From the NCBI GenBank assembly GCA_963666735.1, contig OY762926.1, positions 256,001 through 320,000 of the forward strand: a DNA stretch of 64,000 nt, given 5' to 3'. Below the pieces are notes generated by a model. The model saw nothing but the letters and a program-made list of their open reading frames with translations, made no database searches and was not told where the DNA came from. How positions within the stretch are numbered: the stretch's first letter is position 1; each line of letters begins with the position of its first letter. Of this stretch, positions 1 to 64,000 are shown piece by piece. This DNA is from Gemmatimonadota bacterium (GTDB lineage: Bacteria > Gemmatimonadota > Gemmatimonadetes > Palauibacterales > Palauibacteraceae). Both the position numbers and the translations under genes were made by a program.

Positions 1-50
1 CCTTCGCACGACGCAGTGCGATGCACGACGCCGCGAGGAGGGGCAGTGAT

Positions 51-869
51 ATGCGCAAAGTGATGCTCGTCACCGGAGCTTCGGCCGGGATCGGCCGGGA
101 GGTCGCGCTCCTGCTGGCTCGCGAGGGCCAGCACGTGTACGCCGCCGCCCGCCGGCTTGACCGCATGCGGGACCTGGCCGAACACGGGATCGTGCCCGTC
201 GAGATGGACGTCACGAAGGAAGACGACAACGAGCGGGCCGTGCGCCGGATCGTCGAGGAAGAGGGACGCATCGACGTCCTCATCAACAACGCGGGCTTCG
301 GGCTTTACGGGCCCGTCGAGGACATCCCGCTGGACGACGCGCGGTACCAGTTCGAGGTGAACCTGTTCGGCCTCGCCCACCTCACCCAGCTCGTTCTGCC
401 GCACATGCGGGCGCAGCGCTCGGGCCGGATCATCAACGTCTCGTCCATGCTGGGCAGGGTCTTCGTGCCCCTCGGCGCATGGTACCACGCCACGAAACAC
501 GCCCTCGAGGGATGGTCGGACTGCCTCCGCTGGGAGACGGCGCCGTTCAATATTCAGGTCGTCGTCATTCAGCCGGGCGCGATCAAGACGGAGTTCGCCG
601 CAGTGATGGGGGCCTGGATGCGGAAGTACGGCGAGGGCACCGCGTACAGGGCTCAGGTGGACCGGTTCCTCGGGATGATGGAAGACCCGGGGGTCAGGGC
701 ACGCGGCACCGAGCCCGAGGTCATCGCCAGGGTGTTCCTCGAAGCCGCGACGACGGCCAGACCGCGCCGGAGATACATCAGCGGGGCGATGGCGCGGCCC
801 ATGATGTTCCTCAGGAAGTGGTGCGGCGACGGGGTCTACGAATTCGTGCTTCGCCGGGCGCTCCGATGA
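51..869 (+). CDS. Short-chain dehydrogenase/reductase (SDR) family oxidoreductase
   Basis: TGASAGIG Rossmann motif, NNAG, catalytic YHATK; ATG at 51 preceded by GAGGAG. Confidence 0.93.
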   Translation: MRKVMLVTGASAGIGREVALLLAREGQHVYAAARRLDRMRDLAEHGIVPVEMDVTKEDDNERAVRRIVEEEGRIDVLINNAGFGLYGPVEDIPLDDARYQFEVNLFGLAHLTQLVLPHMRAQRSGRIINVSSMLGRVFVPLGAWYHATKHALEGWSDCLRWETAPFNIQVVVIQPGAIKTEFAAVMGAWMRKYGEGTAYRAQVDRFLGMMEDPGVRARGTEPEVIARVFLEAATTARPRRRYISGAMARPMMFLRKWCGDGVYEFVLRRALR

Positions 870-976
870 CCGGTCCGGCGTCGGCGGAGCCCAACGGATT
901 CTCGGGTTGACGAACTCGAGTGCGCGCCCCGCGCCGCCGAGTCGACACACTTCTTCAAGTGTGATATCATAGAGCC

Positions 977-1555
977 ATGCCACTTGATACTACCACAGGG
1001 AAGTCCCGTCCTTCAGGCCGCTTCGTGCTTCGTATCGATCCCGGCCTGCACGGCGCGCTTCGCTCGGCCGCGCATGCCTGGGCCACGTCACTCAACGAGT
1101 ACTGTGCACGCAAACTGGCGTCTCCGGGCGCGTGGCTGGACGAAGAGGCCTGCGGCCTGATCGGGCGAGCGGCGGCGCTTCTCGGCGAATCGCTGATCGG
1201 GGTCGTCGCCTTCGGCTCCTGGACGCGCGGCGAGAGCCGGGCGGCTTCGGACTTCGATGTCCTGCTGATCGTCGAGGACTGTGTCCCCATTGCAAGGGAA
1301 CTGTACCGGCGGTGGGACAGCGAGCCCGCCCTTCATTGGCGCGGCCACGAGGTCGAGCCGCACTTCGTCCACCTCCCGTCCGGGGGAGCCGTGCCCTCCG
1401 GCACATGGGCGGAGGTGGCGACCGACGGTATCGTGCTCCATGAGCGGGGCCTGGAGGTATCGGCACGGCTCGCGGGTATCCGCAGGATGATCTCGGCGGG
1501 CCGGATCTCCCGCCGCCTCGTCCACGGGCAGTCGTATTGGGTGCGGGCCGGTTGA
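977..1555 (+). CDS. HicB-like RHH domain fused to minimal nucleotidyltransferase (MNT) antitoxin
   Basis: N-term SGRFVLRIDPGLH..SLNEYC (HicB-like RHH); GSWTRGESRAASDFD = GS-x10-DxD MNT motif. Confidence 0.82.
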   Translation: MPLDTTTGKSRPSGRFVLRIDPGLHGALRSAAHAWATSLNEYCARKLASPGAWLDEEACGLIGRAAALLGESLIGVVAFGSWTRGESRAASDFDVLLIVEDCVPIARELYRRWDSEPALHWRGHEVEPHFVHLPSGGAVPSGTWAEVATDGIVLHERGLEVSARLAGIRRMISAGRISRRLVHGQSYWVRAG

Positions 1556-1983
1556 TGCGGAACGTCGGGCTGGCCGCGGACTATGTCCGGCGTGCAAGGA
1601 TCCGGCTTGGGGCCCTGGACGTGCTGTTCAAGGAAGAAAGCTGGCCGGATGTCGTTCGGGAATCGCAGGAGATTGTGGAGTTGGCGCTGAAGGGGCTGCT
1701 TCGCTGGTGCGGAGTCGACCCGCCCCGGATCCACGACGTCTCGGATGTGCTGCTCGCGGAGAAGGACCGGTTACCCCCGGAGGTGGCCCGTGAAGCCCGG
1801 GCCCTTGCAGACTCGTCGCGCCACCTGCGCCGGGACCGCGAACTCGCGTTCTACGGGGCCGAGGATCTGACGCCGACCGGATTCTACTCGAGAACGGACG
1901 CGGTGAGCGCTCGCGACGCCGCGCGCCGAACCGTGGAGGTAGTGTATCCGCATGTCATGGAAGAAGTGGGAGAAGAGGGATGA
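1555..1983 (+). CDS. HEPN domain protein (HEPN/MNT toxin-antitoxin partner)
   Basis: SQEIVELALKG, PPRIHDV and RELAFYG motifs; TGATG overlap with MNT gene. Confidence 0.85.
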   Translation: MRNVGLAADYVRRARIRLGALDVLFKEESWPDVVRESQEIVELALKGLLRWCGVDPPRIHDVSDVLLAEKDRLPPEVAREARALADSSRHLRRDRELAFYGAEDLTPTGFYSRTDAVSARDAARRTVEVVYPHVMEEVGEEG

Positions 1984-3595
1984 CGGCGCCACGGTCCCGG
2001 CGGTGGGGCGCTCCGTGACTTTGCCCCGGCTGGCGGCCTGCACCGCGGTCGCGGCTGTCATCGCCGCGTGCAACGGCGCCGCGCCCCCGGCCGATGCCTT
2101 TCTCACGCGGGCGGAACGCACCGAGTATCGCGAGACCAGTTCCTATGCCGACGTCGTGGATTTCATCGAGCGCGCGGCGGCGAGCGATGCGTCGGTCCAC
2201 TACACGACCTACGGCTACACGAACGAGGGGCGGGCGCTTCCCCTGGCCGTGGTGGGCGACGTCGGCGACGCGAGTCCGGCGTCCGTCCGGGCTTCCGGCA
2301 AGACCGCCGTCTACCTGCAGGGCAACATCCACGGCGGCGAGGTGTGCGGGAAAGAGGCGCTCCAGATGCTGCTCCGCGACCTCCTCGGCGGCCGCCACGG
2401 CGAATGGCGGGAGTCGATGGTCCTGCTCATCGCGCCGATCTACAACGCGGACGGCAACGAACGGGTGACCCTCACGAACCGCGGCCGCCAGCACGGGCCG
2501 GTCGGAGGGATGGGCCAGCGGCCGAACGCCCAGGGCTATGATCTGAACCGGGATCACATGAAGCTCGACTCGCCCGAAGCGCGGTCGGTGGCGCGGCTGT
2601 TCGGCGAGTACGATCCGCACGTCGCCGTCGACCTGCACACGACGAACGGGACGCGGCACGCGTACCACCTCACCTACTCGCCCCCGCTCCACCCCAACAC
2701 GCCGCCCGAGATCGACGATTTCCTGCGGGAGGGACTCTTCCCTCACGTGACCGGGGAGATCCGTGAGAAGTACGGCTGGGAGTACTACTACTACGGGAAC
2801 GCGTCCTCGCGGGGTGGGGACGCCCGCGGCTGGTACACCTTCGACCACCGCCCCCGCTTCAACAACAACTACATCGGCCTCCGCAACCGGATCGCGATCC
2901 TGAGCGAGGCCTACTCGTACGCGACGTTCGAGGAGCGGGTGCTCGCGACGCTCTACTTCGTGGAGGAGATCCTCGACTACGTGCATGAACACGCGGCCGA
3001 CGTGCGGCGCATCGTGGCGGATGCCGATGCCGCCGGCGTGACGGGCGATTCGCTTGCGCTGCGCGCCGTCCCTGAACGCTCGGCCGCCCCGGTCGACATC
3101 CTCATGGGCGCCACCGTCGAGGAGGCCCACCCCCTCACCGGGCGTCCGCTGCTCCTGCGCGCCGATACGATGTACGTCGAGACGATGTACGAATACGGGA
3201 CGTTCGCGCCGACGCTGCGCGGGCGTGTGCCGGAGGCGTACCTGATTCCCTCGGATCTGGGGGATGTCCTGACCCGGCTCGCGGCGCACGGCGTCGCGCT
3301 CGAATCGGCGGGGGCGTCGCCCCTGGAGGTGGAGGCGTTCCGCATCGATTCGGTGCGCACCGCCGAGCGGCCGTTCCAAGGACGCAACGAGCAGGCACTC
3401 TTCGGCGGCTACGAGGCGGACCACGTGACTCCGAACCCCGGAGACATGCTGGCCCGGACCGGCCAGCCGCTGGGACGACTCCTGTTCAGCCTGCTCGAGC
3501 CGCAGTCGGACGATGGCTTCGCGAACTGGGGATTCCTGGCCGGCCGGCTGCGCCCCGGCGAGGCGTATCCCATCCGGCGCGTCCCGGGCGGCTGA
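1952..3595 (+). CDS. M14 family zinc carboxypeptidase-like metallopeptidase, probable lipoprotein
   Basis: NIHGGE (HxxE), YNADG, DLNRD, DLHTTNG; lipobox-like IAAC; true start may be slightly downstream. Confidence 0.88.
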   Translation: MSWKKWEKRDDGATVPAVGRSVTLPRLAACTAVAAVIAACNGAAPPADAFLTRAERTEYRETSSYADVVDFIERAAASDASVHYTTYGYTNEGRALPLAVVGDVGDASPASVRASGKTAVYLQGNIHGGEVCGKEALQMLLRDLLGGRHGEWRESMVLLIAPIYNADGNERVTLTNRGRQHGPVGGMGQRPNAQGYDLNRDHMKLDSPEARSVARLFGEYDPHVAVDLHTTNGTRHAYHLTYSPPLHPNTPPEIDDFLREGLFPHVTGEIREKYGWEYYYYGNASSRGGDARGWYTFDHRPRFNNNYIGLRNRIAILSEAYSYATFEERVLATLYFVEEILDYVHEHAADVRRIVADADAAGVTGDSLALRAVPERSAAPVDILMGATVEEAHPLTGRPLLLRADTMYVETMYEYGTFAPTLRGRVPEAYLIPSDLGDVLTRLAAHGVALESAGASPLEVEAFRIDSVRTAERPFQGRNEQALFGGYEADHVTPNPGDMLARTGQPLGRLLFSLLEPQSDDGFANWGFLAGRLRPGEAYPIRRVPGG

Positions 3596-3653
3596 CCCGC
3601 AAGCCGCCGTTTCGCCTCCGTCTGGCGGGAACGGCTCCTCGAAAGGACACGGC

Positions 3654-4016
3654 GTGCAAAACGTTCAGGGTGTCGGCGGATTCTTCTTTCGGGCGAAGGA
3701 TCCGGAAGGACTCACGAAATGGTATCGGGATCACCTCGGCATCAATCCCGCTCCGAGGGACATGGAGATGGTGCCTTGGGTGTCCGAGTCCGGGGTCACG
3801 GTGTTCGCGCCCTTCGCTGCCGACACGGACTATTTCGCGGCGGACAAGGCCTTCATGCTGAATTTCCGGGTGGCCGACCTGGACGCGATGATCGCACAAC
3901 TGAAGTCTGCGGATATCGAGGTCAGCCACGAGAGCGAGATGGAGGGCGTCGGCCGCTTCGCCCGCATCCACGACCCCGAAGGCAACCCCATCGAGCTGTG
4001 GGAACCCGCGTCGTAA
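3654..4016 (+). CDS. VOC family (glyoxalase/bleomycin resistance) protein
   Basis: GVGGFFFRAKDP..WY, MLNFRVADLD, DPEGNPIELWEP; GTG at 3654 after GAAAGGA. Confidence 0.9.
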   Translation: MQNVQGVGGFFFRAKDPEGLTKWYRDHLGINPAPRDMEMVPWVSESGVTVFAPFAADTDYFAADKAFMLNFRVADLDAMIAQLKSADIEVSHESEMEGVGRFARIHDPEGNPIELWEPAS

Positions 4017-4027
4017 GATCTCATGCT

Positions 4028-4071
4028 GTCATAATGAAGCTGATTTCCTTACATTACGACTTCATTGCGAC
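4028..4071. promoter_or_regulatory. Imperfect inverted repeat upstream of the fitA/vapC pair, probable autoregulatory operator
   Basis: GTCATAATGAAG (4028-4039) vs CTTCATTGCGAC (4060-4071), 10/12 complementary, in an AT-rich intergenic gap. Confidence 0.45.
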
Positions 4072-4092
4072 GTTGACGCAGGCGGGGGGCAC

Positions 4093-4482
4093 TTGGGAGT
4101 TCTCACGATTCGGAACGTGGATGACGACGTAATCGCGGCGCTGAAGCGACGGGCCAAGGCCAACCACCGCTCGCTGGAGGGCGAACTGCGCCACCTGCTG
4201 GCCCGTCATGCGGTTGCGACGCCCACGCTCGGCGTCGTGCGCGAGCAGGCCCGGATGGCCGCCCGCTATCAGGTGACTTCGGCGGTCCCGAAAGCCGCGC
4301 CCGACGCGGCCGCGGCCGAGGCTGCGAGGGGTCACGTCCCGGCGGAGCACGGGGCATGGATGGGGGCGATGAGCGATGTCGGTGAGATCGTCGGCGACAT
4401 CGTATCCCCGGCGGCCGATTCCTCGGAGTGGGCCGCGCTGCACTCAGAGGCTGACGCGTCGAACGACGATCCGACGCTGTGA
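4093..4482 (+). CDS. FitA-like ribbon-helix-helix antitoxin
   Basis: LTIRNVDDDVIAALKRRAKANHRSLEGELRHLL; GTGA overlap with PIN gene. Confidence 0.82.
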   Translation: MGVLTIRNVDDDVIAALKRRAKANHRSLEGELRHLLARHAVATPTLGVVREQARMAARYQVTSAVPKAAPDAAAAEAARGHVPAEHGAWMGAMSDVGEIVGDIVSPAADSSEWAALHSEADASNDDPTL

Positions 4483-4874
4483 AGCTGCTCCTCGATACCC
4501 ACATCTGGCTCTGGAGCATGCTGGATCCGGATCGGCTCTCCCGTCGGGCCCGCCGCGAACTAACCGCCTCGGCGAACACCCTGGCGCTGTCGCCGGTGAG
4601 CGTCTGGGAAGCGTTGGTGCTCGCCGACAAGGGACGTGTGATCCTCCATCCCGATCCGTGGAGCTGGATCCGTACGGCTCTCACCGTTCGGCCAATGAAC
4701 GAAACCCCGCTGACGTTCGAGGTGGCCTTCGGCAGCCGCAGCATCCGCCTCGGCCATGATGATCCGGCCGATCGCTTCATCGCGGCCACCGCCATGGTAC
4801 ACGATCTCACGCTGGTCACGGCGGACGCCGCGCTGCTCGAGTGTCCCGACATCAAGGTGCTGCCGGGCGCCTGA
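4479..4874 (+). CDS. vapC: VapC family PIN-domain toxin
   Basis: LLLDTHIWLW, SPVSVWE, HDDPADRFIAATA, LVTAD. Confidence 0.92.
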   Translation: MKLLLDTHIWLWSMLDPDRLSRRARRELTASANTLALSPVSVWEALVLADKGRVILHPDPWSWIRTALTVRPMNETPLTFEVAFGSRSIRLGHDDPADRFIAATAMVHDLTLVTADAALLECPDIKVLPGA

Positions 4875-4897
4875 CCGGCGGAGACGGTCCGGCACCG

Positions 4898-6487
4898 CTA
4901 CGGATCGCGCGCCAGGGACTTGAGCAGCCCGGCGATCATGAACAACAGGACGACGCTCACCGGCAGGGCGGCGGCTATGGCGGCGGTTTGCAGGGCCCGG
5001 AGGCCATCGGCGAGCAGCAGCACGGCGGCCACCGCTCCCACGCCGAGTCCCCAGACGATGCGGAAACGCTGCGGAGGGTGGGGATCGCCCATGCTGAGGA
5101 AGGTGGTGATGACCAGGGTGCCGGAGTCCGAGGACGTGATGAACCACGTCGCCAGCAGGAGGGTGGCCATGGCGGACATGGCCCAGGTGAGCCAGTCGGT
5201 GTCGCTCATCCGGTCGATCGTCGCGTAGAGCGCGGCTTCGTAGTTCCCGCCCCGCACCAGCTCGATGATCCCCGCCGTCCCGGCGCCGCCCGGGGCGTTG
5301 AGCTCCAGGTGGATGGCGCTGCCGCCGAAGATTCCGAACCACACGAGCGCCAGGCCGGTCGGGACCACCAGCACGCCCAGGATGAACTCGCGCAGCGTGC
5401 GCCCGCGGGAAATGCGGGCGATGAACGTGCCGACGAAGGGCGCCCAGGAGATCCACCATCCCCAGTAGAAGATCGTCCAGGCGTTCTGCCAAGCCGTCTC
5501 CCCCGGGCCATCGGCGATCCAGAATCCCATGGGCAAGACGCGCCACAGGTACTGGCCGGCGGAGGTGGCAATGAACTTGACGAGCCATGTGAAGGGGCCC
5601 AGCAGCAGGAAACACCCCAGGAGGAGGACGCTCAGGCCGATATTCCACTCGGAGATGATGCGGATCCCGCGCCGGACGCCGGACACCGCCGACAACGTGG
5701 CCGCCAGCGAGATGGCGGCGATGAGCGCGACCTGCGTGAGGAGACCCGGATCGACGCCGAACAGCACGTCGAGTCCGGTCGCCATCTGGCTGGCCCCGAG
5801 CCCCAGGGAGGTCGCGATGCCGAAGACCCCGCCGAACACCGCGAGCAGATCCACCAGGTTGCCGACCGGGCCATATATCCGGTCGCCGATGAGCGGGTAC
5901 AGGGCGGAGCGCAGCGTCAGCGGCAGCTTCTTGCGGAACCCGAAGTAGGCCAGGCACAGCCCCACCAGCACGTACGCGGACCAGCCGTGGATGCCCCAGT
6001 GAAAGTAGGTGACGCGCATGGCGTGTACGGCCCGCCGCTCGTCCATCGACACGTCGCCCGCCAGGTCGGCGACCGGGTTGTTGGGGTACCCCGCGGCCTG
6101 GCTGTTGTCGAAATAGAACAGCGGCTCGGCGATGGAGAAGAACAGCAGTCCGATCCCGACGGCTGCCGAGAACAGCATGGCGAGCCAGGAAAACCTGCTG
6201 AACTCGGGCGAGGAGTCCTCATCGCCGAGCCGGATCCTGCCGAACCGGCTGCACACCAGGAACAGGCAGGTGAACAGGCAGGCGCAGACGGTCAGGACAT
6301 AGAACCAGTCGAGCGTCCCCTCGACCCAGCCGCGGACGCGCCCGAACACGGCGCCGGCGGCCTCCACGTCCCACACCGTGGCGAGGACGAAGGCCAGCAC
6401 GACGCCCTTGGCGGCCAGCGCCATCCCGGGATTCAGCCCCTTCCACAGGCCGCCCTGCGCCGTGGTGCGCCGGCGCCGCCCGCTCAA
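4898..6487 (-). CDS. BCCT family (betaine/carnitine/choline) transporter
   Basis: SWLAMLFSAAVGIGLLF, FHWGIHGW, WTIFYWGWWISWAPFVGTFIARISRGRTLREF, TSSDSG. Confidence 0.95.
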   Translation of the reverse strand: MSGRRRRTTAQGGLWKGLNPGMALAAKGVVLAFVLATVWDVEAAGAVFGRVRGWVEGTLDWFYVLTVCACLFTCLFLVCSRFGRIRLGDEDSSPEFSRFSWLAMLFSAAVGIGLLFFSIAEPLFYFDNSQAAGYPNNPVADLAGDVSMDERRAVHAMRVTYFHWGIHGWSAYVLVGLCLAYFGFRKKLPLTLRSALYPLIGDRIYGPVGNLVDLLAVFGGVFGIATSLGLGASQMATGLDVLFGVDPGLLTQVALIAAISLAATLSAVSGVRRGIRIISEWNIGLSVLLLGCFLLLGPFTWLVKFIATSAGQYLWRVLPMGFWIADGPGETAWQNAWTIFYWGWWISWAPFVGTFIARISRGRTLREFILGVLVVPTGLALVWFGIFGGSAIHLELNAPGGAGTAGIIELVRGGNYEAALYATIDRMSDTDWLTWAMSAMATLLLATWFITSSDSGTLVITTFLSMGDPHPPQRFRIVWGLGVGAVAAVLLLADGLRALQTAAIAAALPVSVVLLFMIAGLLKSLARDP

Positions 6488-6665
6488 CGACCGAATGGCT
6501 TGTAGACCCAGGGGGTTCGGGTCATCGCTTGTGCCCCTCCGTGTCCGAGTCCTTCCGGATTTCCCTCCATGCTAACATCGTGTCCGCCCTCGAAGCCTCA
6601 CCCGGACGTTCCCGCGGGAACGTCTTCGCACGACATTACGCGACCCACCGCCCGGCGTGCGCCGC

Positions 6666-7652
6666 TTAACTCGCGATGCGCCGCCGCCGTCGGACCGGGG
6701 TCACCGTTCGGCGTATGTACCGGGCCACCTCGCGCATGCCGTCGACGCCGATCCGGGCTCCGAGCGTCTGGTTGTAGTTCGTCGTCCCGTTGATGTCGTA
6801 CGTGTAGCGGTGGCCCCACGCGTCCCGCACGTATTCGATGCCGGCGATCTCGATCCCCTCCTTGTTGCAGAGCCGGACGTACCGCTGCACCAGCGGGTCG
6901 TCCTCCGCGACCGGCGAAGGGTTGAAGAGACCGGGGCCGGCCGGACCCACCTGGGGCGCCTCTTCCTCGTTCCTCCCGGACGGCATCGGATTGCACGCAT
7001 CCGAGGGGCAGAGCTCGAACCCGTCGGCCGTGGAACTCCGCATGGCGAACGCGAAGCGGCCGCCCACGATCTCGACTCGCGTGATGAACGGCTCCGGGGC
7101 GCGGATGTACTGCTGGAGGATTATCCTCGCGCCGGGCCCCGCGTCGAAGCTGTCGCTGTCGAGATGACTCTCGAGTTCACCGGCGTCGTGGAAGAGATGG
7201 ATCCCCAGCCCCTTGCCGCCCTGGTCGTGCTTGGTGATGAACGGGCCGTCGAAGGTGGCGGCCGCGTCGAGCAGGTGCCTCCTCCCCACCGCCAGCACGG
7301 TGCGCGGCGTGCGGATCCCGTGCCGCCGCAGGACGAGGTCCTGCCGGAGCTTGCTCATCTCCAGCTCGAAGGCGCACAGCCCGTTGATCACCCGGCGGCC
7401 GTGGGACTCCAGCCAGTACAGGAACTGGCGGGCCAGCTCCACCGTGTGGACGTGGTCGCGCGTGTGCGACGAGGGGCTGATGCGATTGATCCAGATGCCC
7501 TCGGGCGGAGGAGCCGACGGGTCGACGAGCCCCTCGTTCACATGCACGAGGCGGACCCGGAAGCTCTCCCGCGCGAGCGCCTCCTGAAGCGGCGGAATCC
7601 AGGCCGGGTTTTCGTACAGGACGTGTATCTTCGGCAAAGCAGGACGCATCAT
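6666..7652 (-). CDS. RimK/GshB-like ATP-grasp ligase (alpha-L-glutamate ligase-like)
   Basis: NRISPSSHTR, ITKHDQGGKGLGI, LQQYI, RVEIVGG, GIEY, YDINGTTNYN. Confidence 0.85.
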   Translation of the reverse strand: MMRPALPKIHVLYENPAWIPPLQEALARESFRVRLVHVNEGLVDPSAPPPEGIWINRISPSSHTRDHVHTVELARQFLYWLESHGRRVINGLCAFELEMSKLRQDLVLRRHGIRTPRTVLAVGRRHLLDAAATFDGPFITKHDQGGKGLGIHLFHDAGELESHLDSDSFDAGPGARIILQQYIRAPEPFITRVEIVGGRFAFAMRSSTADGFELCPSDACNPMPSGRNEEEAPQVGPAGPGLFNPSPVAEDDPLVQRYVRLCNKEGIEIAGIEYVRDAWGHRYTYDINGTTNYNQTLGARIGVDGMREVARYIRRTVTPVRRRRRIAS

Positions 7653-7729
7653 GGGTTTTCTCCCAGGTTGAACCGGTTGAACGGGCTTCGGGACGGCGGA
7701 AGACGACGGCGGGCGGCGGATCAGGGCAC

Positions 7730-7762
7730 AAAAAAACCGCCCGGGCCGGCGGACCGGGGCGG
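7730..7762 (-). terminator. Rho-independent terminator (attenuator) in the leader of the ATP-grasp/BCCT operon
   Basis: GC-rich hairpin CCGCCCCGGTCC..GGCCCGGGCGG followed by T7 on the minus strand, about 80 nt upstream of the ATG at 7652. Confidence 0.75.
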
Positions 7763-7795
7763 CTCGAAGACGGTTTGAGCTAAGGGCTCAGCGCA

Positions 7796-7909
7796 TCAAC
7801 ACACCCGGATCCACGCCTCGTGGCGACACGAACACATACAAGCGCAGGTCGTACCGACGCGGGTCGCTCCGCGGGCGCGGACGGGTCGGATGTTGGGCGC
7901 GTGGATCAT
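7796..7909 (-). CDS. Putative Cys/Met-rich attenuator leader peptide (37 aa)
   Basis: MIHAPNIRPVRARGATRVGTTCACMCSCRHEAWIRVC*, ending 33 nt before the terminator. Confidence 0.65.
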   Translation of the reverse strand: MIHAPNIRPVRARGATRVGTTCACMCSCRHEAWIRVC

Positions 7910-8175
7910 GGCGAGCGAAGATGCGTGCGTGGGCATCGCGGAGCAACTTTGAGGGCGAGGTTGACGATGAACAACGCCTGCCGACCCTCGGTCTCTGTTG
8001 GATCCTCGCGCTCCTGTTTCATCCCCGCGAGGATCGTCCGTTTGTGGTCGCCGAAATCGACCCTGAGCCGAACGAGCTTGTTGGATCCTTCGACGTCGCC
8101 GACGCTCTCGATCGTGCCGACGCGGGCGTCGACCTGATTGACGACGGCGATGCTGATGGCGGCAGCCCCCGATTC
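7906..8175 (-). pseudogene. Truncated tRNA-binding (CsaA/Trbp111/MetG C-terminal-like OB-fold) gene remnant
   Basis: Manual translation: ISIAVVNQVDARVGTIESVGDVEGSNKLVRLRVDFGDHKRTILAGMKQERE..GRQALFIVNL; no start codon, C-terminal part missing; not in the ORF track. Confidence 0.75.
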
Positions 8176-9564
8176 TCAGTCCGGTTCTGCCGCGCCGACT
8201 CCCATTTGTTCCAAGTGATTCCGACCCGCCGGGGTGAGCCGGAACCGCTGGTTTCGGCTGCCTGGTTTTTTCGGGATCGTCATCTCGATCCAGCCCTCCT
8301 GCAAGCAGGGTCTCAGGTACCTCTCTCGCAGATTCCCCACATCCCGGAGCTTGAGGGCAGTGAGGAGGTCCTGTCGGCTCATTTCGGCGGAGATGACCAG
8401 CAGCAATCTCTCCGGAGACCTGGCTGAGGATGTTTGAGGGGTGGACTCCGACACATTTTCGACGGCGCCACCCACGGGCTCGTCCACGCGGTCCTCGCGC
8501 ACTTCCCATCTCTCGGCAAGAGGAAGGTCGTACTGTCCAGCCCCAGACCGTGAAACGGGTGCGGGCGTCCGGTCTCGCAGAGGGGCGTCATGGAGAATTC
8601 GCCGCAATTGGTCCGGCGTCTTCGGGTTCGGCCAGGGCGCCGCGCCGCGATCAAGCAGGCTCTTGAGGCCCGTAGAGCGTGGGCCGCTGGCGCGAACGTA
8701 TACCGGTGCGAATCTCAGCTTGTCGAGCTGCTCCGTCGCGCCCGCCCATGTGCCTCCACGCCCCCGGTCAGAGTTCACCACCAGGGCCGCGTCGGCCAGC
8801 GCGTAGATGAGCTTGTTGCGCTGCATGGCATGGCCCACCAAGAAACGAGCCGACGGGTCGTAGGGACAGACGAGCACGAGCCGTCCGCCAATCAAGAAAG
8901 TGCGATTGCCTCGGTTCAGGGCCGCCCGTTCGAGCCCGTTGGCCAATACGCCGACGGACCGGCCGCCGGCTTCCAGCGCACCTCTCATTGCGGCTTGGTC
9001 CGTTCCGCGCGCGCCGCCCGAGACAACGGCCATCGTCGCTCCTGCGGCGAGCCGACCCACATCCTCCGCGTACTTGACGAGGTCCTCGTTCACTTCGCGC
9101 GAGCCGACCACCGCCAGTCCGCCACCGTTCAGAATCGTGCGGTCACCGCAACCGTAGAGAACCGGCGGGGCGTTTTCCCGCAGCCGCACCTTCAGCCCTC
9201 GTGGATAGTCGGGATCGGCGCGCGTCGTGATCCACAAGGCGCGCGCCCGCCAACGCTCGACCGCCTGAGCAAGGAGGAATCCGCGCCCGATGAGCTGCCG
9301 GATTCTCTCCCCTTCAAGGTTCGTGCCGGATGCGCGCAGCGTTTCGGTCGCGTCGCTGCCGAGCAGGTCTGCCGGCTCTCGCTGGACTGCCCGTAGCTGA
9401 CGGGCGAAGTCACGGTACTCGGCAGCGCTCAACGGCTTCAGATTCGGGAGAGGGGTGCGCCTCCCGCCCGTCGCCGGTCGCTTGGAACGCTTGCGCCCGC
9501 CGGTGAGCAAAGGCGCGGTCAAGAGGAGGATTGCCTGCGCGTTCGGACTGAGGTTCGCGTTCAT
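8176..9564 (-). CDS. dprA: DprA/Smf-domain protein (RqlI-like) with C-terminal winged-helix (Fic-C-like) domain
   Basis: [45 protein letters not shown]-term [34 protein letters not shown] coupling to the helicase. Confidence 0.9.
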
Positions 9565-11633
9565 CAGCTCGCGCCCAACGAGGAGAGGGCGAGGGGCCAG
9601 ATCTCCCCGCTTCCATGTCGCCTCAATTGCCAGGTGGCCACGGCGAGGGTCCAGCCCGAACCCACGATGTCGTCGACCAAGAGGACCGGTTGAGGTGAAG
9701 GCTGGACGCGCACTTCCAGCGAACCGTCCACGTTGAGCGCCTGCTGAGTGCTGTTGGCCATCAACTTCTGCTCCGGGCGTTCCCTGGTCCGATCGAGGAC
9801 TGCGTGAAACGGCAACCCGAGCACACTCGCGAGACGTCGAACGAAGTCTGGAACCAGACGCGGGTGCCGGCGGGACGGTACGCAGGTCACCCACGCCGGG
9901 GCCGGTTGTGGATCCCACCGTTCCACAAGCTGTACGCAAGCATCAACGAGCTGGTCGTCGAATTGTTCTCGGTGCTTTCCCTCCCGAACCATCCTGCCCC
10001 ACCCCGCGTCGCGCCAGACGCACAACGCTCGTCCTTCGTTCGCGCGATGCACCTCAGGAATGTTCCCCTTGACCTCGTATCGGGGCAAACCGCCCGGCGG
10101 CCACGTCTTGCGCGGCTCAATCGCAAGATCCCGACCCCGGAGAAACGCGATGGCCTCTTGCACCAAGGCGAGGGAAACCGTGGCAGGGAGTGGTCGCAGG
10201 TCGGGCGGTTCATGCGGTTCAGGCTCGCCATCGAGCGCCTGAACGAGACATTCCATGTGCCCGGACTCCAGGGCCACGTATTCCTGCATCTGACGCTGCT
10301 CCTCTCGTCGCAGCAGGGTCAGGCGCGCCGCGCGCTCCCAGAACGCGTCTCCGAGGGTCGCCGCAGTCAACTGCCACTTGCTTCCCTGCTTCACGACGGG
10401 CGCAGGCGACTCGAGCGAGAGCAGCTTGATGGTCTGCTCGATGCGGCCGCCGCTCAGGTTGAGCCGGCGACGAAGACCCGGCAGCGACAGCCCCTCCGGT
10501 GACGCTTCCAACGCGGCGATCACCTGTCGCACCTGATTGCGGGTTGGGAAGGCGCTGTCGATGAAGTAGTCCGTGATGTCCGTCTCCTCATCGCCGCTCA
10601 GCAGGACGCCGTACGCGGCATCGAGCGCTCGACCGGCGCGACCCACCTGCTGGTAATAGGACACGACGGACCCCGGCGTCTGGAAGTGGATCACGAAAGC
10701 GAGGTCGGGTTTGTCGAAGCCCATGCCCAGCGCGGTGGTCGCCACCAGGGCCTTCACCCCGTTATCGAGCAACGCCGTCTCGAGTTCCACTCGCTCGGCC
10801 GGTGGCGTTCGGCCCGTGTATGATCGAACATCCACATTCCGCGACCGAAGCCATGCCGCCACGGTTTCCGCGTCACGGACGGTAAGGGTGTAAACGATGC
10901 CGTGTCCCGCGAGCTGCGGGAGCGTATCCGCCAGCCATGCCAGTCGCTCCGCCTGGCTTCGCAGGCGTATGGTCTGCAAGGCGAGGGACGGGCGGGCAAG
11001 GCCGCCCCGGGACACCGTCAGACGGGGTCCGAGGACTTCCCGTAGATCCGCCATCACCCGGTCGTTCGCCGTGGCCGTCGTCGCGAGGAGTCTCAGGTTC
11101 GGCGGGAGTGTCCGGGCGATGCGTTCGATGAGTCGGTAGTCGGGCCGAAAATCGTGCCCCCAATCGGAGATGCAGTGCGCCTCGTCGATGACCAGCAGCG
11201 CAATACGTTCGGCCATGGGAGCCAGAACTTCGTCCCGAAAGTGCTCGCTGGCGAACCGTTCCGGGGCGATCAGCAGGATGTCCACGTCGCCGCCGGCGAG
11301 CAGCTCCTCCACGTCGGACCAATCGTTCACGTTGTCCGAGGTGATGCGCGCGGCACGGACGCCCATCCGTTCGGCGGCGGCGATCTGGTTGCGCATCAAG
11401 GCGAGCAGGGGAGACACCAGGAGGGTTGGGCCGGATCCTCCTTCCCGCAGGAGCTTCGTGGCGATGAAGTAGACGAAGCTCTTGCCCCAGCCGGTCCTCT
11501 GGACGACGAGGAGCCGCCCGTCGCCCCTGACCACATGGCGGATGGCGTCCTGCTGGCCGGGGTGGAATCCGGCGCCGGGCCGGCCAGTACCGATTCCGAG
11601 GAGTTCAAGGGCTCGGTTGCTGTCGTATCTCAA
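9564..11633 (-). CDS. recQ: RecQ-family helicase with C-terminal phosphoribosyltransferase domain (RqlH-like)
   Basis: [44 protein letters not shown] motif [13 protein letters not shown]. Confidence 0.92.
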
Positions 11634-11815
11634 TCGTCGCCTCGTGGGACGTTTCGCTGCGGGTGTACGTTGCCAGATTGGGGAGCGGATCCGTAGCCAA
11701 GTCTCCGGACCGGCGTCATCTGCCCCTCAACGTCGAGCGAGTGTCTGATCGCCCGCGGGGCGGGCGCCACGGGCGTTCGCATCGCGCGCTCTGGAGACGA
11801 GCGTCACCTTCTGCC

Positions 11816-12604
11816 TCACTTGTCAGCCGCCCTTTGCCACCATCGACCGATTGCCTCCGCATACAGCGGCCAGCAGTGTTTGCGCTGCGGATTGAACTGC
11901 CCCCAATTGCCGGGGTGGTAGCTTTGGAGCCAGAGAACGGTCTTCGCCCCCGGTTCAAGTTCGATGCGGTCGGTCTCGTAGCGAGCGTCATTCTTGTAGC
12001 CGCTGGCGGGTAGCCTCCGCTCATCGTGCTCCAGGATGTCGAAGCCCCTTCGGATGGCGACTTCGGCCCAGCCGCCTTGCGTCACGACGACATCCGGACT
12101 CAGGAGGCGTAGTTCTCCGGGGATGAAGCGGCGGCAGTTCTCGAATAGCACGTTATCCGCTTGTTTTTTCTGAGACTTGTTCTGGCAACATTTCGCGCTG
12201 TTGACGTGGGCGAAGTAGAGCCGCGAGTCGACGACCGTGAGTTCTGGCTTGAACTGATGGAGCAGCACGAACGCCATCTCGTGGGTGCGGTACCAGTGCT
12301 TGTGCTTCGGGAGCGCCGCGACATCGTAAGCGAGGTTTCCCTGGCGAACGGCTTCGGCTGTGCGTTGCCTCGGATCTGGATCGGCACTTCCGGAGTCGAG
12401 CGAGAGGAAGAGCAGGCGCGGGAGTTCTCGCTCCTCATAGCGCGGACCCACGTAGCTCGCCTTGGCCGACGTGAAGCCCGGGGATCCCGCGGAGCAAGCC
12501 GAATACGAGGAACAACGAAATCTGTCCGGCAAGATGCCGTGTTCCTCGTAGAACACGTTGAGTTTCCTAAGCATGTCTGGGGTAGACCCCCTTGCCGGTT
12601 CCAA
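11816..12604 (-). CDS. Uracil-DNA glycosylase superfamily protein
   Basis: LLFLSLDSG, FAHVNSAKC, FENCRRFIPGELRLLSPDVVVTQG, YHPG; start may be the ATG at 12574. Confidence 0.7.
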   Translation of the reverse strand: MEPARGSTPDMLRKLNVFYEEHGILPDRFRCSSYSACSAGSPGFTSAKASYVGPRYEERELPRLLFLSLDSGSADPDPRQRTAEAVRQGNLAYDVAALPKHKHWYRTHEMAFVLLHQFKPELTVVDSRLYFAHVNSAKCCQNKSQKKQADNVLFENCRRFIPGELRLLSPDVVVTQGGWAEVAIRRGFDILEHDERRLPASGYKNDARYETDRIELEPGAKTVLWLQSYHPGNWGQFNPQRKHCWPLYAEAIGRWWQRAADK

Positions 12605-12693
12605 GGGCTCCGCTGACGTTCCCGCGGGAACGCCGTACTCATGCGACGAGACACGCCGCCCTGCTTGCCGAGCCTCACAAGACTGAGATCGAG

Positions 12694-13593
12694 ATGACCA
12701 CGGATATCAAGCTGTTCGACATCGGGAAACGACCCGCGACCGAGATTCCTGGGCGCGCGACAACCGTCGAAAGATCGCTGCACGACCTGATCGAGCGGAA
12801 TCTCGAAGAGATGCTTGGCATCCGCTTCCTAGCGAGTGAGCATACGACGGGCAGGAAGCAACGCGGCCGTATCGACACCCTCGGCATCGACGAGAACTCG
12901 AACCCGGTGATCATCGAATACAAGCGAACGACCAACGAGAACGTGATCAACCAGGGCTTGTTCTACCTGGACTGGCTGCTGGATCACCGCTCAGAGTTCA
13001 AGCTCCTCGTCCTCGACGAGTTGGGGAAGGCCGAAGCGGAGAAGATCGATTGGTCCGCGCCTCGGTTGCTCTGCATCGCCGGTGGGTTCAGCCGGTACGA
13101 CGAACATGCGGTCGAGCAGATGAACCGAAACATCGAGCTGATCCGTTACCGGCGGTTTGGAGACGGTCTTCTGATGCTCGAGCTGGTGAACGCAGCCTCG
13201 GCCGAGCCTCCTCCCGTCGGGCCCAAGCCCGGACCCGACAAGACGTTCTCGGAAATCGTGGACGCGCTGGACGGACCACTCCTGGATCTCTATGAGAGCC
13301 TGAAGGATCACCTGATGGCGCTGGGTGATGATGTCCAGGAAAAGAGGCTGAAATACTATGCCGCCTTCAAGCGGCTGCGGAACTTCGCGTGCGTCAACAT
13401 AGCACCGACGAAGGCGACCTTGACCGTTTACCTTAAGGTGGATCCGGACACGGTTTCTCTGGAAAAGGGGTTCAGCCGAGATGTGCGGGGTAAGGGGCAC
13501 TGGGGGACCGGAGATCTCGAGGTGAGTCTTCGTACGCCTGAGGACCTTGAGCGCGCCAAGCCCCTGCTCGAAAGGAGCTACGAGGCTACCTGA
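12694..13593 (+). CDS. NucS/DUF91-like PD-(D/E)xK endonuclease with C-terminal DUF5655
   Basis: GRIDTLGIDENSNPVIIEYKR, NQGLFY; C-term KYYAAFKRLRNF..RDVRGKGHWGTGDLEV. Confidence 0.88.
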   Translation: MTTDIKLFDIGKRPATEIPGRATTVERSLHDLIERNLEEMLGIRFLASEHTTGRKQRGRIDTLGIDENSNPVIIEYKRTTNENVINQGLFYLDWLLDHRSEFKLLVLDELGKAEAEKIDWSAPRLLCIAGGFSRYDEHAVEQMNRNIELIRYRRFGDGLLMLELVNAASAEPPPVGPKPGPDKTFSEIVDALDGPLLDLYESLKDHLMALGDDVQEKRLKYYAAFKRLRNFACVNIAPTKATLTVYLKVDPDTVSLEKGFSRDVRGKGHWGTGDLEVSLRTPEDLERAKPLLERSYEAT

Positions 13594-13653
13594 TATGCTA
13601 GAATTCAGTCACGCTTCCGCTTCGGCTGCTCCGAACCGCCAGCGCGTGACTCC

Positions 13654-15819
13654 ATGACGCATACGGAGATCGTCAGCTTCATCTGGGATGTCGCGAACCT
13701 GATTCGGGACACCTTCAAGCGGGGGAAGTACCAGGACGTGATCCTCCCGCTGACCGTCCTGCGGCGGCTCGACTGCGTGCTTGCGCCGACGAAGGCGGCG
13801 GTGCTCGCGCGGAAGGCTGAACTGCGGGGGTTGGGCCTCGAGGACATGGACGCGCAGCTCAAGAAGGCGTCGGGGTTCGCCTTCTACAACACGTCGCGAT
13901 ACGACTTCGAGCGCCTCCTCGGCGACGCGCCCGCGCTGGCCGCGAACCTGCGCAACTACATCGTCGGGTTCAGCGATGACATGCGGGAGGTCATCGAGCG
14001 CTTCGACTTCGACAACACGATCAGCAAGCTCGACGAGTCGCAGTTGCTGTACCAGGTGGTGGAGCGGTTCGGGACGCTGGACCTCCATCCCGACGCGATC
14101 GACAACGCGACCATGGGGACCATCTTCGAGGAGCTGATCCGGAAGTTCAACGAGGCGCTCGACGAGAACCCCGGCGAGCACTTCACGCCGCGGGACGTCG
14201 TCCACCTCATGGTCGAGTTGATGCTGGCGGGAGACGAGGAGGAACTCTCGCGCGTGGGCACCGTGCGCAGCGTGTACGACCCCTGCTGCGGCTCCGGCGG
14301 CATGCTGATGATCGCCAAGCAGCGCATCCTCGAGGGAAGGGAGGAGAACGGCGAACTCCTCCGGCGTCCGATCAACCGCGACGCGGATATCCACCTGTTC
14401 GGGCAGGAGGTGAACCCGGAGACGTGGGCGATATCGAGATCGGACTTCTTCATGAAGGACCCGGAGGGCCACGACGCCAAGAGGATCGCCTTCGGCAGCG
14501 TGCTCTCCAACGACCGGCACGCGGGCCAACGCTTCGACTACCTGATCGCCAATCCTCCCTATGGAAAGGACTGGAAGCGCGACAAGGACGCGGTCAAGGC
14601 GGAACACGAGCGCGGGGCCGCCGGCCGTTTCGGTCCCGGACTCCCGAGGATCAGCGACGGGCAGACGCTGTTTCTTCTTCACATGCTCGCGCGCGCGAGG
14701 ACGCCGAAGGACGGCGGCACGCGCATCGCGATCATCATGAACGGATCGCCGCTCTTCACCGGCGACGCGGGGGGCGGCGAGAGTGAGATCCGCCGGCACA
14801 TCCTGGAGAACGACCTGCTCGAGGCGTTGATCGCGCTCCCGGAACAGCTCTTCTACAACACGGGTATCGGCACCTACATCTGGCTGCTCACGAACCGCAA
14901 GGCGCCGGAGCGCGCGGGGAAGGTCCAACTCATCGACGCGACCTCCTTCTGGTCGTCGCTCAAGAAGAGTCTCGGGGATAAGCGGCGCGACATTCCGGCG
15001 GAGAAGGCGGCGGACATCCTGGCGCTGCTGCGAGGTTTCCGAGACGCTGAGACCCGCCCCGTGACTGGGGACGACGGCGAAGAGAACGTATCGGTCAGTC
15101 GCGTGTTCCCGCCGACGCGGTTCGGGTTCCGCAAGATCACCGTGGAGAGGCCCCTGCGGCTCAACTTCCGGGCGAGCGAGGAGCGGATCGCCCGGCTGGA
15201 TGAGCAGACGGCGTTCGCAAACCTGGCCAAGTCGCGCAAGCGGGGTGAGGCGGGTGAGCGCGAGAAGGCGGAGGGCCGGGCTCTGCAGGCAGCGATCAAG
15301 ACGGCGCTCGAGTCGATGCCGGGCGATTTCTACAAGGACCGCGAGGCGTTCGCCGCCGAGCTGGATGCAGCCATGGAAAGGGCAGGGCTCAAGCTCCGCC
15401 TCCCGGTGCGGAAGGCGATCCTCAAAGCGCTCTCGGAACGCGACGAGATGGCGGAGATCTGCCGCGCGGCCAATGGCAAACCGGAGCCCGACCCGCAGTT
15501 GCGGGACACCGAACGCGTCCCGCTCCCGGATGGCGACGACCCGGTCGACGACGACGGGGTCCCGGAGAGCGTACGGGAGTTCTTCGAGCGAGAGGTCAGG
15601 CCGCACGCGGACGACGCCTGGATCGACACGACGAAGCGCGACCAGCGGGACGGGAACGTCGGTATGGTGGGATACGAGATCAACTTCAACCGCTACTTCT
15701 ACCGCTTCAAGCCGCCCCGCCCCCTCGAGGAGATCGAAGCGGATATCGGGACAATCGGAGCCGAGATCGTGGAGATGCTGCGGGAGGTGGCGCGGATCCC
15801 GTACACCCCGGAGTCCTGA
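13654..15819 (+). CDS. hsdM: Type I restriction-modification methyltransferase subunit M
   Basis: GEHFTPRDVV, YDPCCGSGGML, ANPPYG (N6-adenine MTase), LPEQLFYNTGI, GYEINFNRYFY. Confidence 0.96.
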   Translation: MTHTEIVSFIWDVANLIRDTFKRGKYQDVILPLTVLRRLDCVLAPTKAAVLARKAELRGLGLEDMDAQLKKASGFAFYNTSRYDFERLLGDAPALAANLRNYIVGFSDDMREVIERFDFDNTISKLDESQLLYQVVERFGTLDLHPDAIDNATMGTIFEELIRKFNEALDENPGEHFTPRDVVHLMVELMLAGDEEELSRVGTVRSVYDPCCGSGGMLMIAKQRILEGREENGELLRRPINRDADIHLFGQEVNPETWAISRSDFFMKDPEGHDAKRIAFGSVLSNDRHAGQRFDYLIANPPYGKDWKRDKDAVKAEHERGAAGRFGPGLPRISDGQTLFLLHMLARARTPKDGGTRIAIIMNGSPLFTGDAGGGESEIRRHILENDLLEALIALPEQLFYNTGIGTYIWLLTNRKAPERAGKVQLIDATSFWSSLKKSLGDKRRDIPAEKAADILALLRGFRDAETRPVTGDDGEENVSVSRVFPPTRFGFRKITVERPLRLNFRASEERIARLDEQTAFANLAKSRKRGEAGEREKAEGRALQAAIKTALESMPGDFYKDREAFAAELDAAMERAGLKLRLPVRKAILKALSERDEMAEICRAANGKPEPDPQLRDTERVPLPDGDDPVDDDGVPESVREFFEREVRPHADDAWIDTTKRDQRDGNVGMVGYEINFNRYFYRFKPPRPLEEIEADIGTIGAEIVEMLREVARIPYTPES

Positions 15820-15941
15820 CCCGCCGGTTATCTCTGGACTGCCGCGGGTGTCGTTTGGTCGGCACAAGAAAAGCGACCGGGCGAGCCCCGCAGGACTCAA
15901 CGAACCGCCGTGGCAGCAAGCGCGTGGAGTGCGCCACTCGG

Positions 15942-16568
15942 TCAGGGGCTCCCGCGGTAGTCCCGGCGGTCAACGCACCGATCGTAGAGTTCGCGGTCGA
16001 TCGGAATCCAATCGGTCTTGTTGATTCCTCTGCGGTTCCGGCTGGCGGGACTCTGCGGATAGGCGCTGGCGATCTTGATCCACCGTCGCTGCTCCCGTGC
16101 GATGGTTCGAATCTCCTCGGCGACCTCCGAGAGATCCTGATCCTGGCTCATGATGACCGCCACGTCGTATTCGCGACGGTGAGCGAGTACGATCACGTCG
16201 AGCGCGATTCGCACGTCGACCCCCTTCTCCTCTCCGGTAAGAAAAGAGTGCTGTGTGCCGTCGGGAAGATCTACGGTGCGGTTCCGGTACCGGAGCGGCC
16301 TGCTGTACACGACGACCCGCCGCCGCCCCATCGCCGCGAGCTTACGAGTCCAGAAGGAGTGCCATCGGGCGTTATCGGCAGCATCAGGGATCCCAGTGTA
16401 GAAGCGCACTTGCGTCAGATCCCATCCCTGTCGCGCGCAAACTTGCTCGGCGAGGGCCGAAACGTCGTAGTTGGGGTAGGTATAGCCGAACGCTTCGCGC
16501 GCGGCGTGGAACAGGTTCTGGCCATCGACGAAGGCGACGGCACGCTTGGCTGGGGGTTCTCGGGTCAT
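15942..16568 (-). CDS. NYN (LabA/DUF88, PIN-like) domain ribonuclease
   Basis: AFVDGQNLF, RFYTG, EEKGVDVRIALD, IMSQDQDL acidic catalytic motifs. Confidence 0.9.
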   Translation of the reverse strand: MTREPPAKRAVAFVDGQNLFHAAREAFGYTYPNYDVSALAEQVCARQGWDLTQVRFYTGIPDAADNARWHSFWTRKLAAMGRRRVVVYSRPLRYRNRTVDLPDGTQHSFLTGEEKGVDVRIALDVIVLAHRREYDVAVIMSQDQDLSEVAEEIRTIAREQRRWIKIASAYPQSPASRNRRGINKTDWIPIDRELYDRCVDRRDYRGSP

Positions 16569-16579
16569 AGGTCGGTTGG

Positions 16580-16622
16580 AAAAAATAACCCCGCCCGAGG
16601 CCTTTCGGCGTGTCGGGCGGGG
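16580..16622 (-). terminator. Intrinsic terminator directly upstream of the NYN gene
   Basis: Perfect 10-bp stem (16589-16598 / 16613-16622), inner GCC-GAAA-GGC hairpin, then TTATTTTTT, about 12 nt before the ATG. Confidence 0.75.
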
Positions 16623-16636
16623 GGCAAGTACCAATC

Positions 16637-16665
16637 AGGGTATCACACCGTGGGGACGACGTCAA
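16637..16665 (-). promoter_or_regulatory. Sigma70-type promoter for the NYN leader
   Basis: TTGACG, 17-nt spacer, TACCCT with extended -10 TG (TGATACCCT). Confidence 0.6.
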
Positions 16666-16730
16666 TTCCTTGAGCCGCCCCCTCCCCGAGTCGCCGGATG
16701 AGATCGATGCTGATAGCGGTGCCGCCCATT

Positions 16731-16769
16731 CGCGTCAACAGGATTGTTGACAACAGGTCTGTTGACGCG
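16731..16769. repeat. Tandem 15-bp palindromic units CAAC-N6-GTTG (copy 1)
   Basis: CAACAGGATTGTTGA CAACAGGTCTGTTGA inside an 11-bp perfect inverted repeat CGCGTCAACAG..CTGTTGACGCG. Confidence 0.8.
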
Positions 16770-16774
16770 CGCAC

Positions 16775-17086
16775 TCACGACGCTTGCGATCCACTCCTCC
16801 GGCCGTCCGCGTTCCAGCCCCGGCTTCGCTGCGACCCCGATGGCCTGCGACGTTCGCCATTGGCATGCGTCAGGCGATGCGATAGGAACGCAGCGGCAGG
16901 AGCCTTGGCTTCCAACGTGGAGAGGTCCAGGCGGATCGAGGCGCGATCGATATCGAATCCCACGATGTGACCGCGGGCATCCAGGTCGACCTGGACTCCG
17001 CCGGCGACTTCACGCGTCTCGGTGCCCAGGCCCTCTTGGAACTCGACGTAGAGGCTGTCGGTTTCGGGATAGTAGTGCAGTTTCAT
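16775..17086 (-). CDS. DUF2283 domain protein (orphan antitoxin-like)
   Basis: MKLHYYPETDSLYVEF..ETREVAGGVQVDLDARGHIVGFDI; SD AGGAGGGG. Confidence 0.82.
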   Translation of the reverse strand: MKLHYYPETDSLYVEFQEGLGTETREVAGGVQVDLDARGHIVGFDIDRASIRLDLSTLEAKAPAAAFLSHRLTHANGERRRPSGSQRSRGWNADGRRSGSQAS

Positions 17087-17133
17087 CGTGTTCCCCTCCT
17101 GAAGCCGCGCGTTTGGTGCGAGTTCCCCTACAG

Positions 17134-17170
17134 GTTGCCAACAGGATCGTTGACAACGAATCCGTTGACG
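17134..17170. repeat. Tandem 15-bp palindromic units (copy 2)
   Basis: CAACAGGATCGTTGA CAACGAATCCGTTGA plus an in-phase GTTG at 17134. Confidence 0.78.
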
Positions 17171-17215
17171 ATACGCCTCCCGCCGTGGGGGGGCCTCGCC
17201 GCAAGCAGCTCACCG

Positions 17216-19621
17216 TCACCGACCCGTCTCTGGTCGTGCGGCTGATTGCAGCCGTTTCAGATTCGTGAGATCTCGCTGGATGTCCTCCGCCACCTTTCGA
17301 ACTTCGATCGCAACTTTGGGTTCGAGGCCCATCTCAAGTTCGAGAGCGGTCGTGAGAGGAAGGAGTCGCGCCGACGACGGGGATTCTCGGATGAGAGTGT
17401 GCATTTGACGGAAGCCGAGAAGCAGGCTGGCGCACACCAAATCCCCAATCAATCCCTCCGGAAATTCAGCTAGCTCCGGGATGATTTGGAGGACAGCCTG
17501 GATGTCGCCGATCGCGGATGGTTGGTCATCCAGGCTGATACTGGCCTGAGAGCGGAGCATGTGTACCGTGGTTCGACGACCGAGCGTTTCGGCCTTGTTC
17601 CACGCTGAGCCCTCGCTCGCTTCGGCGAGCCTGTCGCTCTCATCCAGTCGCCGCAACACCTCGTCATACGTCTCGCGTTGCTCCAGGCCACGGTGCAGCT
17701 TGGCGAGTATGGCCGCCTTCAGGAACAGCCCCTGTACCACTACCTCCCCTATCTCAGCGACCGGGCTCCCTCCAAAATGTTCCACGAGTTTGTCGAGTTC
17801 CGCGATCGACTCGTCCGCGCGGTTCAAGCCAACGAGGTTTCTGGCGTCAAGGAGGCGCGCGCTTGCGAGTAGAACACGCGCCTGGGCGGGGAGTTCGTCT
17901 CCGGATCCAAACCGCCGATCGAGTGCTTCATAGACCTCCATCTCCTCGACGGTTCTGCCCATGGTATGCAGAACCACGCCGCGTAGCGTCATCGCACACG
18001 CCAACACCTCGTCGCGACCATTGGCGTCGAACTTGCGGATCGAGTCGTCACACGCGGCGAGTGCTTCCTCCAGCTGTCCCGCCCCGTACAGGCCAACCGC
18101 CTTACCAATCGAAGCGCCAGCGAACGAACCGCGCACACCGCGCATCTCCGGCAGCTGCTTTGCGCCGAGACGCTCGACCGTCTCCGATTTACGCACCAGG
18201 TCGTCCCAGATCTCGGGCATGTCAGCCGCATCGCGATGTTCAAGCTGCTCAGATACTTCTTTGGCTTGATCCTGAAGCTCCCCCAGGGCCGCGATAGCCT
18301 CCGTCACATCGTCGGCTACGTATCCGGGGTGTTCCCGCAGAAAATGCGGCGCGAGCCGGGGACTTCGACTCAGGTGGTGTAACGTGGCATCGCAGACGTG
18401 CCGGATCGCCGGATCCAGCGTGGAGGCGTCCTCCACTATGCGGTCCACAAGCCCTTCCAGTTCTCGTTTCGCGTAGTACGCTTCCATGAACGTCACCAGC
18501 GCCTGGGCCAGCCCGTCCGCCCCGCTGCTTCGGCGGAGCAGGTAGTAGATGGAATAGAGGCGCTCGCTCGCGTAATACTGCCGGCGCCGTGCCGTTCCGC
18601 CCGCTTCCGACACCACGCCGCGCTCGATCAAGCGTCTCAGCTGGGCGCTGCACGCGCTCGTCTCGATTCTGGCGCGCTGCGCGACCTCCCGGGCCGTCGA
18701 TGGCCGCCATAGTTCCAGGAGTGCGAGGTAAACCCGGCGCTCCTGCGCCGGCAGGGATTCCAGGTGGCTCTTGAAATAGGCGGTGTGTTCGTCGACCAGA
18801 TCCAGAAGATCGGCCATCAGGGCCCCGAAGGATGTCTCCGCAGCGAAGCGGGCCATGATCGCCAGCAAGCGAGGGCTTCCGCCGGTGATGATCTGAAGAC
18901 TACGCGCGGCGCCGGGCTCCACAGGCCGCCCGGCCACCGTCTCGCACAAGACCGCGCTTTCCTTCCGGTCGAGCGGGCGCAGCGTCAACACCCGAAAGAG
19001 GTCGTACAGCGCCCGGTCGGGCCGGTCGATCTCGCCGAACCTGCTCGTCGCGCTGCCAACCAACATGATCTGCGGCTCGGTCTGGAGCGTCTGCCTCAGG
19101 CACCATCCCGCGTCGCGGTCCGTCATGTCGGAGAACATCATGTTGAGGTTCTCCACGCCCAGCACCAGCCGTTTTCCCTCGCGCCCGGCGAAGTCCAGCA
19201 CGGCGCCGAGGCACCGTTCGCGCAGCCTGCGGTCATCCCGCTCCCTCCGCAGATCCTCCAGGCTAAGGGAGAGATTCACCCCGCCCCTCTCACCCGGTAC
19301 CTGGCGGGAGAGGTGGGACAGACACTCCAGCCAGAACTCGCCGCAGGTGCCGACTCCGTAGCTTTCCTCCGCGAACACGATCGGATACAGGCGGGAGGAG
19401 AGTTCGGGATCGGACCGGATCTCCGACGCTACCCGCAAGAGGAGCATCGTCTTTCCGCTCCCGCGCGGGCCGATCACGATGACGTGCTGGTTGGAGGCGC
19501 CCGCGTTCTCGCGAAGGGTCTCGATGATCGACCGGAACTCGCCCGTCCTCACGCAGAACGTCGCCCTCAGGTCAGCGTCGGAGAGGAAGCCCGGATTGTA
19601 GTTCTTCGCGGCTATACCCAT
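17216..19621 (-). CDS. STAND-like ATPase with winged helix and TPR-like C-terminus
   Basis: GPRGSGKT Walker A, atypical Walker B LVLGVENL, TGGSPR (GxP), wHTH TAREVAQRARIETSACSAQLRRL, helical repeats. Confidence 0.78.
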   Translation of the reverse strand: MGIAAKNYNPGFLSDADLRATFCVRTGEFRSIIETLRENAGASNQHVIVIGPRGSGKTMLLLRVASEIRSDPELSSRLYPIVFAEESYGVGTCGEFWLECLSHLSRQVPGERGGVNLSLSLEDLRRERDDRRLRERCLGAVLDFAGREGKRLVLGVENLNMMFSDMTDRDAGWCLRQTLQTEPQIMLVGSATSRFGEIDRPDRALYDLFRVLTLRPLDRKESAVLCETVAGRPVEPGAARSLQIITGGSPRLLAIMARFAAETSFGALMADLLDLVDEHTAYFKSHLESLPAQERRVYLALLELWRPSTAREVAQRARIETSACSAQLRRLIERGVVSEAGGTARRRQYYASERLYSIYYLLRRSSGADGLAQALVTFMEAYYAKRELEGLVDRIVEDASTLDPAIRHVCDATLHHLSRSPRLAPHFLREHPGYVADDVTEAIAALGELQDQAKEVSEQLEHRDAADMPEIWDDLVRKSETVERLGAKQLPEMRGVRGSFAGASIGKAVGLYGAGQLEEALAACDDSIRKFDANGRDEVLACAMTLRGVVLHTMGRTVEEMEVYEALDRRFGSGDELPAQARVLLASARLLDARNLVGLNRADESIAELDKLVEHFGGSPVAEIGEVVVQGLFLKAAILAKLHRGLEQRETYDEVLRRLDESDRLAEASEGSAWNKAETLGRRTTVHMLRSQASISLDDQPSAIGDIQAVLQIIPELAEFPEGLIGDLVCASLLLGFRQMHTLIRESPSSARLLPLTTALELEMGLEPKVAIEVRKVAEDIQRDLTNLKRLQSAARPETGR

Positions 19622-19637
19622 GAATCGAGCCTCCTCG

Positions 19638-20891
19638 CTAGTTCAACCGCCGGCCGAAAAGCACGAAGCCATGTGAATGGCGGGCCCGCCACCAGTCTTC
19701 CACCAGCCCGGAGACGAAGCGGTGGCCGTCTTCGTGTTGGGCCAGGTATCCGTCGTGTTCCAGCACATGAAGCACGTCTGCGACTTGGACCGTCACACGG
19801 TCGGGCAGGGAAGAGAGGTACGCGCCGCACTGCGCGATGGACTGCTCGCCGAGCACCCCGTCGCGCACCGCCGTCTCGGTCAGAAGATCGATCGCGATGC
19901 TGTAGCCCTCGTCGCCCAGGACCATGCGCAAACGACTCTCGTAGTGCTCGAGATGAATTTGCCCTCGCACCCCGAGCATTTCCTCCGAGTACACCCGGGA
20001 TACGTCATCCAGCGTCGCTTCGCGGCGTCCGGCCCGGCGCAGATACTCATGGCATTTGTCGAAGAACTGCTGGACATGCTGCGGGACGCAGCAGCGCAGC
20101 CGACGGCACATCTCCCGGCACACCTCCTCCGGGAGCCGGAGGCCGTAGGACGCGGCCAGTTCGCCCAGACACTCGATCGTCGTCTCCTCATCCCACGGTT
20201 TGAGGTCGAAAGGGGCGAAGATGTTGGCGTGAGCACTCAGCTCGGCCCGCTTGAGGATCGGTTCGAGACCCACGCTGCCCGACACGATCATCGGGATCCG
20301 TCTTCCGTGCGCCTGCCCGTTCTTTCGGAGCCAGCTCAGGAATTCATCCGCGTCTCTCCTGCGCTCGGGCGTCATTTCGAAATCGTGGCCCTGCAGCAGC
20401 CGGTTCACGAGGATCGGGAGTTCATCGATCGCAAGGACCACGGGTCTTCCGCTCTCGGACAGCGACGCGAACACCGCGTCACCCTTCGTACGCCAATTCC
20501 CCGCGTCGACTCGCGCACGCAACTTCACCCTGAGTTCGCTCATGCCGAGTTCGTCGATACGATCCACCGCGGCGCTCGAGGACTGCCCGATCCAATCCGT
20601 CATGCGGCCCCAGGTGCTCCGCACCCCTCTCGCCGCCGCGGCGATCTCCACGATGGCGTCCGCGGCCGTCACCGCATCCTCGAGATCGACGAACACCGTC
20701 GCGAAACTGCCTTGAGCCCGCAGGCGTCGCAGGGGTTCTCGGACCAGACTCGTCTTCCCCATCCGGCGCTGGGCGGTGACCAGCGTATGGACGCCGTCCC
20801 CGACGCGCTCCATGAGCGCCTCGATCTCGATCTCCCGGTTGAAGAAGCGGTCACCCTCGACCCAGTTTCCTCCCGCTTTCCTCAGACTCAT
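19638..20891 (-). CDS. STAND/archaeal-type AAA ATPase
   Basis: FFNREIE, AQRRMGKTS Walker A, VVLAIDELP Walker B, VSGSVG; ATG at 20891 after GGAG. Confidence 0.82.
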   Translation of the reverse strand: MSLRKAGGNWVEGDRFFNREIEIEALMERVGDGVHTLVTAQRRMGKTSLVREPLRRLRAQGSFATVFVDLEDAVTAADAIVEIAAAARGVRSTWGRMTDWIGQSSSAAVDRIDELGMSELRVKLRARVDAGNWRTKGDAVFASLSESGRPVVLAIDELPILVNRLLQGHDFEMTPERRRDADEFLSWLRKNGQAHGRRIPMIVSGSVGLEPILKRAELSAHANIFAPFDLKPWDEETTIECLGELAASYGLRLPEEVCREMCRRLRCCVPQHVQQFFDKCHEYLRRAGRREATLDDVSRVYSEEMLGVRGQIHLEHYESRLRMVLGDEGYSIAIDLLTETAVRDGVLGEQSIAQCGAYLSSLPDRVTVQVADVLHVLEHDGYLAQHEDGHRFVSGLVEDWWRARHSHGFVLFGRRLN

Positions 20892-20901
20892 ATCCATCTC
20901 C

Positions 20902-20946
20902 CAGCAACATTGTTGGAAACAAAATTGTTGGCAACAATACTGTTGG
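20902..20946. repeat. Three tandem 15-bp units ending TGTTGG (copy 3 of the motif)
   Basis: CAGCAACATTGTTGG AAACAAAATTGTTGG CAACAATACTGTTGG; TGTTG at 20911, 20926, 20941. Confidence 0.8.
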
Positions 20947-21053
20947 GAACTTGGGCATGGCAAGGGGGAGGACGGCATGTCGCCGGAAACCGCTGGCGGC
21001 TTCGCGCTCAGAAGGGCGCGACGCTTGACTCGAAGCCTCTACGCTGAGAAATT

Positions 21054-21079
21054 GTCGGCATTGGTTTATTTGTGCCGAC
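21054..21079. promoter_or_regulatory. Inverted repeat upstream of abiEi, probable AbiEi operator
   Basis: GTCGGCA-N12-TGCCGAC in an AT-rich gap; AbiEi proteins autoregulate through inverted repeats. Confidence 0.55.
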
Positions 21080-21103
21080 GTTTTTATAGACATTGGACGC
21101 CCG

Positions 21104-21712
21104 ATGGTTCAGGAATCCACGATAGACGACCGGCTCTCCGAGACGGGTCTCGGTACGTTCTTCCGTCCTTGCGACGCGGAAGCCGCCGGCATCGGCTACC
21201 ACGAGCTTCGTCGCCTGGAAGATGTCGGTCTGGTCGAGCGCGAAGGGTGGGGCCTCTACCGGCAGACTCGTGCCGACATCACGAGCCACCATATGATCGC
21301 GGCCGTGTGCGCACGCGCGCGGCACGCCGTCGTTTGCCTGCTCACGGCGCTGGAAGTGTACGACATCGGCACGCAGATGCCGCACCAGGTTTGGATCGCG
21401 ATCCCCCACAAATCGCGCGTCCCGGCCCTCGGGGAGCTGCCGGTTCGCATCACGCGCTTCAGCGCGGCGTCCCTCACGTACGGTGTTGTCGACACGGAAT
21501 TCGACGGCGTGCCCGCGAAGATCACCACGCCGGCCCGGACCGTAGTGGACTGCTTTCGGTTCCGAAGCAAGGTCGGACTCGAACCCGCGCTCGAGGCGCT
21601 GCACGAGGTGCTCGATGACGGGAAGGCGACGCCCGATCAGATCTGGCGGGCGGCGGACGTGTGCGGGGCCCGCTCACTGCTGGGGCCAGCCCTGAGAATG
21701 CGGACGTACTGA
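21104..21712 (+). CDS. abiEi: Type IV TA antitoxin AbiEi
   Basis: N-term wHTH (LVEREGWGLYR), VVCLLTAL, ITTPARTVVDCFRFRSKVGLE. Confidence 0.88.
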   Translation: MVQESTIDDRLSETGLGTFFRPCDAEAAGIGYHELRRLEDVGLVEREGWGLYRQTRADITSHHMIAAVCARARHAVVCLLTALEVYDIGTQMPHQVWIAIPHKSRVPALGELPVRITRFSAASLTYGVVDTEFDGVPAKITTPARTVVDCFRFRSKVGLEPALEALHEVLDDGKATPDQIWRAADVCGARSLLGPALRMRTY

Positions 21713-22677
21713 TGCGGCGTAGGCCGATCACGAACGTCCCCGCATCGGTCCACGCACGCCTCCTGAACGTGGCGCGCAACCAGGGGACGCAACTGAACTT
21801 TCTCCTCCAATCCTACGCGGCCGAGCGATTCCTCTACCGGATGGGCCGGTCGCCCGCGTCCGACCGCTTCACCCTGAAGGGTGCTACCCTGTTTCTCGTG
21901 TGGGGCGCCGACACGTTCCGGGGAACCCGGGATGTGGATCTTCTTCGCTCAGGATATCCCGACCACGAGGTGCTCCGACGTGACCTGGAGACGATCGGCG
22001 ACGTCCCATGCCCGGAAGATGGGGTCGTGTTTGAACGCGGAGAGGCGGGCACTCGGCTGCGCCCCCTTCCCCTTGAAAGAACGCAGGGCGCCGTCCGTGT
22101 ACGCATGAACGCGACGCTGGGCACGATCCGGCTGCCGTTGCAGGTCGACGTCGGATTCGGCGATCTTCCCATCCCGGAACGGGAGAGGTGTACGTGTCCC
22201 GTTCTGCTCGACCAGCCGGAACCGACGGTCTGGACCTATCGCCGGGAGACGCACATCGCCGAGAAGTTCCATGCGATGGTACGACTCGGCCGGGGGAACT
22301 CGCGCATGAAGGATCTGTGGGACATCGCAGCGCTGGCGGGTCGATTCTCGTTCGACGGGCCCGCGCTCCGGGACGCAATCTCGCATACGTTCGGGATCCG
22401 CGGCACGAGCCTGGACGAGGGGGTTCCCGCAGTCCTCGAGCCGTCCTTCTTCTCCGGCGAGGAGCTCGAGAGACTGTGGGCCGGGTTCCTCACGAACGCG
22501 CTCCTCTTCGGCGACGGTCCGGTGGTGCTACCGGATGTGGGCGACCGCATACGGAGCTTCCTGGAACCGGTCCACGCCAGCATCGTGCGGGGCGAGCCGT
22601 TTCGGCGTCGCTGGTCGCCGGGCGGCCCCTGGCGTCCGCTGACCGGGGAGGAAGGAAGCATCGACACGAATGAGTGA
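21712..22677 (+). CDS. abiEii: Type IV TA nucleotidyltransferase toxin AbiEii
   Basis: ERFLYR, FTLKGATL, RGTRDVDL, QVDVGFGD, IAEKFHAM, NSRMKDLWD. Confidence 0.92.
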   Translation: MRRRPITNVPASVHARLLNVARNQGTQLNFLLQSYAAERFLYRMGRSPASDRFTLKGATLFLVWGADTFRGTRDVDLLRSGYPDHEVLRRDLETIGDVPCPEDGVVFERGEAGTRLRPLPLERTQGAVRVRMNATLGTIRLPLQVDVGFGDLPIPERERCTCPVLLDQPEPTVWTYRRETHIAEKFHAMVRLGRGNSRMKDLWDIAALAGRFSFDGPALRDAISHTFGIRGTSLDEGVPAVLEPSFFSGEELERLWAGFLTNALLFGDGPVVLPDVGDRIRSFLEPVHASIVRGEPFRRRWSPGGPWRPLTGEEGSIDTNE

Positions 22678-24073
22678 GGACCGCGTGGCAACCCCACCGT
22701 CCGCGCGGCGATTCGGACGCTATCCCGAATACCGCGATTCCGGCGTCGAGTGGCTGGGGGAGATTCCGGCTCATTGGGACGTGACGCGATTGAAGCGGAT
22801 CTCCAAGATCGTGAACGGAGGGACGCCCAAGACGTCGGAGCGACGTTATTGGAACGGCCCCATCACCTGGATTACGCCGGACGACCTCGGGAGAACGACG
22901 GGGATCGTAATCCGAGAATCGAATCGATCCATCACATCGGCCGGACTGGAAAGCTGCGGTGCTCAGTTGGTTCCCGCGGGGTCGCTCGTGCTGTCCACAA
23001 GAGCGCCCATTGGCCACCTCGCTGTGGCCCGGACCGATCTCTGCACGAACCAGGGATGTCGAAGCCTCGTGTTCCGAGATCAGCGGTCATGTCGGTATGT
23101 CTTCTACCAACTCGCCACCGCTCGCGGAGTGCTCCAATCTCGGGGGGCGGGGAGCACGTTTCGCGAGCTTTCGAGCGTCAATCTGGAGACGTTGGCGATA
23201 TCGGCACCTCCGCTCTCCGAACAGCGTGCCATCGCCGACTTCCTGGACAAAGAAACCGCCAAGATCGACGCGCTGATTGCGAACAAGGAGGGGCTCGTCG
23301 ACCTGCTGCAGGAGAAACGCACCGCGCTAATCACCCGAGCTGTCACCCGGGGCCTGAATACGCAGGTCCCCACGAGAGAATCTGGCGTCGAGTGGCTGGG
23401 GGACGTACCCGAGCACTGGGACGTACAAGAGCTTAGGCACTTGATCGACGGGCGACTCGCGTACGGGGCCAACGCTCCGGCAGACTACACGGATCCTGCG
23501 TGGCCGCGGTATCTGCGAATCACGGATTTCTCACCGGATGGGACTCTCCGTCCGGATACGTTCCGGTCCTTGCCGCCCGATGTGGCGAGGACCTACCTCG
23601 TGGAACCCGGGGATGTGCTGTTGGCTCGAAGCGGCGCCACGGTGGGGAAGGCGTTTCTCGTAAGGGAGGGTTCTGGTAGGGCCTGTCATGCAGGCTATTT
23701 GATTCGAGCCCGTCCAGATTCGTCTCTCCTGCTACCCGACTTTCTGTTCGCCTTCGTGCGTAGTGCACCATTCGCAATGTGGAAGGAAATGACCTTGATC
23801 ATCGCGACGATCCAGAACATTGGTGCTGACAAGTACGCCAACCTTCCGGTGCCCACGCCTCCGCTCAAGGAGCAACGTGCTGTGGTTGCCTTCCTTGATC
23901 GGGAGACTTCACGGATTGACGCGTTGGCTGGCAAAGCAAAGGACGTCATCAAGAAGTTGGAAGAGTACCGGATGGCTCTCATTTCAGCCGCAGTTACCGG
24001 CAAGATTGATGTTCGCAATTACCGCGATGGCCGGACCGTCACTGACCCCAGTCGACCAAGGCTGATGTCGTGA
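22670..24073 (+). CDS. hsdS: Type I R-M specificity subunit S
   Basis: Duplicated SGVEWLG..P.HW and PPL.EQRA..FLD.ET..IDAL conserved regions flanking two TRDs; ISAAVTGKIDV. Confidence 0.95.
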   Translation: MSEDRVATPPSARRFGRYPEYRDSGVEWLGEIPAHWDVTRLKRISKIVNGGTPKTSERRYWNGPITWITPDDLGRTTGIVIRESNRSITSAGLESCGAQLVPAGSLVLSTRAPIGHLAVARTDLCTNQGCRSLVFRDQRSCRYVFYQLATARGVLQSRGAGSTFRELSSVNLETLAISAPPLSEQRAIADFLDKETAKIDALIANKEGLVDLLQEKRTALITRAVTRGLNTQVPTRESGVEWLGDVPEHWDVQELRHLIDGRLAYGANAPADYTDPAWPRYLRITDFSPDGTLRPDTFRSLPPDVARTYLVEPGDVLLARSGATVGKAFLVREGSGRACHAGYLIRARPDSSLLLPDFLFAFVRSAPFAMWKEMTLIIATIQNIGADKYANLPVPTPPLKEQRAVVAFLDRETSRIDALAGKAKDVIKKLEEYRMALISAAVTGKIDVRNYRDGRTVTDPSRPRLMS

Positions 24074-27000
24074 CCCCCGTGACCGTGTCCGAACGCGTCT
24101 TCGAGCAGGCGATCGAGTCCGCTCTACTGAGATCATATGCCGCTGGTGGCGGGCAGGTTCGCGAGCGGGCGGCACCGCCATACGGCAACGGCATCGCACC
24201 TGGCGGATACCATCAGCGCGAAGCCAAGCACCACTATGACCGAGACCTCTGCCTGCTTCCGCAGGATGTCATGGACTTCCTCCTCGCCACGCAGCCGCGG
24301 ACATGGAAGCGGCTGAAGCAGCACTACGGCGGGGAGGTTCGAGCACGGCTTCTCAAGCGCTTATCGAAGGAGCTTGAGCGGCGCGGCGCCCTCGATGTGT
24401 TCCGGAAGGGCATCAAGGACTCGGGGTGCAAGTTCCAGTTGGCGTACTTCCGGCCGGCGAGTGGGCTTAACGAAGAGACGCGCCGCCTCCACGCGGCGAA
24501 CATCTTCTCCGTGGTTCGCCAGCTCCGCTACAGCACGAAGACCGAGCAGAGCCTTGACCTGGTGCTGTTCCTCAACGGGATCCCGTTCTTCACAGCGGAA
24601 CTCAAGAATCCGCTCAACGGGGAGGACGTTCACGACGCGATCCGGCAGTACCGGAGAGACCGGGACCCGCGCGAACCGCTTCTCGCTCACGGACGCTGCC
24701 TCGCGCACTTCGCGGTGGACCCGGATTTGGTGTACGTCACCACACGCCTTGAGGGGCCCGCGACCCGCTTCCTCCCATTCAACCAGGGCCGGTTCGGTGG
24801 CGCCGGCAATCCGCCCGTGCCGCCGACCCGGAGCGGATACGCCACGGACTATCTCTGGAACGAGGTATGGGTCCGGGACAGCGTGCTCGATCTGATCCGC
24901 CAGTTCATCCACGAGGTGGAGGATGAGGACGGCGCCGGTCGGAAGACGAAACGCCTGATCTTCCCGCGCTACCAGCAGCTCGACACCGTACGCCGAATGG
25001 TGTCCCACGCCCGGAACCACGGGGCGGGGGAGCGCTACCTGATCCAGCACTCCGCCGGGAGCGGCAAGAGCTACACGATCGCCTGGCTCGCACATCAGCT
25101 CTCCACCCTCCATGATGCGGAAGATCGCTCGGTCTTCGACTCCATCGTCGTCGTCACGGACCGCCGCGTCCTCGATCGTCAGCTTCAGCGCGCCATCACC
25201 CAGTTCGAGCAGACGCTCGGGGTGGTTGAGAAGATCGACAAGGATTCAAAACAGCTCCGCGCGGCGCTGGAATCCGGCAAGCGGATCATCGTCACGACGC
25301 TCCAGAAATTCCCGGTGATTGCCGAGGAGATCGGATCGCTTCCCGGCAAGCGGTTCGCGGTGATCGTCGACGAAGCGCACTCCTCCCAGTCCGGCGAGAG
25401 CTCGAAGAGCCTCAAGGCCGTGCTCGCCGCGGGGAGCCTCGAGGCGGCCGAAGAGGAGGAGGCCGGCGTCGCGACCCCGGAGGAGGAACTGGAGGCGGCG
25501 GTCCTCGCCGAGATGGAGAAGCGCGGTCCCCTGCCGAACCTCTCCACATTCGCGTTCACCGCGACGCCCAAGGCGAAGACGCTGGAGCTGTTCGGCGTCA
25601 AGCGGGACGACGGACAGTTCGAGCCGTTCCACCTGTACAGCATGCGGCAGGCGATCGAGGAGGGCTTCATCCTCGACGTCCTCGCCAACTACACCACGTA
25701 CTCGGCCTACTGGCGGCTCTTCAAGACGATCGAGGACGACCCGCGCTACGAGAAGGGCAAGGCCGCCTACCTGCTCAAGTCCTTCGTGGAACTGCATCCG
25801 CACGCGATCGGGCGGAAGGTCGAGATCATGATCGACCACTTCGCCGAGCGGGTGCAGGACAGGATCGGCGGCAGGGCGAAGGCGATGATCGTCACCCGCT
25901 CGCGCCTCCACGCCGTGCGCTACAAGCTCGCCGTGGACGCCTATCTGGAGGAGAAGGGGTACCCTTGGAAGTGCCTGGTCGCCTTCTCCGGCAAGGTGAA
26001 CGACGAGGGCAAGGAATACACCGAACCCGGCATGAACTCGGCCGGGGGACCGCACCCGATCGGAGAGCAGCAAACGGCGGCGGAATTCGCCAAGCCCGAG
26101 TACCGGTTCCTGGTCGTGGCGAGCAAGTTCCAGACGGGCTTCGACCAGCCGCTCCTCCACACCATGTACGTGGACAAGAAGCTGGGCGGCGTCAACGCGG
26201 TGCAGACGCTGTCCCGCCTGAACCGGACCCATCCCGGCAAGGACGAGACGGCCGTCCTCGATTTCGCCAACGAGGCTGATCACATCCGCGAGTCGTTCGA
26301 GCCGTACTACGAGACGACGTTGCTCTCGGAGGCGACGGACCCAAACCTCCTCTACGATCTGCAGGAAGAGCTTCTCGGCTTCCACGTCTACACCGAGGCG
26401 GAGGTGGACGCCTTCGCCCGGGCCTACTTCGGCAAGGACGCCACGCAGGACCAGCTGTACGCCCTGCTCGCCGAACCTGTGCAGCGTTCCCGCGACTTGG
26501 AACCCGAGGTGCGTTCGGAGTTCCGCGGCGGGCTGCGAAAGTACACGCGCCTGTACTCGTTCCTGGCGCAGATCCTGACCTTCAAGGACGCGGACCTGGA
26601 GAAACTGCACGTCTTCTCCCGCTACCTCCGGCAACTCCTGCCGGCGGATGGAAGCGAACTTCCGCGCGAGGTGCAGCGGAACATCGACATGGAGTCGTAC
26701 CGGATCCAGCAGACCGGGCAGGGAGAAATCAAGCTGCCCCGCGGTTCTGGCACCATCGACCCCCGGAAGATCGGTATTCAGCCTGGTGGGTCGCAGGAGG
26801 AGATCGAAGCCCTGTCACGGATCATCGCGGAGCTGAACGACCGCTTCGGCCTCAACCTCGGTCCGGAACACCGCGTGACCCTCCGCCAGATGATGGACAA
26901 GCTCGAAGGGGACGCGGCGCTCGACGCGGCCACCCGCGTGAACACCCGCGAGAACGTGCGCCTCACGTTCGATCACAAGGTCGAAGAGGTGATCGAGGAC

Positions 27001-27603
27001 ATCGTCGACTCGAACTTCGACCTCTACAAGCGCATCACCGACGACCGCTCCTTCGGAGAACTCGTGAAGACCCTCCTCTTCGACCAGTACCTCCGCGGCC
27101 ACCGCAACGCCGAGGAACTGATCAAGCGCGGCGAATCGAAGACGCTGGAGTTCAAGTCGACCCTCCGCTGGAACCTCAAGGAGGACCGCAAGGACAACCG
27201 CGTGACCCACGCCGCCCTGAAGACGATCGGGGCCTTCCTGAACACCGAGGGCGGCGACCTCCTCCTCGGCGTCGCCGACGACGGCTCGGTCGTCGGCATC
27301 GAGCGTGACGGCTTCGACAACGACGACAGGTTCATGCTCCACCTGGGTCAGGTTGTGCGAAACGCCTTAGGCGACCGCGCCGGAACGTGTATCGATCCAA
27401 GGATCCAGATCTTGGACGGACGCACGGTGTGCGTCGTGAGCTGCCAGCGAAGCCCCGAACCCGTCTTCCTCCGCTGGAAGAACTTCGAGAGCACCGAGGA
27501 CGGCGACTTCTTCGTACGCAGCGGCCCCGGCACTGCCAAGCTACCGGCCCAGAGCGCGAGGGAGTACATTGAAACTCGCTTCCAGCCAGTGGCCACACGG
27601 TAG
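24070..27603 (+). CDS. hsdR: Type I R-M restriction subunit R with C-terminal AlbA_2/Schlafen-like domain
   Basis: DLVLFLNGIP..ELKN, HSAGSGKS, DEAHSSQ, FTATPK, QTGFDQP; C-term GESKTLEFKST..AFLNTEGGDLLLGVADDG. Confidence 0.95.
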   Translation: MTPVTVSERVFEQAIESALLRSYAAGGGQVRERAAPPYGNGIAPGGYHQREAKHHYDRDLCLLPQDVMDFLLATQPRTWKRLKQHYGGEVRARLLKRLSKELERRGALDVFRKGIKDSGCKFQLAYFRPASGLNEETRRLHAANIFSVVRQLRYSTKTEQSLDLVLFLNGIPFFTAELKNPLNGEDVHDAIRQYRRDRDPREPLLAHGRCLAHFAVDPDLVYVTTRLEGPATRFLPFNQGRFGGAGNPPVPPTRSGYATDYLWNEVWVRDSVLDLIRQFIHEVEDEDGAGRKTKRLIFPRYQQLDTVRRMVSHARNHGAGERYLIQHSAGSGKSYTIAWLAHQLSTLHDAEDRSVFDSIVVVTDRRVLDRQLQRAITQFEQTLGVVEKIDKDSKQLRAALESGKRIIVTTLQKFPVIAEEIGSLPGKRFAVIVDEAHSSQSGESSKSLKAVLAAGSLEAAEEEEAGVATPEEELEAAVLAEMEKRGPLPNLSTFAFTATPKAKTLELFGVKRDDGQFEPFHLYSMRQAIEEGFILDVLANYTTYSAYWRLFKTIEDDPRYEKGKAAYLLKSFVELHPHAIGRKVEIMIDHFAERVQDRIGGRAKAMIVTRSRLHAVRYKLAVDAYLEEKGYPWKCLVAFSGKVNDEGKEYTEPGMNSAGGPHPIGEQQTAAEFAKPEYRFLVVASKFQTGFDQPLLHTMYVDKKLGGVNAVQTLSRLNRTHPGKDETAVLDFANEADHIRESFEPYYETTLLSEATDPNLLYDLQEELLGFHVYTEAEVDAFARAYFGKDATQDQLYALLAEPVQRSRDLEPEVRSEFRGGLRKYTRLYSFLAQILTFKDADLEKLHVFSRYLRQLLPADGSELPREVQRNIDMESYRIQQTGQGEIKLPRGSGTIDPRKIGIQPGGSQEEIEALSRIIAELNDRFGLNLGPEHRVTLRQMMDKLEGDAALDAATRVNTRENVRLTFDHKVEEVIEDIVDSNFDLYKRITDDRSFGELVKTLLFDQYLRGHRNAEELIKRGESKTLEFKSTLRWNLKEDRKDNRVTHAALKTIGAFLNTEGGDLLLGVADDGSVVGIERDGFDNDDRFMLHLGQVVRNALGDRAGTCIDPRIQILDGRTVCVVSCQRSPEPVFLRWKNFESTEDGDFFVRSGPGTAKLPAQSAREYIETRFQPVATR

Positions 27604-27637
27604 ATCTGCCGCCACCTCCCGTTCAAGAGAATGAAAT

Positions 27638-28234
27638 ATGTTACCAGATTATCCACACATCAAGAAGGAAGTCCAGGATATCCTGCTGCGGTACCTCAAA
27701 GAAAGGGTATTCGCGCACGCACCGATCCTGAGGGGGATCGGTCGAACAGCGCAGCACGAAGGTGACAAACATCCGTTCAGAGATGTCGATGGGAACGAGG
27801 ATCAGATTGAATACCAAGAGTTTGCCACATGTGAATCGATCACGCGCCAAGAGATGCGCCATGGAACTTTCCAAGTAGTCCTATCAACGTACGATGAGAT
27901 GGCGGAAGCCTTCGCTGAAGCTCAATCTAAGATGCTGTTCGCAACCGTCTCCGAGGCCGCGGAATCGGTCGGCAACGTCATCCACGCAAACGGAGCGCTA
28001 ACCAAGGAGAAGTTCCTCGAACTATTGAACACTGTGCAGCGGGACTTCCATCCACGTACGGGTGAGCCGCAACCTCTCAGCCTGGTTCTTCACCCGGAGA
28101 CGCTGGCACGGATCGAGCACGACCTGGAGAGCTGGGAAGAGGACCAACATTTTGTGGCTGAGCTATCAGCCATTGAGCAGAGACAAAGGCTAGACTGGCG
28201 TGATCGAGAATCTCGTAGACGTTTGGTTGACTGA
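27638..28234 (+). CDS. Hypothetical protein, possibly a truncated HK97/encapsulin-like fold
   Basis: Clean 198-aa ORF overlapping the next gene; the fold guess rests on sequence pattern only. Confidence 0.7.
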   Translation: MLPDYPHIKKEVQDILLRYLKERVFAHAPILRGIGRTAQHEGDKHPFRDVDGNEDQIEYQEFATCESITRQEMRHGTFQVVLSTYDEMAEAFAEAQSKMLFATVSEAAESVGNVIHANGALTKEKFLELLNTVQRDFHPRTGEPQPLSLVLHPETLARIEHDLESWEEDQHFVAELSAIEQRQRLDWRDRESRRRLVD

Positions 28235-29807
28235 GGCATCGGAGCGCTCGTACGAAGCGGCCTTCGGCCAGCTTCTCGTTATCGAGGGTCAGCGTGTCAT
28301 CCAGGGTCCGATGCACCACGCGCACGAACACGGTAAGGACATCATTGCTTGGGACGGAGATCAGCTGTGCGTCTATCAACTGAAGGGAGGTGCCGGTAGA
28401 CTGAATACCACGGTGGTGGAGAACGTCCAGCAGCAGCTGTTTGCAGCTACGGCTGCCGCAGTGACGCATCCAAGTCTTCCGGGCCCTCGCCGCCCAGATC
28501 GAGTCTATCTGGTGACAAATCGCACCGCCACCGGCCCGGCCCAGGACCGGATCCGCGTCTTGTCGGAGGGCAATCGGATCAACGGATTGGGAACTTTGCA
28601 TTTGATCGAATTCGCCGAACTCAAATCCCGATTTGTAACTGTGGAAAGACAATTTTTTCCCAGTTCCCCAAAGGCATTGGATACTTTCCTGTCGCTGTTC
28701 TTGGCCGATGGGCGAGGGCCCTTGCTGCGGCAAGACTTCTTTCGATTGCTCGAAGAAATCCTTCCCGTGCGGGGGCCGAGAGCTAAGGCTCGTGACGCAG
28801 GGCGCGCTATTTCGGCCGCGGCGCTCACGACGGCGTTTGCGTTACGCAAATGGAGTGATTTGGACAATCACGCAGAGACTGCGATGGGCTGGGTCTGCTT
28901 CGCCACGCAGGTCCTCCGGCTAGCGGAAAGGAATCGACTAGGCCGGGCGCGCTGGTACAGGTCGTATCGACTGGCGTTGGAGGAGGCCCGTCGTCACGCA
29001 AGGCATCTCTTGGAGGAAGCAAGCGCGGCCGAGGACCTCATTATACCTGACCCTGCGGAATCGATCGTTCGCGGAGCACGAGCGGTCAAGGTGTGCGGGT
29101 TGCTATCCGCCTTCACGATTTCAGCTCGTATCGAATTCGGCGTTCACCATACGCACCGCGGACAGGCTGGTAGATTGATACTCCGAGAGCGAGACTGCTT
29201 CGAGATAGCAGGAGAAGTGCAGGCCCCCGATTACTTCCTGTCGATCTTGGCGGTTAGTGAGGCCGGCGAGTTCAACGTCGCGACAGAGATGCTCCTGCTT
29301 TGGGTGGCCAGCGTTTCAGGGGCGAATCAGCCTGATTCTGCCTCGCCGGTACCGGATCCTTACCATTCGGTCGAAGACATCATGCTCGACAGGTTGCGCC
29401 CACAGGGAGCGGTCCTTCCCGATGAAGATTGGGCTGGAAGCGCCTATACGGTCCATATTGGAGTGCGCTGGGCCGTGCGACGCTTGTGGCGCCAAACCTT
29501 GAGGACGGTCTGGGCAAACGTGACCCGGATCAGTCATCAGCATTTCAGACCGAGATGGCGCGCTGACTATTATGCACCGGAGAGTGATCGAGGCGAGTTG
29601 GCGAGTTGGTTCTATCCCACGCCGACGAGCTGGTCCGACCTTCGCGCTCTCGCCGAGGAGTGCGATTCGTCGACTCTTCCTGACACTTTGGTGAAGTGCC
29701 CGGAATTCGTACCGTTCTACTGTCTCGCCTTGCCACACCGGTTCAACGTCCAGGTCTCAGATTTGCTGGACCGACTTGCTTCGACGGGAATCGCAGATGC
29801 GAACTGA
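28200..29807 (+). CDS. Mrr-like PD-(D/E)xK nuclease domain fused to a long helical region
   Basis: E..F..LL...G, EHGKDIIAW..CVYQLK (D-x12-QxK), YLVTN. Confidence 0.72.
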   Translation: MIENLVDVWLTEASERSYEAAFGQLLVIEGQRVIQGPMHHAHEHGKDIIAWDGDQLCVYQLKGGAGRLNTTVVENVQQQLFAATAAAVTHPSLPGPRRPDRVYLVTNRTATGPAQDRIRVLSEGNRINGLGTLHLIEFAELKSRFVTVERQFFPSSPKALDTFLSLFLADGRGPLLRQDFFRLLEEILPVRGPRAKARDAGRAISAAALTTAFALRKWSDLDNHAETAMGWVCFATQVLRLAERNRLGRARWYRSYRLALEEARRHARHLLEEASAAEDLIIPDPAESIVRGARAVKVCGLLSAFTISARIEFGVHHTHRGQAGRLILRERDCFEIAGEVQAPDYFLSILAVSEAGEFNVATEMLLLWVASVSGANQPDSASPVPDPYHSVEDIMLDRLRPQGAVLPDEDWAGSAYTVHIGVRWAVRRLWRQTLRTVWANVTRISHQHFRPRWRADYYAPESDRGELASWFYPTPTSWSDLRALAEECDSSTLPDTLVKCPEFVPFYCLALPHRFNVQVSDLLDRLASTGIADAN

Positions 29808-29847
29808 GAGTGAGGGTGGGAAGGGCGACGACTGATACCTCGCCTGC

Positions 29848-31182
29848 CTAATCGAACAAAAACGTCCCCGTCGAATCCCGGAACGGAATGTGGTGCCAGT
29901 CAACGCCGAAAGCGGGGTAAACACGCTTCAGAAGACTGAAAGCCACATCGTCGGGACTAAAGGTTGCCGGAACGGGCGTGGGTCCGAGGAGTAGGTGTGG
30001 GCCTATGAATGGTGCGCTGGAGCGGAGCGGAGACAGGAAGCGAATCTCGTCAGGTTGGCCCGGCCGCAGAATGTAGCCAGCAGCGTTCCGGTATTGGAGT
30101 TGGATCAGCACCTCATCGGCGTAGCCTACGTGGTGGAGAAGTGCCGCAACTAGGCGCAGAAAGGAGACGGGGTATTCGACGACGGGATACGGATAGAGTC
30201 TCGGTCGGAGTCGTCGCTCCTCCTCGGATTGCCGCCAGCAAAAATGGTAATTGAGAGGTGTCCAGAACTCCACGTGGCCGTTCTCGAACACGTCGAGGTA
30301 CGCGTCGTCCTTGAGCCCTAAAGCCAATCCGGTGAGAGACCGTTGGTGGCTGTGATCTAAACCGCCCATGTTCCAGCCACCATGCCGAGACGCAGGTGGG
30401 GCGGAGAGGATCGAGGCGATCTCCGGCTCGTCGAATACTACGAGACCTTGACGCGGCTTGGTCGGGGTAGCGGCGAGCCACAAGTATGAGCTTTCGCCAA
30501 CCTCCGTTTCGAATCGTTCACGCATAACGTCAGCCAGTACATGTCCGTCATCGCTACGGAGTAGGGCGTCGGAAACGTACGCCTGCGAAGCCTCCCCAAG
30601 CTCTTTCTTGCTCTTGTCGTGCGTCAGGATCCGGACGAGGTGAGAGAGACTGGCGTCGATACGAGCCAGACGCCTTCCGGTCGGGCTGCTCAGGAAGGTT
30701 TCGCGGATCTCTCCCACCGACATTGGGCGCTTGCCATCCTCGACGCGGGTCCAAAAGCCAGTGTGGCCGTCCAAGGTTACCATGTGCGGACGGCGTCCAC
30801 TGACGGGGATGCGGGCTAGGATCACGGTGGAACCCTTCACGTCGCGCTTACCGATCTCGATCCCTTCAATGTGCTCAGAGATATGCACGTGGCATAGGTC
30901 ACGGATGCTCTTGAGCATTGAGTCCGAATTGCTCATGAGGGCAGGCTCGGAGAAGCACTGAGCTCGACCGTGACCGTCATCGCGAACGCCGAAAATGAGA
31001 TACCCGCCGCCACCGTTTGCCATCGACACGACATCCCGTAACAGCTCAAGCCGCGCGTCGTCGTTTTTGTAGTCAAAGGTTGCCTTGAATTCGAGGTACT
31101 GCCGTTCCGACACGTGAGCTTCGACGAGACCTGCGATCTCATCGTCTGGGATTTCATCAAGTGGACGCTGGTCGAAGATCAT
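29848..31182 (-). CDS. AlbA_2/Schlafen-like domain protein with uncharacterised C-terminal domain
   Basis: SERQYLEFK, LRDVVSMANGGGGYLIFGVRD, RPHMV; ATGA overlap with the MBL gene. Confidence 0.87.
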   Translation of the reverse strand: MIFDQRPLDEIPDDEIAGLVEAHVSERQYLEFKATFDYKNDDARLELLRDVVSMANGGGGYLIFGVRDDGHGRAQCFSEPALMSNSDSMLKSIRDLCHVHISEHIEGIEIGKRDVKGSTVILARIPVSGRRPHMVTLDGHTGFWTRVEDGKRPMSVGEIRETFLSSPTGRRLARIDASLSHLVRILTHDKSKKELGEASQAYVSDALLRSDDGHVLADVMRERFETEVGESSYLWLAATPTKPRQGLVVFDEPEIASILSAPPASRHGGWNMGGLDHSHQRSLTGLALGLKDDAYLDVFENGHVEFWTPLNYHFCWRQSEEERRLRPRLYPYPVVEYPVSFLRLVAALLHHVGYADEVLIQLQYRNAAGYILRPGQPDEIRFLSPLRSSAPFIGPHLLLGPTPVPATFSPDDVAFSLLKRVYPAFGVDWHHIPFRDSTGTFLFD

Positions 31183-32249
31183 GCTGCCAGATCGCCGAGG
31201 GGGCACGCTGGGTCGAAGAGCTTCACGGTCCAAGGGCTACCGGTAGCCAGGGATCGGCGTAGTTGAACGATTCCAGGCGATCCGATCACACCCGTGAGCC
31301 TCGTGCCGGTGCTTCGCACGGTCTTGGATACCGTCCCGGGTCGCTTCGGAGCGGACGCGCCGGGCTTCGCGGAGGCGTAGGCTCGAGGCGTACGTGAGAG
31401 AATGCGCTCGACATCTTCAGCTGTCGGAAGGAGCCGGCCTCCTCTCCGCCACGGAGTGAGCACGGCGAAGGGCTCGGGGTCCAGCATTTGTTCCCACACC
31501 TCCGGCGCATCGGCATTGCCGGAACCGTGGTGCGGCACCTTGAACACGGAGGCCCTTCCCGTCGGCTTCGCGGGGTCACTAAGTACGGCCATCCAGCCCG
31601 TCCTTTCGAGGTCGCCCCCGAGTAGTACGATCGCATCTCCGCATCTCACCCACAGCGCGACGGACAACTGATTAGGTGACGGCGAGCGATTTCGTTTCGC
31701 GGTCTTGCCTTCGGGAGTGACCCACTCTTCGACGGATCGAACAAACGCCGCGAACAGGTCGTCGCCGGGGGACAGCGACCAGACTTCACTCGATGCGTTG
31801 CGAAACACTCGTCGGACGGGCGCGGCCCAGATGGGTGAAGCACCTCTGCTGCTCAGACATGAGAAGGCGGAGTGAATCTCGCGTACTCCGTAGCCTACCT
31901 CGGAGAAGTCCCTTCCCGCGAGACCTCCTGCCGTACTCAAAAACTCCCTGGAGCCCAGAGCGCCCGCGCAGCAGAACCGGGCGGAAGCGCACGCGTCGAC
32001 CAACCGGGACATGCCGCGGATGTGGTCGTCGTGCCAGTGTGTTGCCACGATCAGCTTCACGGCGTCGGCCGGATTCACGCCGAGCCCGTCCAGGTATTGG
32101 AGCGCCACGGGCCTTCCGTCCGCGCCGCAGCAACTGTCGACGATGATCCAGTCGCCATCGCTGAGATGGACGAGAATGCTCTCTCCGTAGCCCGGACCGA
32201 TCAGCGCGACCTCGACCTCGTCCGGGCGCCGAGGAGCCGGTTCACTCAA
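31179..32249 (-). CDS. MBL-fold metallo-hydrolase (ComEC/Rec2-like, probable nuclease)
   Basis: GPGYGESI, VATHWHDDHIRG, NQLS, LLGGDL, KVPHHGS; TTG start overlapping the upstream stop. Confidence 0.88.
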   Translation of the reverse strand: MSEPAPRRPDEVEVALIGPGYGESILVHLSDGDWIIVDSCCGADGRPVALQYLDGLGVNPADAVKLIVATHWHDDHIRGMSRLVDACASARFCCAGALGSREFLSTAGGLAGRDFSEVGYGVREIHSAFSCLSSRGASPIWAAPVRRVFRNASSEVWSLSPGDDLFAAFVRSVEEWVTPEGKTAKRNRSPSPNQLSVALWVRCGDAIVLLGGDLERTGWMAVLSDPAKPTGRASVFKVPHHGSGNADAPEVWEQMLDPEPFAVLTPWRRGGRLLPTAEDVERILSRTPRAYASAKPGASAPKRPGTVSKTVRSTGTRLTGVIGSPGIVQLRRSLATGSPWTVKLFDPACPLGDLAA

Positions 32250-32847
32250 GGCCCCACTGCGCGCGCAGCCTGTCCGCCCACTCGCGGCCGCGCTCAAGAT
32301 CTCTGTCGGTTACCGGCGGCAGGTCGAGAAAGACGATCTGCGACACGCGTCGTCGCGTGCCTCCCACGGATCTCTCGTAGCCGATCACCCAACGGAAGAT
32401 CGATCCGGACTCCATATTCTGCCGGTCCTCCGCCGAGACCTCATCCAGAGGGATGACCGCATCCTCACACGCAACGGAGTCTCCGGCCGTCAGGTCCAAC
32501 AGACGCGCTCCAAACTCGTCGGTCCCGATGTCGGTGACGTATCCTTCCCACTCCTGGAGGGCGTGAAGGGACGCGGTCGGAACCGGCGCGACGTACGGCG
32601 GCAGGATGTTGACCCCGCCATTTCGCGGAGCACCGTTCCCTTGGCCGCCGGCATGGGTCGGATTAACAGGGGCGTTGGCGGCAAGCCCGGACTGGTCGGT
32701 CGTAGACGAACCATCGGTTGTGGGCGCCCAAATGGACCGAAGGCCCTGCTTATGCACAGATCCCCCGGGGATGGCGCGCGATACGTCCGCGTCGGAGGTG
32801 GGAGATCGTTCAAGCGGCTTCGCCGTCAATTCAAGACTCAAGGCCAC
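32242..32847 (-). CDS. Hypothetical protein (low-complexity N-terminus, beta-rich OB/S1-like C-terminus)
   Basis: GGAGG SD then GTG; C-term LQEWEGYVTDI..FGARLLDL..GSIFRWVIGY. Confidence 0.72.
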   Translation of the reverse strand: MALSLELTAKPLERSPTSDADVSRAIPGGSVHKQGLRSIWAPTTDGSSTTDQSGLAANAPVNPTHAGGQGNGAPRNGGVNILPPYVAPVPTASLHALQEWEGYVTDIGTDEFGARLLDLTAGDSVACEDAVIPLDEVSAEDRQNMESGSIFRWVIGYERSVGGTRRRVSQIVFLDLPPVTDRDLERGREWADRLRAQWGLE

Positions 32848-33392
32848 TCGATCAGCCTCCCGTCTGAGCTAGGGACATGATGTGGTCGATGATGCCTTCG
32901 CTACGCTCCCTGGACGGCCTGAACTCGCCCGCAAGGATCTCCATCAGGCGCGCCGCCGAATCGGCCCCTTCCTGATCCGTTACGAAATGATCGTTTACGC
33001 CCACGTAAACGCCAGTACCTCCTTCTGTTCCCACTCGAACAGACGGTTCGACGGTGACGTTGATTTGTCCCCCGCGGTGCCTTCCGTCCGGTCTGAGTTG
33101 TGCCATTCGAACGGCGGTCATGCCGCCGAACTTCCCGTCCAAATCAAGCTCCTCCCGCCACGGACCCCAAGGTTCCACCGGCGCCAACGTCGTGCCGATC
33201 ATATCCCTAGCGGCCGCATCGCGCACCAAGAAATGCACGTTTCGGTTGATTCCGCAGGCCTTCAAAGGCGTGTGGTTTAGACACTCAGAGAACACTCGGA
33301 CGACAAGATCACGCAGGCGTTCGTAGGGTGCCTGCTGGAGTTGCCCCGCTTTGACGGACACCTATCCATTGGGGTCAGCAAGGAGGTGTTCC

Positions 33393-33707
33393 ATGGCGGG
33401 CCGGAAGGGGCGGTATCCATCCGAGTACAGGGAGCGGCTGGTGGAACTGGTGAGGGGCGGGCGTAGTGCCGCGTCACTCGCCCGGAAGTTCGAGCCGTCG
33501 GAGCAGACGATCCGGAACTGGGTCCGGCAGGCGGATGTGGACGAGGGGTTCCGTAGCGACGGGCTGACAACGGAGGCGCGCAGCGAGCTGCGGCGCCTGG
33601 AGCGGGAGAACAAGCGGCTCAGGATGGAGCGCGACATCCTAAAAAAAGCCGCGGCCTGGTTCGCGAGGGAGAGCGGATCGATCCCCGGCGGGGGTATGCG
33701 TTCATGA
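33393..33707 (+). CDS. IS3 transposase OrfA
   Basis: HTH YPSEYRERLV..TIRNWVRQA, coiled coil ERDILKKAAAWFA; AGGAGG SD. Confidence 0.93.
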   Translation: MAGRKGRYPSEYRERLVELVRGGRSAASLARKFEPSEQTIRNWVRQADVDEGFRSDGLTTEARSELRRLERENKRLRMERDILKKAAAWFARESGSIPGGGMRS

Positions 33708-34552
33708 GGGCGCACCGGGCCGAGTTCCCGCTTCGGGCCATGTGCCGGGTGCTGGGTCTCTCCCCCAGCGGCTACTACGACTGGTTGAGGCGTCCTCCCT
33801 CGGACCGCGCGCGTCGGGACGCGGAACTGGAGGCCCGGATCGCGAAGATATGGACCGGCAGCGGCGAGACGTACGGCCGTCCGCGGATCCACGCGGCGCT
33901 CGGGGCCGAGGGCGAGCGGGTGGGGCAGAAGCGCGTGGGGCGGCTGATGAGGGGGCTGGAGATCGAGGGCGCGACCAGGCGGCGCTTCAAGACGGCGACG
34001 ACGAAGAGGGATGCCGAGGCCCGCCCCGCGCCGGACCTGGTGGACCGTGACTTCTCGGCCTCGGGGCCCGACGAGCTGTGGGTGGCCGACATCACCTACG
34101 TCCCCACGTGGGCTGGCTGGCTGTATCTGGCCGTCGTGCTCGACGTCTGGAGCCGCCGCGTCGTCGGCTGGGCCATGGCGACGCACATGCGGACCGAGCT
34201 CGTCGAGGCCGCGCTGGCGATGGCTCTCGCAAGGCGTCGTCCCGAGGGTCGTGTCGTGCATCATTCCGACAGGGGCTCGCAGTACACCTCGCTCGCCTTC
34301 GGGGAGCGCTGCCGCGAGTCGGGCATCGCCCAGTCCATGGGCTCGGCGGGCGACGCGTACGACAACGCCATGTGCGAGAGCTTCTTCGCGACGCTGGAGT
34401 GCGAGCTGATCTGGAAGCGCTCGTTCCGCACGGCGGACGAGGCGCGACGGGAGGTCTTCGGCTTCATCGAGGGCTTCTACAACACCCGGCGGCTGCACTC
34501 GGCACTCGGCTACGAGTCGCCGGCCGACTACGAGAGCAACCATGCGGCCTGA
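33704..34552 (+). CDS. IS3 transposase OrfB (DDE, rve)
   Basis: YGRPRI, WVADITY, HHSDRGSQY, DNAMCESFF, YNTRRLHSALGY. Confidence 0.95.
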   Translation: MRAHRAEFPLRAMCRVLGLSPSGYYDWLRRPPSDRARRDAELEARIAKIWTGSGETYGRPRIHAALGAEGERVGQKRVGRLMRGLEIEGATRRRFKTATTKRDAEARPAPDLVDRDFSASGPDELWVADITYVPTWAGWLYLAVVLDVWSRRVVGWAMATHMRTELVEAALAMALARRRPEGRVVHHSDRGSQYTSLAFGERCRESGIAQSMGSAGDAYDNAMCESFFATLECELIWKRSFRTADEARREVFGFIEGFYNTRRLHSALGYESPADYESNHAA

Positions 34553-34942
34553 GGCGCACCCGCGGCGCGCACCGACATCCTCTCCCGAGCGCCTGAGGGA
34601 GGCTGAAAGGAGAAGAACCGGAGGCGATCAACCACAGAAACTAACCGTCCGTGAAAGCGGGACAGCTCCAGCCTGCTGAGTGCCGGCGGCAAACCGGTCA
34701 TCCGTGACCTGCAGGTGGAGCCAGTCGGCCGTGAAGTCGGTTACCTGTGGGTGAACGACTTGCACTTGAGCGTTGGTCGCGACGCTCTCGCGCAGCAGTC
34801 CGTTGTGAGCGAACCATGCCGGTGAGCAGATGGCCGGGTTGAACTGGCCCACCACCACGATCTGCATGCCGCTGATCTCGGGTTCGAGGCGCACGATTAG
34901 CGATCTCCGTGTGCTTTGGTCGTTGGAGTGGGGATCTGTTTC

Positions 34943-37308
34943 CTACTCGGCGATGCCCTTTTCGTTCAAGACCTCCCACACCCGGTCGGGGGTGATCGGG
35001 ATGTCGAGGTGCGTCACGCCGAGGTGCGCCAGCGCGTCCACCACCGCGTTGGCGATCGCCGGGGGCGCGCCCACCGTGGCCGACTCGCCGACGCCCTTGG
35101 CGCCGAGCGGGTGGTGCGGGGACGGGGTGATCGTGTGGCCGGTCTCCCACGCGGGGGTCTCCATGGAGGTTGGGACGAGGTAGTCCATGAACGAGCCGGC
35201 GAGGTTGTTGCCGTCCTCGTCGTAGGTCATCTCTTCGAACAGGGCGGGGCCGATGCCCTGCGTGAGGCCGCCGTGGATCTGGCCCTGCACGATCATGGGG
35301 TTGATGATGTTGCCGCAGTCGTCGACCGCCACGAAGCGGCGAACGGTCACCTCGCCCGTGCCGCGGTCGATGTCGACCACGCAGATGTACGTCCCGAACG
35401 GGAAGGTGAGGTTGGGCGGGTCGTAGTAGTTCGTCGCCTCCATCCCCGGCTCCATCCCCTCGGGCAGGTTCGTGTAGGCGGCGAAGGCGCAGTCCTGGAT
35501 CGTCACGGACCGGTCGGGGGCGCCCTTCACGGAGAACTTCCCGGGCTCCCACTCGAGATCTTCCTCCGCCACCTCCATCAGGTGGGCGGCGATCTTCGCG
35601 GCCTTGGCGCGGATCTGGCGGGCGGCCATCGCTCCCGCGGCCCCGGCGGTCGGGGTCGATCGGCTGGCGTAGGTGCCCAGTCCGTACGGCGCGGTGTCGG
35701 TGTCGCCCTCCTCGACCTGCACGTGGGCGGCGGGGAGTCCGAGTTCCTCGGCGATGATCTGCGCGTAGGTGGTCTCGTGGCCCTGGCCCTGCGACTTGGT
35801 GCCGAAGCGGGCGATCGCCTTCCCGGTGGGGTGAACGCGCACCTCGGCCGAGTCGAACATCTTGATGCCGAGGATGTCGAAGTCTTTCGACGGTCCCGCG
35901 CCCAGCACCTCGGTGAAGCTGCACACGCCGATCCCCATCAACTCGCCGCGCTCGCGCTTCTCGGCCTGCTCCCGGCGCAGGTCGTCGTAGCCGATCATCT
36001 CCTTCGCCTTGTCCATCGCGGCCTGGTAGTCGCCGCTGTCGTACTCCCAGCCCAGCGGGGACTGGTAGGGGAAGGCCTCCTTCGGGATGAAGTTCTCCTC
36101 GCGCAGTTGCGCCGGATCCTTCCCGATCTTGTGCGCCAGCGTGTCCACGACGCGCTCCATGCAGTGCACGGCCTCGGTCACGCGGAAGGAGCAGCGGTAG
36201 GCGACGCCGCCCGGCGGCTTGTTCGTGTACACCGCGTCCACTTCGGCGTACGCCTGCTCCATGTCGTAGGAGCCGGTGCAGATCGAGAACAGCCCGGCGG
36301 GGAACTTGGAGGGCGCGGCCTGGGCGTCCGTGTAGCCGTGGTCCGCGAGCGTCTTGATGCGCAGGCCCCGGATCTTCCCGTCGGCGTCGGCCGCGAGTTC
36401 GGCGTCCATGTGGTAGTCGCGCGCGAACGAGTCGGCCTGGAGGTTCTCCATCCGGTCCTCGATCCACTTGACGGGCTTGCCGAGCACGACGGAGGCCGCG
36501 ATCGCGATCACATAGCCGGGATAGACCGGCACCTTGCCGCCGAAGCCGCCCCCGATGTCGGGCGACACGACGCGGATCTTTTCCTCGGAGAGCCCGACGT
36601 GTCCCGCCACGAGCGCGAGCACGGTGCGGATGGCGTGCGGGGCCTGGGTCGTCATGTAGACGGTGAGGTGGCCCTCGACGGGGTTGAAGTCGGCCACGCA
36701 GCCGCACGTCTCGATCGAGGCCACGTGGATGCGCGGCACATGCATGCTCTCGCGCACGACGACGTCCGCCTCCTCGAACACCTTGTCGGTGGCGGCCTTG
36801 TCGCCGGCCTCCCAGTGCCAGATGCGGTTGTCGGTCTGGCCCTCCTTGTCGGTGCGGAGGACGGGCGCGTCATCCTCGAGCGCCTTGAAGGGGTCGATGA
36901 CGGGTTTCATCGGCTCGTAGTCGACCTCGACCGCGGCGACGCCGTCGGCCGCCGCGTAGCGCGAGGTGGCGATGACCGCCGCGACCTCCTGCGCCTGGTA
37001 CATGACGGTGTCCGTGGGGAGCACCATCTGCGTGTCCGACATCAGCGTCGGCATCCAGTGCAGGTTGTACGCCTCGAGGTCCTTGCCGGTGAGGACGGCG
37101 AGCACGCCGGGCACCTCCAGCGCCTTGCTCGAGTCGATGCCGTTGATCTTCCCGTACGCGATCGGGCTGCGGACGATGTCGAGCCACAGCATGTCCGGGA
37201 GGACGATGTCGTCGATGTAGTTGCCCTTGCCCTGCAGGAAGCGCGGATCCTCCTTGCGCTTCATGGAGTGCCCCATGCCGCAGATGTCGGCGGAAGTCTT
37301 CGGTGCCA

Positions 37309-37309
<1 letters not shown>
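34943..37309 (-). CDS. coxL: Aerobic CO dehydrogenase large subunit, form I
   Basis: Active-site AYRCSFR (form I AYxCSFR), GGGFGGK, QGQGHETT, GAKGVGE. Confidence 0.95.
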
Positions 37310-37827
<518 letters not shown>

Positions 37828-37831
37828 CGCT

Positions 37832-38764
37832 CTATCCTCCCGCTCGCGCGAGCGCTTGACGTATGGCTCTCGCCGTCAGCACGCGGGCCATGTTCCGCTT
37901 GTATTGGACCGATCCGCGCCGGTCCTCGATGGGCTCGGTGACGTCGGCGGCGGCCTGGGCGGCGGCCGCGATGACATCGTCCGCGCCGGGCGCCTTCGTG
38001 ATCGCGTCGCGGACCCGGCCGATGGCGCCCCGGAGCCCGCCCGGCGGCGCGAGGGTCGCGCCGGTGAGCGTCTCCTCGGCGGCGGTCGCCCGAAGGGGGG
38101 CGAAGCCGAGGTTCGTGAGCCCGACGCCGGCCTTCGTCACCTTCCCGTCGTCGTCCAGCGTGAGCTGTACCGCGACCCCCGCCACCGCGTAGTCGCCCAC
38201 CTTGCGCTCCAGCTTGACGTAGGCGCCGCCGCTCCCGGCGGGCGGCACGGGGATGTGGAGTTCGGTGAGGATCTCGTCTTCCCCCAGGGCCGTCATGAAC
38301 AGGCCGTGGAAGAAGTCGTCGATGCCGATCGTGCGCTCTCCGCCCGGCCCGGTGGCAACGACGTGCGCGCGCAGCGCGAGCATCGTCGCCGGATGGTCGT
38401 TCGCGGGGTCGCCGTGGGCGATGTTGCCGCACACCGTGGCGCGGTTGCGCACGAGCGGGTCCGCGATCACGCGGGCGGTGTCGAGCAGGATCGGATAGCG
38501 CTCCGCCACCGCCCGGGATTCCTCGAGTTGCGTCTCGGTCACGAGCGCCCCGATGCGCAGGCAGCCGTCCCGTTCCTCGATCGCGCCGAGTCCGGGGATG
38601 CCGCCGATGTCGATGATGTTCGCGGGAGAGGCGAGACGAAGCTTCATCATCGGGAGGAGGCTCTGGCCGCCCGACATCACCTTCGCGTCGTCCAGTTCAC
38701 CGAGGAGGCCGAGCGCCTCGTCCAGTCCGCCCGGCGCATGGTAGTCGAACTGCGGGGGAATCAT
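37832..38764 (-). CDS. coxM: CO dehydrogenase medium (FAD) subunit
   Basis: [39 protein letters not shown]. Confidence 0.93.
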
Positions 38765-39228
38765 GCCTCTGCCTCCTTCGCCTGACCTTCAATCGCGCTG
38801 GTGAGTCTTCCGACGAACTCCTGCAGCATCCGCTTGGAGACGACCTGGGTCATGCCGCGGCCGAGCTGTGCGAGGATCCCGGAGACGGTCACGTCCGAGT
38901 CCATCGTCACCTCGGCCCCGCCATCGGGAAGCGCCACGACCCGGCTGTTCATCGTCATGTCGGCGGTGCCCATGCCGGCCTTCCCCTGGCCCCGCGCGCG
39001 GATGACCGCGGAGCGCTCGTCTTCGTTCAACAAGAAGGATACGGTGCCGGTATACGCCGCCACGAGGGGGCCCACCTTGACGGTCATGCCGCCTTCCCAG
39101 GTCGTGTCGTCGATCTGCTCCGTGATTTCCGCCCCCGGCAACAGTTCCGAGAGCTGCCGCGGGTCGGAGAGAATCGCCCACACGCCGGCGGCGGGCGCGT
39201 CGATCGTGAACCCTTCCTCGATCTTCAT
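38761..39228 (-). CDS. coxG: CoxG / SRPBCC family protein
   Basis: VWAILSDP..LLPGA, VKVGP, SGILAQLGRG; coupled to coxM. Confidence 0.85.
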   Translation of the reverse strand: MKIEEGFTIDAPAAGVWAILSDPRQLSELLPGAEITEQIDDTTWEGGMTVKVGPLVAAYTGTVSFLLNEDERSAVIRARGQGKAGMGTADMTMNSRVVALPDGGAEVTMDSDVTVSGILAQLGRGMTQVVSKRMLQEFVGRLTSAIEGQAKEAEA

Positions 39229-39541
39229 CCGGACTCCTCGGCTTACCTTGTCTCGGTGGCCGTATAAAGGTGGCGGTTCCCTTCTTCCTCGCCACCCCCC
39301 CTGGGACGATGACCGGTCGCCGAACGGTTCATCCGTACACTGCGCGCTGCATCGATCCCGGTCGCGAACCCCTCGGCCCGCAGCCTTACCGAGGCATCCC
39401 TTGCGACATGGATACTCACGTCCCGTTGGACAAGACTGCCACTTGACAGGCTCGTGCGGTCATTGATCTTCGTTCCCCATCGCAGGTCGCAAGGGTTTTC
39501 ATGAATCCGCTTTGCACGCTTACCCGGAGGTGGATCTGAGG

Positions 39542-39847
39542 TTGAACCGCGCGAAGGTTGGACTCGGGATGCTGCTGATCGCCCTGTTCGTCGTGTTGCC
39601 GCTATCGGCATCGGCGACGGAGGCCGAGACGACTGCACCCGGCACCACTGTCATCGACGTGGCGGTAGTAGGATGTGAGACTACCGTCGACGAAGGGGGC
39701 GAGATCGTTTCGATGTGCCCGTCCGGCATCATCGATGCGATTGTCGAAGAGGCGCGGGAAGCGTGTGACGGCGATGTCGCTGTCGAGATCGTCACGTGTT
39801 TTCATCTGAGCGGCGGGTGGTACAAGATTCGCGTGAACTTCGCGTGA
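39542..39847 (+). CDS. Small secreted hypothetical protein with four Cys
   Basis: Signal peptide (LLIALFVVLPLSASA), acidic mature region; start approximate. Confidence 0.55.
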   Translation: MNRAKVGLGMLLIALFVVLPLSASATEAETTAPGTTVIDVAVVGCETTVDEGGEIVSMCPSGIIDAIVEEAREACDGDVAVEIVTCFHLSGGWYKIRVNFA

Positions 39848-39854
39848 ACATCGA

Positions 39855-40934
39855 GTGCGTGCGATAGCGATGCTGCGCGCATCAATGGCGCTTGTCTCCT
39901 TGGTCTGGGCGAGTTCCGCTACCGCCCAGACCAAGGAACTGCAGCTGGTTGAGGAGCTGCGGTTGGGCAGTATCGATGGATCGAAAGCCGATATGTTCGG
40001 CGACATTCATGATATGGCAGTCGATCCCGATGGTCGCATCTACGTGATCGATACGGCCATGAAGAGCGTACGGTTATTCGGCCGCGATGGACGACTCATT
40101 CGTCAGTTCGCGCCCAAAGGAGATGGGCCGGGTGAGCGGCGGCACCGGCGGATGTCGTCATTTTCTGGTCCCGCCCGCGTGACTTGGGACAAGAACCGCG
40201 GCTGGCTCTGGATCGATGATGGATATCAGTTCCAGATAATGGATTCATTGGGTGTGGAGTACAGGCGGGAGGTGCGAACCGGAACTCTGAATGAGAACCC
40301 GAATGATCCAGTCGGAAAGCTGATGGCTGTCGATACGCAGGGTCGCATCTACGAGTATCAACGTGACTACCAACCCGGAGCCTCCGGGGATTCATCATTC
40401 TCATACATCGCTCGTGGCGTGGCCACACCGGACTACGGAACGAGATATCGCGATACGCTTGTGATCGATGCGCGGCTTCTTGTGACCGAAGGTACGCAGA
40501 CCAATATGCGAACGGTTGGTAGAGTACTGGCAACCGTGGCAATGACAACCAAACGGCCGGAGCGTGCTGAACGAATATGGACGGTCTCACCCGATGGTGC
40601 GATCTGGATCGCCGATAGCCAGGAACGCCGTATCCATGAACTAGGGTTTGCGGGTGATACGATTCGTACGCTCGATGTTGGTTTTGGCATAGCTGAGCTT
40701 GACGTGTCGCCAGAAGGCTGGGTCTGGGTTCGGTACGCGACCGAAGGAGAATCGACCTGGGATCTGATCGACGACTGCGGAGTGTCGCGCGGTTCCGTTT
40801 CGGTCCCGCAACCTGTTTCCGTAACGGAGGTTGGTTCCGGCGGCACCGTTCACGTGGTGTCGGCGGACGAACTCGACATCGAGTACATCATGCGCCTGCA
40901 ACTCAAGGGCGAGGCCGTCACGCGGATCTGCTGA
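39855..40934 (+). CDS. Secreted 6-bladed beta-propeller protein
   Basis: Signal peptide; EELRLGSIDG, FGDIHDMAVDPDGRIYVID, GDGPGE. Confidence 0.78.
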   Translation: MRAIAMLRASMALVSLVWASSATAQTKELQLVEELRLGSIDGSKADMFGDIHDMAVDPDGRIYVIDTAMKSVRLFGRDGRLIRQFAPKGDGPGERRHRRMSSFSGPARVTWDKNRGWLWIDDGYQFQIMDSLGVEYRREVRTGTLNENPNDPVGKLMAVDTQGRIYEYQRDYQPGASGDSSFSYIARGVATPDYGTRYRDTLVIDARLLVTEGTQTNMRTVGRVLATVAMTTKRPERAERIWTVSPDGAIWIADSQERRIHELGFAGDTIRTLDVGFGIAELDVSPEGWVWVRYATEGESTWDLIDDCGVSRGSVSVPQPVSVTEVGSGGTVHVVSADELDIEYIMRLQLKGEAVTRIC

Positions 40935-41105
40935 GTATTGGGCTACCCCGGCCTCTTCCAACCGAATGGCCATTTCCGGCGGAATCGCAGCGCGGGATGC
41001 TCCGGACAAGCAAGCGCCGGTCCCCCGCGCGGGGAGCTTCCGAAACCAAACGGGCCGCCCTATCGTTACTGGCCAGCAGGTGGAACTACGGCGCCGGGGG
41101 CCCGA

Positions 41106-43709
41106 ATGATCCGGATGCTGCGCGACAGGCAGGCCTGCCGCTTTCTCCGCGGCCGCCGGCTGGGCTGTGCTCTGCGCGGCCTGGTTCGGCAGGGTTTGAG
41201 CCTTACGACCGCTCTGGCGTCGAGCGCGATTGCGCTCGGTGGGCAGGCCGGCTCCTTCGGCAGTTCGATGCTGGTCCACGAGGGCCAGATTTTCATCGCC
41301 GAACCCAACCCCACCTTCCGCGCCGGCGCGGTATACATTTACGAGGAGACGACTGGCGCGGGGCGCGAGCCCTACGTATTGCGGGCACCGGACTTCGAGC
41401 GCGGGGACGGGTTCGGTACGGCCCTTGCGCGGGTCGGGAACTCGCTCTTCGTCGGACAGCGGGGTGGGCCGCTGCACGTATTCGAGCGGGGCGACGGAGG
41501 CGAGTGGATCCCGGCCGGACGGATCGAGGACGAAGGCGTGCGCGGGATCGAGCCGAGATGCAACGACTTCGGCTACTGCAATGCGGACTTCGGTCTGACG
41601 CTCGCGGGCCGGGACGGATGGCTGTTTGTGGGCGCGCCGGGTTGGGCCCCGGGCACGGGCCGGCCGAGAGAATACGCGCAAGGCGTCGTCCACATCTATC
41701 GGCGGGACGAGAACGGCCGGTGGGTTCACCGGTCGAAGCTCCAGGGGAGCGCGGGCTCGGAGCGCGACCGGTTCGGCGCCGCGGTCGCCTTCACGCCCCA
41801 TGGCGTGCTGGTCGGCTCTCCCGGAGCGGATGAGTGGGCGCTTGCGGCGCGGGGGCATGTGGCCCGGCGCCAGGAAGAACGCCAGCGGCGCCGGCGCGGG
41901 GATCCGCCGCCGCAGAGCCGCGATGATGTCGGTCTGGTCTACGAATTCCGCTTGGGCGCAGACGGATGGCGGGAGGTCGCAGTGCTCGAATCCCCTGCCG
42001 AAGCCAACGGCAGATTCGGGTCCGCCATTGCGGCCGCGAATGGACGGATCCTGGTTGGCGCGCCGGGCACCGACAACGATCGCGGCGCCGTCTACGCGTA
42101 TTCCCGGGACGAGATCGTGGACCGGTGGATTCCGGAGGACGGACGGCTGGCGGTCCCGGAAGGTGAGAGTGGCGACCTCTTCGGCGCGGCGGTGGCCTTC
42201 GCCGGAAGCGACATCTGGGTCGGGGCTCCCACGGAGCGCGGCTACGAGAACGGCGCGGTGTACGTGTACGAAGCCGGCGGCGACGGAGGCCGGTCGACAC
42301 TGCCCGGCGGCATGGAACTCCCCCATGCGGAGACAGTGCAGCGCGCTCGGTATGGCGCTCTGATCACGGCGCAAGACGACGTTGTGGCCATCGGCGCGCC
42401 CGGCCTGAACCACAGATTCGGGGCCGTGCACGTGTGGCGGCGCGGTTCGGAGGACAGTTGGGATGACGCAGGTCTGCTCATCAGCGCCCCCGACGCGATC
42501 GGCTCTCTGCTCGGCGAAGAACTCCGATGCTCCGACGGGAAGGTTGGCCCGTTCGACTGCGACCGGGTCGACCTGCTGTCGTTCTTCCCCAACTCGATGT
42601 TGAAGGCGGACGGGCGTGCCCATGGCGTACACACGAACGACATATGGGGCTGGACAGACCCCCTTGACGGACGGGAGTATGCGCTGGTCGGACGCGTTGA
42701 CGGCACCTCCTTCGTCGACGTCACGGATCCGTCGAATCCGGTGCTGGTGGGGGATCTCCCCAAACCTCCGGGCACCCCGCCGTCACAGCTTTGGCGGGAC
42801 ATCAAGACGTACCGGAACTACGCGTACATCGTGGCCGACGGGACTGCCGACTACGGAATGCAGATCTTCGACCTCACACGCCTGCGCGACGTGTCCGAGC
42901 GTGAGAGGCCCGCCCTCTTCGAGCCGGACGCCCACTATCTCGAATTCGCGGGTTCGCACAACATCGTGATCAACGAGGAGACCGGATACGCCTACGCGGT
43001 GGGGAACAGCGGCCCCCGCGAGAACTGCGGTGGCGGTCTCCACATGATCGACCTAAGCGACCCCCGTAACCCCGAGTTCCTCGGCTGCGGCCCGACTCGC
43101 CGCATCCACGATTCGCAGTGTGCGGTCTACCGGGGCCCCGACGAGCGGTACCGCGGACGCGAGCTGTGCTTGAATTCGTCAGGAGACGCCTTCGAGATAT
43201 CCGACGTGACCGACAAGATCCATCCGGTGAGCGTGGCCAGCGCTTCATCGCCGAGAGCGGCCTACATCCACCAGGGCTGGCTCACACCCGACCACCGCTA
43301 CTTCTACCAGAACGACGAACTCGACGTCCTCGACGGCAGCGCGGAGACCACGCGGACGTTGATCTGGGATGTCGCCGATGTCGAAGACCCGATTCTGGTG
43401 AACCAGTTCATGGGTTCCTTCCCTGCGAGCGCCCACAACCACTACCCGAAGGACGGTCTGTTGTACCAGGCGAACTACCGCCACGGCCTGCAGGTCCTCG
43501 ACATTGCGGACCCCGAGAATCCAGAGGAAGCGGGATTCTTCGACACTGCGCCCTACCACGACGGTCCGGGGCTGAGTGGCGCCTGGGGCGTCTATCCGTT
43601 CTTCGAAAGCGGCACGGTAATCGTGACCAGCATGCAGGAAGGGCTGTTCGTGCTCAGGAAGCGGGAAGGGCCGGGAGTGGGCGCCCGGCCCCTTGCACGG
43701 CCACGCTGA
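41106..43709 (+). CDS. Choice-of-anchor B family protein with FG-GAP repeats
   Basis: Repeated FG.A.A..VGAP; NDIWGWTDP..EYALVG, WRDIKTY, YIHQGWLT, GAWGVYPFF; start approximate. Confidence 0.88.
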   Translation: MIRMLRDRQACRFLRGRRLGCALRGLVRQGLSLTTALASSAIALGGQAGSFGSSMLVHEGQIFIAEPNPTFRAGAVYIYEETTGAGREPYVLRAPDFERGDGFGTALARVGNSLFVGQRGGPLHVFERGDGGEWIPAGRIEDEGVRGIEPRCNDFGYCNADFGLTLAGRDGWLFVGAPGWAPGTGRPREYAQGVVHIYRRDENGRWVHRSKLQGSAGSERDRFGAAVAFTPHGVLVGSPGADEWALAARGHVARRQEERQRRRRGDPPPQSRDDVGLVYEFRLGADGWREVAVLESPAEANGRFGSAIAAANGRILVGAPGTDNDRGAVYAYSRDEIVDRWIPEDGRLAVPEGESGDLFGAAVAFAGSDIWVGAPTERGYENGAVYVYEAGGDGGRSTLPGGMELPHAETVQRARYGALITAQDDVVAIGAPGLNHRFGAVHVWRRGSEDSWDDAGLLISAPDAIGSLLGEELRCSDGKVGPFDCDRVDLLSFFPNSMLKADGRAHGVHTNDIWGWTDPLDGREYALVGRVDGTSFVDVTDPSNPVLVGDLPKPPGTPPSQLWRDIKTYRNYAYIVADGTADYGMQIFDLTRLRDVSERERPALFEPDAHYLEFAGSHNIVINEETGYAYAVGNSGPRENCGGGLHMIDLSDPRNPEFLGCGPTRRIHDSQCAVYRGPDERYRGRELCLNSSGDAFEISDVTDKIHPVSVASASSPRAAYIHQGWLTPDHRYFYQNDELDVLDGSAETTRTLIWDVADVEDPILVNQFMGSFPASAHNHYPKDGLLYQANYRHGLQVLDIADPENPEEAGFFDTAPYHDGPGLSGAWGVYPFFESGTVIVTSMQEGLFVLRKREGPGVGARPLARPR

Positions 43710-43715
43710 CGGGCC

Positions 43716-44729
43716 TCACGATGCCCCGCCCGCGAGACGTTGCGCGAAGGTCTGGGGCGTCGCGTTGAAGCGGGTCCGGCACCCTTCGCAGCAGAAGTAG
43801 ACGGACTGGCCTTCGAATGCCGAGGAGGGAGATCCGGCCACCGGGACGGTCATCCCGCACACGGGATCGATCGCTTCCGCCTCGGTCGCCTCGGCGTCCC
43901 TCGACGTGTTACCGGACGCGTTTCCGCGTTCGACGGCTTCCGACTCCCTGGGTTGCGCCTCGAGTTGGACGATCTCGGCGAGGATGCTGACGGCGATCTC
44001 CTCGGGGCTCTCGGCTCCGATGTCGAGGCCGGCGGGGCCCCGCACGCGGGAGATCTCGCCGGCGTCGACTCCGTGCCCCGCCAGCACGCGGCGGACCTCC
44101 TCCATGCGGGTGGGGGAGGCGATCACGCCGAGATAGTTCGGCGCGGCGGTCGCCAACTCCGCGAGCGAGCGCTCGTCACGCCGCCCCATGGTGGCGACGA
44201 CCCCGTACAGCTTCCATCCGCGGGGGCGTTCGGCGTAGCGTGCCGCCGTCTCCGCGAGGTCGTCCACGACCTCATCGGCCGCCTCCGCCAGAGCCTCGTC
44301 CCCGGTGCCCTCGGCCACGGTCGCGTATCCCATCGCGCCGCCAAGGCGCACGAGCGCGAGGGCGACGGGCGAACTTCCCGCCACGATGAGGACGGGAGCC
44401 GGAAGAACCGGATTCACATGCACTTCCACCTTCCCTCCGCTGCTGCAGGACATGGGCACGGGGACGAGATCGTCGGGGCGCCCGGGACCCGAACCGAAGG
44501 CGAGAAGCCTCGGCTCGCCCTGGTCCAGGGTCTCCAGCGCGTGGCGGATCACCTCCGACCGGGTGCAGCTGCCGCCGATCCAGCCGTGCATGACTCCGTC
44601 CGCCGAGACCAGCGCCATGTTGCCCGGCTTGCCGCTCGTGGGGCGCTCGCTCCGCACCACCGTGGCGAGCGCGTACGGCCGGCGCTCGGCCGCCATCCGC
44701 CCCGCGAGATCGAGCAGGTCGCGATTCAC
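43716..44729 (-). CDS. xdhC: XdhC/CoxF family accessory protein with C-terminal YHS domain
   Basis: GWIGGSC, MSCSSGG, GPAGLDIGAESPEEIAVSILAEI; DPVCGM..YFCCEGC. Confidence 0.9.
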   Translation of the reverse strand: MNRDLLDLAGRMAAERRPYALATVVRSERPTSGKPGNMALVSADGVMHGWIGGSCTRSEVIRHALETLDQGEPRLLAFGSGPGRPDDLVPVPMSCSSGGKVEVHVNPVLPAPVLIVAGSSPVALALVRLGGAMGYATVAEGTGDEALAEAADEVVDDLAETAARYAERPRGWKLYGVVATMGRRDERSLAELATAAPNYLGVIASPTRMEEVRRVLAGHGVDAGEISRVRGPAGLDIGAESPEEIAVSILAEIVQLEAQPRESEAVERGNASGNTSRDAEATEAEAIDPVCGMTVPVAGSPSSAFEGQSVYFCCEGCRTRFNATPQTFAQRLAGGAS

Positions 44730-45385
44730 GGGACATCGCCGGAGCGGGAGCCGGCCCCCCGAAACGCCCGCCGCGCGGATTCGTACTCGTCGGGCCGGTC
44801 GAGGTCTCGCAGCCGGCCGGCGGGCCATTCCACGTGGACTGCCCGCTCGCGGTGGCGGCGCACGACTTCCCGCCCGCAGCCCGCCTTCATGCGCGACACC
44901 TCGCCGAAGAGGCCGCGGCCGTAGAGGATCGGCGGCGCGTTGACCTCGCCCCCGTAGCGCGATGCGACGAGCGGCGCGCCGGTCTCCGCGTGGCGCTCCA
45001 CCAGCGTGCGCACCATGCGAGCCGTGACGAACGGCATGTCGGGCAGCATCACGACGGCCGCCCCGCAAGCCGCCGGTACCGCGGCGACACCGCAGGCCAC
45101 GGAAGTCTGAATGCCGGTCGCGTGATCGGGGTTGAAGACCGGTGTGCAGGCGAGATCCTCGACCTCCCGTTCGACGGCTTTCCGGAAACGTCCCGTGACG
45201 AGGATGACGGGAGCCAGACCGGCCTCGCCCGCGAGACGGACGGCGCGGCGCACGAGCGTTTCGCCGCCGATGTCCAACAGGAGCTTGTTGCGCCGCATGC
45301 GGGTCGACGACCCGGCGGCCAGCACGATCCCCGCGATTCCGGGTTCAGCGATCCTGGGTTCAGCTATCCCGCGCTCATCGGACAT
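44726..45385 (-). CDS. mocA: Molybdenum cofactor cytidylyltransferase-like nucleotidyltransferase
   Basis: LAAGSSTRMRRNKLLL, LPDMPFV, DLDRPDE. Confidence 0.85.
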   Translation of the reverse strand: MSDERGIAEPRIAEPGIAGIVLAAGSSTRMRRNKLLLDIGGETLVRRAVRLAGEAGLAPVILVTGRFRKAVEREVEDLACTPVFNPDHATGIQTSVACGVAAVPAACGAAVVMLPDMPFVTARMVRTLVERHAETGAPLVASRYGGEVNAPPILYGRGLFGEVSRMKAGCGREVVRRHRERAVHVEWPAGRLRDLDRPDEYESARRAFRGAGSRSGDVP

Positions 45386-45458
45386 GGGCTCCAGAATAGA
45401 CCGGTGCCGGACACCGCCGCGAGCCCGACCGCGCTTGGGAAACGCCCTGCGGGGGCTC

Positions 45459-46391
45459 CTACGGTGCGCGACGTCGCCGGCGCCCCGCGAGGCCGCGCGC
45501 CACGGCGACACCCGACAGAATCACGGCGGCGCCCGCCAGTTGCTGCACAGTGGGTGTCTCGCCCAGCCACATCCACCCCGTGGCGAGCGCGATCACCGGG
45601 ACGAGATTCTGGTACACCGCCGTCCGGCTCTGCCCGATCGTGCGCACGCCCCGCGACCACAACAGGTAGGCGATCGCGATCCCGAAGATCCCCGTGTACG
45701 CCGTCCCGAGCCAGATCCCCACCGGGACCGCACTCCAGTCCACCCGCATAAGGTCCGGGATTCCCGCAAGGATGATGAAGGGAAGGGAGGCCCAGATCGT
45801 CCACGCCGTCACCTCCAGCGCCCCGCGCCGCTTCGTCAGACGCCGCCCGAAAACGGTGAAGGCCGCCCACGAGAGCGCGGCTCCGAGGACGAGCAAGTCC
45901 CCGAGGCCGGCCCCGCCGACCTCCTGGTTGCCGCCGGTGATGAGAATCGCCATGCCGGCCAGCGTCGCGACGACGCCGAACAGGATCGCGAAGCTGAAGC
46001 GCTCACGCCCCAGCGCGGAGGCGATGAGGAGCACCCACACGGGACTCGTGGAGAGGAGCAGCGCCGCGTTCCCGGTCAGCGTCAGGTCGATCCCGTAGAT
46101 GAAGGCGGCCTGGAAGACCACGTGTCCCACCAGGCCGAGCCCCAGCACCCGCATCCACTCGCTCCGCGGCGGGAGGACCGGGCGCCCCGTGGCCCGGAGC
46201 AGGAACAGGACCGCCACCGCCGCGAACGGGAAGCGCAGGGCGTTGAACGCGAGCGGATCGAACCAGCGCAGGATGATCTTCACGACGGAGAAGTTGATGC
46301 CCCAGATGATCGCCGTGAGCAGGAGCCCGAGATCCACCGTGAGATCGCCCGGACGCCGCCGGTCGCTCCGGCTACCCTTCGAGTTCGTCAA
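45459..46391 (-). CDS. DMT/EamA family transporter
   Basis: IWGINFSVVK, ALRF, two EamA repeats, LGET; start approximate. Confidence 0.9.
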   Translation of the reverse strand: MTNSKGSRSDRRRPGDLTVDLGLLLTAIIWGINFSVVKIILRWFDPLAFNALRFPFAAVAVLFLLRATGRPVLPPRSEWMRVLGLGLVGHVVFQAAFIYGIDLTLTGNAALLLSTSPVWVLLIASALGRERFSFAILFGVVATLAGMAILITGGNQEVGGAGLGDLLVLGAALSWAAFTVFGRRLTKRRGALEVTAWTIWASLPFIILAGIPDLMRVDWSAVPVGIWLGTAYTGIFGIAIAYLLWSRGVRTIGQSRTAVYQNLVPVIALATGWMWLGETPTVQQLAGAAVILSGVAVARGLAGRRRRRAP

Positions 46392-47068
46392 TCCGCAAGG
46401 CCGTGGGGGTGAGGAAAAAAGTGTCCCCGGCAGGAACCCGGGACCGGGACGGAATGGAGTATATTCCGAGGAGGCTCCGGGAGTCGAACGCACACGCCCT
46501 GGCGAAACGAGCGCCGCGATGTGCTCAGCCGCACGGCGAAGTGGGGATCCTCGAAGTAGGGCTGGATCATGCCGGCCGTGTGGTTGAGGAGGTGGCGCAC
46601 CGTGAGATCGGCGTGATTGGGCACCCGCGCGAACCAGTCCTCATCGCCGAGCCAGGTCGAGACCGGCGCATCGAGATCCAGCTCCCCGTTCATCGCCAAC
46701 TGCGGGGCGGCCGCGGCGACGTAGGTCTTCCCGATGCTGCCCGAGCCCATTCGCCTGTCCGGCGTCATCGGGATGTCGTCGTCCACGTCCGACTCGCCGG
46801 TGGCGAAGCCGAACACGCGCCCGTCCGGGAGGATGAACGCGGCCGTCGCCGCAGGGAAGTTCTCGCCGGTCTCCTGCGCCTGCGCCCAGGCGGCCTCAAG
46901 CTCGGCCCGAAAGCTCTCCACCAGCATCGCGGTCGCCTCCGGAGACAGCGACGGCTCCGTGCCAACCGCGGCATCCGGAGTCGAATCCGGCGCCGGCCCA
47001 CAGGCCAGGACGAAGCAGACGCCCAGGGCGGCCAGACGCGGATCGAAGAGTCGGGCAGCGTTCATCAT
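46388..47068 (-). pseudogene. Truncated serine hydrolase (beta-lactamase family lipoprotein)
   Basis: Lipobox VLAC, SIGK (SxxK), LLNHTAG; similarity stops near 46525, with no YxN or C-terminal half. Confidence 0.75.
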
Positions 47069-47098
47069 GGAAGGACCTCCCGTGTCGACGTGTCGGGT

Positions 47099-48409
47099 CT
47101 ACGGGCCGAGTGCTCCCAGCGGGATCACACTCACGCCGTCCGGACGAACATATCCGAAGCCGCGTTCGACGATAACAGCAAGGGCGGCGGGTTCACCGCA
47201 CCGGCCCGTATCCACTCGATCGGCGAACTTCAGGAGCGAGGACGCCGCCTCATCGATCCGGCCCAGGCCGAGCTTGATCTCGAAGGCCGCCCAGCGGCCG
47301 GGACCCGCGTCGACGATGGCGTCCACCTCGAGACCGGTGTGGTCCCGGTAGTGGCTTACGCTCGCGCCGAGGGCCTGGGCATAGACGCGCAAATCGCGGA
47401 TCACCATCGATTCGAAGAGGAAGCCGAACCAGGAAAAGTCGTGCAGGAGCTCTTCCGGCCCCGCGCCGAGTGCCGCTGCCGCAATGGACGGATCCACAAG
47501 GTGCCTCTTGGGGGAAGTATGAAGCCGCGAGCGTGACCTCAGGCGAGGCGCCCACGGCGGCTGGTCCTCCACAACCATCAGGCGTTCGAGGCTGGTGAGG
47601 TACGAACGCGCCGTGTGGCCCGTCATCGACGGTTGGTCCGGGCCGGAGACATCGCGGGCGATGGTTGCGAGAGAAGCGTACGTCGCGACGTTTCGAGCCA
47701 GCGACTGCATGAAGCGGTGGACTCGACCCGGGTCCCGCCGCACTCCATCAACGCGGCGCAGGTCGGCACGACAGATGTCGTCTACGTAGCCCCGATTCAC
47801 GCGCATCGACTCCGCGACCGACGATTGGAGATGCCCCGGCCAGCCACCCACGCAGACCATTTCAGCCAGGTCATGCACGGACAGGTCGGTCGACGGTTGG
47901 GAGATAGGCGCGCTCCCGAGCACGTTCGCGAGTGACACCTGGCCGGTGCTGTGCCCCAGCTCGAAGAGCGACATGGGGCGGAGGCGCAGCCGGAGGATTC
48001 GGCCGGCGCCGGTATGGCGCGTGACGTCATCGGGCGGAACGGCCGACCCGGTAAGGATGAAATGGCCCTTCCCGGAGCGCGCATCCACCGCGCGACGGAT
48101 GTGGTTCCAGATCACCGGGGCAGTCTGCCACTCATCGATTAGCCGAGGGGTGGCGCCTTCAAGCACCAGGTCGGGATTGACCAGGATCATGTCCCGGGCC
48201 GTTCGATCCACATCCAGGAAGACCTCGCTGGCCACCACGTGCCGGGCGGTCTCGGTCTTCCCGCAGGCGCGCGGACCTTCGACCAGCACTGCTCCGGCCG
48301 CGGCCAGGCACTCCCTCAATTCCCGATCGGCCACGCGATCGCGGTAGCCCCCGGCGTCGAGTCCACTCGCGCGCCCGCTCACATGCCGGAATTTGCGTTC
48401 CGCCGCCAC
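47099..48409 (-). CDS. AAA family ATPase with DUF4143
   Basis: EGPRACGKT, LIDEWQ, LTGSA, PKRHLVDPS, EVDAIV..AFEIKLG. Confidence 0.9.
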   Translation of the reverse strand: MAAERKFRHVSGRASGLDAGGYRDRVADRELRECLAAAGAVLVEGPRACGKTETARHVVASEVFLDVDRTARDMILVNPDLVLEGATPRLIDEWQTAPVIWNHIRRAVDARSGKGHFILTGSAVPPDDVTRHTGAGRILRLRLRPMSLFELGHSTGQVSLANVLGSAPISQPSTDLSVHDLAEMVCVGGWPGHLQSSVAESMRVNRGYVDDICRADLRRVDGVRRDPGRVHRFMQSLARNVATYASLATIARDVSGPDQPSMTGHTARSYLTSLERLMVVEDQPPWAPRLRSRSRLHTSPKRHLVDPSIAAAALGAGPEELLHDFSWFGFLFESMVIRDLRVYAQALGASVSHYRDHTGLEVDAIVDAGPGRWAAFEIKLGLGRIDEAASSLLKFADRVDTGRCGEPAALAVIVERGFGYVRPDGVSVIPLGALGP

Positions 48410-48490
48410 GTCCCCTCCTTCATCAGGTCTTGACTCCATGCCGACCGCCCCCGCAACACGCCCTGCCAGTGGTATGGAAGTAGCGGGAGA

Positions 48491-48553
48491 TAGACAGATT
48501 TTCAACGCCTACAGAAACAGATTTTCAACGCTTACATAGACAGATATCCGACG
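48491..48553. repeat. 23-bp tandem repeat (about 2.7 copies) between divergent genes
   Basis: TAGACAGATTTTCAACGCCTACA GAAACAGATTTTCAACGCTTACA TAGACAGATATCCGACG. Confidence 0.82.
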
Positions 48554-48717
48554 AAAACGGAAACGCAATCTCAGCTCTCCCCGGTAGGCCGCCGGTTCGT
48601 GGCCCTTCGGGGGCCGCTCACGCCGTGCGCTCCGGCCCCCCTTGTATTGCGCGGGTATCTCTGTCGTGCAGTATTCCGGGCGGAAGCACGTCATCTCCCC
48701 GTCTCCGAGGCAGTACC

Positions 48718-51700
48718 ATGAAGACAGCCCGAGTTGTTGCGCTCTCCGCGGCCGGCCTCCTCTTCGGCGCCAGTATCGGCGCGTCGGCCGGCGCCGCCCA
48801 GTCCGCGCTCGAGACGGCGATCTCCCGCCTCGAGTACCGGGAGCTCGGCCCGGCCCTCATGGGGGGGCGCATCGCCGACATCGCCGTGGTCGAAGCCAAG
48901 CCGCAGATCTTCTATCTCGGCACGGCCACCGGCGGGCTGTGGAAGACGGAGAACCACGGCACCTCCTGGACCCCGCTCTTCGACGACCAGCCGACGAGTT
49001 CGATCGGGGACGTGACCCTCCACCAGGCGAACCCGAACCTCGTCTGGGTGGGGACGGGCGAGCCCCAGAACCGTCAGTCCTCCCCCTGGGGGAACGGCGT
49101 CTACAAGTCGACGGACGGCGGAAACACGTGGATGCACATGGGGCTCGAGGCGACGAAGCACATCGCCCGCATCCTCATTCACCCGCGGAACCCGGACATC
49201 GTCCATGTGGCCGCGATGGGCGACCTCTGGGGTTCGAACCCCGAGCGGGGCGTCTTCCGGACCACGGACGGCGGGGAGTCGTGGGAGAAGGTGCTCTACG
49301 TCGACGACCACACGGGCGCGATCGATCTGGCCATGGATCCCGCCGACCCGAACACGATCTTCGCGGCCATGTACCAGCGGCAGCGGACGGGCTGGGGGTT
49401 CAACGGCGGCGGCCCGGGGAGCGGCCTCTACCGGACGGTCGACGGCGGCGACAGCTGGACGGAAGTCACCGAGGGTCTCCCGGCAGGCGACAAGGGCCGC
49501 ATCGGGATCGACATCTACCGGCAGGACGGGAACCTCGTCTACGCTCTGGTCGAGGCGGATCCCCGGCGGCCGGGGCAGGGGTTCGGCGGCGGGGGCGGCG
49601 GTCCGCGCCGGGGCGGGATCTTCCGCTCCACCGACCGCGGCGAGACGTGGGAGAAGATGTCGGACACGAACCCGCGTCCGATGTACTACTCCCAGGTCCG
49701 CATCGACCCGAGCAACCCCGACCGCATCTACGTGCTCGGGACGCAGCTGGCGATCTCCGATGACGGGGGCCGGACGTTCCGGAACGACGGGGCGGTGCAG
49801 ATCCATGTCGACCATCACCAGCTCTGGATCAACCCGGAGGATCCCGACCACCTGATCCTGGGGAGCGACGGCGGGGTGGCCGCGTCGTGGGACGGGGCCG
49901 CGCACTGGCGCATGTTCGACAACATCGCGCTGGGCCAGTTCTACGCCATCGGGTTCGACATGCGCACGCCCTACGCGGTGTGCGGCGGGCTTCAGGACAA
50001 CGACGCGTGGTGCGGACCCTCGAACACGCGTTCCTTCCACGGCATCCGGAATCAGGATTGGTACGAGACGGCGTACGGCGACGGCTTCTTCACGATCGTC
50101 GACCCCACCGACTCCACGATCGTGTACTCCGAGTCGCAGGGCGGGAACATGAACCGCTACGACCTGACGACGGGGGAGAAGATCCCCATGCGTCCCATCG
50201 TCGGACCGCGCGCGGACGGGGACACGACGAAGGCTTACCGCTACAACTGGAACTCGCCGCTCCTCCTCTCGCCGCACGACCCGGCCACGGTCTACCTGGG
50301 CGCGAACTACCTGCTGCGCTCGCGGGACTACGGGATGTCGTGGGAGGAGGTCGGAGGCCTCGACCTCACGAAGCAGATCGACCGCGAGGAACTCGAGATC
50401 ATGGGCGTCCCCGGCTCCGAGCCGCAGATGTCGCTCAACGACGGGATCTCGAACTACGGGAACCTCACCGCCGTGGAGGAGTCGCCCCTCGTGCCGGGGC
50501 TCATCTACGCGGGGACGGACGACGGGAACCTGCAGGTGTCGCGCGATGACGGGGAGACGTGGGAGAACGTCGTCGACCGCATCCCGGGCTTGCCGGAACG
50601 GACCTACGTGAGCCGGGTGGAGCCGTCCAACCACGCCGAGGGCCGGGTGTACGCGACCTTCGACGGCCACCGCAACGGCGACTACGCGGCGTACGCCTAC
50701 GTGAGCGAGGACTACGGGCAGAGCTGGCGGGCGATCGCGAACGGGCTGCCGGACGGGTGGTCGGTGAACGTGATCGTCGAGCACCAGCGGGCGCCGAACC
50801 TCCTCTTCATCGGGAACGAGGTCGGCGTCTTCGTCTCCGTGGACCGCGGCGAGAGCTGGGTGCAGCTCAAGAACAACCTGCCGACCGTGCCGGTGGACGA
50901 CATCCTCGTTCATCCGCGCGAGAACGACCTCATCGTCGGGACGCATGGGCGCAGCCTCTACATCCTCGCCGACGTGGCGCCGCTCGAAGCGCTGTCGGAG
51001 GGCATGCTGGCCGAGGCGGGCGGCGTGTTCGGCGACCATTCGATCATGTGGACGGAAAAGGGGGACTGGCCCTTCTACGGCGCCACCTACAGTGCGCCGA
51101 ACCCGCCGCGCGGGGCCCGGATTCGCTACTACCTGCGCGACGCTCCCGAAGAGACCATGGCGGAGGACGACGAGGAAGACGACGGGGAGGGCGAACACGA
51201 GGACGGCGATGACGACGAGGACGGTGATGGGGACGGAGACGGAGACGGCGACGCGTTCGCGCTGAAGATCGCCGACGCCTCGGGGGTACACGTACGTACG
51301 CTGGAGGCGCCCGCGGAAGTCGGCATCAACGAGGTGATCTGGGACTGGCGTCACGACGCGCCGTACGAGCGTGAGGGCGGCGGCGGTCCGGGCGGCGGAG
51401 GCGGCTTCTTCTTCGGCGGCGCGCCGCGGGGTCCGATCGTCCTCCCGGGCACGTACACGGTGAGCATGGAGGCGGGCGGCGAGACGTTCTCGGCCGAGGT
51501 CGAAGTCGTCGCGGAACCGCGCCGGCCGATGAGCCGCGCGGACCGCATGGCGCGGCAGGACGCGCTGCTGAGCCTCCACGCCATGGCGGGCCCGATTTAC
51601 GAGGCGGGGCAGGCCCTCGACGCGCTCGAGGAGCAGTTGTCGGCAGCGGAGGAACTGATCGAGGGCGCGGATGAGGCGCCGGAGGGACTGGAAGAGGAGC

Positions 51701-51981
51701 TTGAGGCGATCGAGGAGGAGATCGAGGAGATCCGCGACGAACTGGCGGACGCGCGCCGGAACGCAGGCGTCGCGAACGCCATCCAGGGTTCCTCCACGGT
51801 TCCGACCGCGGACCACCTGTGGCAGGTGGACGAAGTCTGGAACGTGATGCCGGAGTTGCTGGACCGGCTCAACGTCCTCATCGAAGCGCGCGTGCCGGCG
51901 CTGAACGCCCAGTTGTACGCGGAAGGCGTGCGGCCGTCCGCGGGCGAACCGATCGCCCTGCCGGACCGGCCGGGCGGCTGA
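48718..51981 (+). CDS. Secreted VPS10/sortilin-like BNR-repeat beta-propeller (glycosyl hydrolase-like)
   Basis: Signal peptide, RELGPALMGGRI, many S.DGG.TW Asp-boxes, GGLQDND, GTHGRS. Confidence 0.9.
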   Translation: MKTARVVALSAAGLLFGASIGASAGAAQSALETAISRLEYRELGPALMGGRIADIAVVEAKPQIFYLGTATGGLWKTENHGTSWTPLFDDQPTSSIGDVTLHQANPNLVWVGTGEPQNRQSSPWGNGVYKSTDGGNTWMHMGLEATKHIARILIHPRNPDIVHVAAMGDLWGSNPERGVFRTTDGGESWEKVLYVDDHTGAIDLAMDPADPNTIFAAMYQRQRTGWGFNGGGPGSGLYRTVDGGDSWTEVTEGLPAGDKGRIGIDIYRQDGNLVYALVEADPRRPGQGFGGGGGGPRRGGIFRSTDRGETWEKMSDTNPRPMYYSQVRIDPSNPDRIYVLGTQLAISDDGGRTFRNDGAVQIHVDHHQLWINPEDPDHLILGSDGGVAASWDGAAHWRMFDNIALGQFYAIGFDMRTPYAVCGGLQDNDAWCGPSNTRSFHGIRNQDWYETAYGDGFFTIVDPTDSTIVYSESQGGNMNRYDLTTGEKIPMRPIVGPRADGDTTKAYRYNWNSPLLLSPHDPATVYLGANYLLRSRDYGMSWEEVGGLDLTKQIDREELEIMGVPGSEPQMSLNDGISNYGNLTAVEESPLVPGLIYAGTDDGNLQVSRDDGETWENVVDRIPGLPERTYVSRVEPSNHAEGRVYATFDGHRNGDYAAYAYVSEDYGQSWRAIANGLPDGWSVNVIVEHQRAPNLLFIGNEVGVFVSVDRGESWVQLKNNLPTVPVDDILVHPRENDLIVGTHGRSLYILADVAPLEALSEGMLAEAGGVFGDHSIMWTEKGDWPFYGATYSAPNPPRGARIRYYLRDAPEETMAEDDEEDDGEGEHEDGDDDEDGDGDGDGDGDAFALKIADASGVHVRTLEAPAEVGINEVIWDWRHDAPYEREGGGGPGGGGGFFFGGAPRGPIVLPGTYTVSMEAGGETFSAEVEVVAEPRRPMSRADRMARQDALLSLHAMAGPIYEAGQALDALEEQLSAAEELIEGADEAPEGLEEELEAIEEEIEEIRDELADARRNAGVANAIQGSSTVPTADHLWQVDEVWNVMPELLDRLNVLIEARVPALNAQLYAEGVRPSAGEPIALPDRPGG

Positions 51982-52027
51982 CGGGCGGCCGACCCCGGCC
52001 ACCGATAGATTGCGGCTCATGCAACAC

Positions 52028-53473
52028 ATGACGAGACGAGACATGAACTCACGCATCACCGGGCTGCCCGCGCCGTTGCTCGCCCTCGGGCTGGCCGTCG
52101 TCGCACTGTCGGCGTCTGACGGACCCGTGCCGCCGGGACTCGGCGCCGTCCTCGCCCCACCCGCGCCCGCCGTGCGGTCCGCGCAGTCGGCGGCCACGGT
52201 CGTTCGGGTGCCGATCTCCGGCACGATCGAACTCGGCGTGGCCCCGTTCGTGGCGCGCGCGCTCTCGGAAGCCGCGGAATCCGGGGCGCCCGCCGTGATC
52301 ATCGAACTCGACACGCCCGGAGGCCGGGTCGACGCGGCGTGGAAGATCATCGACGACCTGCGCGACGCGGAGGTCCCGACCTACGCCTACGTGAACCGCC
52401 GCGCCCTCTCGGCCGGCGCGATGATCGCGCTCGCCACCGACCGGATCTACATGCGGCCGGGCTCCACGCTGGGCGCCGCCACTCCGGTCACGGGCGAGGG
52501 CGAGAAGGCGTCGGAGAAGATGGTGAGCGCCATGCGCTCGGAGTTCCGGGCGCTGGCCGAGGAACGGGGACTCGATCCGCTGATTGCGGAGGCGATGGTG
52601 GACGAGAGCATCGAGGTCCCCGGGGTGAGCGAAGCCGGCCGGCTGCTCACCCTCACGACGGATGAAGCCACGGCGCTCGGGGTGGCGGACGCGGAGGTCC
52701 GGGACCTCATCGAACTCCTTGAGATCACGCGGCTCCCGGCCGCCCCCGTGCGAGAAATCCAGCCCAACTGGGCGGAAGCGATCGTGCGCTTCCTGACGAA
52801 CCCGGCGGTCGCGCCACTGCTTCTCAGCCTGGGTTTCCTCGGACTCATCGTGGAGGTCCGGACGCCGAGCTTCGGCGTGGCGGGGGCGGTCGGACTCGCC
52901 TCGCTGGCCGCGTTCTTCGGCGCGCACCACCTCGTGCACCTCGCCGGGATCGAGGAGATCCTCATCTTCGGCGCCGGGGTCGCGCTCATCGGGCTCGAGG
53001 TCCTCGTCATCCCCGGGTTCGGGATTGCGGGAATACTGGGGGCGGGTGCGATCCTCGGGGCGACCGTCATGGGGATGGTGGGCCAGGTCCCGACCTTCGA
53101 CCAGGTGTTCAACGCGGCGGGTCTCGTCTCTCTCTCCATCATTCTCGTGGGGGTCGCCACGTGGGCGCTTGTGCGGCACCTCCCCCGCAGCAACCGATTC
53201 TCCGGTCTTTTCCTGCGTGCCTCGACGAGCCGCGAGACGGGCTACCTTTCGATGCCCCCGCGTGAAGATCTGATCGGCGCGCTCGGCGTCACTTCGACCG
53301 ACTTGCGGCCCACCGGGGTCGCGATCGTGAAGGATGAGCGCATTCATGTCGTAACGGAGGGTCCGTGGCTCGAGGCCGGGACCCCGATACGCGTACTCGA
53401 GGTGGCGAGCGGCCGGATTCTCGTGCGCCGCGCCAAAGAGACGCCCGAATCCGAAAACAGGAACGAGGTCTGA
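52028..53473 (+). CDS. nfeD: NfeD family membrane serine protease (long form, YqeZ-like)
   Basis: [25 protein letters not shown] segment, TDLRPTG; start approximate. Confidence 0.9.
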
Positions 53474-53475
53474 AT

Positions 53476-54462
53476 ATGCTGCAAGATCTTGCCGGAAGCG
53501 GCATCATCGCTCTCATTGTCGCCGCCCTCGGGCTTCTCATTCTGTCGTGGATCGTGCCGATCCGACTCTGGGTTACGGCGATCGCGTCGGGCGTTCGAGT
53601 GGGTCTCGGCAGTCTGGTGGGGATGCGCCTGAGAAAGATCCCTCCGCCGCGGATCGTTTATCCGCTCATCAGCTCGTACAAGGCGGGGCTCCCGCTCAAT
53701 ACGAACGAACTGGAATCGCACTTTCTGGCCGGCGGCGATGTCGAGCGGGTCGTGAACGCGCTCATTTCGGCGGACAAGGCGAGCATTGAGCTGCCGTTCC
53801 GGCAGGCCGCCGCGATCGACCTCGCGGGACGGGATGTGCTCGACGCGGTGCAGGTCTCCGTCAACCCGCGCGTCATCCAGACGCCGAAGGTCGCCGCGAT
53901 GGCCAAGGACGGGATCCAGCTTATCGCCACGGCGCGCGTGACGGTGCGGGCGAACATCAACCGCCTCGTCGGAGGCGCGGGGGAGGAGACGATCCTGGCC
54001 CGTGTCGGCGAGGGCATCGTGTCGACGATCGGGTCGGCCGCGTCTCACAAGGCGGTGCTCGAGAACCCGGACAACATCTCGAAAACGGTGCTTGCCAAGG
54101 GGCTCGACTCCGGGACCGCGTTCGAGATCCTCTCCATCGACATCGCCGATGTCGACGTCGGGAAGAACATCGGGGCCGAGCTGCAGACGGACCAGGCCGA
54201 GGCGGACAAGCGGATTGCGCAGGCGAAGGCCGAGGAGCGCCGGGCGATGGCGGTCGCGTCGGAGCAGGAGAACCGGGCGCTCGTCGAGCAGATGCAGGCC
54301 GAGGTCGTCAAGGCGGAGGCGGAGGTCCCCCTCGCGATGGCCGAAGCGTTCCGCGAGGGCAACCTCGGGATCATGGATTACATGAAGTACCGCAACATCC
54401 AGAGCGACACGCAGATGCGGAGGTCCATCGCGAAGCCGCCGGAGAGCGATAAGGACGGCTGA
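53476..54462 (+). CDS. floA: Flotillin-like protein FloA (YqfA)
   Basis: [52 protein letters not shown]. Confidence 0.95.
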
Positions 54463-55082
54463 TGCCGGATATCGAGGGCGCGCTGCCCATCATCCTGCTG
54501 ATGATCTTCCTCTGGGTGCGGAGCATCGGCTCCGCGATGAAGAAGAATCGTCAGCGCCAGGAACAGGCGCTCGAGCGGGCCGGGGCGGAGCCCGAGCTCG
54601 AAGCGGAGTCCGGGTTCGGAGCCGAGCCGGCGCGCGTGCAGGCCACGGATCCCGCCGGGGCGGAGGCGGCGCGTCCGACGTTGCGCGAACAACTGCGCGA
54701 CATGGGTCGCCAGCTGGAGCAACAGATGCAGCAGGCGGCGGAGGAGGGACGGCCGGGGAGTCTCGTCGGGCATGTGGAGCCGGAGGAGGTTCCCGCGACT
54801 CCTCCCTTCCTGCGGCCGACCGCGGCAGTGCCGCCCCGGACCCCGTCTCCGGCGCCGGCGGCTGCCGTCCCCCGGACCGCCCGCACGCCGGGGCGGCGCA
54901 CGCCTCCCCCCATGTCGCCGATCGCCGGCGCGCAGTCCCCGAGCGCCGGCGCCGGGCGCAAAGCCCCGCTGGAGCGCCTCGAACGCTATCCCGCGCTTGC
55001 GAGGGCCGTGATCCTGTCAGAGATCCTCGGGACCCCGCCGGGCCTGACCGACCGCGAAGGACCGCCGGCGCCACGGGGGTAG
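54462..55082 (+). CDS. Hypothetical protein (YqfB-like position)
   Basis: N-terminal TM, Pro-rich linker, C-term RAVILSEILGTP; third gene after nfeD-floA. Confidence 0.72.
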   Translation: MPDIEGALPIILLMIFLWVRSIGSAMKKNRQRQEQALERAGAEPELEAESGFGAEPARVQATDPAGAEAARPTLREQLRDMGRQLEQQMQQAAEEGRPGSLVGHVEPEEVPATPPFLRPTAAVPPRTPSPAPAAAVPRTARTPGRRTPPPMSPIAGAQSPSAGAGRKAPLERLERYPALARAVILSEILGTPPGLTDREGPPAPRG

Positions 55083-55124
55083 CGGGCACCGGCGGCCGGA
55101 CGGGCGGACCCGCTACATGCCGTG

Positions 55125-55892
55125 CTACATGCTGTGCAGGGCGAATCCCGCGCCCTGCGGGTCGATCCCGTGCAGGATGTGCCCGCTCTCGCCCGGGATC
55201 TTGAGCGGCGGCGTCACGATCGTGCCCCCGAGGTCCTCGATCACCTTCACGGAGGCGTGTACGTCGGGGACGGACATGTAGAGGAACCAGCACGGGGGCG
55301 GCATGTCTTCGGTCCGCGTCATCATCCCCCCGAATTCCTTCCCCTCGCGGCCGTACATCTGGTAGATGCCGTGCTCTCCCATGTCCATCTGCGTCGTCTT
55401 CTCCCAGCCGAAGAGGTCGGAGTAGAACGACCAGGCGGCCTCCCGGTCCGCCGAGATCAGTTCGTGCCAGGAGCATTCGCCGACCGCCGGCGGGCCGTCG
55501 TGTCCGGGGGTGGCGTCGGATGGCTCATACGCCGTGAACACCGCGCCTCCGGGATCGCCCAGCACCGCGAGGCGTCCGACTTCGGGGATCTCCATCCGGT
55601 GGTGTACCGTGCCCCCGAGCCGGGCGGCCTTCTCCGCCGTCGCGTCGACATCGGGCGTCGAGATGTAGGGCAGCCAGTGGGGCGGCACCCCGCCGGCCCG
55701 GGCATCGGGGGGCAGCTCCATCACGCCGCCGATGGGAGTGCCGTCGTTGTTCCAGGTGATGTACGGCGGCCCCTCTCCCTGCCACGCGCCGGTTTCCCAG
55801 CCGACGACACCCCGGTAAAAGTCCTGCGCGCCTTCGAGGTCGGTGGTAAGAAGCTCGTACCAGCAGAATCGGCCGAGTGGTGTCTCGGACAT
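55125..55892 (-). CDS. Two-domain VOC family protein
   Basis: GRFCWYELLTTD, PPHWLPY, DPGGAVF; second repeat WHEL..DPQGAGF. Confidence 0.9.
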   Translation of the reverse strand: MSETPLGRFCWYELLTTDLEGAQDFYRGVVGWETGAWQGEGPPYITWNNDGTPIGGVMELPPDARAGGVPPHWLPYISTPDVDATAEKAARLGGTVHHRMEIPEVGRLAVLGDPGGAVFTAYEPSDATPGHDGPPAVGECSWHELISADREAAWSFYSDLFGWEKTTQMDMGEHGIYQMYGREGKEFGGMMTRTEDMPPPCWFLYMSVPDVHASVKVIEDLGGTIVTPPLKIPGESGHILHGIDPQGAGFALHSM

Positions 55893-55961
55893 GTGCAGCC
55901 TCCGGAATGTTCGCGGTTTTCGAACTGCGGTTGGTCGTGACGGGTCGTGAAGCCGGGAATC

Positions 55962-56276
55962 CTATCCGTTGGCGGGGTGATCGTCGAGGAAGGGTGACTT
56001 CTTCTTCGGGGGAAGCGGAATGTCGCCGAAGGGAGATACTTGGGGAGCGTCTCCCGCTCGCCCCGCCTGGCCTGCCACCCTCGTGCCGGTACCGAGGATC
56101 GTCTGCAGTTCGCGCTCGCTGAGTTCGAAGGGGTCGTCGCCCGCGTAGAGCGGCGGGCGGGCGCGGCGGGGGGCGCGGGGGTTCCCCGGGACGGGTTCGA
56201 AGCGCCACTCGTGCTTCGAGGAGACGCGCACTGCCCAGCGCGTCCCGTCACGGTCGGCAAACTTCCGGTGGCTCAC
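55962..56276 (-). CDS. Small hypothetical protein (104 aa)
   Basis: GTGA overlap with the transporter stop; globular-looking SHRKFADRDGTRWAVR..EWRFEP..DPFELSERELQ. Confidence 0.6.
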   Translation of the reverse strand: MSHRKFADRDGTRWAVRVSSKHEWRFEPVPGNPRAPRRARPPLYAGDDPFELSERELQTILGTGTRVAGQAGRAGDAPQVSPFGDIPLPPKKKSPFLDDHPANG

Positions 56277-57865
56277 AAACTCTTGTCGGAGATGAGCCGC
56301 TTCACCCACGGAGCGGCGACCAGCCCCACGATGCCGACGGCGCCGATGATCATGGCGATGTTCTGGAAGAGCGGTGCCGGCGCAAGGTCTGCCAGCCGCC
56401 CGGCCACCAGCCCGGCGAACAGGTTGCCCAGCGCCGCACCGACGAACCACACCCCCATCATCTGACCGACCCGGTTCGCCGGCGAAAGCTTGGTGATGGC
56501 GGACAGCCCGATTGGCGAGATGCAGAGTTCGCCGACGGTGTGGAAGAAGTACGTCACCACCAGCCACGAGGGACTCACCAGGTTGTCGACGGTGGCGTTG
56601 GCCGCGCCCCAGGCCAGCACGAAGAACCCGATGGTCAGCCCGACCAGCCCCATCCCCGCCTTCATGGGAATCGACGGGTTGCGGTTGCGTCGCTCCAGCC
56701 ACACCCACAGCGCCCCGAAGACGGGCGCGAGCAGGATGATGAAGAAGGAGTTCACCGACTGCAGGAAGCCCGCCGGCATGAGCCAGCCGAGGATGTTGCG
56801 GTCGGTGTAGTCGCGGCCGAAGAGGTTGAGTGAGGATCCGGCCTGCTCGAAGCCCGACCAGAAGACGGCGATCAGCAGGAAGAGCCAGAAGATCACGCCC
56901 AGGCGCCGGTTCTCTTCCGGCGAGTGGCCTCCCATCGTCCACAGGTAGACGAAATAGGCCGCAATGATCACCGCCACCCCGTAGCCCAGAACCGTCGCGA
57001 TTCCGGTCAGGGATACGGGGATCACGCCGCTCGAGACCAGGTAACCGAAGGCCACGACCGCCAGGACCACGGCGAAGAAGCCGCCGAAGAATCTGCGCGA
57101 CCTGGCCGCGACCCGTGCCGCGCTGTCGGACGTCTTCAGGAGACCCGCGTCGCCCAGCAGGTGGGCGCGGCTTCGGTACTGGATCAAGCCCAGAGCCATG
57201 CCCACGCCGGCCGCGCCGAAGCCCCAGTGCCAGTTGTAGCTCTCTGCGAGGAAGCTCGTCACCAGCGGTCCGAGCAGCGCCCCGAGGTTGATCCCCATGT
57301 AGAAGATGGAGAAGCCCGCGTCCCGTCTCGCGCCCCCTTCGGGATAGAGGTCGCCCACGACGGTGCTGACGTTGGGCTTGAGCAGCCCCGTACCGAGGAT
57401 GACGAAGACGAGTCCCAGGAAGAAGGCGAAGGTGCTTGGAACCGCCATCGTGAAGTGGCCGAGGGCGATGATCCAGCCTCCGACCCATACCGCCTTGCGC
57501 TGCCCCCAGAGGTTGTCGGCGATCCATCCGCCGGGGAGCGCCATGATGTAGACCAGGCTCGTGTACAGCCCGTAGATCGCGGCGGCGGTCCCCACATCCA
57601 GCCCCATGCCGGGGTTGGCGACCTCGGATCCGTCGCCCCGCAGGATCACGTTCGTCGTCGCCGTCGTCATGTAGAGCGCGAGCAGCGCCCGCATCCCGTA
57701 GTACGAGAATCGCTCCCACATCTCCGTGAAGAAGAGGGTGGAGAGCCCGGCGGGATGCCCGAACCAGGACCGTTGCGCGGACGCTGCGGACGGGGAGGCG
57801 GACGGCGTCGTGGATTCGTTCAGTGGTCCGGACTCCTTGCCTGGGAACACGCTCTGGCGGCGCAC
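56273..57865 (-). CDS. POT family peptide:H+ symporter (MFS)
   Basis: FGHPAGL, EMWERFSYYGMR, GLLKPN, FYMGINLG, EQAGSSL, ELCISPIGLS; start approximate. Confidence 0.93.
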   Translation of the reverse strand: MRRQSVFPGKESGPLNESTTPSASPSAASAQRSWFGHPAGLSTLFFTEMWERFSYYGMRALLALYMTTATTNVILRGDGSEVANPGMGLDVGTAAAIYGLYTSLVYIMALPGGWIADNLWGQRKAVWVGGWIIALGHFTMAVPSTFAFFLGLVFVILGTGLLKPNVSTVVGDLYPEGGARRDAGFSIFYMGINLGALLGPLVTSFLAESYNWHWGFGAAGVGMALGLIQYRSRAHLLGDAGLLKTSDSAARVAARSRRFFGGFFAVVLAVVAFGYLVSSGVIPVSLTGIATVLGYGVAVIIAAYFVYLWTMGGHSPEENRRLGVIFWLFLLIAVFWSGFEQAGSSLNLFGRDYTDRNILGWLMPAGFLQSVNSFFIILLAPVFGALWVWLERRNRNPSIPMKAGMGLVGLTIGFFVLAWGAANATVDNLVSPSWLVVTYFFHTVGELCISPIGLSAITKLSPANRVGQMMGVWFVGAALGNLFAGLVAGRLADLAPAPLFQNIAMIIGAVGIVGLVAAPWVKRLISDKSL

Positions 57866-57956
57866 GACCGGACCCGGGAACCCATGCCGAGGCGGCTCCG
57901 CACGGCGAGCCCGGCCTCATGGATCGAGCCTCGAAGGTAGTATAGCGCCGTACGGG

Positions 57957-58730
57957 TCAGCGACCAATCCTCGCTGCCGATGTCCTGTTCCCGTCCTTCC
58001 GAATGAGGATCGCGGTCCCTGCAAGGGCGATGATGGCGAAGGAGAACCACTGGATCGCATAGGAGAGGTGCGGTCCCGAATCCGTCTCGATCTCTCTGGC
58101 GGGGCGGAGTGCGGCGTCCGGAGGCGGATCGTCCGCCCGCAGCACGTGAGGGGAGGGATCGAGGGTGGACTCCTCCCGGATCAGGGCGAGATCGAGGCCC
58201 GCGATGGCCAGGTGCCGTGCGCCGCCGACCTCGATCTGGAGGGGCTGGCCGCCCCGCCCGTCGCGGGAGGAGACGAAGACGCCGTCGACCCGCGCCGGGG
58301 CGTCGGCATCCGCGGAGGCTGCCGGCGCGTTGGTCCAGCCGGCCGACAGGACCGGGCGCAGGCCGTCGGGCGCGGGTAGCCAGCCGCGCAGGACCATCAC
58401 GACCTGCCCGGCGTCGCCGCCGACGAGGAGCGGGGTCAGCACCTCCGCGCCGGCCCGCCCGTCCAGGGTGCGGCTCCGGATGACGACCTCGCCGGCCCGG
58501 TCCCAGCGGCCGGTGAGCCGCGCGCGGCGGCCGATGAGGCCCGCCGTGTCGGACGGCACGTCGCCGGGGCCGCTCCACTCGAGTCGCGGGGCCTCGGCGC
58601 GGACCGCGCGCCCGCGCACCCCGGCACTCCGCTCGCCATGCCGGTCCAGCTGCCAGAACCCGAGGCGCACGAAGAGCGCGCCCAGGCCGATCGCGACGAT
58701 GCAGAGCAGGATCTTGCGGGTGGAAGTCAT
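57957..58730 (-). CDS. SURF1 family protein
   Basis: LGFWQLDR, VLTPL, VLRGW, HLSYAIQWF. Confidence 0.88.
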   Translation of the reverse strand: MTSTRKILLCIVAIGLGALFVRLGFWQLDRHGERSAGVRGRAVRAEAPRLEWSGPGDVPSDTAGLIGRRARLTGRWDRAGEVVIRSRTLDGRAGAEVLTPLLVGGDAGQVVMVLRGWLPAPDGLRPVLSAGWTNAPAASADADAPARVDGVFVSSRDGRGGQPLQIEVGGARHLAIAGLDLALIREESTLDPSPHVLRADDPPPDAALRPAREIETDSGPHLSYAIQWFSFAIIALAGTAILIRKDGNRTSAARIGR

Positions 58731-58891
58731 GGAGCAACGAGTTTATGGGATCACACCGGCGGGCGCAGCCGTCCGAGGTGGCGACCGCACGCTGCAACCT
58801 TCTTGCCGCGCCGTGGCCGGTTCGCCGATCTTCCCGCTCCCGTTATGGGCGGCCAACGCCGCCCGCCCGCATCCGCCGGAAGGACGCCGCG

Positions 58892-61024
58892 ATGATCTTC
58901 CACAGCCCGCATCCCCCGATCACCGTCCCGGAGCAGTCGTTCTCCGACTATCTCCTGGGCTCTCTCGGCGATCGTCGGGACAAGCCCGCCTTCATCGAAG
59001 GGCCTACCGGACGCGTGGCCACATACGGGCAACTTCGCGACCAGGCACGCGCCGGCGCCCGGGGACTCGCGGCACGCGGACTCGGGCGCGGCGGCGTCGT
59101 CGCCATCTGCAGTCCGAACCTCCCGGAGTACGCGACGGCGTTCCTCGCGGTCGGCATGGCCGGTGGCTGCAGCACGACGCTGAACCCGCTCGGTACCGAC
59201 GACGAACTCGTCTCGCAGTTGAGCGATTCGGGCGCCCGCTGGTTCATCACCGTCCCCCCGCTCGTCGATCGCGCGCGAGCCGTCGCGGCACGGACGGGGA
59301 TCGAAGAGATCCTCGTGTTCGGAGAGGCCGGGGGCGCCACCGCCTTCGCCGACCTCATCGGAGACGGAATGGGTATGGATGCGGAATCGGCGGACATCCC
59401 CAACCCCGGAGAGGATCTCCTCACACTCCCTTATTCGAGCGGAACGACGGGTGTTTCCAAGGGAGTGATGCTCACGCACCGGAATCTCGTCGCGAACATC
59501 GAGCAGTTCAGCGCCATCGGCCTCGTGGAGGCCGACGATGTCGTACTCGCCGTCCTCCCCTTCTTCCACATCTACGGGATGGTCGTCGTCATGAGCGGCG
59601 CCCTGAAGGCGGGCGCGACGGTCGTCACCATGCCCCGCTTCGATCTCGAGGAGTTCCTGGGGGCGATTCAGCAATATCGGGCCACCTGTCTCTACCTCGT
59701 TCCGCCCATCGTGCTCGGACTCGCCAAGCACCCCGCGGTCGATCGCTTCGACCTCTCGTCCGTAAACTGGATCATGTCCGGGGCGGCCCCGCTGGGAGAG
59801 GAAACCGCCGTCGCCTGCCAGAAGCGGATCGGCTGCCGCGTGTTCCAGGGCTACGGTCTCACGGAGGCAAGTCCAGTGACTCACGTCTGTTACGGGGAGA
59901 ACGTCGATGCGGACAAGATCGGGACGATCGGTCCCGTGATCCCGAGCACCGAGATGATGATCGTCGACCTCGAGTCGGGCGCGCCGCTGGGACCCGGCGA
60001 GGAGGGAGAGGTGTGGGTCCGCGGGCCGCAGGTGATGAAAGGCTACCTCAACAATCCGGAGGCCACCGCCGACACCATCGACGCCGACGGATGGCTTCAT
60101 ACGGGGGACGTGGGGCGGGCGGACGAGGATGGCTACGTCACGATCGTCGACCGGGCCAAGGAACTCATCAAGTACAAGGGTTACCAGGTGGCGCCCGCCG
60201 AACTCGAAGACCTCCTGCTCGCGCATCCGGCGGTGGCCGATGTCGCGGTCATCCCCGTCGCGGATGAGGAGGCGGGGGAGATTCCCAAGGCGTGCGTCGT
60301 GCGATCGGGCGACGTGACGGGCGAGGACATCGTGCAGTACGTGGCCGCGCGGGTGGCGCCGCAGAAGAAGATCCGCGCCGTCGAGTTCCTGGACGAGATC
60401 CCGAAGTCCGCTTCCGGGAAGATCCTGCGTCGCTTCCTCGTGGAGCGGGAGCGGGCCCGGGCGGCGACAGAACAGGGACCGGCCGGCGGGGCGGGTGACG
60501 TGAGCGAGGCGCTTCAGGAGAGGTACGCCCCCGAGTCCATCTGCTTCGGGTGCGGCCACGCGAACCCGGAAGGGCTCCGGCTGCGCAGCTTTCCCTCCGG
60601 GGACCGTGGGGGCGCCGCAGGGGAAGATGCAGGTGAAGATGCAGGGGACGACGGAGACGCGAGCTACGAGGTGGTGGCGGAATGGACGCCCGGCCCGAAC
60701 CACCGGTCGTTCCCGGGAATCCTGAACGGCGGCATCATCGGGACGCTCCTCGACTGCCAGTGCAACTGGTGCGCGGCGCACTATTTCATGCGGACGCGCG
60801 GCGTGGATCATCCACCCGTCACGGTGACGGCCGAGTACACGGTCCGGCTCATGAAGCCGACACCCTCCGACGCGCCCGTCGAACTCCGCGCCCGGATCGC
60901 CGAAGCGGGCGAACGGAAGGTGCGCGTCGAAGCGGAGTTGCTTTCCGGAGGCGAGCGGACGGCCACGTGCACGGGGACATTCGTCGCCATTGCGGAAGGA
61001 CATCCGGCTCATGGAACGAGGTAA
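58892..61024 (+). CDS. 4-coumarate-CoA-ligase-like AMP-binding enzyme fused to PaaI-type hotdog thioesterase
   Basis: YSSGTTGVSKG, QGYGLTE, TGD, DRAKELIK, PKSASGKILRR; then CFGCG..NPEGL, ILNGGIIGTLLDC. Confidence 0.88.
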   Translation: MIFHSPHPPITVPEQSFSDYLLGSLGDRRDKPAFIEGPTGRVATYGQLRDQARAGARGLAARGLGRGGVVAICSPNLPEYATAFLAVGMAGGCSTTLNPLGTDDELVSQLSDSGARWFITVPPLVDRARAVAARTGIEEILVFGEAGGATAFADLIGDGMGMDAESADIPNPGEDLLTLPYSSGTTGVSKGVMLTHRNLVANIEQFSAIGLVEADDVVLAVLPFFHIYGMVVVMSGALKAGATVVTMPRFDLEEFLGAIQQYRATCLYLVPPIVLGLAKHPAVDRFDLSSVNWIMSGAAPLGEETAVACQKRIGCRVFQGYGLTEASPVTHVCYGENVDADKIGTIGPVIPSTEMMIVDLESGAPLGPGEEGEVWVRGPQVMKGYLNNPEATADTIDADGWLHTGDVGRADEDGYVTIVDRAKELIKYKGYQVAPAELEDLLLAHPAVADVAVIPVADEEAGEIPKACVVRSGDVTGEDIVQYVAARVAPQKKIRAVEFLDEIPKSASGKILRRFLVERERARAATEQGPAGGAGDVSEALQERYAPESICFGCGHANPEGLRLRSFPSGDRGGAAGEDAGEDAGDDGDASYEVVAEWTPGPNHRSFPGILNGGIIGTLLDCQCNWCAAHYFMRTRGVDHPPVTVTAEYTVRLMKPTPSDAPVELRARIAEAGERKVRVEAELLSGGERTATCTGTFVAIAEGHPAHGTR

Positions 61025-63035
61025 CGCGCGACGCGACGGACAGGATCACGGACGAGATCACGCGAACGTGCGCCGTCGGACCGCCCCGGCCCTTCTGGTC
61101 CTCGGCCTCGGACTCGGTCCCGCCCCCGGTCACGCGGCCGGCGCGGAGTGGGTCGCGCCGCTGGTGGCCCAGGCTCCGGTCCAGGCTCCGGTCCAGACTC
61201 CGAGCCAGACTCCCCTCGAAGTGTCCGAGGCCTCGATCCCGGAACTGCAGGACGCCCTGTCGTCGGGCAGGGTTACTTCGGTTCAACTGGTGGACGCCTA
61301 TTTGGACCGCATTTCCGCCTACGACCTGGCGGGTCCCCGTCTCAACGCGATCGTGCGCGTGCACCCGGGGGCGCGGGGGCAGGCGGAGCGGCTGGACCGG
61401 GAGCGGGCGGCGGGGCAGGTGAGGGGGCCGCTGCACGGGATCCCGATCCTGCTCAAGGACAACTACGACACCTTCGACATGCCGACGACGGGGTCGACGC
61501 TCGCGCTCGCGGGATCGGTTCCGCCGGACGACGCCTTTCAGGTGCGGAAGCTGCGCGAGGCGGGGGCGATCATCCTCGCCAAGACGAACCTGCACGAACT
61601 CGCGGCCGGGATCACGAGCATCAGTTCGCTCGGGGGACAGACGCGGAACCCGTACGACCCGGCGCGGAACCCCGGCGGCTCGTCGGGCGGCACCGGGGCG
61701 GCCGTGGCCGCGAGCTTCGGGGCCGTGGGCTGGGGGTCGGACACGTGCGGGTCGATACGGATTCCCTCGTCCGTTCACAACCTCGTGGGGCTGCGGCCGA
61801 CCAAGGGGCTGTCGAGCATCGACGGGATCGTGCCGCTCTCCCACACGCAGGACACGGGCGGGCCGCTGGCGCGGTCGGTCGTGGACCTGGCGCTCGCCCT
61901 CGACGCGACGATCGGGGCGGACGCGGCGGATCCGGCGACAGCCGCGATGGAGGGCCGTCCGCCCATCGAGTTCGCGGCGTCGCTCGATGCGGGTGCGCTG
62001 GAGGGGGCCCGCATCGGCGCGCTGGAGACGTGGCTCTCCGATTCGGGCGCGGAGGCACCGGTCACGGACGCGGTTCGGGCGGCGCTGGACGCGATGGTCG
62101 CCGCGGGGGCGGAGGTCGTCGAGGTGACGATCCCGGAGATGGACTCGCTCCTGGCCCGCACCAGCGTCATCGGCCACGAGTTCGCGCCGGACCTGGTTGC
62201 CTATCTGGAGAGCGTGGGCACTACGCCGGTCGCGTCGCTGGCTGAAATCGTGGCGCTGGGACTGCACAGCGAGCAGCTGGACGGCACGTTCAGGCGGAGG
62301 AGCCAACCCGGCGGGCGCGATGAGGCCGCCTACGCCGAGGCGCTTGAGCGGCAGTCGGCGCTGCGGGAAGCGATCGTGGCCTTCATGGACGAGGAGCGGC
62401 TCGACGCGATGGCCTACCCGACGCTGAGGCGCGACCCCGCGCTCATCGGCTCGCCGCCGGTCGGGGGGACGTGCCAGCTCGCCGCGCACAGCGGGCTTCC
62501 GGCGATCAGCGCGCCCGCGGGCTTCACGCGGACCGGCATGCCGGCCGGCATCGAGCTCATCGGCCGCCCGTTCGACGATGCGCGGCTGGTCTCGCTGGCC
62601 TACGCGCTCGAACGGGCGATCGAGCCGCGCCGCGCACCGCCCCGCACGCCTCCCCTCGTGGACGGCCGTGCGCCTGCCCCGCTCCGGTTCAGCGTCGCCG
62701 GCGATGGCGGCTGGGCCGGGCGGCTCGCCGCCCCTCGCCTCCACGGCAGCTTCAGCCTCGACCTCCCGCGCGGCACCCTGCGCTACGTCATCTCCACGAC
62801 CGGCCTCGGGCCGGCGCACGTCCACGCGATCGTGCTTCAGCGCCGCGGTAGCGGGACGCGGCCCAACGCGATCGCGCGCCGCATCTCGGGCCCCGGCTTC
62901 GCGTCCGCCGAGGGTACGCTGACGCTGAGTGCCGCCGACTTGGCCGACCTGCTCGATGGGCGGATGGAACTCGCGCTCTACACGGCCGACCGTCCGCTCG
63001 GCGCGGTCCGGCTCGCCCTCACTCCGGGGGGCTGA
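61011..63035 (+). CDS. Amidase signature family protein with C-terminal CHRD-like domain
   Basis: GPLHGIPILLKD, GGSSGG, GSDTCGSIRIP, QDTGGP; C-term beta-rich CHRD-like segment; start approximate. Confidence 0.88.
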   Translation: MERGNARRDGQDHGRDHANVRRRTAPALLVLGLGLGPAPGHAAGAEWVAPLVAQAPVQAPVQTPSQTPLEVSEASIPELQDALSSGRVTSVQLVDAYLDRISAYDLAGPRLNAIVRVHPGARGQAERLDRERAAGQVRGPLHGIPILLKDNYDTFDMPTTGSTLALAGSVPPDDAFQVRKLREAGAIILAKTNLHELAAGITSISSLGGQTRNPYDPARNPGGSSGGTGAAVAASFGAVGWGSDTCGSIRIPSSVHNLVGLRPTKGLSSIDGIVPLSHTQDTGGPLARSVVDLALALDATIGADAADPATAAMEGRPPIEFAASLDAGALEGARIGALETWLSDSGAEAPVTDAVRAALDAMVAAGAEVVEVTIPEMDSLLARTSVIGHEFAPDLVAYLESVGTTPVASLAEIVALGLHSEQLDGTFRRRSQPGGRDEAAYAEALERQSALREAIVAFMDEERLDAMAYPTLRRDPALIGSPPVGGTCQLAAHSGLPAISAPAGFTRTGMPAGIELIGRPFDDARLVSLAYALERAIEPRRAPPRTPPLVDGRAPAPLRFSVAGDGGWAGRLAAPRLHGSFSLDLPRGTLRYVISTTGLGPAHVHAIVLQRRGSGTRPNAIARRISGPGFASAEGTLTLSAADLADLLDGRMELALYTADRPLGAVRLALTPGG

Positions 63036-63057
63036 GGGCCGAGCCCCCTGTCGAGGG

Positions 63058-64000
63058 TCAGCGAACCTCGTTCGGCAGCCTCCGCACGACCACGCGCGGC
63101 ACATCGAGTTCGTCGCGCTCAATGAACGCGGCCAGTCCGTCCGGGCCGAAGGCGTCCGGCATCCCGGTCGCCCCGACGGCGTAGGTGCCGACGTACGCTC
63201 CTTCCGCCGTCAGGACATCGATGGGCCCGTCGCTTCGCGGCTCTTCACCCCGGCGCTGCACCCAGATGCGGCCCTCCCATGTGGCCGACAGGCCGCGTAA
63301 CACCGGAATCTCGTGGTAGTAGCGCTCTTCCAGGTCGAAGGCGACCTCCGGTCGAGGATTGTTCCCGTCGGCGCGACCGAGCATCATGACGCGCCTCGTC
63401 CCGCTCCCGCCGAGTGCTCTGCGGGCGGCCGTCGTCCTCTCCTCGTACGCCTCCCGGACCGCCTCCGTCACGGGCTCGGGTTCGAACGGCCGCCGGATGA
63501 CCCGGGTGACACCCCGCGCATCCGGGGGCGTGACCTTCAGCTCATACGCCGACGAATCGGAGTGAACGATGCTGCCATCGGGAAGGACGCCCACGAGGAG
63601 CGGAGGCTCGAACACGGTAGGCATGGCCATGCCGCGAAGCGCGTCTCGCAGTCCGGCGGGGGCCGATCCCGCCGCGAGGTCATCGAGGCCGGCTCGCGGA
63701 GGCAGCCATCCCTCCGCCACCGTGTCGGCGCGCGCGACCTCGCCGTCGAGTCCGACACGCAGCACCGGACGGGAAGTGGGTGGAGCCGCCGAGCCGCCCG
63801 CGCTCGTGATGAGGCCCGTGCCCCCACCGGCAATCACGGCTGCGCCGCGCGGATCCGGCTGAATGTCGTGGGCCGGGATCGATACGGCGTCGGGCCGGTC
63901 GTCCGCCCGGACCATGCGCTGGAACTCGCCGGAGGCGTCGAAGAGCTGGTAGGCGCGGTGGCCGACATCGCTCACGACCAGGGTGCCGTCCCGCAGCACC
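63058..64000 (-). CDS. 6-bladed beta-propeller protein (5' end outside window)
   Basis: [41 protein letters not shown]. Confidence 0.75.

Follow-up and report, generated by a model that had tools for sequence, protein, structure and literature searches.

A widespread pair of overlapping genes for a truncated HK97-fold protein and a putative Mrr-type nuclease

Encapsulins are cellular, domesticated proteins with the HK97 fold of phage major capsid proteins, and they carry metabolic cargo. In Family 1, the N-helix and the P-domain form the cargo-peptide site inside the shell, and the truncated Family 4 proteins keep only the A-domain and are dimers rather than shells (according to the portion of PMC11664910 cited here). 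A coat-protein homologue of SaPIbov5-type satellites co-assembles with the coat protein of the helper phage and redirects its assembly (PMC10945586, portion of the text). Capsids are also sensed by defense systems, such as Avs7, Avs8, Avs10, CapRel and Lit (PMC13581612, portion of the text). Two nuclease systems are relevant as well. In Olokun (OloA-OloB), OloA is adaptin-like, and a 2:2 complex with adjacent nuclease domains has been predicted (bioRxiv 10.1101/2025.07.10.664194, in the part cited). The first gene of Dazbog carries a DUF262 domain (PF03235) (bioRxiv 10.1101/2022.08.27.505566, in the part cited).

Here we describe two overlapping genes, A and B, in a 64,000-nucleotide stretch of a Gemmatimonadota genome (the window). 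They form a widespread and apparently undescribed module, in which a truncated, capsid-derived protein is bound, as judged from a model, to an Mrr-type nuclease. Its role is most likely anti-phage defense. No Pfam, PADLOC or NCBIfam model matches either protein above its cut-off. The original prediction had treated the pair as uncharacterized, and this holds for PADLOC 2.0.0 and NCBIfam 20.0, where no defense system matches both genes; the weak matches to defense models are scattered (PDC-M53A in 2 of 150 sequences, JetB in 5 of 42, and OloB, see below). No description of the pair was found in the full-text literature, and supplementary candidate tables or subscription papers may list the family. 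The parts cited of the main text of two discovery papers (PMC13069673 and bioRxiv 10.1101/2025.01.08.631966) contain no mention of capsids.

Position, overlap and distribution of the pair

The pair follows hsdR (24070-27603, with HSDR_N, ResIII and SWI2_SNF2 domains), separated from its stop codon by 34 nt. Two ORFs with a 35-nt overlap had been noted after hsdR, and their coordinates bear this out.

27638-28234 (+): A, ATG start, a 198-residue truncated HK97-fold (capsid/encapsulin-like) protein
28200-28234 (+): overlap of 35 nt, coding in two frames
28200-29807 (+): B, GTG start, 535 residues, with a putative Mrr-type PD-(D/E)xK nuclease domain (1-153; conserved residues E15, E43, G45, D47, Q60 and K62) and a mostly α-helical body (154-535)

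Both genes are under purifying selection, with dN/dS values of 0.15-0.30 for A and 0.13-0.18 for B (10 pairs among five homologous loci, overlap excluded, dS near saturation). The GC content is 53% for A and 59% for B, compared to 65% for hsdR and 66% for the window, and the GC3 values are 0.59 and 0.64, compared to 0.87 for hsdR. The pair is therefore more AT-rich than hsdR and the window; a contrast with the flanking core genes had been noted. However, the low GC content continues to ~31 kb, about 1.5 kb past the pair, and hence is not specific to it.

In the overlap, the tail of A (RExxRRLVD-stop) and the start of B (MIExxVxxWLT, including the invariant W9 and L10) share the same nucleotides, which probably couples the translation of the two genes. 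B begins 35 nt inside A at all 12 distinct genome loci (this one and 11 others, after L011 and L012 were dropped as duplicates of L008 and L007), and the DNA pattern for the overlap is present at 13 of 14 genome loci. The same pattern is found in at least 119 metagenome stretches. A is encoded in 118 of them and B in 117 of these, the remaining one ending at a contig edge; this count is biased toward pairing, as the pattern spans the start of B. In comparison, four loci found without this bias, by the A profile alone (L013, L014, L143 and L146), carry both genes, with overlaps of 32-35 nt. At a locus found by B alone (L144), the gene just before it is recognized by the A profile (E 3e-18), and the overlap is again 32-35 nt, so that this range includes the distant pairs L143 and L144. 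The wide co-occurrence of A and B agrees with the earlier treatment of the two genes as a unit.

Among 150 sequences of A (the best profile scorers, a choice that favors conservation), R190 and E191 are each conserved in 147, and R194 in all 150. Glycine is not observed at positions 190 and 194, although the frame of B would permit it (GGA), which argues that the tail of A is selected in its own frame.

The distant pair L144 (L144:3430-5518, NZ_CP096567.1) comes from a cultured organism, Rhodococcus qingshengii, on plasmid pdjl-6-4. There, WP_054801557.1 (hypothetical) overlaps WP_064075238.1 ('restriction endonuclease') by 35 nt.

Such a tight overlap is typical of coupled toxin-antitoxin pairs. 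It would suit an anti-phage or addiction nuclease pair for which the capsid fold is a borrowed scaffold, with A as a chaperone, antitoxin, or oligomerization or DNA-binding subunit. The trigger would then have no relation to capsids; it could be DNA that is foreign or modified, or a shutoff of host expression with the resulting loss of A. We find this role for A and such a trigger somewhat less likely than the reading favored below, in view of the evidence on the folds and the complex.

Within the host phylum, 5 of 401 genomes carry A (including the one studied here), with 1 of 19 others in its genus; in each of two other phyla, 2 of 301 genomes do. The named carriers of the pair are metagenome-assembled genomes of Gemmatimonadota, Dehalococcoidia and Kiritimatiellae as well as Rhodococcus, and Atlas clusters extend the range to Pseudomonadota and Acidobacteriota. 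The A family comprises 2,201 clusters at 50% identity, and 138 of 150 sequences have a length of 195-200 residues.

The location of the pair is cellular, not viral. No match was obtained in IMG/VR scans (one with too narrow a pattern) or INPHARED searches, and a plasmid search found none for A and one plasmid for distant B. Pfam families for portal, terminase, head protease, capsid and tail proteins are absent among 135 neighboring ORFs from 63 loci, the part of 268 picked ORFs covered by the scan. With no head genes among these neighbors and no match in the viral collections searched, A does not belong to a phage head module. There is also no conserved third gene, the largest neighbor cluster having 3 members (268 ORFs, 86 loci). 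Hand tallies, made without a control, place restriction-modification, toxin-antitoxin, TIR or Schlafen genes near 12 of the 63 loci, and near 19 if OLD-like, McrB-like, SNF2, PLD, FRG and MZB neighbors are added; integrases are near 4 loci, and integrases or transposases near 7.

These few integrases, together with the capsid HMM matches described below, could indicate that A is a decayed prophage capsid gene adjoining a nuclease gene by chance. However, the fixed pairing and the selection largely refute this. The overlap with B is maintained across phyla, the many clusters have a near-constant length under purifying selection, and neither head or tail families in the scanned neighborhood nor matches in the viral collections were found. 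A prophage remnant is thus extremely improbable.

In the window, the pair is located in a defense island. After the pair, on the other strand, are AlbA_2 and metallo-beta-lactamase (MBL)-fold genes.

9564-13593: RecQ-like helicase with a weak PRTase-like C-terminus (DpdF-like), and a NucS-like gene, left of hsdM
13654-15819: HsdM-like gene
17216-19621 and 19638-20978 (-): two P-loop ATPases, between the HsdM-like gene and hsdS
21104-22677: AbiEi/AbiEii pair, between the HsdM-like gene and hsdS
24070-27603 (+): HsdR, with a C-terminal Schlafen/AlbA_2 domain (residues 1022-1157, E 8e-18)
29848-33361 (-): four genes, two unknowns (169 and 201 residues), an MBL-fold protein and an AlbA_2 protein
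33351-34552: IS3-type transposase
34943-38764: CO-dehydrogenase-like molybdoenzyme operon

The type I restriction-modification genes are split, the HsdM-like gene being ~7 kb from hsdS/hsdR (window 13654-24073). HsdR with a Schlafen/AlbA_2 C-terminus is found also at L007:2429-5968, and the pair is directly after hsdR in L007, L074 and L078 as well. The MBL-fold protein has weak matches to LmuA, RT-associated MBL and PDC-M48B, and the four minus-strand genes are possibly another defense operon. The last two entries, identified by eye, mark the right end of the island.

Folds of the two proteins

The predicted structure of A (pLDDT 94.3) contains an N-helix, an E-loop, a P-domain spine helix and A-domain elements in the order of the HK97 superfamily. 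The elements were mapped by us from alignments and named after what we take to be the HK97 topology.

A residues 1-33: N-terminal MLPD[FY]PxxK motif and N-helix
A residues 44-58: short E-loop hairpin
A residues 78-111: spine helix
A residues 123-153: first A-domain helix and VLHP strand
A residues 153-196: helical hairpin, ending in a basic WxxRExxRxL motif

The structural (VIA) matches of this model are encapsulins and capsids. Encapsulins are the best matches, with differences in Z of less than 1 between the two groups. A aligns with encapsulins from their residue 1-10 through the N-helix, E-loop and spine helix, and the matches stop 65-70 residues before the end of every matched shell protein, the C-terminal part being absent. 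Among capsid models, A matches NF042927 at E 2.1e-6 (26.9 bits, with a cut-off of 80) and phrog_544 at E 0.003. These matches are in accord with the HK97-like fold that had been proposed for the 198-residue protein, in which all the peptides quoted at the time are located. A weak, colinear hhalign match to a six-sequence profile of small phage capsid proteins also agrees with the earlier assignment of the spine helix and the VLHP element. No hhalign match was obtained to a single capsid sequence. Foldseek found nothing at E 0.001 in PDB and BFVD (the best BFVD row is a T7M gp10B fragment, E 0.023), and a profile search of PDB sequences gave no useful match. A Pfam match to FliH (E 0.011) was attributed to helical sequence and set aside.

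HK97-fold major capsid proteins (NF042927, PF25209, phrog_544; T7 gp10, PDB 3j7v) are colinear with A over the N-helix, E-loop, spine helix and first A-domain elements. In comparison with their lengths of about 280-345 residues, however, A has 198, lacks the C-terminal part, has an added basic helical tail and is paired with a nuclease outside phage head modules. Its low bit score and the early end of its fold set it apart from complete capsid proteins, and without this end it probably cannot close a shell alone. No fused or longer forms of A were found among 7,999 candidates of 441-2,000 residues, which is weak evidence. As part of the overall reading favored below, and equally tentatively, A is best explained as a domesticated, C-terminally truncated phage major capsid protein.

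For most members of the family, the sequence similarity to capsids is faint, as might be expected of a borrowed scaffold. The C-terminal basic helix would also suit this role: it is invariant, has no counterpart in capsids and is outside the modeled interface, and so could bind DNA. On the other hand, the capsid elements are in order, the length is nearly constant, and some members still match capsid HMMs.

A and encapsulins are both cellular, domesticated HK97-fold proteins with a partner at the N-helix face (for A, in the model), the partner being a nuclease for A and metabolic cargo for encapsulins. No encapsulin Pfam match was found for A of the window or among the families listed for 150 homologues. 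The missing C-terminal part distinguishes A from Families 1-3. The truncation is opposite to that of Family 4, as A retains the N-helix, E-loop and spine helix.

The N-terminal domain of B has a restriction-endonuclease fold with the conserved E, D and QxK of Mrr-like PD-(D/E)xK enzymes, and the fold comparison agrees with the Mrr-like call made earlier. The motif is E43-x-G-K-D47-x12-Q60-L-K62; it had been read with two residues between E and G, and there is one. Residues 154-535 are mostly helical in the model, in keeping with the ~400 helical residues estimated from the sequence. The nuclease domain resembles the modification-dependent enzymes MspJI and AspBHI, and shares the fold and the D...QxK motif with Mrr/MspJI-type nucleases, from which B differs in its large, uncharacterized helical body. 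Neither an SRA domain nor any other known DNA-reading domain was detected in B, and B itself has no Mrr_cat Pfam match, this domain being present in 12% of one related Atlas cluster. We infer from the computed fold that B is a putative Mrr-type DNase.

In favor of the GTG start of B, there are homologues with the same first residue, and W9, L10 and E15 are invariant. The Atlas record of B starts at residue 38 and omits these three residues, and several database copies (497-498 residues) start at M38, missing the first helix encoded from the overlap (window 28200-28310). The true start is probably overlooked by gene callers. Of 58 loci with a stop in view, 12 have an interrupted B; it is frameshifted or shortened, with A intact, in L003, L004, L013 and nine metagenome loci. 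These broken copies could reflect the loss of a toxic gene or assembly errors.

Olokun is similar in having two genes and a PD-(D/E)xK nuclease of comparable length (a 556-position profile) in complex with a partner. OloB matches 5 of 44 B homologues, weakly (best E 2.9e-7) and mainly over the nuclease domain (about 5-150). There is no OloB match to B of the window and no OloA match among 150 A homologues, and the OloB and phrog_544 models have no match in the genome samples or controls. Olokun was rejected since the OloB match is not full-length and A is HK97-like rather than adaptin-like. Dazbog was rejected as well, with no DUF262 in A or in the 25 families listed for its 150 homologues and no PADLOC Dazbog match. 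The resemblance of the nuclease domain to MspJI and AspBHI, and weakly to OloB with its adaptin-like partner, would again be compatible with a borrowed scaffold.

Modeled complex and possible modes of action

The ESMFold2 score for A with B is 0.79 (0.78-0.83 in three runs), compared to 0.19 for the best control. The contacts agree by at least 97% between runs, and the partner pLDDT is at least 79. Among solved complexes, 116 of 157 attain the score mark, and among mismatched pairs 2 of 215; with the alignments used here, these counts are only a rough guide. The model supports direct binding of A to B. No similar solved complex was found by PDB sequence profile and structural searches.

In the model, the interface in A consists of residues 1-16 and 68-85, the N-helix and the start of the spine helix, including the conserved MLPD[FY]PxxK motif; MLPD is not conserved in the most distant pairs, L143 and L144. 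The interface in B is in the helical body (170-174, 221-226, 273-298, 332-333 and 392-400), with the conserved residues G171, N223, E273 and R294. No catalytic residue of B and no tail residue of A is among the confident contacts.

The original prediction was of a capsid mimic that keeps the nuclease inactive, or senses phage capsid, scaffold or protease. The binding of the two proteins is supported by the model, but A does not cover the active site of B. A simple antitoxin that blocks this site is therefore unsupported, which counts against the scaffold reading too.

Another version of that proposal is an integrated decoy, in which A mimics the inner face of the capsid. At the N-helix, A would be bound or cut by a scaffolding protein, delta domain or prohead protease of the phage, which would displace B and free the nuclease. 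Scaffolding proteins of procapsids bind the N-helix and spine-start surface of the capsid protein. In the model B covers this same region of A, which corresponds to the cargo-peptide surface of encapsulins (PMC11664910, in the part cited). However, with the active site already uncovered, release alone would not explain activation, and we judge the decoy unlikely.

Alternatively, A could assemble, as a minimal encapsulin, into a shell or ring of its own that would keep B as cargo and be opened by stress or infection. Encapsulins are its best structural matches, and B would lie at the cargo-binding face. Against this, A lacks the last 65-70 residues of every matched shell protein, the differences in Z from capsids are small, the sequence matches are to phage capsid families, and truncated Family 4 encapsulins are dimers (PMC11664910, in the part cited). 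This possibility is very unlikely.

We tentatively favor a two-gene anti-phage system in which A engages phage capsid protein or proheads and thereby clusters B or carries it inside the head. In the uninfected cell, the A-B complex would be dormant, the helical body of B clamping the N-helix and the start of the spine helix of A, as modeled, while the E-loop, spine helix and first A-domain elements stay free. Upon infection, A would join the phage capsid protein or the growing procapsid. This might gather several B molecules, and DNA would be cut once their nuclease domains are paired (abortive infection). Nuclease effectors of Avs and CBASS are likewise activated by oligomerization. Alternatively, B, carried by A to the inner surface of the head, might cut DNA as it is packaged. 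If A entered a shell, B would be expected to face inwards, as the cargo site of encapsulins is on the inside. Computation shows the two folds, the fixed pairing, the cellular location, the selection on both genes and a modeled interface; the defense role, the nuclease activity, the capsid trigger and activation by clustering are inferred. A head-related trigger of either kind, co-assembly or decoy, is reasonably probable. The narrower version, a widespread immune system in which A co-assembles with incoming capsid protein and tethered B is clustered or becomes Trojan cargo in the prohead, is possible, with some reservation.

The pair would work like Olokun and other two-gene nuclease systems, and it belongs to none of those compared. 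It perhaps works like the capsid-sensing systems or the satellite coat homologue. Avs7, Avs8, Avs10, CapRel and Lit rely on TPR or helical sensors or on short motifs, coupled to STAND ATPases or different effectors, whereas the A-B pair has no NTPase and its candidate sensor is itself capsid-derived. The coat homologue of SaPIbov5-type satellites, presumably Ccm, is a full shell subunit with no nuclease partner.

Significance of the pair

Besides encapsulins, the A family provides a second large cellular use for the HK97 fold, here fixed to a nuclease. If A does co-assemble with phage capsids, which may be the case but is far from assured, the system would be categorically new and capsid assembly would be sensed by like recognizing like. 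Should A sense or join head assembly, it would be hard for a phage to escape without breaking the assembly of its own capsid. With only two genes, clear catalytic and interface residues, and a distant pair in a cultured soil bacterium, the proposal is directly testable. Even on the plainer reading, the pair is an unannotated, widespread candidate defense system and a clear case of capsid exaptation.
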